Positions 1 through 32,000 of a DNA stretch of 32,000 nucleotides are shown here, piece after piece. Position 1 is the stretch's first letter; each line of letters opens with the position of its first letter. Under the pieces are notes generated by a model. It was not told the origin of the DNA and ran no database searches. It saw only the letters and a list, made by a program, of their open reading frames with translations. The stretch comes from Candidatus Thorarchaeota archaeon (lineage in GTDB: Archaea > Asgardarchaeota > Heimdallarchaeia > Hodarchaeales > Hodarchaeaceae): NCBI GenBank assembly GCA_048882505.1, contig JBHLRO010000022.1, forward strand, positions 1 to 32,000, given 5' to 3'. Position numbers and translations under genes: made by a program.

Positions 1-28
1 GCGTTTTCCCATCAAGATTTGAGCCAGC

Positions 29-460
29 TTATTTTTTATTTCCAAATAACAATACAAAGACCTTTCGTTCACGAGGCTCATTGTATTCAATAAAGTAAAC
101 GCGTTGCCATGGCCCAAGAACCAGTTTTCCATTTTCAATACCCAGGAAAACCGAATTTCCGATTATCTGTGCTTTCACGTGAGATGCAGCGTCTAACGGA
201 GTTTCTTCGGTATGGTGCCAGTTCCTGCCTTCCGGTATCAATTGCCATAGCACTTCAGAAACATCCATTCCCACTCCCGGATCTGAACCTTCGTTAATAA
301 CAACACCAGTGGTAGTATGCAGGCTATACGCGATCATAAGACCTGTCCTGATAGGGGTTGCTTCACTGAAATCTATGAGGTTCTGGGTAATATCATAATA
401 TTCCCCAGCCTTTTTTGTTTTTACGATAATATATTTGGTAAAGAATTCAATGTCGGGCAT
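29..460 (-). CDS. yjbQ: YjbQ/UPF0047 family protein (secondary thiamine-phosphate synthase-like)
   Basis: Motifs HTTTGVVINE, HxxE...AASHVKA, GKLVLGPWQRVYFIEY..PRER. ATG at 460 preferred over the ORF-track GTG at 469. Confidence 0.9.
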   Translation of the reverse strand: MPDIEFFTKYIIVKTKKAGEYYDITQNLIDFSEATPIRTGLMIAYSLHTTTGVVINEGSDPGVGMDVSEVLWQLIPEGRNWHHTEETPLDAASHVKAQIIGNSVFLGIENGKLVLGPWQRVYFIEYNEPRERKVFVLLFGNKK

Positions 461-536
461 CAGGATCACTTGTTTTATAGATGGAATAAAAAGAATAGCA
501 TAGGTTAGTGTGGTTGATTATGTACCTCACTTTATA

Positions 537-549
537 GCTCAAATTGAGC
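537..549. promoter_or_regulatory. Perfect 6-1-6 palindrome GCTCAA-A-TTGAGC in the divergent yjbQ/btpA intergenic region; candidate operator
   Basis: Read directly from the sequence; function inferred from position only. Confidence 0.3.
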
Positions 550-622
550 GGTCTAGTGTGCACAACCTTAGATATTTTTAAAGAAAAGCTCTAACAAAAA
601 AAACAAAATAACCCCCTGAATT

Positions 623-649
623 GTTCATCAAGAATGATCTTCGATGAAC
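623..649. promoter_or_regulatory. Inverted repeat GTTCATC-N13-GATGAAC upstream of btpA; candidate operator or hairpin
   Basis: 7-bp perfect arms. The inner AAGA/TCTT can extend the stem with one bulged C. Confidence 0.3.
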
Positions 650-710
650 TTTCTGTATCAAATTTTATTTAATTGCGCAAAACCGTATATATTGCTCAAG
701 GAGAATCAAA

Positions 711-1514
711 ATGACATTTTTGAAAGATTTATTTCGAGTTGAAAAGCCAGTTATTGGTATGGTTCACTTTCCACCGCTCCCTGGTACATATGAATACGAT
801 GACAAAACGGGAATGGAAACAATTATATCTAGTGCTCGTTCTGATATAAACGCCTTACAAGATGGTGATATTGATGGCTTACTGTTTTGTAATGAAGGGG
901 ACCGACCATATGCTAAAGGAGTGGACAAAATAATCGCCGCCTCAATGGCAGCTGCGATAGGTGAACTGAAAACAGAAATATCAATCCCTTTCGGCGTGGA
1001 CATTATGTGGGATCCGATTGCAGCGCTAGCGGTAGCAAAAGCGACTAGAGCCAAATATGTTCGGGGAGTATTCACAGGAGCCTTCGCGGGGGATATGGGT
1101 TTTTTTGATCCACCTGGAGCAGAAGCTTTTCGCTATAAAAAGGCAGTCGAAGCTTTTGAGGTTAAAGTTTTCAGCATTGTAAATGCGGAATTTGCTCATC
1201 CCCTAGATAGACGGTCACTTGCCCTTATTGCAAAAGGTACCGTGTTCGTTGGAATCGCTGACGCTCTTTGTGTCTCTGGCCCAATGACTGGGATGGAGGC
1301 TCGATTAGATGAGTTACGAATTGTAAAAGAAAATTCTATGGGGGCTCCTGTTATGATAAACACAGGGGCAAGAAAAGACAATATTTCAAAACAACTCGAT
1401 ATTGCTGACGGTGTGATTGTAGGTACGAGTCTTAAATTTGATGGGGACACATGGAAAAACGTTGATCCAAGAAGGGTGACAGAATTCATGGAGATTGTAA
1501 AAACCAAAAGATGA
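711..1514 (+). CDS. btpA: BtpA/SgcQ family TIM-barrel protein
   Basis: IGMVHFPPLPG, DGLLFCNEGDRPY, PFGVDIMWD, ADALCVSGPMTG, ADGVIVGTSLK motifs. SD-like AAGGAG at 698-703. Confidence 0.9.
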   Translation: MTFLKDLFRVEKPVIGMVHFPPLPGTYEYDDKTGMETIISSARSDINALQDGDIDGLLFCNEGDRPYAKGVDKIIAASMAAAIGELKTEISIPFGVDIMWDPIAALAVAKATRAKYVRGVFTGAFAGDMGFFDPPGAEAFRYKKAVEAFEVKVFSIVNAEFAHPLDRRSLALIAKGTVFVGIADALCVSGPMTGMEARLDELRIVKENSMGAPVMINTGARKDNISKQLDIADGVIVGTSLKFDGDTWKNVDPRRVTEFMEIVKTKR

Positions 1515-1664
1515 AATCGGTTAGGGTCGGACAATTTACGATAGAAAAGCGATTCTTTATTAGAAAAACTTGAAAGTATGTCATTTACTCGGTATTTCTT
1601 ACGGTTTCCGTCCGAAGTGGCTATCTAGAGTTTCTAGGTCCATCTATATTGGAGTTAATAGGAT

Positions 1665-3425
1665 ATGAACAAGATTTTTCGAATCAATATGACAGAATTG
1701 ACTGTGAATTGGGAGGATTTGCCAAAAAAGTACTCAGAATTAGGCGGAAGAGGGTTAACTTCTAACATTATATATGATGAAGTAGATCCAACGTGTGATG
1801 CTTTGGATTCTCAAAATAAGTTTGTAGTTGCTCCAGGGTTTATTACTGGGACAAATGCACCTACATCGGGACGTTTATCGGTCGGAGCGAAGTCTCCCCT
1901 AACTGGAACGATCAAAGAAGCAAATGCTGGAGGTCTGAGTCCCCAAAAACTAGGACGACTAGGAATAAGGGCATTAATAATTGAAGGAATGCCTCAATGG
2001 AATGATTGGTACAATATTTATATCACGAAAGAGAAATGTGAGATCGTAAAGGCCAACGAATATGCTGGAATGGGATTATACAAGCTAATAGAGAAGTTAT
2101 GGGAAAAATACCCAAATAAACCAGGGATTTTCGGATGTGGTTTGGCTGGTCAAAAATTAATGCTTTCTGCTGGGATTTTTGGAAATAATCCAGACAATAC
2201 AGATCCAGGTCGGTACGCTGCGAGAGGTGGACTTGGTGCCGTGCTCGGGTCGAAGAAAGTTATAGCGATAATAGTGGATGATTCTGGTACAACAAGATTG
2301 AAACCTCAAAATCAAGAGATGTTTGATATCGGCAGGAAAAAGTTGGTAAAGGGTCTAGTTCAGCATGAAGCCAAAGAAGCGCTCGCAGATTATGGTACCG
2401 AAGGATTGATGAACGTCATGAACGAATCAGGGGGATTACCCACAAGAAGCTGGCATAGAGGCCATTTCTCAAAGGCAGATAAAATTTCAGGGGAGGTAAT
2501 TCATGAGCTCGTTGCTCAAACGAAAAAGAAGTTTCCGAAGTCTCAGGCGAGAACTGGTTGGCCGTGTAATCCTGGTTGCGTTATCGCGTGTGCAAACAAA
2601 GTCCCGTACCCATTAGATCATAAAAAGGCAGGAGAAGTTCATGTCTCAACTCTTGAATACGAAACTGCAATGGCGCTGGGGTCTTTGTGTGAAATCGATT
2701 CCTTGTATCATCTAGCGGAATTAAATCGAATTTGCAATGATCTGGGAGTAGATACCATTGAAACAGGGAATACCATCGCATTGGCGATGGAGGCAGGCTT
2801 GTTAGAATTTGGCGATGGGGCTGCTGCGGTAGATTTATTAAATAAAATCGCATCTGATGAACCAATAGGCCTATTACTTGGTTTAGGGGCCTTGAGATTT
2901 GGCCAAGCATATGGAATAAGCACGAAAGTTGCTCATGCTAAGGGCCAATCCTTACCTGCATTCGATCCAAGACCACTCAAAGGAATAGGCATAACCTACG
3001 CTACTAGTCCTCAAGGAGGAGATCATACAGCTGGGTATACCATTTTTTCAGAAGTCGAAGGCGTTAATCCTGTGGATCCGATGGATACCAAGAAAGGTGA
3101 ATTATCTCGATTCTATCAATCATTCACCGCTTTTATTGACTCCATTGGATATTGTTTGTTTACAGCTTATTCATTATTAGATATTCCATCTGCAATGGAA
3201 GGAATGCTTGAAACGGCTAAAGCGATGCTCAACTTAGATTATTTAGATATTGAAGAATACGGAATGAAAATCCTCAAACTGGAACGTGAATTTAACAAGA
3301 AAGCTGGATTCACCAAAAAACATGATAGGATTCCAAAATTCTTTTATGAAATTCCTCTACCCCCGCATAATGTCGTATTTGATGTTCTAGAGGATGAAAT
3401 AAGAAAAGTGTTTAGCGACGATTAG
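1665..3425 (+). CDS. aor: Aldehyde:ferredoxin oxidoreductase family (tungsten-pterin, 4Fe-4S)
   Basis: LGGRGL, KSPLTGTIKEANAGG, ARGGLGAVLGSKK, CNPGCVIAC Fe-S motif, EYET, DLGVDTIE, GGDH, GYCLF. Substrate unknown. Confidence 0.92.
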   Translation: MNKIFRINMTELTVNWEDLPKKYSELGGRGLTSNIIYDEVDPTCDALDSQNKFVVAPGFITGTNAPTSGRLSVGAKSPLTGTIKEANAGGLSPQKLGRLGIRALIIEGMPQWNDWYNIYITKEKCEIVKANEYAGMGLYKLIEKLWEKYPNKPGIFGCGLAGQKLMLSAGIFGNNPDNTDPGRYAARGGLGAVLGSKKVIAIIVDDSGTTRLKPQNQEMFDIGRKKLVKGLVQHEAKEALADYGTEGLMNVMNESGGLPTRSWHRGHFSKADKISGEVIHELVAQTKKKFPKSQARTGWPCNPGCVIACANKVPYPLDHKKAGEVHVSTLEYETAMALGSLCEIDSLYHLAELNRICNDLGVDTIETGNTIALAMEAGLLEFGDGAAAVDLLNKIASDEPIGLLLGLGALRFGQAYGISTKVAHAKGQSLPAFDPRPLKGIGITYATSPQGGDHTAGYTIFSEVEGVNPVDPMDTKKGELSRFYQSFTAFIDSIGYCLFTAYSLLDIPSAMEGMLETAKAMLNLDYLDIEEYGMKILKLEREFNKKAGFTKKHDRIPKFFYEIPLPPHNVVFDVLEDEIRKVFSDD

Positions 3426-3802
3426 TGGACCGTTAAAAGGGCAAATCCAGGGTTCATCCATTTTGCAGTTGTAGATCTTAACATTCCTTTTTTCAGGTGC
3501 TCAGAAACTAGGGCTTCCATTGTTTGGGATAAATACTCTTTTTTTCTACTCGCCTTACTTCCTCTCAGAAATATGTCGTAAAATGGGGGATGTTCCGACA
3601 ATATCTAGCCAATTATCCTTCTGGTTTACATCCCTTCGATCTAGGTTGATCAGATCTTCTCCCCAGTTGTTTGCATGACGCAGGTTTCGCGTTTAAAGGA
3701 TATGTCAAACACGGATTGATTGGCTGAGTATTTATTTCACCAAGGGGTGTGTCATCCAACCCTATTTTAGTGTATTTGACTGAGAAGTCATTTGTGAGAT
3801 AA

Positions 3803-3994
3803 ATGCTAAAGGAATATGTGGCAATCCCCAAAAAACTAAGAACAATTCAGGCACCAGGAAACAGGATTGAATTATGGATCAATGATAAGCCAATCTCTCG
3901 TTTGATAGATTTACCTAAAAATGAAAGGCCATTTGTACGTGATTTTATCCGGAATATGGAGGTTTTGGGTTGGAAAGTTCTGGTAAAAGTCTAG
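3803..3994 (+). CDS. Small hypothetical protein (63 aa)
   Basis: ATG start and protein-like composition. Its stop lies 4 bp from the stop of the convergent HEAT gene. No family recognised. Confidence 0.45.
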   Translation: MLKEYVAIPKKLRTIQAPGNRIELWINDKPISRLIDLPKNERPFVRDFIRNMEVLGWKVLVKV

Positions 3995-3998
3995 CTGA

Positions 3999-5270
3999 CT
4001 ACTGAGGGGAAAACTGGGATGATTGTAAATCGTGTATGAGAGAATCTAGCACCTGATGAAGACCGATGAACTCCTCATCGTTTTCTGGGGTATGTTCTTT
4101 CAATATTTGAACTAGGTTTAGGACTGTCCTGTCATCTCTGGTCTTGCGCAGCTGTTGGAAGAACTGACCATAGCTTTTGGCTCCTTCTTCCGCTAGGATA
4201 TCCCCAATTCGCCCATAATAGATCTCGGAAATCGTCTGATCAGCCAGTAATTCGATAAGAATTGGAAAACAGATCTCTTTGTTTGCCAAACACACCGTTT
4301 TTATCATAGTATGTTCCTCGGTTTGGGCGGAATCAAGCTGGGCGATCAGTCTTTTAAAGGATGCTTCACTTCCAATGGTTCGAAGGGCGTACAAGGCTTG
4401 CATACGTGTAAATTCGCCTTTAGTGGTGTCATTGAGGATCTGATCAAGTACTGGTATACCTTTGTCGTTTTTAATCCGCCCTATTGTTTCAACCAATGAC
4501 CCACAGATTATGTCGGAATCACACATTTGCAGGGCTTTAACAAGATCCGGAATTGCAGATTCGCCATATCGTGCAACAACTGATTGAACCAGCTTATCTG
4601 CTTGTTGGTCAAAACGGCCAATCATTCCCACCAGTGTAGCGATGGCTGAATTTTCTTTCATCTCCTCCAAAGCATACCCTGCGGTGATCCGAACTTGCGT
4701 GTCGATATCTTCGTTGTTCAAAACTTCGAGCATCTTTGCTGCAGCGGGTTTGGCATATTCTTTCATGGCGGCCAAGATAAATCCAAGGCGTTGCTGTCTT
4801 TCCGCTGTTTCCACGTCAAATACTTCCAAAATCGATGGGATCCGCTCTTGCCAGCACAATTCCCACAAAGGTTGGTTATGGCATCTATTGAAAACAGTCA
4901 GATCAAACGGAGCAAGTTGCTCTGCCATACAATTAAAAGTGAGTTGTCGACGTTGTAAAAACTGGCATTTGGTGGGGTAGTTCATATAAGGAAGCTGAGT
5001 TTGACTTGCTGCTCTTTGATAGGCGACTGCCTCAAATAGGCGATTGACTCCAGCAAAGGTATAAGGCAGCAACCATAAAATCGCAACGATAACCACTATA
5101 AGCCCCAGAATTCCCAAACTTAAGAAGAAGGGCATATATGTAAACAAAATGATCCAGGTAAGTCCACTCAAGGCTAGCGTTAGGAGACCGCGTACAAGAT
5201 CGCCAGAGAAGGTTGGAACTTTTGCGGGTACTTTAACAGGATCAGGAAGGGAGTGTTCTTCTAATGTCAT
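3999..5270 (-). CDS. Membrane-anchored HEAT/PBS-lyase repeat protein
   Basis: Two N-terminal hydrophobic helices (LLTLALSGLTWIILF; LSLGILGLIVVIVAILWLL), then HEAT-like repeats (VRITAGYALEEM..AIATLV; LVETIGRI..KGIPVL; RMQALYALRTIG). Confidence 0.8.
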   Translation of the reverse strand: MTLEEHSLPDPVKVPAKVPTFSGDLVRGLLTLALSGLTWIILFTYMPFFLSLGILGLIVVIVAILWLLPYTFAGVNRLFEAVAYQRAASQTQLPYMNYPTKCQFLQRRQLTFNCMAEQLAPFDLTVFNRCHNQPLWELCWQERIPSILEVFDVETAERQQRLGFILAAMKEYAKPAAAKMLEVLNNEDIDTQVRITAGYALEEMKENSAIATLVGMIGRFDQQADKLVQSVVARYGESAIPDLVKALQMCDSDIICGSLVETIGRIKNDKGIPVLDQILNDTTKGEFTRMQALYALRTIGSEASFKRLIAQLDSAQTEEHTMIKTVCLANKEICFPILIELLADQTISEIYYGRIGDILAEEGAKSYGQFFQQLRKTRDDRTVLNLVQILKEHTPENDEEFIGLHQVLDSLIHDLQSSQFSPQ

Positions 5271-5420
5271 GTTTCATCTTTTCCGCTCAGCATCATAAAA
5301 ATAGCTCTCTAAATAATATGGAGATGCCAGAAAGACCGATTTTATTTGAGAGTTTTGAAGTATGAAAAGAAAAAAGCAATAATATTTATAATCTATCGGC
5401 TGCACTAATAAAGGTTTTGG

Positions 5421-5849
5421 TCATTCCTCCTCACCCGAAATGGCTCGTTTATTGAGTAGTGTGCTCTTTAGCTTCGCGACAAAATCATGGTAATCGGTTT
5501 CACTCCATTCCTGGGAGATAATTCCTTCCTCTTCGAGCTGGATTAGAGTTTGATCTATGATCTCTTCTATCAAGCTGGACTCTTCACGGCTGGATTCGAA
5601 ATGTTGTAGTAAAGCGTCTTCGCCCTTCGGAGTTATTTTAACAAACGTTTTTTTACCACGACGTTCCCTAACAACTAGACCATCATCTTCAAGGTCCTTT
5701 AATGTAATATAAAGTCCTTTTTTGGAGATCTGGAGTTTTTCCATCAAGGATCCGAAATTGATAATTGATTCTTCCGTCAGGATCTTTAGGAGGGGGAGTC
5801 CAAATGATCTTCGTGACAAACTTTTCAGTGAATGATTTTCTACGGACAT
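5421..5849 (-). CDS. Winged helix-turn-helix transcriptional regulator with acidic C-terminal extension
   Basis: FGSLMEKLQISKKGLYITLKDLEDDGLVVRERRGKKTFVKITPKG is a typical wHTH recognition helix plus wing. Confidence 0.8.
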   Translation of the reverse strand: MSVENHSLKSLSRRSFGLPLLKILTEESIINFGSLMEKLQISKKGLYITLKDLEDDGLVVRERRGKKTFVKITPKGEDALLQHFESSREESSLIEEIIDQTLIQLEEEGIISQEWSETDYHDFVAKLKSTLLNKRAISGEEE

Positions 5850-5906
5850 TCTTCACCCGAAACTTATATAGTTCAAAAATGGGAAAAAGAAAGGTTATAC
5901 TCGGTC

Positions 5907-6413
5907 TCAGGTCTCTGAATAGCCTGGAACCGTCTTTAGCTGACTGATAAACCAGTCCTTATCTTCTTTTTTCTTGATTTTAGTACCTGCTTCATTTGCA
6001 AGATCGAGGTATTTTTTAACCTCATCTGACTCATTGCCAGAAACAGAGAAGGCTCTAGCCATCCCTTCGTAGGCAAATGCAATGTCGAAATCGCCGATAT
6101 TGTTTTCCTGACAAATCTTAAGGCACCTCTGAGCGTGATATTTGGCAGATTCGGCGTTTTCAGTGAGGCAATAAACACGGGAAACCTGCCAATCTCCTCG
6201 TTCGAGGTTAATGGGCCCAGTTTTCGGGTACTTTCCAGAAGCTACGACAACTCCCCAATGATAACGGGAAGCGTGAGATGAGTGAATCATCTCATCGTTT
6301 TCTTCCTGATTTCTTTCTTCTTTATCCATTAAATCCCAAGTTTGATTGAACAGTTTTGCAGCGATTTTTCGATGCCATTCCAATTCTGTTAATTTTTCAT
6401 TTCCTTCAGACAT
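5907..6413 (-). CDS. Conserved hypothetical all-helical protein
   Basis: Motifs FNQTWDLM, MIHSSHASRYHW, RGDWQVSRVY, DIAFAYEGMARA resemble a widespread uncharacterised bacterial family (recalled, not searched). Confidence 0.75.
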   Translation of the reverse strand: MSEGNEKLTELEWHRKIAAKLFNQTWDLMDKEERNQEENDEMIHSSHASRYHWGVVVASGKYPKTGPINLERGDWQVSRVYCLTENAESAKYHAQRCLKICQENNIGDFDIAFAYEGMARAFSVSGNESDEVKKYLDLANEAGTKIKKKEDKDWFISQLKTVPGYSET

Positions 6414-6481
6414 TTACAAACCTCTTTTTATTCACTTGATATTCACTGCTCATATAGAGTCTTGAACCAAGTTCTTACGTG

Positions 6482-6527
6482 GAGTACCCCTGAGTACCCT
6501 TTATATGAGTACCCCTGAGTACCCTTT
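6482..6527. repeat. Two perfect 21-bp direct repeats GAGTACCCCTGAGTACCCTTT (6482-6502, 6507-6527), each containing two GAGTACCC units
   Basis: Read directly. Octamer starts at 6482, 6492, 6507, 6517. Confidence 0.95.
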
Positions 6528-6612
6528 TTGATGTTGGAAATACGTTTGTACTTCCGATTTGTTGGCATATTATTTGAAGGAAATAGCGGATTATTGCTTG
6601 GTTGGCTTGTTT

Positions 6613-7458
6613 ATGGAATACGAAACAGAGGAATTGACGGATGATGTCAGGGCAACTATTTCGGGAGATTTCATTGAACTTACAGATGGAATCGTTCATT
6701 ACGAGCTGGCGGGCCCATTAGAGGGAAAGAATATAGTTTTGGTTCACGGATTTTCTTCTCCCATGAGCCCAGTCTGGGATAATAATTTTACTTATTTGAC
6801 AAGAAAATTCAGGGTCTTGAGATATGACTTGTTTGGACGTGGTTACTCGGATAGACCAAATATTCAATATGATGTCAATTTGTACATTCGTCAACTCGAA
6901 GAGCTATTGACTCGATTAGAGCTCACAGAAAAACGGGTAAATCTTGTAGGGTTATCCATGGGTGGCATTATCTGTGTTGTGTTCGCCGTTACACACCATG
7001 AGAGGGTTTTAAAACTCTCTTTGATAGATCCCGCGGGCTGTGAGACTACAGCTGAGTTGATTCCCTCAGAAGATATTTGGAAAATGTGGGATCATGAAGT
7101 TATGATCGAAGGTCAACGAGAAGATTTCCATAACACTGATCAGAAGGTCATAGACGATTATCTCGTGAAATATAAAGAGCAAACACGGTTTAAAGGGTTC
7201 CTAAGAGCAATAAAATCCACAATTGAACACGTTCCATTCACAAAGTTTGGTGCAGCTTACAGGAAGGTAGGAAAGTACGACATCCCTGTTCAGTTGATTT
7301 GGGGCAAAGAAGATCGGACCATACCATTTTCCTCCAGTTCCGCTGTGATCAAAGCGATCCCTCACCTCCAGTTTTATCCAATAGAAAGAGCGGGCCACAT
7401 TCCAAACTATACGCATTCACGTCAAGTCAATCAATTACTTGGGGATTTTTTGTCCTAG
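6613..7458 (+). CDS. Alpha/beta hydrolase fold protein
   Basis: VLVHGF, YDLFGRGYSD, nucleophile elbow GLSMGG, IWGKEDRTI, catalytic His in AGHIP. ATG 6613 preferred over the ORF-track start at 6559. Confidence 0.92.
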   Translation: MEYETEELTDDVRATISGDFIELTDGIVHYELAGPLEGKNIVLVHGFSSPMSPVWDNNFTYLTRKFRVLRYDLFGRGYSDRPNIQYDVNLYIRQLEELLTRLELTEKRVNLVGLSMGGIICVVFAVTHHERVLKLSLIDPAGCETTAELIPSEDIWKMWDHEVMIEGQREDFHNTDQKVIDDYLVKYKEQTRFKGFLRAIKSTIEHVPFTKFGAAYRKVGKYDIPVQLIWGKEDRTIPFSSSSAVIKAIPHLQFYPIERAGHIPNYTHSRQVNQLLGDFLS

Positions 7459-7669
7459 GAGGAGGGGACCTCAAGAGAATGGACACGTTACTTTGGCAGC
7501 ACTTTTTTCTTGACATTTCTTGACATTGCAGAACGTCTATAATCAAGAAGATTCGTTATGCGAGTGGGCATTTAATGAAGACCAAATATGAGAAAAATAT
7601 CAAAAAGAAACCTCAGCAGACGGTGTCTATGGAATTCGTTCCACAAATATATCGCCTTGGGACGTTACT

Positions 7670-8917
7670 TTGAACAATTCTCGACTTAATGACACTAAAG
7701 TTCCCTCCAAAAGGATCCCAATTCTATTTCGTCATTCGGTGCCCGAAATCCCAACAACTACGTATGGAGCCTTCGCATTATACAAATATCCAGCAAAATT
7801 TATACCTCAGGTAATTGCGTACGTTTTAAAGAATTTTGCTGAGCCTGACATGAAAATATTCGATCCTTTTGCAGGATACGGTACTGTTGGAGCCGTGTCA
7901 CGGGTATATGGATTTGATTATGAATTATGGGACCTCAATCCTTTACTTGGAACTATCCATGACACCATATTGTCAAAAGAGTCCAGTCTTAATTTTACTA
8001 GGCTATTAAATGAGCTGAAGCATTCCTCAGATGAGTTCATACCGAAATGGAAGAACCTCGATTACTGGTTTCCTGAAGAATTTCTTTCTACTCTTATAAA
8101 AACTTGGGGTTATATTCATACTCTTCCCAAAAACAGTAGTTTACAGAAAAAACTGACGATTCCTATGATTAATGTAACCCGTTACTTCTCCTGGTGCGAT
8201 GAAAAAGTTCATAAATTATACAAGTCTAAATATTCAAAAAAAAAGGTTGACGAACTTTTACAGGGGAATTGGAAATCAAGATTCTATTTAATGCTGGAGA
8301 AGGAGATTCGAGATCTTCTGGCCAAATTGGAGGAATATGAATTTTTAAAACCAAAAGCCGTGAATTACACGATAAGACATGGCGTAGATACCCTCGAAAC
8401 GGCTTTGGATGATGAAAAACATATTCTTCTCACGTCTCCACCGTATTTACAGGCCCAAGAATACATTCGATCGACGAAATTGGGTTTATATTGGTTAGGA
8501 TATGATGATGCAACGATTAGGGCCCTAAGCAAAAAAGAAATCCCCTATCGATCCGTTGATAAAATTAGGATAAAATCAAATCTATATTACGAGTGTAAGG
8601 ATAAGATAGATAATGAAAAGCTAAAGGAATTGTATGAGAGGTATTTTCACTCAATCTTGAAAGCTATTACAAATCTGGCACAGAAAATCAGTGATTATTT
8701 ATGTATTTTCATCGGTCCCGCCTCTATACGAACCGTGCCAGTTCCTATTGACGATATTATTGTAGAACATATGCAAGAACACGGGTGGATTCACGATGTG
8801 ACCTTCATCGACACAATAGTTGGCCATGTGATGTTTAAATCGCGAATAAATCCCGCCACTGGCCTTAAAAATAAGCGAATTCAATATGAACATCTTGCTA
8901 TTCTTAAGAAAGAATGA
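7670..8917 (+). CDS. DNA amino-methyltransferase, alpha motif order, probably N4-cytosine (SPPY)
   Basis: Motif X YKYPAKFIPQ and motif I FDPFAGYGT near the N-terminus; motif IV TSPPY (~8432-8446) after the variable region. TTG start is uncertain. Confidence 0.85.
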   Translation: MNNSRLNDTKVPSKRIPILFRHSVPEIPTTTYGAFALYKYPAKFIPQVIAYVLKNFAEPDMKIFDPFAGYGTVGAVSRVYGFDYELWDLNPLLGTIHDTILSKESSLNFTRLLNELKHSSDEFIPKWKNLDYWFPEEFLSTLIKTWGYIHTLPKNSSLQKKLTIPMINVTRYFSWCDEKVHKLYKSKYSKKKVDELLQGNWKSRFYLMLEKEIRDLLAKLEEYEFLKPKAVNYTIRHGVDTLETALDDEKHILLTSPPYLQAQEYIRSTKLGLYWLGYDDATIRALSKKEIPYRSVDKIRIKSNLYYECKDKIDNEKLKELYERYFHSILKAITNLAQKISDYLCIFIGPASIRTVPVPIDDIIVEHMQEHGWIHDVTFIDTIVGHVMFKSRINPATGLKNKRIQYEHLAILKKE

Positions 8918-8932
8918 TACAGGCTTTGAGAT

Positions 8933-11524
8933 ATGGATACCAGCAGTTCAAGCGCTCATATTGCGAAAGAACGCTTCTATAATGCCCTAAGAGATCTCTT
9001 TATTGGGGCAGATGTTGAGGGGATTTCAGGTTACATACACTTCATGAAAATAAAATCTAGATATTTTGAAAATATATTTCGTAAGTTACACCAGGATATC
9101 GATAACAAGCTCATGGAATTTCCTGAATTTCAGGAAGAATTTTTTGATAAAATATACAGTTTTTTCAAGCGATATTTCAGTGAAACGGGATCGGTTTACT
9201 TTAGGCGAACACCCTTCGGCGAACAAGTCTTTGACCGTGTTTACACAGATCAAAAAGATGTATCATTATTCTGGAAAACCCATATGTTATACTATGTAAA
9301 AACCGATTTCATTCTAAAGAGTATGGAAGTAACCATTGATAATCAGACGTTCTTCTTCGATGTATCTGGTTTAGAATATAAGGAAGGTTGGGAAAAGCGT
9401 CATTTTGTGTATTCTTTACAAGATATTGATGAATATGGTCGGATAGTATTCAAGGTACAATATTCACGAAGGGGAAAAAAAACCAAAATAAACCCGATCT
9501 TGAAAGATCTGAAGGAAACCGAAGCTTTCGCCGGGGACGAAGAACTCTTGGAACGGGCGTTCCGAGTTTTCGAAAAGCAAAACGAAGTCGATTACTTCAT
9601 TAATAAAAATCCACGAAAATTTCTCCGTGAACAATTTAATCTCTGGTTATATCAGTATATGTTTGATGAAGGGACAAACTTCAGTGAAACAAGAATTAAA
9701 CAATTGAAGCTAATCCAATATGCTGTATATAGTATTATCGATTTTATTTCACAGTTTGAGGAAGAAGTGTTGAAGATATGGCGCAAACCAAAATTGTCAA
9801 TAAATAGCAATTATGTTATTACTCTGGATAGAATTATAGAGAAGAAAGGGGGCGCCAATGTTATCGGCATGATAGTTGGTCATTCAGGATTACACCGACA
9901 GTTGAATGAATGGAAAACTCTGGGCATAGTCTCGGATAAAACGCAGCCTGAGCATTTATTTCATAAAAGCGGCACAAAAATCCAGAATCGATATCGGTCC
10001 TTGCCACTTGATACACGATATTTCAAGGATTTAGAAGAATTAATCCTTTCTCTTTTTTCTAATGGACTGGATAGGGAATTAAATGGATGGCTCATTAAGT
10101 CTGAAAATTGGCAAGCTTTGAACACGGTCATAAATAAGTTTAGAAACAAGATAAAGTTGATATATATAGATCCTCCATTTAATACTGGAACAAACGAGTT
10201 TACTATGTATATAAATCGTTTTTTGGATTCGGCTTGGCTAACAATGATGGAAAACCGACTTCAACTTGCTAAAGAATTCCTACATCCCTCTGGAAGCATC
10301 TATGTTCGAATTGACCACCACGCAAATCATTACGTACGGATGCTCTTAGAAGATATATTTGGAAGTGATAACTTCCGAAACGAATTAATTATCAAACGAA
10401 CCGAAGGGAAAAGTAGGGTCGAGGGAAAAGCATTTTCAGTCGGAACTGAATCCTTGATGTTTTTTTCCAAAGGATCAGAAACCAAACTGAAAATCCCAGT
10501 AAAAAAGACTGATCTCAGCGTGCAAACGCAAGAGTTCCTTTCTCGATTGAAGAAGGTAGAACCAGAAGTTTATACTCATGTAAATGATCTGATAGATGAA
10601 ATTTTCTGGCTCGATCTTGATCATCGTCCTGGTTATCGATCAACGTCTACGGAAATTTCAGTGTTCGGTCAGAAGTTCAGGGCTCCTGAGGGGAGACATT
10701 GGCTTCTTAACCAGAAAAGGATTGACGAAGCAATAAAACAGGGACGTGTAAGACTCTCATGTGACTCATGCGGATCCAAGATTCAAAAGGATTCAGTTAA
10801 ACATGATGAATCATGTCGAAATCCCCAACACAAGGTCCAGATTTACTACGCTGAAGAAAGTGTCACCTCAAATTGGACTGATCTCCAAAGTTATGCACAG
10901 TCGAACTTTTGGGGAAAAAAGTTTTCTACAGAGAATGCAGAGGTTTTATTGCAGAGAATAATACAGGCCGCAACTGAATTAAAAGAGGATATCGTTCTTG
11001 ACTTTTTCCTCGGATCAGGAACGACCATCGCCGCAGCTCACAAATCTCAAAGAAAATGGATTGGGATTGAGATGGGAGAACATTTTTACGACATCATTCT
11101 TCCACGAATGAAGACGGTTCTTGCGGGTAAGCAATCTGGTATTTCACAAAGTGTAAAATGGAAGGGTGGTGGGTTTTTCAAGTACTTCGAGCTGGAGCAG
11201 TTCGAGCAAACGCTAAGAAAGGTGAAATACGAGGATAGTGATCCATTGGAAGCGTTCGGTGCTGATCTCTATTCCCAGTATATTTTCCTAAAGGATTTAA
11301 AACTCCTCAAAGCTCTGGAGATCGATTATAAGGCTAATAAGGTTCACATCAACTGGGATCGTTTATATGCAAACGTCGATATACCTGAAACACTATCACA
11401 TCTCTTGGGCCGTAAGATTAAGACTATTACCAAGACGGATTTCGAATTTGAAGATGGCTCAAAGTTTGATATAACAGAGCTCGATTACCAATTGGTAAAG
11501 CCGTTACTATGGTGGGAAGGATGA
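8933..11524 (+). CDS. mod: Type III RM Mod subunit (beta-class N6-adenine MTase) with long N-terminal extension
   Basis: LIYIDPPFNTG (motif IV) precedes the TRD and VLDFFLGSGTT (motif I). N-terminal FDKIYSFFKRYFSETG...LFWKTHMLYYVKTD resembles the long Mod proteins I recall from Helicobacter/Campylobacter-type loci. Abuts res (TGA-ATG). Confidence 0.88.
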   Translation: MDTSSSSAHIAKERFYNALRDLFIGADVEGISGYIHFMKIKSRYFENIFRKLHQDIDNKLMEFPEFQEEFFDKIYSFFKRYFSETGSVYFRRTPFGEQVFDRVYTDQKDVSLFWKTHMLYYVKTDFILKSMEVTIDNQTFFFDVSGLEYKEGWEKRHFVYSLQDIDEYGRIVFKVQYSRRGKKTKINPILKDLKETEAFAGDEELLERAFRVFEKQNEVDYFINKNPRKFLREQFNLWLYQYMFDEGTNFSETRIKQLKLIQYAVYSIIDFISQFEEEVLKIWRKPKLSINSNYVITLDRIIEKKGGANVIGMIVGHSGLHRQLNEWKTLGIVSDKTQPEHLFHKSGTKIQNRYRSLPLDTRYFKDLEELILSLFSNGLDRELNGWLIKSENWQALNTVINKFRNKIKLIYIDPPFNTGTNEFTMYINRFLDSAWLTMMENRLQLAKEFLHPSGSIYVRIDHHANHYVRMLLEDIFGSDNFRNELIIKRTEGKSRVEGKAFSVGTESLMFFSKGSETKLKIPVKKTDLSVQTQEFLSRLKKVEPEVYTHVNDLIDEIFWLDLDHRPGYRSTSTEISVFGQKFRAPEGRHWLLNQKRIDEAIKQGRVRLSCDSCGSKIQKDSVKHDESCRNPQHKVQIYYAEESVTSNWTDLQSYAQSNFWGKKFSTENAEVLLQRIIQAATELKEDIVLDFFLGSGTTIAAAHKSQRKWIGIEMGEHFYDIILPRMKTVLAGKQSGISQSVKWKGGGFFKYFELEQFEQTLRKVKYEDSDPLEAFGADLYSQYIFLKDLKLLKALEIDYKANKVHINWDRLYANVDIPETLSHLLGRKIKTITKTDFEFEDGSKFDITELDYQLVKPLLWWEG

Positions 11525-13699
11525 ATGGAACCGGTCAATCCCCTGTTACAAAAAATGGTGGAGAACTTAGATTTTGATACTCTCCCTTCTCACTGGCGCG
11601 CTATCTGCACGTCTTCCTTTTCCAAGCGTATAAGCCTGTATGGTTATCAGCTTCAGGCGCTTAAAAATATAATAAGGGGCTTATATTTGTTCTTCAAGAT
11701 CGACAGAGCTGATAAGAGCCAGTTTTATTATAGATACCTAGATTATGGGCTGACTCCAGATACTGAAAGTTGTCTCAATCTCCAGATTGCTACCTACGAC
11801 ATGGCCACCTCAAAAATCATTCAGGAATACCTCTCCCCGGTTCAAGGAGAAGTTCTGTTCCAACGAATTCTCCAACGAGCCGCATTTTGGATGGCAACAG
11901 GATCAGGTAAAACCCTTGTCATCATAAAACTAGTTGAAATCTTGAAAAATTTAATGGATATGGGAGAGATTCCGAAAAAAGATATTCTAATCTTAACACA
12001 CAGGGATGATTTACTCACCCAGATAGTGAATCACGTTAACGAGTTCAATACATCTTTAATGGAAAAGGGTTTTTCCATTGCTTTGATAAACCTACAAAAT
12101 TACGAGAAATTTAAAAGAGAGGGACTATCGCCATTTTTGGACACCGCGAGAGTATTTTATTATCGCTCTGATCTCATTGGTGATGATCAGAAGGAGAAAA
12201 TCGTAGATTTCAGAAATTATGATATCAACGGCAATTGGTACCTAATACTCGATGAGGCACATAAAGGAGATAAGAATGAATCCAAACGCCAACTTTACTA
12301 CTCCATACTATCACGAAATGGCTTCTTGTTTAATTTTTCTGCGACATTTGTGGATCCTCAAGACATAGTCACAACCGTTTACAATTTTAATCTTGAGAAA
12401 TTCATAACCCGAGGTTATGGAAAACACCTTTTGCTACTTCAGGATGAATCGGATATATTTCGGGAAAAATCTGACTTCAATACAAAGGAAAAGCAGAAAA
12501 TCGTCTTGAAGGCATTGATTCTTCTAACATACATTAAGAAGATAGTTATAAACATCACACAAATCCAGGAGGATACATATTGGGAACCGCTAATGCTAAC
12601 GCTGGTGAATACGGTTAACCTTTCCAGAAAACAGCGAAGGCCAGATTTGATCATGTTTTTCAAGGAAATAGAAGAAATAGCGAAGGGGGATGTAGATTCA
12701 ATCTTATATGGCAATGCTATCAATGAGTTAATTCGGACAGAGGAATCCCATTATCTTTTTGAAGATACGCGCCTCCAGATTGATTATCAACTAATTAAGA
12801 CGATTTCAATCCAAGACATATTATTCCATATATTTAATTCAACCGAATTCAGTGCAATCGAAGTAATCACAATTCCAGATAGTCGAAAGGAAGTAATATT
12901 CAAGCTAAAATCAACAGATAAACCTTTTGCGTTAATCAAAATTGGAGACGTAACCAAGTGGATAAAGGAAAACCTTCCTGGATATGAAATAATTGAAAGT
13001 TACGATGACAGGAGTATCTTCTCTGATATCGAAAATCGGAACGATATTAGCTTGCTAATGGGTTCTAGAGCATTCTATGAAGGGTGGGATTCAAATCGTC
13101 CTAATCTGATTATGTTTATAAATATTGGAAGGGGTATAGAGGCAAGAAAATTTGTAATGCAAAGTATTGGGCGGGGTGTTCGAGTAGAACCGATTATGGC
13201 TAAACGACGCCGATTAAAAAGCCTTTATGAGGTAAAAAAGGATAATAACCTATATCCACAAATGAAACACTTAATAGAACCTTTAGAAACTCTTTTCATT
13301 TTTGGGACTAATCGTGAAATTCTCAAACAAGTCTTTGAAACTCTAAAAATTGAAAAAAAACCGAAAAAAGTCCACGAACCCGAAGATGTGGATGTCAGCG
13401 CAGCTCCAAAAAGGAAAAAATCCAGAAAGAATGAGATTATACCCAGCAATTTAAGAAGGTTAGAGATCCCAGAATCTTATTTTCGGATCCTATCAGAGCT
13501 ATTTCAATCGTGTGATGATCGCATTCTAATTTCCATAAGCGGTCTATCTTTAAATTCCGTAGAAAAGATAAGACGCTACCTTAAAGAACCTTCCAAATAT
13601 TTCTTAAGAACGAGAGATCCGATAACTGACGTTCCTGCAAGAATGGTTATTAAAATCGTGGTCAACCATTTTCGTGAAGATTCAAACGATTTTCTTTAA
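11525..13699 (+). CDS. res: Type III RM Res-like SF2 helicase/ATPase, apparently lacking the C-terminal PD-(D/E)xK nuclease
   Basis: MATGSGKT (Walker A), LILDEAH, FSAT, YEGWD, QSIGRGVR are all present. Ends at 724 aa with no PDF...DPKG-type nuclease motif. Confidence 0.82.
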   Translation: MEPVNPLLQKMVENLDFDTLPSHWRAICTSSFSKRISLYGYQLQALKNIIRGLYLFFKIDRADKSQFYYRYLDYGLTPDTESCLNLQIATYDMATSKIIQEYLSPVQGEVLFQRILQRAAFWMATGSGKTLVIIKLVEILKNLMDMGEIPKKDILILTHRDDLLTQIVNHVNEFNTSLMEKGFSIALINLQNYEKFKREGLSPFLDTARVFYYRSDLIGDDQKEKIVDFRNYDINGNWYLILDEAHKGDKNESKRQLYYSILSRNGFLFNFSATFVDPQDIVTTVYNFNLEKFITRGYGKHLLLLQDESDIFREKSDFNTKEKQKIVLKALILLTYIKKIVINITQIQEDTYWEPLMLTLVNTVNLSRKQRRPDLIMFFKEIEEIAKGDVDSILYGNAINELIRTEESHYLFEDTRLQIDYQLIKTISIQDILFHIFNSTEFSAIEVITIPDSRKEVIFKLKSTDKPFALIKIGDVTKWIKENLPGYEIIESYDDRSIFSDIENRNDISLLMGSRAFYEGWDSNRPNLIMFINIGRGIEARKFVMQSIGRGVRVEPIMAKRRRLKSLYEVKKDNNLYPQMKHLIEPLETLFIFGTNREILKQVFETLKIEKKPKKVHEPEDVDVSAAPKRKKSRKNEIIPSNLRRLEIPESYFRILSELFQSCDDRILISISGLSLNSVEKIRRYLKEPSKYFLRTRDPITDVPARMVIKIVVNHFREDSNDFL

Positions 13700-13820
13700 A
13701 TCAGAACAACCTTACCCTAGGAGTTAGAACCGCTCTCGGTTTTATTAGAAAGGCAATGTATTTTACCTGTCATAAGATTAGTACGGGCTATCAATAGAAT
13801 TTAACTGGAATTGTTGTGAA

Positions 13821-15332
13821 TTGAGTATAGATGCATTTTATCAGCATTTAAACAAGGGTAATCTTAGCGAAGCAGATCGTATAGCTGCCATGCTCTACGG
13901 TGAAGAAAGAGATGAAGCAGAACTGGTAATGGATGTATATAAATTAAATAACTTTGGCCCAGGACCAGTGGCGCCTGTTGTAAATCGGATCCTCTCAGAA
14001 GGCCAGAATATTCCGCGTATCCATAGTATGGCCAGAATTGTATCAGCAGGAATTCTTTTTTGGCAAGCCAAATACGAAAAGGCCCAGGCGGAACTGGAAA
14101 TAGCCGAAAATTTGTTGAAAATGGCATCAACGACTTCAGAAAAGGCAACTCGGCATATAAGGGCGATCCTTCTTTTTTTTAAAGGAGCTATTCATCACGG
14201 CTTAATCGATAGTAATGATGATTTGGTTCTGAAAAATTACCAGAGGGCGCTGGAAATTTGTTTTGAGGAGGGATTTCCTTTAAAGATTCTAGTGGCTACT
14301 ATTTACAATAATATGTCCGTCTTTTATAAGAGAAAGGGAGATTGGCCGTTAGCAATAGAATATAATCAAAAAATTCTAGATCTCTGCGATAGGATCGGTA
14401 ATCGAGCAATTCAATTATATCCCCTAATTCAGTTAGGAATTATTCAGTTCGTTCAGGGCGAGCTAGCATTATCTCAAGAATTATTTCAAAAAGGATTACA
14501 TCTTTCTGAGCTATATCCTGATAAACGAGGAACTGCATGGGCTTTGGAGAATTTGGGCGCGGTTTATCAGAGTAAGGGGGAGTTCCAAAATGCTTTGGAT
14601 TGTTATCAACGGGCTCTTGAGTTGACTCAATCAATAAAACTTGCGGGAGGTGCTGATCTTTCAGCTATCTATTATAGGCTATTCCAACTTCATTTGGACA
14701 TGAAAAGTTCTAGCCAGGCACGAGAATATCTGAAAAAGCTGGAGGAGCAGAGTCAGATTGACCAAAGTCTAATTGCACAAATTCATTTTCAAATGGCAAA
14801 GGCCCTATTATTGAAAACCAGCCAGCGTTTCAAAGATAAAGCACAGGCGCAAGATCTTTTTAGAACCGTTATGGAGAACAAAGGAACGAGCGAAGGTATA
14901 AGGTTCCTGGCGATGCTGCATCTATGTGACTTACTATTACAAGAGGTAAAGGTTTCTGGTGAAGAAAAATTGCTTGTGGAGGCCCAAACGATAACGGACT
15001 ACGTCATCGAACAAGCACAAGTTTGGAAATTTGCTCCCGATCTTATTAACACCTTCATGTTGAAGGCAAAATTCCTTTTAGTTACCGGCGCTGCACAAGA
15101 AGCGTCTAATATACTTAAAGAGGCGCTTCAAATTGCCAAAGATAGGGCATTAATTTATCTAGCTGATCAGGTTAGAAAAGAACAGGAAAACCTGAAAGAT
15201 GAGCTTAAAAGGTGGAAGGAATTTACGGAACGGAATGCCTCCTTACAGGAACGCCTTGCTTTTGCTGAACTGGAGGATTATCTTCAAATGGCCATCAAAA
15301 TGCGTGATTTGAAGGCTGATCCTTCAAAATAG
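13821..15332 (+). CDS. Tetratricopeptide-repeat protein
   Basis: TPR units IYNNMSVFYKRKGDWPLAIEYNQKIL, LIQLGIIQFVQGELALSQELFQKGL, ALENLGAVYQSKGEFQNALDCYQRAL. Helical C-terminus. TTG start is uncertain. Confidence 0.88.
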   Translation: MSIDAFYQHLNKGNLSEADRIAAMLYGEERDEAELVMDVYKLNNFGPGPVAPVVNRILSEGQNIPRIHSMARIVSAGILFWQAKYEKAQAELEIAENLLKMASTTSEKATRHIRAILLFFKGAIHHGLIDSNDDLVLKNYQRALEICFEEGFPLKILVATIYNNMSVFYKRKGDWPLAIEYNQKILDLCDRIGNRAIQLYPLIQLGIIQFVQGELALSQELFQKGLHLSELYPDKRGTAWALENLGAVYQSKGEFQNALDCYQRALELTQSIKLAGGADLSAIYYRLFQLHLDMKSSSQAREYLKKLEEQSQIDQSLIAQIHFQMAKALLLKTSQRFKDKAQAQDLFRTVMENKGTSEGIRFLAMLHLCDLLLQEVKVSGEEKLLVEAQTITDYVIEQAQVWKFAPDLINTFMLKAKFLLVTGAAQEASNILKEALQIAKDRALIYLADQVRKEQENLKDELKRWKEFTERNASLQERLAFAELEDYLQMAIKMRDLKADPSK

Positions 15333-15383
15333 TGAACATCTTCCTATAAATCCTGTGAAAAAAGGAAAATTAATGCTTCAAGT

Positions 15384-17798
15384 CTATTCGTAAAGAATAG
15401 CGCGGCTCAGTTTTTGCAGGATTTCCATTTTTTGGTTCGTACTCCCTTTTCTTCTAACTTTGGAAACTTCTTTTACCAATAATCGGTGCAGCTCCAAGCT
15501 GGGATCATATTCGGGTAGCTTCAGATTCTTTAGTAACTTTGTCGTTGTGGAGGTACCCAATTTTTTTGCAGATACGAATCTCCGAACTGGAGGCGAATTG
15601 ACCAAGCCTGCAATAAAAAGCAATTCCTTTTTGCTCGAAAAAGAGGTGTACATTACCTTATTGTTGGGTACTAAAGGTTTTACCCCTAGGTAACTATCTC
15701 TTGTTGGTACAACAATAGAGCAACGAAATTCACCCATTTCAGGCCAAAATAACTTGTATGGAGAGAATAAATCGTTGTTAACGTTGTAGATTGAATAAAA
15801 AGGATCATCGGGCGTAAAGTATTTTTGTACCCCAGGCCGTCCACGTAGCTCCTGCTTAAACGTTTTTAGATAGGAATAGGTTGCGGGGTACTTCTTTCGC
15901 ATTGTAGCTACGTCGATCCCCCTCCTCGTAAACGGATTATTCGTCACGATTACGTGATAGTTATCTGTGGATCGGATATTCCATAATCCAATATCTCGGC
16001 CACGAACGAGCGGAAAAAGAAGATCAGGCTCAATCTTTGCCTGAACAATCTTTACTTTTTTCCTTCCTATATTGCCACGATTCTCAATCAATACATTTCC
16101 GTCCCCAGATCTTCCGAAAATCCGAACCCAAAACACACCGTTCAACCAAGTGCAAATACCTGCTTTACCTAAATACTTGGAATGGCCTCTCAACTTTTTT
16201 ATGAGTACAGGAACTTCTTCGTCAGAAAAAGGGTAAATTATCCACGGTGATTCCGGCCTTTCTCCTGAAGGTTCCGCTAAGAGTTTCATATTACTGATAG
16301 ATGCTCTAACGTGTTCTAATGTTTGTGTATTATCAGCCAGTTCAATTTTGTTATTCTTGCTCCAAATACGGTAATTTACTGGGTAAATAGTTCTTTTTCC
16401 TTTAGTACAATAAACGATAGCAGTTCGGGTTACGGCTTTGAAAGGTTTGAGACTGACCATATCGTCAACCAAATCGATGCTGAAATACTGTTCATTTCCT
16501 AAAGAAAATTCTCGAAATCCTTCCCCTGCCCTCATCGATTGGAACACATTTTGATTAATTAGAAAAATTAACTTCCCTTTCTTCCTAAGATAGAGATCAA
16601 TGCATCTATGAAGAAAAAGCATAGAAAGATCTTTTTTCCCTCCGCCAAGTCTCGCTTCCGAACCTCTTTTGATTGAAAACAGATTGTATTGTTTCCAGAG
16701 GTTGGATGTTTCAGTTCGATAATTTTTTGGCAGGTGTTCCCATCCTACCCATGGCGGGTTACCCAAAACATAGTCGAAACTACCCGCCAACCCTTTTAGT
16801 CGCGGATTTACAGCATCTGATAGGAAAATAGGAAGATTCTTTTTTTCTTCTCCGCATGGTATAATATCAGAAACCGCAATTAGATAGTTTGCTCGGGCGG
16901 TAGTTACAGCCATTGGGTTAATATCAATTCCAACGATCTTTTCTTGAATCAACTCAAATAGCTCTTCCTCCTTAGTAGATGCCCTAAGCTGCTTCTTCAG
17001 CTTATTTATTACATGAATAATAAATGTTCCGGAACCACACGACGGGTCTAGTACTCTGGTCTTCTCTCTGATCTCAACTTGATCAGTAATATATTCAGCA
17101 AGCCAATTGGGAGTATAATATTCACCAAGATCGTGCCGAATCCCTTTGGGTATCAGACTCTCATATAGTTCCCTAAATAGATCTAATGCTTCATAAGAGT
17201 CTGAACCTGCACATAATGGTCGATATTTATCCAAGGATTTAAGCATTTCAAAAATTTTATTCGCCAGGCCGCCTGACCATTCATCCGTAAACCACCAATA
17301 GAAGTTATCAGTTACCATGTCAACTAGATCTGAATATTCATTAATGTATCCAGCAGGTACACTTTCCAATTGTTCTCGCAATTCAGAGGGGTTTTTACCT
17401 AATAAATGACGTAAATATCCATGGTCATCCGAACTTCCTTTCCAAAAAACCACTTCGGACGCCAACAATGTCAGTATCAAAGAATAGTACGTATGAATAC
17501 AGAAAATGATTTCAGTACAGTTGAGATTTCTCTTTTCAAATCTCGTTGCCAGACTTAGCATACTTTTATTAGGGGATTGGAAATTATATCGGCAGAAACG
17601 GGTAAGGTGCTTTTTCCAAGCACTGAACCTTTTCAATGTACGTGTTTTAACAGGGTTCTCAATTGCTTGTAACAGACATGAAACCACATTTGTACAATTG
17701 GAGGATCCCAGCCCAAAATCATTGATAAGACTCAGTGAGGAATGGGGGTGTCGATCTGAAACGACCATAATTAAACAACATCGTACTGGTTTAATCAC
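15384..17798 (-). CDS. Gamma-class N6-adenine DNA methyltransferase (Eco57I/type IIG-like M+TRD) with no recognisable nuclease domain
   Basis: LGEYYTPNWLA (X), VLDPSCGSGTF (I), GIDINP (II), LGNPPW (IV) and a C-terminal TRD region. IHTYYSLI helical motif. GTG start overlaps the upstream TGA (GTGA at 17795-17798). Confidence 0.87.
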   Translation of the reverse strand: MIKPVRCCLIMVVSDRHPHSSLSLINDFGLGSSNCTNVVSCLLQAIENPVKTRTLKRFSAWKKHLTRFCRYNFQSPNKSMLSLATRFEKRNLNCTEIIFCIHTYYSLILTLLASEVVFWKGSSDDHGYLRHLLGKNPSELREQLESVPAGYINEYSDLVDMVTDNFYWWFTDEWSGGLANKIFEMLKSLDKYRPLCAGSDSYEALDLFRELYESLIPKGIRHDLGEYYTPNWLAEYITDQVEIREKTRVLDPSCGSGTFIIHVINKLKKQLRASTKEEELFELIQEKIVGIDINPMAVTTARANYLIAVSDIIPCGEEKKNLPIFLSDAVNPRLKGLAGSFDYVLGNPPWVGWEHLPKNYRTETSNLWKQYNLFSIKRGSEARLGGGKKDLSMLFLHRCIDLYLRKKGKLIFLINQNVFQSMRAGEGFREFSLGNEQYFSIDLVDDMVSLKPFKAVTRTAIVYCTKGKRTIYPVNYRIWSKNNKIELADNTQTLEHVRASISNMKLLAEPSGERPESPWIIYPFSDEEVPVLIKKLRGHSKYLGKAGICTWLNGVFWVRIFGRSGDGNVLIENRGNIGRKKVKIVQAKIEPDLLFPLVRGRDIGLWNIRSTDNYHVIVTNNPFTRRGIDVATMRKKYPATYSYLKTFKQELRGRPGVQKYFTPDDPFYSIYNVNNDLFSPYKLFWPEMGEFRCSIVVPTRDSYLGVKPLVPNNKVMYTSFSSKKELLFIAGLVNSPPVRRFVSAKKLGTSTTTKLLKNLKLPEYDPSLELHRLLVKEVSKVRRKGSTNQKMEILQKLSRAILYE

Positions 17799-18391
17799 GA
17801 GTTCTTTAAATACATGCAGAACGATTGATTACGTACTGGAAGCGGTAAGGCATGAAATTGGGAAGAATGGACAAGCCAAAGATCAAAATTTTTGAAAAGC
17901 TCCTTCCAATCATCTAATTTTCGAAAATTGAATGGGATGGGCATTTGAGCTGAAAACGTTCGGTTTTCAAGTAAATCGAAAAATTTTAGGAAGTAGTGCT
18001 CTAACCTATTAGTAAAGACATCTTCAACAATTATTAGCTTTTTTCTGCTGACTCGTATCATTTCTTCTAATATATTATTAACATTGGGACAATGATGAAG
18101 TACAAAAACACCTATGCATACATCAAACGAATTATCCGGAAATGGAATCGGTTCATTGCCATCATAAAGAACCAATGGGACACCTGGAACACGATATTTT
18201 GGGTATGCCAAGATATCCAAACCTTGGATCTCTACACCAGTTTTTTCTTGAATTCGAAGTGAAACATATCCATCCCCGTCGCCAACGCTCAACATCGACT
18301 CACCTGATTCCAAGAAAAACCGAATATGCTTTAAAATCTGGTTTGCTCTATAATTTCGAATTGGTTCCGCAATTTTTGTGAGTAGAGACAA
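17795..18391 (-). CDS. Class I SAM-dependent methyltransferase (Methyltransf_11-like, non-DNA type)
   Basis: MLSVGDGDG SAM loop, GLDI, IPFPDNSFDV, VLHHC...LEEMIRVSR. Confidence 0.87.
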   Translation of the reverse strand: MSLLTKIAEPIRNYRANQILKHIRFFLESGESMLSVGDGDGYVSLRIQEKTGVEIQGLDILAYPKYRVPGVPLVLYDGNEPIPFPDNSFDVCIGVFVLHHCPNVNNILEEMIRVSRKKLIIVEDVFTNRLEHYFLKFFDLLENRTFSAQMPIPFNFRKLDDWKELFKNFDLWLVHSSQFHALPLPVRNQSFCMYLKNS

Positions 18392-18734
18392 GCTTTTGGC
18401 TCCCGTTAATGTCCCATTGTTTGTGCGAATGTTAAATCAGCACAGATTCAGTTCCTTCTAAGTCTTTTTCTTCGGGTTCCAGATCATAATGGATAACTTC
18501 GATTTGGAATGCTCATAGTGTCCTCTTCCATTGGATTCTCTTATTCGAGAATAATGATTCATTTGAAGGAGGAAATTGACATTTTGTCGGTTTAGGAAAT
18601 GAGATGAACCTATAATGGCATTTTTGCACTGAATATGACAAATAGCTTTCGACAGACCTTCATTCATTAAAATACGGATTTTTCGCAAGCACATTCTTAA
18701 TCCTTCTACAAAAAAAAAACGTGGTGTAAATAAA

Positions 18735-19172
18735 ATGGTACGGATAGTTCCCTATTTAACCGTAAAAAATGGCAAGCAGGCTATCGAGCTGTATAAAACG
18801 ATCTTTAACGCTAGACTAGTAGATCATGAGGCATTTTCCCCTGAGACAACAGCTGACTTTAGCCTTCCTAAAGATTTTGATTATGCGAATTCTACGATGC
18901 ATGCTGAATTAGACATTGGAGGGTCAGCCATTTTCTTATCTGATAATGTTGGACCTCCTTTCGAGTCATCCACTCAACTAGTAGAAATTGTTCTGGACAT
19001 CGACACCAAAGAGGAAATTGAATTTATTTACGCAAAAGTCCAAGAAAGTGGGTGTAAGATTAAGATGGAGTTACAACAGACTTTTTGGGGGGCAATATAT
19101 GCACGATTCTCTGATCCTTTTGGAATCGGTTGGCAATTGAATTATGATTTACCTTCCGAAGAGTCTAAGTAA
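18735..19172 (+). CDS. VOC/glyoxalase superfamily protein, PhnB-like
   Basis: PYLTV...AIELYKTIF, MHAELDIGG..IFLSD, MELQQTFWGAIYARFSDPFGIGWQLN. Confidence 0.9.
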   Translation: MVRIVPYLTVKNGKQAIELYKTIFNARLVDHEAFSPETTADFSLPKDFDYANSTMHAELDIGGSAIFLSDNVGPPFESSTQLVEIVLDIDTKEEIEFIYAKVQESGCKIKMELQQTFWGAIYARFSDPFGIGWQLNYDLPSEESK

Positions 19173-19527
19173 TCCTGATACTTCTATCCAAAAGATATAT
19201 TCACCTCTTCCTTTTCAGTTTCCTTTTGTTTGGTATGTTGAATCACTAGCTAGGAAAAAATTGGCTCGCATATCACAAGGTACGATTGTACAGTAGTGAT
19301 TGGAATTAATGCTTGGATTTATGGTAATCTTTTACAGCTGTTTTCGTAAGTAAAGGTTTGAGAAGTTATCTTCCACCTTGCCATCAATAATCCTCAGTAA
19401 TCTATATCGGTGGAAATCCCGCTTTAGCCACTTATACAGAATATCTGATTACTTAGGTGAAATCAAACAGATCATTATCAGTTGATTCGTGGTTCTGGGT
19501 AGAAAGAAATCTGTAAAGTGGAAAATC

Positions 19528-20787
19528 ATGGTAAAGCGAATTAGTCTTTCGAAATTGCAGCAATCGCTGAAGCAAAATACGCAGGTCATCCTACTGGATG
19601 TCCGAACCTATCAGGAATATCGAACTGGACACATCCCTGGAGCAAAATCTGTTCCATTACACGAAATTAATCGAAATGCAAGAGATCTACCTCAAGATAG
19701 GGAAATTGTGGTTTATTGCCAAAATGGACCGTGTTCAATGTCGATGAAGGCCGCTGTCGAACTAAAAAAGCTTGGATTTCAAAATATAACTAAGCTCGAA
19801 GGTGGATATGATGAATGGAACATTAACGGGTATCCTATCGAAAGCGACCAGAAACAGCTTCCTATTTCTCGTGCTCTGTCGTATAGACCGATTGATGCCC
19901 CTAATTTAGATGCTGTAAGAAACCTCCAACAATCATCATCGAAGGAATTCATCCCCTCTGACCGCATTACAGAGTTTCTTGAAGAGCTTTCTCCAATCCA
20001 TACGTTTGAATATTCTCATATCAAACGAAAAGATTCCAAATTATCGCTCGGATATGAAATCAAAACAGTAGATGATATAAACGCCATCTATCTAATGGTT
20101 AATCCCGATCCACGTAATATTGCAACGGTTCCGGGGAATAGCTTGGTTATTTCGCATCATAAGATTAGCTGTTACGATAATTGGATATATGCGGGAATGC
20201 TTGACCAAGCACGAGACAATCGGTTTAATATTTATAACTTTCATTTGGCTTGGGATACGATGATAGACGGTATTGGGGATTCTTTTTTGCTCCATCTTGA
20301 GATTCCGAGAGAGCAGATCCGAAAAGTTGACCTGACTTACAAAGGAGTTAACATCCCAAGATTAGGATCAATTCTAGAATCCAATATCTCTCTAGAAGAA
20401 CTCATAACGCGTATGAATGCATTAAATGTAAATCCTTCGGTCATTGTGAATCCTCAATGCCAAAACGCAACGATCGGGTACATACCCGGCGGTGGATTTG
20501 TAGACAAAATGATTATTCAAATGGCCGAATATGGGGTCGATGTCCTGATTAGTAGCGATCCAAACTGGGTTGTTGAAATCATTGCACGAGAGCTTGGTAT
20601 GACCCTAGTAGTTATTGACCATTATAAGAGCGAACGATACGGATTACAGTCAATGCAACAAATCCTGACCGAAGCCTTTCATAAGATCCCTACAATCATT
20701 CTAGAAAATTTAGATTCTATTCAATGTCCTCCCGACGATTGTCCCTGTTGTGTTGAAGGGCAGCTCCAAAGCGTGCCTATAAAATAG
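19528..20787 (+). CDS. Rhodanese domain fused to a Nif3/DUF34-like dinuclear metal-binding domain, with a Cys-rich tail
   Basis: LLDVRTYQEYRTGHIPGA, VVYCQNGPC, LEGGYDEW (rhodanese). FLEELSP, LVISHH, FHLAWD, DVLISSD, IDHYKSE (Nif3). Tail CPPDDCPCC. ATG 19528 is in frame with the ORF-track start at 19489. Confidence 0.82.
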   Translation: MVKRISLSKLQQSLKQNTQVILLDVRTYQEYRTGHIPGAKSVPLHEINRNARDLPQDREIVVYCQNGPCSMSMKAAVELKKLGFQNITKLEGGYDEWNINGYPIESDQKQLPISRALSYRPIDAPNLDAVRNLQQSSSKEFIPSDRITEFLEELSPIHTFEYSHIKRKDSKLSLGYEIKTVDDINAIYLMVNPDPRNIATVPGNSLVISHHKISCYDNWIYAGMLDQARDNRFNIYNFHLAWDTMIDGIGDSFLLHLEIPREQIRKVDLTYKGVNIPRLGSILESNISLEELITRMNALNVNPSVIVNPQCQNATIGYIPGGGFVDKMIIQMAEYGVDVLISSDPNWVVEIIARELGMTLVVIDHYKSERYGLQSMQQILTEAFHKIPTIILENLDSIQCPPDDCPCCVEGQLQSVPIK

Positions 20788-20846
20788 CAGGGGTTTTGGG
20801 ATCATTGATCCCAGAAGGAGCTCACCTGGCTCTATTGACTGCGAAC

Positions 20847-21368
20847 TTAATCCCTATAATGTTCGTGCAAGATTTCAAGCGTTTTCTCATGGGATAACTT
20901 CAAGACATCAATTAGATCGCAAAACTTCGTAATGACTGCCGCCAATTCTTGATTACGAGTGTTTTTATCTCCTGGGATGCTCTCAGCTATCTTGAGGAGA
21001 TCTGCCTTGAGAGAAGCGTCTTGGGCCATAGTCTGTTTGGTTCTATCAATTGTTAATGCCCTGAAACTCCCTTTTACAAAGTATTTTCTTTCGGCTCTGG
21101 CATTTTCATTGTTCTCCAACGTGTATGTACAAAATTGCTGTTCTAGGAGAAGATCAAGTACCCGTGAAATGGAACTTTTCGATTTTCCTATCAATGAGGC
21201 AATTTCCTTTTGGGATAACCCTCTTTCTGGTGAAGGGGCTCTCAAGAATAAAAGACCAAACACTTGGCCCAACGTTTCAGATCTACCCTTTAATTCATAA
21301 AACCTGCTGAATGAATTTATGAAATCTTTCTCGTTATGGTTTAGTTCATTGTATTCGATCAATTCCAT
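20847..21368 (-). CDS. GbsR/MarR-family transcriptional regulator
   Basis: GRSETLGQVFGLLFL...GLSQKEIASLIGKSKSSISRVLDLL...ERKYF wHTH pattern. Confidence 0.85.
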   Translation of the reverse strand: MELIEYNELNHNEKDFINSFSRFYELKGRSETLGQVFGLLFLRAPSPERGLSQKEIASLIGKSKSSISRVLDLLLEQQFCTYTLENNENARAERKYFVKGSFRALTIDRTKQTMAQDASLKADLLKIAESIPGDKNTRNQELAAVITKFCDLIDVLKLSHEKTLEILHEHYRD

Positions 21369-21510
21369 AAGTAATCCCTAGTAATTCTGACTTCCACACG
21401 CTTCCAGGTCGATATTATTAGGTAATAACGCAAACAGAATCTTTTTAAACTTTTTCAATATCGAGAAACTGAGTTGCATCTTTCCAATAATAAGTTTCAT
21501 CATCCTGAAA

Positions 21511-21522
21511 TTCTTATAAGAA
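21511..21522. promoter_or_regulatory. Perfect 12-bp palindrome TTCTTATAAGAA containing a TATA-like box upstream of the flavodoxin gene
   Basis: Read directly; ends 20 bp before ATG 21542. A second palindrome TTATTA-GG-TAATAA lies at 21415-21428. Confidence 0.4.
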
Positions 21523-21541
21523 ACGCGTCATGTGATCAAAA

Positions 21542-22156
21542 ATGGATCAACCTGAGATCCTGATAGCATATGGGAGTCGATATGGATGTACGGAAGAAAT
21601 TTCAACTAAAATAGCTGACTTTCTGCAAAAAAAAGAACAGCTACCGATCAGAGTTTTGAATCTCAGAACCACACCTAAGGAGTCTTGGCCAACCCTTGAT
21701 GATTATCAGGGATTATTACTTGGGACTGGGATCCGAGTTGGAAAGTGGACAAAGGAAGCCGAATCTTTTCTTAGCAGGATCAAAAGCTCATTTTTTACCG
21801 AAAAAGGTGTCATTGGGATTTTCGTTACCTGTGGTTATGCTGCGGATGCGGTACACTATCCAATCGCCATACGAATCTTCCTAGAGAAAAAATTTAATGA
21901 CTTGGCGATTCAACCCGATATCTACGAAGCCTTTGGAGGGATTTTCGATTTTTCAGCATCCTCACGGATACCACTGATTGACAAACAAATTTTGAAGTGG
22001 GGGTCCCGCGATCTGCATTTAAAGATTGATTATGCCAAATATAATGACTATCGAAATTGGGGACGCATTTACGATTTCAGTCGTTCTTTTGCAGAATTGG
22101 CAAGGAAGAACATAGCCAAACCGAACCAAAAGCACTCGAGTGTTCCTTCCAATTAG
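21542..22156 (+). CDS. Flavodoxin-domain protein (HemG/Flavodoxin_5-like)
   Basis: ILIAYGSRYGCTEEI FMN loop, LLLGTGIRVGKW, AFGG, DYRNW..I..F. Confidence 0.87.
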   Translation: MDQPEILIAYGSRYGCTEEISTKIADFLQKKEQLPIRVLNLRTTPKESWPTLDDYQGLLLGTGIRVGKWTKEAESFLSRIKSSFFTEKGVIGIFVTCGYAADAVHYPIAIRIFLEKKFNDLAIQPDIYEAFGGIFDFSASSRIPLIDKQILKWGSRDLHLKIDYAKYNDYRNWGRIYDFSRSFAELARKNIAKPNQKHSSVPSN

Positions 22157-22420
22157 CTCAGCTAGATTTCTGAGTATTTTTCTTGAATCCTGCTCTATTT
22201 GCTCTCCATAAATACAGTTGTTTTAGTTTTAAAGCAAGCTGTCTGTCGATCAAGTTCATTCCTTACTCGGTACACCCGCTTGTAAGATTACCGAACACAT
22301 CGCTATACCAGGTGGGATTGTTCCTGCAACGTTTGCGGAACTTGATTTATTGTAAAGCTATATTTTCTACAGGATTTTAGAACAAAACGGGCCTTGAGTC
22401 CCATACTATACTCTAGTTAT

Positions 22421-22429
22421 AAAAAAAAA
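22421..22429 (-). terminator. Oligo-T (T9 on the minus strand) candidate archaeal-type terminator of the suf operon
   Basis: A9 on the + strand about 30 nt downstream of the nfu stop codon. Confidence 0.45.
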
Positions 22430-22460
22430 GAGGATCTATCCCCTGCTTAAACTGTGGAAC

Positions 22461-22730
22461 CTAAATCGTAACTGGAGTGATAGAAACCACTTCAGGGATT
22501 ACCGCTTTAAGACGCTCAAGAATCCCTCTCTGAAGGGTGATCGATTGTATCCCACACCCTATACATGCTCCTTCCATGTACACCTGAACGTCTCCGGTTC
22601 CCTCGTCGAAATTGACGAAGGTGATCCCACCACCGTGCATTCTTAGATATGCACTCATATCCTCTAAGACACGTTCAATTTTTTCGTCCATAGGAAGTTC
22701 TTCAAATGGTATTTCTGGTTTTGTGCTCAT
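22461..22730 (-). CDS. nfu: Nfu/NifU C-terminal domain Fe-S carrier
   Basis: YLRMHGGGI..V...VYMEGACIGC (CxxC)...TLQRGI. Confidence 0.92.
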   Translation of the reverse strand: MSTKPEIPFEELPMDEKIERVLEDMSAYLRMHGGGITFVNFDEGTGDVQVYMEGACIGCGIQSITLQRGILERLKAVIPEVVSITPVTI

Positions 22731-22767
22731 GATATTTCATTTCCTTTATTTGTAATGTCCTATTGAA

Positions 22768-23544
22768 TCAAGCAACGGCAAATTTTTCCACGTAAGGTTC
22801 ATAACCTTTGTCTTCTAGCTGTAAAGCCAGTTCTGGCCCTCCTGATTTTACGATACGCCCATCGACAAATACATGCACATAATCAGGTTTAATCCATTCC
22901 AATATACGTTGATAATGCGTAATAATAAGAACACCGACGCCTTCCTCCTCTCTAAGTTTATTTACCCCGTAGGCGACCACCTTAAGAGCGTCAATGTCTA
23001 GTCCGGAATCGGGTTCATCTAGGATCGCAATTTCAGGTTTCAGGAGTAGCATCTGAAGAATTTCATTTTTCTTCCGCTCTCCGCCGCTGAAGCCTTCATT
23101 CACATAACGATTTATGAATCCAGAACTCATATCAAGCTCTTTTAAAACGCGTCTCGTCTCCTTGATCATTTTTGGAGCTGAAGGTGCTTTTCCCGTCCTT
23201 CCCTTAATGGCCGCTAACAAGAAGCTCAATGTGTTCAAACCACTAATTGCATGGGGATGTTGAAATCCAAGATATAAGCCAAGGTTTGCGCGTTCATCTG
23301 TTGATAGCTCCAAGAGATCTTTTCCCTTATACGTAAGAGAACCCTGGGTCACCTCGTATTTTGGATGGCCCATTATCGTCAGTGCGAGCGTACTTTTGCC
23401 CGATCCGTTGGGTCCCATCATCGCATGGGTTTCGCCTCTCTGTACTTTGAGGTTCAGCCCCTTAATAATTTTTTTCCCTTCTACAGAAACGTGAAGGTCC
23501 TTAATCTCTAAAAAGATATCTTCTGACATTTTGATTTCGTCCAT
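22768..23544 (-). CDS. sufC: Fe-S cluster assembly ATPase SufC
   Basis: MGPNGSGKST, RYVNEGFSGGERKKNEILQM, ILDEPDSGLDIDAL, THYQRIL. Confidence 0.97.
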   Translation of the reverse strand: MDEIKMSEDIFLEIKDLHVSVEGKKIIKGLNLKVQRGETHAMMGPNGSGKSTLALTIMGHPKYEVTQGSLTYKGKDLLELSTDERANLGLYLGFQHPHAISGLNTLSFLLAAIKGRTGKAPSAPKMIKETRRVLKELDMSSGFINRYVNEGFSGGERKKNEILQMLLLKPEIAILDEPDSGLDIDALKVVAYGVNKLREEEGVGVLIITHYQRILEWIKPDYVHVFVDGRIVKSGGPELALQLEDKGYEPYVEKFAVA

Positions 23545-23553
23545 ATTACAATA

Positions 23554-23976
23554 TTATGTTCCATTCTTTTCTTTTAATGCAGTTAAAGCTCCATCCCTGC
23601 CAAATTCATGATACAGATTAACACCAGCTTGAACGACTTTAAGACCCAAGATAGCACACTTTGTTCGTGTTGGTGTGATTTTGATACCAAGCAGATCCAA
23701 CATGAAATTACTATCTAAGTCTCGTATTTCCTCTAAAGTCATCTCTTCCAAAGTTTCTGCTAAAATGTCCGCAGAAGCTAACGAAATGGTGCAGCCCCGG
23801 CCATCGTACGAGACTTCTTCGACGGTATGATCTTGGCCTAAGCGAATATAGAACGTAATTTTGTCACCACACGAAATGTTTTCGTCACCATGGGCAATAT
23901 CGGGATTTTCAAGAGTACCTCGGTACTGTGGATTCTTGAACCGATCTATTATGATCTGCCGATACATTTGACTCAT
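23554..23976 (-). CDS. sufU: SufU/IscU-family scaffold or sulfur-transfer protein
   Basis: NISCGDKI, GRGCTISLASA, PTRTKCA: all three conserved Cys are present. Confidence 0.92.
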   Translation of the reverse strand: MSQMYRQIIIDRFKNPQYRGTLENPDIAHGDENISCGDKITFYIRLGQDHTVEEVSYDGRGCTISLASADILAETLEEMTLEEIRDLDSNFMLDLLGIKITPTRTKCAILGLKVVQAGVNLYHEFGRDGALTALKEKNGT

Positions 23977-23995
23977 TTGACGTTTTTCTCCATCG

Positions 23996-25258
23996 TTAGA
24001 GGTCGAAGAGTTCCTTAACTTCGTTTAGTCCTTCTACTAAGCGATCAATGTCTGCACGGGAATTATATATATAGAAGCTCGCTCTTGTAGTTGCTGCCAA
24101 ATCCATACAGGCCAATAGGGGATGAGCACAATGCTGTCCAGCTCGGACACAAATCCCGTGTTCATCAAGGATCGAAGCGACATCGTGGCTATGAACATCT
24201 TTAACGTTGAACGATACCACGCCAGCTCTCCTAACAGGAGGAGGACCATATGATTCAATGAAATCAAGTTCTGCAAATCTATTCAGGCAATAATTTAAGA
24301 GGTCTTGTTCAATCTTATGAACTCGTTCCATTCCTAAGCCTTTAAGATAATCGATCGCAGCTCCGAATCCAATTCCACCTGCAATATTAGTTGTTCCAGC
24401 TTCAAATTTCCATGGTAGTTCATTCCACTTAGACTGATCTACCGTTACAGATGAAATCATATCACCCCCATAAAGAAAGGGCGGTATTGCTTCAAGGATA
24501 TCCCTTTTTCCGTATAATGCTCCAACCCCAGTAGGTCCTAGCATTTTATGAGCTGAAAAGGCAAAAAAATCGGCATCTAGATCCTTAACGTTAAGCTTTA
24601 TGTGGGGGGCGCTTTGCGCACCGTCAACTACTGACACTGCTGCGTGATCATGCGCAAGTTTTACCAATTCCTTTACGGGAGTAATCGTACCAAGAACATT
24701 GCTGACATGAGTAATTGCAAGTATCTTGGTTTTATCCGTGATCAGGCGTTCTGCTTCACTTAATTCAATTTCGCCATATTCATTAACAGGTATTACCTTG
24801 AAATTGGCTCCCGTTAATTTACAGAGCTGTTGCCAAGGTACAAAATTGCTATGATGTTCCAAGTGGCTAACAACAATCTCATCCTTCCTAGTGACATTAT
24901 TCATGCCATACGAATACATGACTAGGTTGAGGGATTCTGTTGTATTTCGGGTAAAGACTACTTCTTCAAAATCTGCGTTGATAAAGTCTGCAACCTTTTT
25001 ATGAGCACCCTCATATTCGATTGTCGAACGTTCGCTAATTTCATAAATTCCTCGGTGAATGTTGGCATTATATTCTGCATAGTAGGCATGAACAGCCTCA
25101 ATAACTTGACGGGGCCGTTGTGAACTTGCCGCGCTGTCCAGATAGACCAGGCGTTTGCCATTCCTGCGTGCATTCTTTAGAAGAGGAAAATCATCCAGGA
25201 TACCATTATGGAATTCTGAAGAATCCGATTCGTTGGTGGAATATTGAAGATCACTCAA
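23996..25258 (-). CDS. sufS: Group II cysteine desulfurase SufS
   Basis: YLDSAASSQRP, EHHSNFVPW, DGAQS, FSAHKMLGPTG (PLP Lys), FEAGT, VRAGQHCA (catalytic Cys). TTG start overlaps the Rieske gene by 8 nt. Confidence 0.96.
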   Translation of the reverse strand: MSDLQYSTNESDSSEFHNGILDDFPLLKNARRNGKRLVYLDSAASSQRPRQVIEAVHAYYAEYNANIHRGIYEISERSTIEYEGAHKKVADFINADFEEVVFTRNTTESLNLVMYSYGMNNVTRKDEIVVSHLEHHSNFVPWQQLCKLTGANFKVIPVNEYGEIELSEAERLITDKTKILAITHVSNVLGTITPVKELVKLAHDHAAVSVVDGAQSAPHIKLNVKDLDADFFAFSAHKMLGPTGVGALYGKRDILEAIPPFLYGGDMISSVTVDQSKWNELPWKFEAGTTNIAGGIGFGAAIDYLKGLGMERVHKIEQDLLNYCLNRFAELDFIESYGPPPVRRAGVVSFNVKDVHSHDVASILDEHGICVRAGQHCAHPLLACMDLAATTRASFYIYNSRADIDRLVEGLNEVKELFDL

Positions 25259-25601
25259 CTTTTAGAAACACCTCGTTGTTACGAACGATCACTGGATAAA
25301 CAGGCAACGGGTTTGTTGCAGGAGGCTGGATTACCTCGCCGGTCGTCATGTCAAAGGTCGCTAAATGGTTCTTGCATGTCACATATTCATCTTGAAATAT
25401 GCCTTGTTTGGTCAAATCCACTGCCTTATGGGTACAGAATGCAGATGTTGCATAAATCTGATTTTCGATCTTTCGAACCATGATCTTACTCTTAGCGTCA
25501 TCCACTAAGACCGAAATCACCTTACCATCTGAGAGGTCATCCACGGTACACACACGCACTTCCATTGGCTCAACCAATTGTTTTTGGCTTTCGAGTGTCA
25601 T
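25251..25601 (-). CDS. Rieske [2Fe-2S] ferredoxin
   Basis: CTH...CKNH Rieske ligand pattern. TAATG overlap with the sufD stop. Confidence 0.92.
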   Translation of the reverse strand: MTLESQKQLVEPMEVRVCTVDDLSDGKVISVLVDDAKSKIMVRKIENQIYATSAFCTHKAVDLTKQGIFQDEYVTCKNHLATFDMTTGEVIQPPATNPLPVYPVIVRNNEVFLKVE

Positions 25602-27013
25602 TATTCATCCATACTATAAAAAGCCCCATAGGTCTCTAGATCTTTCGATTGAGGTAACCCTTTGAATTGCCAGCCGTAAGTTCTTTCCTGGTGCCACTTT
25701 TCAAGGGCTACTTGCCGTATAAGGTGAGATATACGTTTTTCGCCAAACTTGGAAAAGATCGGTTCCAAATAGCTCAATAAAACCAATCTGCGTGCCCTAG
25801 ATTCCGGAATTCCGCGTGATAAAAGGTAAAAAATCTGTTCTTCATCCACCTGACTCACAGTTGCCGCATGAGCAGCCCGTACCTCGTTATTATCGATAGC
25901 TAAGGCCGGAACAGCATTAAATTGCCCCTTACCTTGTAACAATCCCTCCGCTTTAAGCCAAGAGTCGGCATTTTTTCCTTTAGCTTCGATATGAATCAAA
26001 CCTCGCAAGGTACTCTCTGCTCGATCCCGCATAATACAGCGAGCGTTGGTGGCCCCGATTGTGTTTTCGGCTTGGTGAGTAAGCTGGGATTTGATATCGA
26101 ATCGTTGGCGTTCGGTGCCGTGCATCGTGTATAAATCGTGTGCATCACACCCAGAAGCACTTAGAAACAACTCATTGGACATTCGCGTCAATGCACTTCC
26201 TTGAAGGTGACAAAGCGATTCAAACTTCCCATTCGGTTTAAAATCTACTCGCCTACTCGCAAAAAGGCTCCCTGATAATGCCAGATTTTGAATTTGCCCC
26301 ATCTTTACTTGCGTATTTGCTCCGACATGAACCTCTTCTACGAGACTCAGCAGATGCGGGGTTGTTACTCTCTGGTCGGAATAAAGTTCTTCGATTAAAC
26401 TGATTGAACTGTTAGATTCAGTGTAAATCAGAAGTTCGGAAAACATCCCAGCAGATGGCGCATCTTGAATCACCAGTCGCCTGATTGGGTTTTCCAAGAT
26501 AACATTTTTTGGGACATAAAGTAGAGTTCTATTCGTAGCCAGTGCGCCATTTAGAGCTGCAAGTTTATCGTCATGTTTTCCGTACAACCGTTTGTTTAAC
26601 AGCGGTGAAACTGTTTCAAGGCTATTTTTTATGGCTTCTTTGAGTTCGGTAAGAATTATTCCACTATCAAGAGCAGTTTTGGATAAATAAACTGTTTTAA
26701 CCCCAGAACTTGCCTCTATAATCAAAGCAGAGGTGTCTCGTTTCAAAATGGCTAATCTATGTTTAATTTCAGCGGGAATAGGCGTTGGTTTCAAGGATGG
26801 AATGGAAGGCCTCAATTGCGTGAAATCGAGCCCGGTAAATTTTGTGTATTTGTAGAATAGAGTATCTCTATCTACTGGCAAGCGTTGATAGGCCTTGAAT
26901 GCGTTCTTTCGGTACTGAAGGAAGGATTTTGGTTCGTCTCGACTCTCTGCGATAGAGAGGGGGGTCGTTCCATCTACTTCAGCCAATTGAATCTCTTGCA
27001 CTTGGCTGGACAT
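25601..27013 (-). CDS. sufD: Fe-S cluster assembly protein SufD
   Basis: SufBD beta-helix features, NAVPALAIDNNEVRAAHAATV, IFYLLSRGI. Follows sufB. Confidence 0.9.
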   Translation of the reverse strand: MSSQVQEIQLAEVDGTTPLSIAESRDEPKSFLQYRKNAFKAYQRLPVDRDTLFYKYTKFTGLDFTQLRPSIPSLKPTPIPAEIKHRLAILKRDTSALIIEASSGVKTVYLSKTALDSGIILTELKEAIKNSLETVSPLLNKRLYGKHDDKLAALNGALATNRTLLYVPKNVILENPIRRLVIQDAPSAGMFSELLIYTESNSSISLIEELYSDQRVTTPHLLSLVEEVHVGANTQVKMGQIQNLALSGSLFASRRVDFKPNGKFESLCHLQGSALTRMSNELFLSASGCDAHDLYTMHGTERQRFDIKSQLTHQAENTIGATNARCIMRDRAESTLRGLIHIEAKGKNADSWLKAEGLLQGKGQFNAVPALAIDNNEVRAAHAATVSQVDEEQIFYLLSRGIPESRARRLVLLSYLEPIFSKFGEKRISHLIRQVALEKWHQERTYGWQFKGLPQSKDLETYGAFYSMDE

Positions 27014-27026
27014 TGTTTCCCTGTCC

Positions 27027-28421
27027 TCACCCTACGCTACCTTCCATTTGAAGTTGAACCAGTCTGTTGAGTTCTACTGCGTAGTCCATTGGCAATTCTT
27101 TGACGAATGGCTCAAAGAATCCCATGACGATCATACTAAGGGCATCATTTTCATTTATGCCTCGCGACATAAGGTAGAAAAGCTGATCCTCGCCGATCTT
27201 ACCGACTGTTGCTTCGTGGCTAATGGTGGCATCCTCTCGATTGGTTTCGATATAGGGGAATGTATCAGAGGTACTCTCTTCATCTAGGAGTAGGGCGTCA
27301 CAAACGACGTTGGATGATATTTTTTTCGCCGTAGGGGATACTCTTACAAGACCCCGATAGGTAGTCTTTCCTGATCCTCGGGAAATGGACTTATTGATGA
27401 TTCGAGATTTAGTATCGGGTGCAAGATGGATCATCTTGGCCCCAGCATCTTGATGTTGACCTGTTCCTGCATAAGCCACAGAAATAACCTCGCCGCGGGC
27501 ACCCTGGCCCATCAAGTAAATAGAGGGATATTTCATTGTAAGCTTGCTACCGAGATTTCCGTCAATCCATTCTATGTGAGCGTTCTTGTACGCAAACCCA
27601 CGTTTCGTTACTAGATTATAGACGTTATTCGACCAATTCTGAATGGTGGTATATCGGATCCTGGCGTCTTCCATTGCAATCAATTCAACTACAGCAGAGT
27701 GTAACGAATCAGTACTGTAAACAGGGGCAGTACATCCCTCCACATAATGCACATCTGCGCCTTTTTCCGCAATGATCAGAGTCCGTTCAAATTGGCCAAC
27801 GTTTTTGGCATTAATGCGGAAATAAGCCTGGAGAGGAACATCTACCTTAGTATTGCGTGGCACTAGGATAAAAGAACCTCCGCTCCATACTGCACTGTTT
27901 AATGATGCAAATTTATTGTCGTCCTTGGGAACTACGGTTCCGAAGTATTCTAGGAACACGTCTTCATATTCCTTGAGCCCCGTGTCTGTGTCGAGGAACA
28001 CTACTCCGAGCTTTTCAAGGTCTTCACGTAGTTTATGATAGACAACTTCTGAATCATACTGTGCTCCAAGTCCCGCCAGAAATTTACGTTCGGCCTCAGG
28101 AACACCTAATTTATCGAATGTTGCCTTAATTGCATCGGGGACGTCATCCCAGGTTTTTTCGGCATGATCTGTATAGCGTACATAGTAGGTCAGATCATTA
28201 AAATCGATTTGTCCCAATTCGTCACCCCACCGCGGGAGGGGGGTGTCGGTGAAGTGTTTCAAGGATTCTAGCCGAAAATCGAGCATCCAACTCGGTTCAT
28301 TCTTAATGCGAGAGATTTCACGGACAACTTTTTCCGTTAATCCTCTCTCAGTTCGAAATATATCTTCCTCTGGATCAGCCCATCCAGCTGTGTACTCCTT
28401 TTCAGGAATGTCTTTATACAT
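27027..28421 (-). CDS. sufB: Fe-S cluster assembly protein SufB
   Basis: [69 protein letters not shown]. Confidence 0.97.
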
Positions 28422-28500
28422 TTAATTAACCTTCTAAGACAGATAACTTTTTATTTTTTCGGAAGATAATGTATCTAACGAAATTTGTGCTTCCTCAACC

Positions 28501-28599
28501 TTGAATTTGAGATATTCAAAGATATAATGAGAGCTAACAGCATTTTGGCTGTTAATCTAGCACATCTTCGTAGTTCTTATCCAAGTTAACAATTGTTAA
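28501..28599. promoter_or_regulatory. Cluster of three palindromes in the divergent sufB/htpG promoter region
   Basis: TTGAAT-N7-ATTCAA (28501-28519), TAACAGC-N6-GCTGTTA (28535-28554), TTAACAATTGTTAA (28586-28599). Confidence 0.45.
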
Positions 28600-28763
28600 A
28601 TCCCTATAAAAATTCTTTGGTTCGGTTCTATTATGGCCGCAAATGTATGATTCATGGGATTAGGGAAAAACACCGATTGGGATCGGTTATGATATGACCA
28701 CAATCACTCGAATTACGGGAAGAAATCACTTGGTAAAAAACCATTCGATTGGAGAGGCAATTC

Positions 28764-30665
28764 ATGAGTACTGAAGGTAAAGTCACAGTTGAAACTTTTA
28801 AATTCCAAGCAGAGATTCAAAAGGTACTAGACATACTAATAAATCGATTATACAAGAATAGAGAAATTTTTCTACGTGAATTAATCTCTAACGCAGCTGA
28901 CGCCTTACATAAGTTCCGTATCAAACGCTTCGAGGCATCAGAAGAGATTCTGGATTCTGATGAAGAATTGGCGATCCACATACTTTTTGATGAGGATGAA
29001 AAGACTATTAGTGTAATTGATAACGGCCTGGGGATGGATTATGAAGAAATTGTCGAAAATTTAGGTACCATTGCACAGAGTGGAACCCTAGAGTTCTTCA
29101 ATCAACTAGAAAAGTCCGCGGACGCTATAAATCTGATTGGTCAATTTGGAGTGGGCTTTTACAGTTCCTTTATTGTTTCCGATGAAGTAGTGGTTAGATC
29201 TCGGTCCTATAAGGAAGACGCCGAAGGGGTTGAATGGAAATCTCAAGGAACGGGAGAATTCACTGTTTCCCATTATGAAAAATCTGATCGTGGAACTGAG
29301 GTCATTCTTCACCTCAAAGAAGACGCCAACGAATTTCTGAATAAATTTAAATTGGAAGGAATCATCAAGAAATACAGCGACTTCGTCGGTTTCCCAATTC
29401 GGATCGGAGACGATGAAAAAATCATTAATCGGCAGACTCCCATTTGGCACCAGTCCGAAGATTCAATAGAAGAAACAGATTACAACGAATTTTATCGCCA
29501 AATTTCTATGGACTTCACCGAACCCTTACATCGTATTCATTTTAGTGTGGATGCCCCTATCCAGTTTCGAGCCCTTTTATTTCTTCCCAGCCAGCGAAAT
29601 CGGATGATGATGACTAATCTGTATTCGGATTATGGTTTGCGCTTGTATAGCAAGAAAATCCTGGTTCAAGAAAAAGCCAAGGATCTACTACCGGAATATT
29701 TACGATTTGTGGTTGGAGTAGTTGATTCAGAGGATCTTCCGCTTAATGTCTCTAGGGAGGTAATCCAGGTAGATCGTTCTATAAGGAGGATTTCGAAGGT
29801 TTTAACTTCCAAAGTACTTGATGAACTGGAAAAGATTGCAGATGATGATGAAGATAAGTATTTGGAATGGTGGCAGCAGTTTGGGGTTTTCATAAAAGAA
29901 GGGCTGACCTCTGACCAGAAAAGAAAGCAAAAACTGCTTAAACATTTGAGAGTCTATACATCAAAATCTACCGATAAACAAATTACATTGGATCAATATC
30001 TAAAAAACACGCCCAAGGAACAGGAGGAGGTTTTTTATCTCCTTGGCGAAAACTTAGATACCCTTAAGAGGAGTCCACATCTGGAACACTATAATAAACT
30101 TGATCAAGAAGTTATCCTTTTTGATGAACCGGTTGATACTTTCGTTATGACTCATATAACAGAGTATAAGGACAAAAAGTTCAAACTAGTAGATCAAGCG
30201 GAACCTGAACCCGAGTCTGAAGAAAAGAAGGAGGAGGAAGGCGAAACCAAGGAGAAGGAACCCGAAAAAGATAAACTATTATCAAAAATGCTCGAGGTAC
30301 TGGGAGACAGAGTTGTTGACGTTCGTTACACAGATCTTTTAACTGAAAGCCCGTGTCGGCTTGTAAGTCCAAGTGGAACCGGGACATTCACGCGAATGCT
30401 CAAGTATATGGACGAGAATTATATTCCCCAGAAGAAGATCCTTGAAATAAATCGTAATCATCCCTTAATAAAAGGGCTCGATCCTAAATCCCCTATGTTT
30501 TCGCTAAAGACGTTTATGTTGCTGGAAGGTCAAGAATTGTTGGAGGGAATCTTACAGAATCCCACGGACATGGTCTCGCGAATTCATGAATTAATGATGA
30601 CGAATGTCAGCTCACAGTTACAGGACAAGGGGAAGGCAGGAAAAAAGAAGTCAAAAAAGAAGTAA
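28764..30665 (+). CDS. htpG: Molecular chaperone HtpG (Hsp90)
   Basis: EIFLRELISNAADA, DNGLGM, LIGQFGVGFYSSF, RGTEVILHL, GVVDSEDLPLNVSRE, KILEINRNHPLI. ATG 28764 preceded by GGAGAGG. Confidence 0.97.
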   Translation: MSTEGKVTVETFKFQAEIQKVLDILINRLYKNREIFLRELISNAADALHKFRIKRFEASEEILDSDEELAIHILFDEDEKTISVIDNGLGMDYEEIVENLGTIAQSGTLEFFNQLEKSADAINLIGQFGVGFYSSFIVSDEVVVRSRSYKEDAEGVEWKSQGTGEFTVSHYEKSDRGTEVILHLKEDANEFLNKFKLEGIIKKYSDFVGFPIRIGDDEKIINRQTPIWHQSEDSIEETDYNEFYRQISMDFTEPLHRIHFSVDAPIQFRALLFLPSQRNRMMMTNLYSDYGLRLYSKKILVQEKAKDLLPEYLRFVVGVVDSEDLPLNVSREVIQVDRSIRRISKVLTSKVLDELEKIADDDEDKYLEWWQQFGVFIKEGLTSDQKRKQKLLKHLRVYTSKSTDKQITLDQYLKNTPKEQEEVFYLLGENLDTLKRSPHLEHYNKLDQEVILFDEPVDTFVMTHITEYKDKKFKLVDQAEPEPESEEKKEEEGETKEKEPEKDKLLSKMLEVLGDRVVDVRYTDLLTESPCRLVSPSGTGTFTRMLKYMDENYIPQKKILEINRNHPLIKGLDPKSPMFSLKTFMLLEGQELLEGILQNPTDMVSRIHELMMTNVSSQLQDKGKAGKKKSKKK

Positions 30666-30853
30666 ACTGGCAATTTTATTACGCCTCCTGCAAAATACAC
30701 CTCACCATAGTTTTCAGTCCAATTCCCATAAAAAAACTTCAACCGTGTACCAGGAATACAAGCTTCTTAATAGTGCGCCAAAATAAGTGGAAACAAGAAA
30801 AGCTACTGTCATTTCCATTGTGATATGCCTATTTGGTCTAAGGAATGGCTAAT

Positions 30854-32000
30854 ATGAGTGCAGAGAACTACGATGTCTTACTTATTGTGATCTTCGAGAT
30901 TGGAGCAGTTATAGTTTTCTCATTGTTGACTGCGAACATTTTGGGGAAGCGGGGAATTCCTCAAGTTTTGGGTTTGATTATCGGGGGTTTAGCGCTCCAA
31001 TTCATAGCTGTAACGGGATTTCCTTCACCTCCAACACCAGAAATTCATTTCATTATTACCACCTTTGCCCTCGGATTGATCGGATATCAGATCGGGGCGA
31101 ACTTAGATCTTTACAAACTGCGAGAGGCTTCTTGGGGTTTACCGTTAATTCTTTTGGGAGAAGCAATTGGAAGTTTGATCGCTGTCACGGTCGTTATGGT
31201 AATTATATTTCAAGATTTCATATTGGCTATACTATTGGGGACAATATCTATGGCTACCGCGCCCGCTTCTACATCCGAGGTAATACGTGAATATAAAGCC
31301 CATGGGTCTCTCAGTCAAACCGTTCTTTTTGTTGTAGCCTTTGATAACATCATAGCAATCATTTTTTTCAGCTTTGCTTTCGTTTCAGCTGAAGCTTTCT
31401 ATTCCTCCTCTGACTTATCCATATTTGATGCACTATTGCCTGTTGCCTGGGAAATTGGGGGAGCTGTAATTTTGGGAATTTTAATTGCGTTAATGATGCG
31501 TCCCATTCATATTGAAGGAGTGGAGGTATATCGAAGCGCAGAATATGTCTTTCCTGCAATTTTGATTTGTATTGCGCTTGCGGGGCTATTAGATTTTTCC
31601 GTAATGCTTAGTTGTATCGTTCTAGGGCTGACATTAAGTAATATGGCTCATTGTGAAGACATGGACTGCGTTAGATCAGTGGAACGGCTTAGTCAGCCTC
31701 TAATTGCCCTATTTTTCATTCTCGTGGGTTTTGAAATGGATTTAGCTCTACTGGTAACGCCTACCTTTGTCGGAATTCTTTTATACTTCCTCTCGCGCGC
31801 TGGAGGGAAATCATTGGGTGCTTATGCCAGTGCGAGGATTTCCAATCAACCAGAAAAAGTAACGACAAATTTACCTCTTACTCTCTATACGCAAGCCGGA
31901 GTAGCTCTCGGACTGGTTGCATTTGCATACTCAAGGTTGTCTGATATTGGAACAATCGAGGCAACTAGTGCCGCGCATCTTTTATTAGATATCATTATCG
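30854..32000 (+). CDS. Cation:proton antiporter (Na+/H+ exchanger superfamily), 3'-truncated by the window edge and absent from the ORF track
   Basis: Translated by hand; open from ATG 30845/30854 to the window end. Multiple TM helices, ATAPASTSEVIREYKAHG, VVAFDN, FFILVGFEM, RAGGK..GAY, QAGVALGL. Confidence 0.9.
   Translation, partial: MSAENYDVLLIVIFEIGAVIVFSLLTANILGKRGIPQVLGLIIGGLALQFIAVTGFPSPPTPEIHFIITTFALGLIGYQIGANLDLYKLREASWGLPLILLGEAIGSLIAVTVVMVIIFQDFILAILLGTISMATAPASTSEVIREYKAHGSLSQTVLFVVAFDNIIAIIFFSFAFVSAEAFYSSSDLSIFDALLPVAWEIGGAVILGILIALMMRPIHIEGVEVYRSAEYVFPAILICIALAGLLDFSVMLSCIVLGLTLSNMAHCEDMDCVRSVERLSQPLIALFFILVGFEMDLALLVTPTFVGILLYFLSRAGGKSLGAYASARISNQPEKVTTNLPLTLYTQAGVALGLVAFAYSRLSDIGTIEATSAAHLLLDIII

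Follow-up and report, generated by a model that had tools for sequence, protein, structure and literature searches.

The window, a 32,000-nucleotide stretch of an Asgard (Heimdall-group) archaeal assembly (GCA_048882505.1, here G000), holds an island of six genes, four on the plus strand and two on the minus strand (Table 1). The open reading frames lie where an earlier note on this DNA had placed them, and the motif orders it had read in the three DNA methyltransferases, alpha, beta and gamma, are borne out. Family assignments for the island proteins come from Pfam, PADLOC and NCBIfam. Two further carriers serve for comparison: G016, an independent MAG from another species of the same genus, and L100, a JGI metagenome contig that represents a third and more distant carrier.

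Table 1. Features of the methyltransferase island, numbered from the first nucleotide of the window
Feature	Product	Position	Strand	Matches and remarks
alphaMT	alpha-class DNA methyltransferase, 415 aa	7670..8917	+	PADLOC MTase_II PDLC03322 over the full length, E 6.7e-24
Mod	Type III-like Mod, beta class, 863 aa	8933..11524	+	PADLOC MTase_III PDLC03638 over the full length, E 1.7e-254
Res	Type III-like Res, SF2 ATPase part only, 724 aa	11525..13699	+	aligns to residues 1-724 of a long relative
Spacer	121 nt	13700..13820		lies where the coding sequence for the nuclease domain (about 250 aa) follows in canonical relatives; no remnant
TPR	TPR protein, 503 aa	13821..15332	+	Pfam TPR_12, TPR_MalT
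gammaMT	solitary gamma-class N6 methyltransferase with TRD, 794 aa from Met11	15384..17768 (longest ORF to 17798)	-	Pfam N6_Mtase, Eco57I, MmeI_Mtase (PF02384, PF07669, PF20473)
SAM-MT	class I SAM-dependent methyltransferase, 198 aa	17795..18391	-	Pfam Methyltransf_11/25/23; weak UbiE/MenG-like NCBIfam matches

A motif scan with positions found all catalytic motifs of the island intact. In alphaMT, FDPFAGYGT at residues 64-72 (FxGxG at 7859-7885) precedes SPPY at residues 256-259 (8435-8446), which is the alpha order. The gene lacks a restriction endonuclease partner, lies 15 nt upstream of mod, and has a homolog (39% identity) at the head of another operon with a short Res, L009. Mod shows the beta order, with DPPF at residues 413-416 (10169-10180) ahead of FLGSGTT at residues 692-698 (11006-11026). 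It matches Pfam PF01555 (E 5e-38), and its PDB relatives are the EcoP15I Mod entries 4zcf and 6k0w; the product of this Mod family could be either m4C or m6A. No simple-sequence repeat array occurs in mod, only an A8 run that is the same in G016, and the mod stop codon abuts the res start codon. Compared with G016, dN/dS is 0.19 for alphaMT and 0.13 for Mod. In a census of Asgard genomes for Mod alone versus Mod with Res, the candidate Mod-only matches were more distant, shorter Mods.

In gammaMT, DPSCGSGTF at residues 251-259 (motif I, 17022-17048) precedes NPPW at residues 347-350 (16749-16760), with the TRD behind, as expected of the gamma order. The start is most likely Met11, an ATG at 17768, as in the database record; the upstream extension of the longest ORF holds a stop in the congener. 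With this start, the apparent 4-nt overlap with the SAM-MT gene is probably spurious; nor is it conserved, the two genes being separated by 12 nt in G016 and by 30 nt in L100. The N-terminus is a helical coupler and not a nuclease: residues 11-215 resemble the helical domains MmeI_hel and ISP_coupler and the N-termini of stand-alone methyltransferases (TM 0.88-0.91). Like MmeI-family IIG/IIL enzymes and stand-alone Eco57I-type gamma methyltransferases, the protein combines such a coupler with a gamma N6 core that holds NPPW and with a TRD at its C-terminus; unlike MmeI-like IIG proteins, it has no MmeI_N nuclease domain, and only about 200 residues precede the methyltransferase. Its best stretch against the PADLOC IIG profile, residues 338-776, falls on positions 603-1043 of 1100. 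The closest clade, Asgard proteins of 788-794 aa covering 97% of gammaMT, is uniformly nuclease-less, and relatives of about 1100 aa match only its C-terminal 55% or so. Upstream genes of about 290 aa beside gammaMT relatives were considered as hidden restriction endonucleases, and turned out to encode archaeal pilin-like proteins instead.

The earlier note had recognised no nuclease in the island, and this holds: none of the six proteins shows a PD-(D/E)xK, PLD or GIY-YIG pattern or matches a nuclease family.

The Res protein and its family

Res carries GSGKT at residues 126-130 (Walker A, 11900-11914), DEAH at 243-246 (12251-12262), SAT at 272-274 and QSIGRGVR at 546-553 (motif VI, 13160-13183). 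It matches PF04851 ResIII (E 3e-15) and, weakly, the PADLOC Res models (78 bits), and its dN/dS against G016 is 0.11. The long relative of Table 1 is the 977-aa Res of Methanocaldococcus, with which the alignment runs end to end and then stops. Canonical Res proteins of this family are about 985 aa long and have a C-terminal PD-(D/E)xK domain, Pfam PF27151 "YagJ". The stop at residue 724 falls exactly at the boundary of that domain, where relatives go on for about 250 aa. A profile of the nuclease domain (A3) found nothing in the G000 and G016 assemblies, and found its target in three control genomes at E 1e-85 to 1e-96.

The assignment of the family domain as a nuclease combines middling VIA-align scores (Z 5-6.5) with an invariant PD...DxK motif. 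In a model of the domain from long relatives (pLDDT 89), residues 113-253 match the PD-(D/E)xK nucleases Bax1 (Z 6.5), Cfr10I (5.8), Can2 (5.8) and Bse634I (5.3), and further NgoMIV, BsaWI, VRR_NUC and Vsr; the PD and DxK residues vary hardly or not at all. Foldseek found no PDB match for the model at E <= 0.001, and the profile gave only noise against PDB sequences. From the island's Res the PD-(D/E)xK domain has been cleanly deleted at the domain boundary, so that the complex should no longer be able to cut DNA.

About 90% of the 171 members of the Res family are long and have the extra domain. The family tree forces at least eight independent losses of it, across archaea and bacteria, and the ATPase motifs show no variation in an alignment with seven short forms among its members. 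Among the Asgard copies found in 400 genomes, seven are short and six long, so that about half are without the nuclease domain. The short clade to which the G000 protein belongs holds a complete 711-aa gene (67% identity). An independent pair of short Res proteins from bacterial KSB1 is 72% identical with a dN/dS of 0.16 at dS above 1, and the Mods of the same pair have a dN/dS of 0.12. Short-form branches are longer than those of their long-form sisters in all four sister comparisons, which could reflect partly relaxed constraint. At one locus, L032, a 763-aa helicase ORF is followed by a 146-aa nuclease remnant, a frameshifted intermediate.

Short forms often come with additional methyltransferases. 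The L009 operon has an alphaMT and three Mods, whose identity to one another is 73-100% outside the TRD and 15-42% within it, and the L008 operon has two Mods. This arrangement was seen in no long-Res locus examined.

Conservation of the island and its neighbours

All six genes are intact in G016 and collinear with those in G000. Over these genes dN/dS is 0.11-0.22, similar to the values for flanking genes, at dS 0.16-0.41. L100 has the order short Res, TPR, gammaMT, SAM-MT, glyoxalase, with 42-87% identity to G000. The architecture is not an assembly artefact, because it recurs in the independent MAG and in the metagenome contig. Nucleotide identity between G000 and G016 is raised in one block that takes in alphaMT, Mod, Res, TPR and half of gammaMT. 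The distribution is patchy: of 22 genomes from the genus, just 2 yielded Res. An empty site was sought in the congeners and not found; outside G016, synteny is gone past one flanking gene. The genes that flank the island are metabolic. A 78-codon ORF at 18458-18694 was set aside, as it is not conserved and has stops in G016.

SAM-MT has no PADLOC match. It is found at 65-69% identity in congeners that lack gammaMT, and in L100 it is 87% identical, versus 57-62% for its neighbours. It is a methyltransferase of the small-molecule type, encoded by a backbone gene outside any DNA-methylation system. In its Atlas model the TPR protein is an all-helical superhelix, with TPR over residues 1 to 501 and a TM of 0.83 to Asgard TPR clusters; a catalytic domain is absent. 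Full-length relatives are all from Asgard archaea among the matches listed (35-57% identity), and G000 itself has three paralogs.

The earlier note had put the six genes forward as a candidate for a single undescribed system, in which the TPR protein or SAM-MT might be a partner. That proposal fails: SAM-MT occurs without gammaMT and is better conserved than the genes around it, the TPR protein is one of a multi-copy set of Asgard paralogs that turn up in unrelated contexts, and neither has a demonstrable link to the DNA methylases. The island is instead a composite of separate parts, namely an alphaMT-Mod-Res operon (7670-13699), a solitary gammaMT, and the TPR protein and SAM-MT, which are neighbours of the methylases and not demonstrated components.

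Probable restriction-free methylation and competing readings

Type III systems are textbook machines that combine a methylase with a helicase-nuclease. The island resembles EcoP15I and EcoP1I (Mod2Res1; PDB 4ZCF) in its mod-res order, its beta-class Mod and its SF2 Res with ResIII motifs, and the canonical members of its Res family share the C-terminal PD-(D/E)xK domain. It differs in that its own Res is without that domain, its Mod has about 390 additional N-terminal residues, and an alpha methyltransferase has been added to the operon.

The earlier note named two findings that would refute it: a cryptic nuclease in Res, gammaMT or Mod, and missing synteny together with relaxed selection. We looked for such a nuclease and found none, and the island shows both synteny and purifying selection. 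The best reading of the island is therefore one that the note had offered, a methylation locus free of restriction. The hotspot of disarmed restriction systems that was offered beside it stands as an account of how the Res truncation arose, and falls where it implies decay.

Since the nuclease domain is deleted yet Res is kept by selection, the cluster most likely only methylates DNA. We regard it as fairly probable that this is a restriction-free DNA-methylation island of separate units, with the Res ATPase at the service of Mod. What the analysis shows directly is the loss of the domain, the intact motifs, the purifying selection, the synteny and the recurrence. Its first unit (7670-13699), alphaMT-Mod-Res, would derive from a widespread Type III-like restriction-modification family; Mod and the extra alpha methyltransferase would still methylate after removal of the nuclease domain, and the ATPase would have been retained because it serves methylation. 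Most likely Mod would depend obligatorily on Res, which would load or activate it on DNA or allow it to slide. The second unit (15384-17768, minus strand) would be an independent solitary gamma N6-adenine methyltransferase with a TRD, its nuclease never present or long lost. We infer that Mod is active, that it needs Res for methylation, and that the result is an epigenetic mark or protection, not defence. Weighing against this explanation are the longer branches of the short forms, the N-terminal domain of Mod with its invariant acidic and basic residues and no assigned fold, the patchy distribution of the island, and the constant place of the TPR gene beside the short Res in three lineages.

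Res-dependent methylation has a precedent in two Type III systems from thermophiles, the m4C systems DthLIII and FnoB1III: Murray et al. 2021 (PMC8259958) found that their Mods do not methylate by themselves and do so once Res is co-expressed. Such dependence would explain the retention of an ATPase-only Res. Their constructs, with mod at about 2.6 kb and res at about 3.0 kb, have the sizes seen in this family, a weak hint of kinship because PleII has a similar mod size without needing Res; unlike the island's Res, their Res proteins have a PD-(D/E)xK motif. In one scan of named genomes, the DthLIII and FnoB1III species were not among the best 80 loci. Type III systems with lost Res function also act as epigenetic regulators, as in the phasevarions of Haemophilus influenzae and Neisseria, where res is inactivated, restriction is lost and Mod is kept for a role outside defence (Fox et al. 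2007, PMC1976455). In phasevarions, however, mutations have knocked out res, and simple repeats make mod phase-variable. The island's Res has instead been cut short cleanly with every ATPase motif in place, it evolves under purifying selection, and no repeat tract was found.

It is unlikely that the locus still serves defence without a nuclease of its own, Mod and the Res ATPase sensing unmethylated foreign sites and a non-nucleolytic, BREX-like block or a trans effector following, in which case the TPR protein might act as adaptor. BREX, DISARM and MADS do combine DNA methyltransferases and helicase-like ATPases without a standard restriction nuclease. The window has none of their genes PglZ, BrxC and BrxL, DrmA, DrmB and DrmC, or mad1 and mad3 to mad8, and PADLOC returned only RM-type models besides partial, weak PglX and mad2 matches to the generic methyltransferase core and weak PbeA matches to the helicase core. 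In three lineages (G000, G016 and L100) the TPR gene comes after the short Res and shares its strand, the L100 copy has diverged like the island genes (57% identity) and not like the backbone (76-87%), and TPR falls within the raised-identity block; these points favour the defence reading, as does the purifying selection on the Res ATPase. At every other short-Res locus, however, a TPR gene or any shared downstream partner is absent, the neighbours being housekeeping genes or further Mods. The TPR protein's lack of a catalytic domain and its paralogs in unrelated contexts also argue against defence, as does the absence of the family's nuclease domain from the whole assembly.

Less probable is a non-nucleolytic branch of Type III immunity, arisen repeatedly and common in Asgard archaea, in which a Mod-Res ATPase senses unmethylated DNA and stops it uncut in a BREX-like manner. 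The mechanism could be clamping or sliding driven by ATP, or the recruitment of a lineage-specific partner, for instance the neighbouring TPR protein.

We give slightly less credence again to the idea that the truncated Res and the methyltransferases are non-functional remnants whose decay is still to come. The truncation is a loss of function for restriction, the family includes a frameshifted intermediate, and the island is patchy within the genus; but every ORF is intact in two species under the selection reported above, no catalytic motif is damaged, the short form has been kept within its clade and across the diverged KSB1 pair, and gene order is conserved in L100.

The family-specific N-terminal domain of Mod has no known fold match, has invariant charged residues (D143, K150, E154, K155; E218, D220, K225), and gives a model of moderate confidence (pLDDT 74). 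That it conceals a nuclease with which the locus still restricts DNA is very improbable: the same domain occurs in canonical systems whose Res already has a nuclease, structure searches with the model matched nothing but helical bundles and N-terminal parts of other N6_N4 methyltransferases (Foldseek against the PDB gave nothing at E <= 0.001), its profile gave only noise against PDB chains and no similarity to the Res-family nuclease domain, and it has no nuclease Pfam match.

To our knowledge, restriction loss in Type III systems has been familiar mainly from res knock-outs in pathogens. Here the nuclease domain alone has gone, with the ATPase retained under selection, and this has happened at least eight times. 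Nuclease-only loss, a selected ATPase, and short forms often accompanied by several methylases of different specificity together indicate that the Res motor has a part in methylation itself. For annotation pipelines this is a warning: what is called "Type III R-M" in an Asgard genome may write epigenetic marks without restricting DNA.

Island genes and the missing nuclease domain of Res

All six open reading frames that the earlier note had placed in the island were found where it put them. Assignments by Pfam, PADLOC and NCBIfam searches and a motif scan bear out the alpha-, beta- and gamma-order methyltransferases (alphaMT, Mod and gammaMT), the helicase and the TPR protein described there, and likewise the absence of a recognisable nuclease: no nuclease family or motif was detected in any of the six proteins by these searches. 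Mod gives a full-length match to PADLOC MTase_III (E 1.7e-254). Because only 15 nt separate alphaMT from mod, and 0 nt mod from res, these three genes look like one operon. The window belongs to a Heimdall-group Asgard archaeon, the name borne by its nearest database records, and the genome has a completeness of 94.6%. At 6482-6527, upstream of a hydrolase gene, a 21-nt sequence, GAGTACCCCTGAGTACCCTTT, occurs twice as an exact direct repeat with starts 25 nt apart; at 7506-7527 the spacer that precedes alphaMT holds two tandem copies of the 10-nt TTTCTTGACA. Both may be operator or promoter elements.

Genes of the island, with the motifs or searches that identify them
Gene	Position	Strand	Motifs or basis
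alphaMT	7670-8917	+	alpha order: FxGxG residues 64-72, SPPY 256-259
Mod, Type III	8933-11524	+	beta order: DPPF at 413, FLGSGTT at 692
Res, ResIII-type SF2 ATPase	11525-13699	+	GSGKT, DEAH, SAT, QSIGRGVR
TPR protein	13821-15332	+	Pfam/PADLOC/NCBIfam searches
gammaMT	15384-17798	-	gamma order, NPPW, TRD
SAM-MT, class I SAM methyltransferase, small-molecule type	17795-18391	-	Pfam/PADLOC/NCBIfam

In database searches, most Res relatives (40-54% identity) have a length of about 985 residues and carry an additional Pfam family, PF27151 ('YagJ'). The window Res is collinear over its full length with residues 1-724 of a 977-residue Methanocaldococcus protein and has nothing beyond. Alignment A3, built from the additional C-terminal region of 40 relatives, contains a PD...DxK pattern in which P167, D168, D185 and K187 are invariant or nearly so. 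The fold of this domain is predicted with a pLDDT of 89, and in an exhaustive structural comparison the matches to residues 113-253 of the model are nearly all PD-(D/E)xK nucleases: Bax1 (Z 6.5), Cfr10I, Can2 and Cdn1 (5.8) and Bse634I (5.3), followed by NgoMIV, BsaWI, VRR_NUC, Vsr, TnsA and T7 endonuclease I. Since the Z values are middling, fold and motif are both needed to support the nuclease assignment. The A3 profile has no match in the assemblies of the window's genome (G000) or of a congener (G016), whereas it recovers the domain in three Asgard control genomes (E 1e-85 to 1e-96); the nuclease domain of Res is therefore deleted, neither split off nor relocated. A 121-nt spacer is all that remains in its place.

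A cryptic nuclease in Res, gammaMT or Mod, which the earlier note had regarded as fatal to its reading, was found in none of the three; the Mod N-terminus was searched as a whole model, which is no proof of absence. In Res, only some 35 residues precede the first helicase motif, and the roughly 125 that follow motif VI align to the linker of long forms. The N-terminal domain of Mod, about 390 residues, is a feature of the family, present also beside long Res. Its model (pLDDT 74) combines a helical bundle with an inserted beta element (residues 85-185). Taken whole, the model finds nothing but helical bundles in the PDB and, in the ESM Atlas, N-termini of other N6_N4 methyltransferases; profile comparison shows no similarity of the domain to the nuclease domain of long Res. 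Two charged motifs in this N-terminal domain, which has no assigned fold, are shared by 36 members of the family. In FDVSxLExKxxxEKR (residues 142-156, window 9356-9400), F142, D143, K150, E154 and K155 are invariant and S145 and R156 nearly so; in EVDYFINK (218-225, window 9584-9607), E218, D220, F222, I223 and K225 are invariant.

The gammaMT, which probably starts at Met11, belongs to an Asgard clade of 788-794 residues uniformly without a nuclease, and in this differs from Type IIG enzymes. Its first 200 or so residues resemble the helical coupler of MmeI/Type ISP enzymes and the N-termini of stand-alone methyltransferases. Genes upstream of its relatives, considered as restriction endonucleases, were rejected, their products being pilin-like.

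Short Res and added methyltransferases across the family

The family numbers at least 556 loci. Its canonical system, as in Methanocaldococcus, Thermococcus and a third genome (L014), consists of Mod (about 865 residues) and long Res; among the best 80 loci of named genome assemblies, about 66 are complete and show this layout. Guest genes are frequent between the two. The mod-res gap measures 1-3 kb in many canonical loci, and a DUF553 transglutaminase-like gene fills it in Methanocaldococcus (L012:5767-6999).

Short Res accounts for 15 of the 171 proteins in the Res tree, and the branches with good support require the short form to have arisen independently at least 8 times. The short proteins end at the same boundary within a few residues, directly after a conserved 'HF' motif, and Walker A, DEAH, SAT and motif VI are invariant in an alignment that takes in 7 of them. 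Several short-Res clades are deep; that of the window holds a complete 711-aa gene at 67% identity. In KSB1 bacteria (n=2), a short Res pair 72% identical has a dN/dS of 0.16, and the accompanying Mods 0.12. Across 400 Asgard genomes there are 7 short copies in 6 genomes versus 6 long copies, and among the 66 complete loci about 3 have short Res; both counts are small and come from related lineages.

A Methanolliviera contig (L032:5711-8468) has a 763-aa helicase ORF followed by a 146-aa nuclease-domain remnant, and looks like an intermediate toward the short form. An Asgard locus (G028:C1:2534687-2541574) has long Res, then a Mod fragment, a nuclease-domain copy and a Mod with an internal stop; this second, free-standing domain copy is an ORF of 188 aa whose matching stretch contains one TAG. 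Rearrangement or decay appears to be under way at this locus.

Short-Res operons tend toward several methyltransferases. On a Nanopusillaceae contig (L009:1526-12704), an alphaMT 39% identical to that of the window and three Mod paralogs surround one short Res (728 aa). These Mods are 73-100% identical outside the TRD versus 15-42% inside, a signature of different specificities, and the locus has the look of a nuclease-free operon for methylation at multiple specificities. Two Mods are present at a Lokiarchaeon locus (L008). Among the long-Res loci examined, none combines a single Res with additional Mods or an alphaMT.

Conservation and exchange of the locus

The earlier note had asked whether the gene set and order recur in relatives, and had named a decaying graveyard of restriction-modification genes as what absent synteny together with relaxed selection would mean. 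Gene set and order do recur. G016, another species of the same genus, is 90.6% identical to the window in nucleotide sequence over 16 kb, with all six ORFs intact and in unchanged order; dN/dS is 0.11-0.22 across the six genes, the same range as in flanking genes. A JGI metagenome contig (L100) keeps the window's order of short Res C-terminus (ending '...NHFHENIQYLS*'), TPR, gammaMT, SAM-MT and glyoxalase, the last four at 57%, 62%, 87% and 76% identity. Given this intactness, dN/dS and synteny, the graveyard reading is poorly supported.

The island is accessory all the same: of 22 genomes in the genus, 2 carry Res. Between the window and the G016 locus (L007), nucleotide identity is 0.92-0.97 over 7800-16600, a block that runs from alphaMT through Mod, Res and TPR into gammaMT and takes in the 3' half of the latter; the 5' half and the flanks have 0.77-0.90. 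The dS values are 0.16-0.21 in the block versus 0.42-0.70 outside. The contrast suggests that the block recently recombined or was transferred between the two lineages, one breakpoint lying within gammaMT. L100:1-7560 against window 13300-19200 presents the opposite picture, with SAM-MT and glyoxalase at 76-87% and Res tail, TPR and gammaMT at 42-62%, so that here divergence or exchange is faster for island genes than for the genes beside them.

The SAM-MT, in the earlier note a possible partner in the system, is instead read as a backbone gene, because homologs at 65-69% identity persist in congeners without gammaMT and the apparent 4-nt gammaMT/SAM-MT overlap is not conserved. The TPR protein, a TPR fold over its entire length, has three paralogs in the window's genome and further relatives in unrelated contexts. 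Its gene adjoins short Res in three related lineages (G000, G016 and L100); no other short-Res locus has one.

An ATPase-only Res

Type III cleavage, as established from EcoP15I, requires a PD-(D/E)xK domain, and by that analogy a complex without a nuclease would be unable to perform it. The window locus would work like the methylation side alone of a Type III system, whose defining nuclease it lacks. Mod, the ATPase portion of Res and the additional methyltransferases are retained under selection. Most simply, methylation by Mod would require the Res ATPase or be strongly helped by it. In DthLIII and FnoB1III, Mod alone gives 0% methylation versus 64-91% for Mod with Res (Murray et al. 2021, PMC8259958); the window system may resemble these in function. 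Phasevarions have also lost restriction and retained Mod (PMC1976455), but their res genes are mutated, not selectively shortened as in the window. We found no description in open-access literature text of an ATPase-only Res kept under selection. The biological role of the locus could be to mark DNA epigenetically or to protect it from incoming systems that share its specificity.

Follow-up and report, generated by a model that had tools for sequence, protein, structure and literature searches.

What does a protein do that joins a rhodanese to a Nif3 (DUF34) domain, ends in four clustered cysteines and is encoded 1.7 kb from a suf operon? The question is raised by a locus in the window, by which we mean the whole 32,000-nucleotide stretch of DNA analysed here. 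An earlier note on this DNA had answered it with a single-chain sulfur-plus-metal delivery protein for cofactor assembly or for tRNA or cofactor thiolation. To our knowledge, DUF34/NIF3 is among the most widespread families that have no established function, with members from bacteria to humans. The current proposal that these proteins are metal chaperones or insertases draws most of its support from HcgD and from comparative genomics. HcgD (MJ0927) of Methanocaldococcus jannaschii (3WSD-3WSI, 4IWG) has been proposed to chaperone iron for the FeGP cofactor of [Fe]-hydrogenase.

The gene occupies an uninterrupted open reading frame on the forward strand of the window (19489/19528..20787). We placed the start at the ATG at 19528, where the N-termini of the homologues (MVKRISL) begin. 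The product, encoded at 19528..20787 (+) with the stop codon included, has 419 residues arranged as rhodanese, linker, Nif3 domain and Cys tail, a layout drawn from Pfam, the homologue starts and dN/dS. The rhodanese domain comprises residues 1-108 (19528..19851, +), as delimited by Pfam PF00581, the AF2 model and Foldseek, and the Nif3/DUF34 domain comprises residues 143-396 (19954..20715, +), as delimited by Pfam PF01784, a PDB profile search and Foldseek; the latter is of the YbgI/HcgD type, which has no PII-like insert. The AF2 model, calculated from 69 sequences, has a mean pLDDT of 84, with values of about 90 for the rhodanese and mostly above 85 for the Nif3 domain. The two domains are connected by a linker of about 35 residues, which together with an N-terminal extension makes up residues 109-142 (19852..19953, +) and was recognised from the pLDDT profile and by comparison with stand-alone forms of the Nif3 protein. 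Residues 109-118 are predicted to be disordered (pLDDT <50), and the SYR..P segment of the linker recurs N-terminally in the stand-alone forms. The rhodanese loop, the Nif3 metal ligands and the four-Cys tail, which the earlier note had picked out from the letters, are all where it had placed them; both domains, the ligands and the tail are conserved.

The rhodanese assignment is secure. Residues 9-98 match the Pfam Rhodanese family (PF00581) at 75.9 bits, where the cut-off is 22.2 (E 3.7e-21), and a cysteine in the catalytic position opens a six-residue loop, C64-Q-N-G-P-C69-S70 (19717..19737, +, located by alignment). The loop is of the sulfurtransferase type and carries a second cysteine (C-x4-C). 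Its length is that of a rhodanese, and it contains neither an Arg nor a C-X5-R motif; a Cdc25/Acr2-type phosphatase or arsenate reductase was therefore rejected. Foldseek superposes the domain on single-domain rhodaneses (3tp9, 3nhv and 3gk5) and on the rhodanese domains of persulfide-dioxygenase fusions, with rmsd values of 1.0-1.5 Å. Of the 32 clusters of fusion proteins compared, 19 have C..C at the first and last positions of the loop, 10 have S..D and 3 have G..R. The C..C clusters belong to the Heimdall/Hodarchaeales clades and to Methanofastidiosia, and the S..D clusters are Thor-like. This split shows that the two cysteines are kept or lost together. Neighbouring residues of the loop (Q/N66 and S-M-S) are still conserved where the catalytic cysteine varies. 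Both loop cysteines are missing, replaced by S..D or G..R, from 13 of the 32 clusters, which retain the tail and the metal ligands, so persulfide chemistry, the role ascribed to the fused rhodanese at the outset, is not its universal role.

The second domain matches Pfam DUF34_NIF3 (PF01784) over residues 147-392 with an E-value of 2.6e-19 (70.3 bits against a gathering score of 23.4), and Foldseek assigns it the Nif3 fold with a probability of 1.0 and TMt values of 0.65-0.77 to HcgD, YbgI, XynX and TTHA1606. None of the six dinuclear-site ligands is missing: H210, H211, H239, D243, H365 and E369 align with their counterparts in HcgD. The first pair lies in the motif SHHK (H210-H211, 20155..20160, +), which aligns to THH of HcgD; H239 and D243 lie in NFHLAWD (20242..20256, +), and H365 and E369 in IDHYKSE (20620..20634, +). 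In alignments of 22 fusions and of 69 family members the six ligands are invariant or nearly so. On the other hand, the score against the NCBIfam YbgI/SA1388 equivalog TIGR00486 is 63.6 bits, far below the cut-off of 130.55, which marks the domain as a divergent branch. Assignment as a type 2 GTP cyclohydrolase I (NF008064) was rejected at 23.7 bits against a cut-off of 414; that annotation is itself questioned in a survey of the family (PMC8469502).

The comparison with HcgD that had been drawn from the sequence holds. HcgD/MJ0927 is the nearest solved relative in a search of the PDB with the family profile (E 8e-10, ligands aligned) and also heads the Foldseek ranking (3WSE/3WSD, TMt 0.77), followed by XynX, YqfO, YbgI, SA1388 and TTHA1606. 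The window protein is not an HcgD orthologue, since the source genome, which is 94.6% complete, contains no match to Hmd (PF03201), while the M. jannaschii control was matched. Neither around the window gene nor at the other loci examined did we see hcg-like neighbours. A search of the ESM Atlas returned generic archaeal Nif3 clusters only. Longer multidomain forms of this Nif3 branch were looked for and none was found, a negative that is weak evidence.

The C-terminal cysteine cluster, C400-PPDD-C405-P-C407-C408 (20725..20751, +, from the translation and alignments), is one of two cysteine features of this protein. The other is a subfamily-specific cysteine within the Nif3 domain, C311 (20458..20460, +), in an NPxC motif that reads NPQC in the window protein. 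Residues 401-419 are predicted by AF2 to be disordered (pLDDT 35-38), yet the tail is under purifying selection, with a dN/dS of 0.08. C311 is kept or lost together with the tail: it is present in 61 cluster representatives that have the Cys tail and absent from 1, and present in 3 and absent from 19 of those that carry a helical extension, counts that describe a pattern and not a statistical test, the representatives being related. As judged from these sequence features, the window protein is a member of a Cys-tailed, HcgD-like Nif3 subfamily. Its other forms are stand-alone proteins of about 300 residues with the Cys tail, and proteins of about 400 residues in which a helical extension of about 105 residues replaces the tail.

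Two single members of the subfamily carry other sequences. The helical-extension protein P0062 has a weak match to TerB (E 3.5e-4, below the cut-off), and in P0048 a SAM-methyltransferase domain is found where the fusions have the rhodanese.

In a quick maximum-likelihood tree (IQ-TREE) the stand-alone proteins with a Cys tail are basal, the fusions fall within a derived clade, and the proteins with a helical extension nest beside the Heimdall fusions. The tree was rooted on two shorter members that have none of the Cys features, and its resolution is too low for counting fusion or loss events. The source genome encodes three Cys-tailed paralogues of the subfamily, namely the fusion and two others (C2 and C3), as well as a distant, canonical-like Nif3 protein.

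The fusion is rare and narrowly distributed. Among the 5.8 billion clusters searched, both domains occur in about 35 (at 90% identity); they are labelled Hodarchaeales, Heimdallarchaeota, Thorarchaeota and, in one case, Methanofastidiosia, and their sequences come from NCBI, JGI, ENA and Logan. In a library at 50% identity with 1.84 billion representatives, only one (P0018) spans the whole protein. Full-length fusions occur in 4 of 400 Asgard species genomes, which are the source genome and three others with orthologues of 92% (G070), 73% (G076) and 50% (G340) identity, and a scan of species-representative genomes added one more, in a Methanofastidiosia MAG. The Cys-tailed/HcgD-like subfamily as a whole was found in 4 of 83 genomes of the class, all of one genus, and elsewhere in the scan of the phylum solely in one family (f31), the matching loci being from Thorarchaeota MAGs. 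The distribution of the subfamily is thus patchy and accessory. For this reason a role in core cofactor assembly or tRNA thiolation, as first suggested for the fusion, is doubtful. A sequencing error that joins two genes had been named as a reason to dismiss the architecture; the fusion is genuine, as its homologues carry one continuous open reading frame. Comparison with the G070 orthologue by the Nei-Gojobori method gave dN/dS values of 0.10 for the rhodanese, 0.04 for the linker and 0.07 for the Nif3 domain, and 0.079 for the whole gene.

The neighbouring suf operon had suggested a link to SUF. The nearest suf-operon gene, nfu (22461-22730, -), lies 1.67 kb downstream of the fusion, and the distance originally noted is therefore real. 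However, two genes lie in between on other strands, a convergent winged-helix (MarR-like) regulator (20847..21368, -) and a flavodoxin-like gene (21542-22156, +). The association of the regulator with the fusion is uncertain: it has weak MarR_2/HTH matches and is conserved only in G070. The suf synteny is likewise kept only in G070; it is absent from the orthologue loci of G076 and G340 and from the other fusion loci. The synteny comparison showed neither conserved linkage nor co-transcription of the kind expected of a SUF accessory component. The fusion gene does not belong to the SUF system beside it, and the SUF inference, attractive as it is, is unsupported. The only type of neighbour that the G076 and G340 loci have in common with the window is a gene for a VOC/glyoxalase-fold metalloprotein, which in the window lies upstream of the fusion (18735..19172, +) and encodes a YjdN/PhnB-like protein (Pfam PF00903), a possible client or partner. 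Its score against NCBIfam YjdN is 41.7 bits, below the cut-off of that model. The 355-bp intergenic region upstream of the fusion, 87% identical to that of G070, contains no Rfam match and no convincing small open reading frame.

A wider comparison of gene neighbourhoods points to metals and to sulfur carriers. A VOC gene accompanies the fusion in three lineages, represented by the window, G076 and the Thor loci: in G076 (L036) it is directly upstream of the fusion on the same strand, and at four Thor loci (L037, L060, L071, L076) it is one or two genes downstream, also on the same strand. The source genome has only about 11 VOC genes in all, and those adjacent to fusions come from different VOC subfamilies. 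Of the other paralogues in the source genome, C3 is flanked by genes for a YHS protein and a CopZ-like HMA protein, and C2 is the middle gene of a CMD(AhpD-like)-Nif3-ArsR/SmtB string with a TusA gene adjoining. At nine Thor loci a LonB-like gene is followed by the gene of a stand-alone member and then by a convergent gene for an FTR1 iron permease, and one of the nine also carries HMA and YHS genes. Another Thor stand-alone member adjoins an ACR3 arsenite exporter gene (421 bits, above the cut-off). Many of the loci that support a metal connection come from related genomes and do not count as independent. At five fusion loci (L047, L057, L058, L059, L066) we saw no metal or sulfur gene. An apparently conserved partner reading frame directly downstream of the fusion at three of these (L057, L058, L059) was rejected as probably spurious, since the sequences are of low complexity and unrelated.

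The link to sulfur carriers, which had been read from the fusion itself, has independent backing. At one locus of a non-fused, helical-extension member (L073) the next gene downstream, on the same strand, encodes a rhodanese that is predicted from its loop CPGGGL to be active, and TusA is encoded two genes upstream; the TusA gene near C2 agrees with this. A separate rhodanese gene beside the Nif3 gene at L073 gives gene-neighbour support to the association that the fusion implies.

We tentatively propose, at a probability of roughly 0.45, that the window protein is an accessory thiolate-relay metal chaperone helped by the sulfur or thiol chemistry of its rhodanese. As proposed for HcgD, one of the two ions at the Nif3 site would be labile, and the thiolate tail and C311 would take up or pass on a thiophilic metal ion between this site and clients or exporters. 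Candidate ions are Fe and possibly Cu, Ni, Zn or an As-type ion. In the Heimdall/Hodarchaeales clade the rhodanese, tethered to the Nif3 domain by the flexible linker, could use C64/C69 to load sulfane sulfur onto the tail thiolates or to keep them reduced, and its action on the thiolates would couple metal with sulfur chemistry. In the clades that lack both loop cysteines, the rhodanese probably does no more than bind anions or serve for docking. We regard it as probable that the protein acts in metal or metalloid homeostasis, or that it helps accessory metalloproteins to mature (the VOC protein encoded next to it could be one), and as improbable that it belongs to core Fe-S biogenesis.

Several observations count for such a chaperone: the invariant ligands together with HcgD as the best relative in both sequence and fold, the selection acting on a disordered tail, the coupling of C311 to that tail, the patchy and accessory distribution, the VOC gene beside the fusion in three lineages, the neighbourhoods of C2 and C3, the FTR1 and ACR3 genes beside Thor members, and the rhodanese and TusA genes around the non-fused relative at L073. 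Others count against it. The neighbourhoods are heterogeneous and some contain no metal genes, the VOC neighbours belong to different subfamilies, and no general function has been settled for Nif3 proteins (PMC8469502). In addition, the ArsR/TusA/rhodanese context would also fit the sensing of persulfide instead of metal.

An alternative that we consider unlikely makes the model of the earlier note specific: the fusion would be a self-contained protein for Fe and S delivery or assembly, with iron from the dinuclear site, persulfide sulfur from the rhodanese and the Cys tail plus C311 as a scaffold, on which a cofactor would be built or repaired, possibly together with SufS. All three chemical ingredients are indeed found within a single chain, but the rhodanese cysteines are gone from 13 of the 32 fusion clusters, in which tail and ligands persist. 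The closest relative, HcgD, is a proposed iron carrier, an FTR1 permease gene adjoins the Thor relatives, and rhodanese and TusA genes flank non-fused relatives, all of which would suit this function. The SUF operon of the source genome is 1.7 kb off, but the synteny stops at the 92%-identical genome and the genes in between are on other strands. DUF34 has been tied to Fe-S proteins (Reed et al. 2021, PMC8469502); most Asgard genomes equipped with SUF and Fe-S proteins, however, lack the family. We give still less weight to a bolder idea, that a single polypeptide constitutes a minimal module for building or repairing metal-sulfur clusters independently of SUF and ISC and hands the cluster to clients. 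Two irons held by the Nif3 domain, sulfane sulfur from C64/C69 and a scaffold of C311 and the Cys tail would yield a [2Fe-2S]-type or other metal-sulfide unit. If true, this would be the first defined chemistry for the ubiquitous DUF34/NIF3 family.

There is a similarly small chance that the fusion is an enzyme of sulfide or persulfide (reactive sulfur species) stress, in which the dinuclear-metal Nif3 domain would be the catalyst and a sulfur compound offered by the rhodanese its substrate, on the analogy of persulfide dioxygenase-rhodanese fusions. We know of no Nif3 protein that has catalytic activity on sulfur compounds. The structural matches of the rhodanese domain speak for such an enzyme, PDO/beta-lactamase-rhodanese fusions (3tp9, 5ve3) being among the best, as does the rhodanese gene that adjoins the Nif3 gene at L073; variants in which the rhodanese has no Cys, however, are common. 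C2 lies amid ArsR-family, TusA and AhpD-like genes, and there is a weak match to the regulator BigR, but at 28 bits the ArsR protein scores far under the BigR cut-off of 155. The accessory distribution in sediment MAGs would also be as expected for a stress enzyme, but the Cu, Fe and As genes of other neighbourhoods are left unexplained. Finally, an artefact or decaying fusion, whether two genes merged by mistake or a chimera without function, to which one might relate the rating of the architecture as only 'Conditional' in Reed et al. 2021 and the database entries that are truncated halves (P0015, P0016, P0044, P0119, P0123), can be practically discounted, since the same full-length, continuous reading frame occurs in many independent assemblies and sources (about 35 clusters, G070, G076, G340 and the Methanofastidiosia MAG), the linker is conserved and dN/dS is low, at 0.04-0.10, in all segments.

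The earlier note did not know the fusion as a described architecture. This is correct in part: two examples were tabulated in 2021 in Data Table S11 of Reed et al. (PMC8469502), A0A523S1I0 and A0A1Q9NQ61, with the ratings 'Conditional' or 'Valid, conditional', but the main text of that paper is silent on them and the word 'rhodanese' occurs in it 0 times. The architecture has thus been catalogued before and never analysed. As far as the searched literature shows, the coupling of the Cys tail to C311, the joint loss of both rhodanese cysteines, the expansion of paralogues and the neighbourhoods with metal and sulfur-carrier genes are new. Among the papers from 2021 onward on NIF3, YbgI, YqfO, HcgD and XynX that our search listed, no title or abstract reports a new biochemical function for the family. 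In the Asgard branch the dinuclear site is supplemented by a thiolate tail that is coupled to a cysteine inside the protein, by a sulfur carrier (rhodanese or TusA) that is either tethered or encoded nearby, and by paralogues beside copper, iron and arsenic homeostasis genes. With these three natural handles, the hypothesis that Nif3 proteins are chaperones becomes directly testable, and the long-standing question of Nif3 function acquires a tractable handle.

How, then, does the fusion compare with known systems? The two tabulated proteins, A0A523S1I0 from Thorarchaeota OWC and A0A1Q9NQ61 from Heimdallarchaeota LC_3 (named 'GlpE'), have the same PF00581 and PF01784 architecture and come from the same archaeal groups, but they are table rows only in PMC8469502, where cysteines, tail, paralogues and context were not analysed.

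HcgD, the closest solved relative by sequence profile and fold, has the same six ligands and likewise no PII-like insert. It differs in being only about 20% identical and in lacking a rhodanese domain, a Cys tail and an equivalent of C311. The YbgI, SA1388 and YqfO proteins (1NMO, 2NYD, 2GX8) and XynX (9G9U) share the fold and the motifs HH, H..D, H..E and D-x3-S/T-G/S-D, whereas the window protein has HHK in place of HHP, in addition to C311, the Cys tail and the N-terminal rhodanese.

On the rhodanese side, GlpE, PspE, YgaP and the rhodanese-like domains of MoeB/MoeZ have the same fold and a six-residue loop that starts with the catalytic cysteine. In the window protein, by contrast, the last loop position is a second cysteine, conserved or lost jointly with the first; the rhodanese has a metal-binding domain as its fusion partner, and its sulfurtransferase activity is a prediction. 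Persulfide dioxygenase-rhodanese fusions (PRF; 5VE3, 3TP9) likewise join a rhodanese to a metalloprotein domain, and their rhodanese domains are 30-32% identical to that of the window protein and superpose on it at 1.1-1.4 Å (Foldseek). The partner in PRF, however, has a mononuclear-iron metallo-beta-lactamase fold and not a Nif3 fold, and the rhodanese is C-terminal, so that the order of the two domains is the reverse of that in the window protein.

The fusion gene is preceded by an intergenic region of 355 bp (window 19173-19527) that is 87% identical to its counterpart in G070, the genome carrying the closely similar fusion orthologue, and that includes near-identical blocks at approximately 19320-19400. 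Neither an Rfam match nor a convincing small ORF was found in 19173-19527, which may be a regulatory region.

Elsewhere in the window, the SUF cluster occupies 22461-28421 on the reverse strand in the order sufB, sufD, Rieske protein, sufS, IscU/SufU-like gene, sufC and Nfu-like gene, the Rieske (PF00355) gene being inserted between sufD and sufS. A full-length Hsp90/HtpG homologue (28749-30665, forward strand; PF00183, E 6e-101) is also encoded in the window of this Asgard archaeon. The BtpA-family gene (711-1514) and the gene for a tungsten-type aldehyde:ferredoxin oxidoreductase with AFOR_N and AFOR_C domains (1665-3425), both on the forward strand, lie 16 kb away from the fusion in the window and show no sign of linkage to it.

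Besides the fusion, the same genome (G000) encodes two stand-alone Cys-tailed Nif3 paralogues. The one on contig C3 (G000:C3:144115-144993; locus L039, 9574-10533) has a YHS-domain gene on one side and a CopZ-like HMA gene on the other. The second paralogue (G000:C2:114087-114986; L038, 9558-10514) belongs to a string of CMD(AhpD-like), Nif3 and ArsR/SmtB genes, with a TusA gene adjoining. Among the Thorarchaeota stand-alone members, loci L040, L041, L051, L052, L055, L067, L068, L070 and L078 keep the order LonB-like protease, Cys-tailed Nif3 and convergent FTR1 iron permease. L040 shows a 4-bp overlap between the Lon and Nif3 ORFs, and in L055 HMA and YHS genes are present upstream as well. 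At L042 (G327:C26), an ACR3 arsenite efflux gene (10856-11962; TIGR00832, 421 bits) is divergent from the adjoining stand-alone Cys-tailed Nif3 gene.

In L073, on metagenome contig SDBT01000304.1, the Nif3 protein (5887-7089) is of the same branch as the fusion and carries a helical extension of ~105 aa instead of the Cys tail and C311, the co-varying internal Cys of the domain. A TusA gene (4420-4656) lies upstream, and directly downstream is a stand-alone rhodanese gene (7311-7721) whose product is predicted to be active. A weak TerB match was obtained for P0062, a relative whose extension is of this type.

At L037 (6124-7137) and L060 (4513-5499), a gene fusing an MtrA-like (corrinoid-binding) domain to a 2x[4Fe-4S] ferredoxin sits between the Thorarchaeota rhodanese-Nif3 gene and a VOC gene. 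In P0048 (412 aa, from an ENA contig), a SAM-methyltransferase replaces the rhodanese domain and is joined to the same Nif3 branch; this part matches Methyltransf_11 and, weakly, TehB. A quick tree nested P0048 among the Thorarchaeota rhodanese fusions that do not have the rhodanese Cys.
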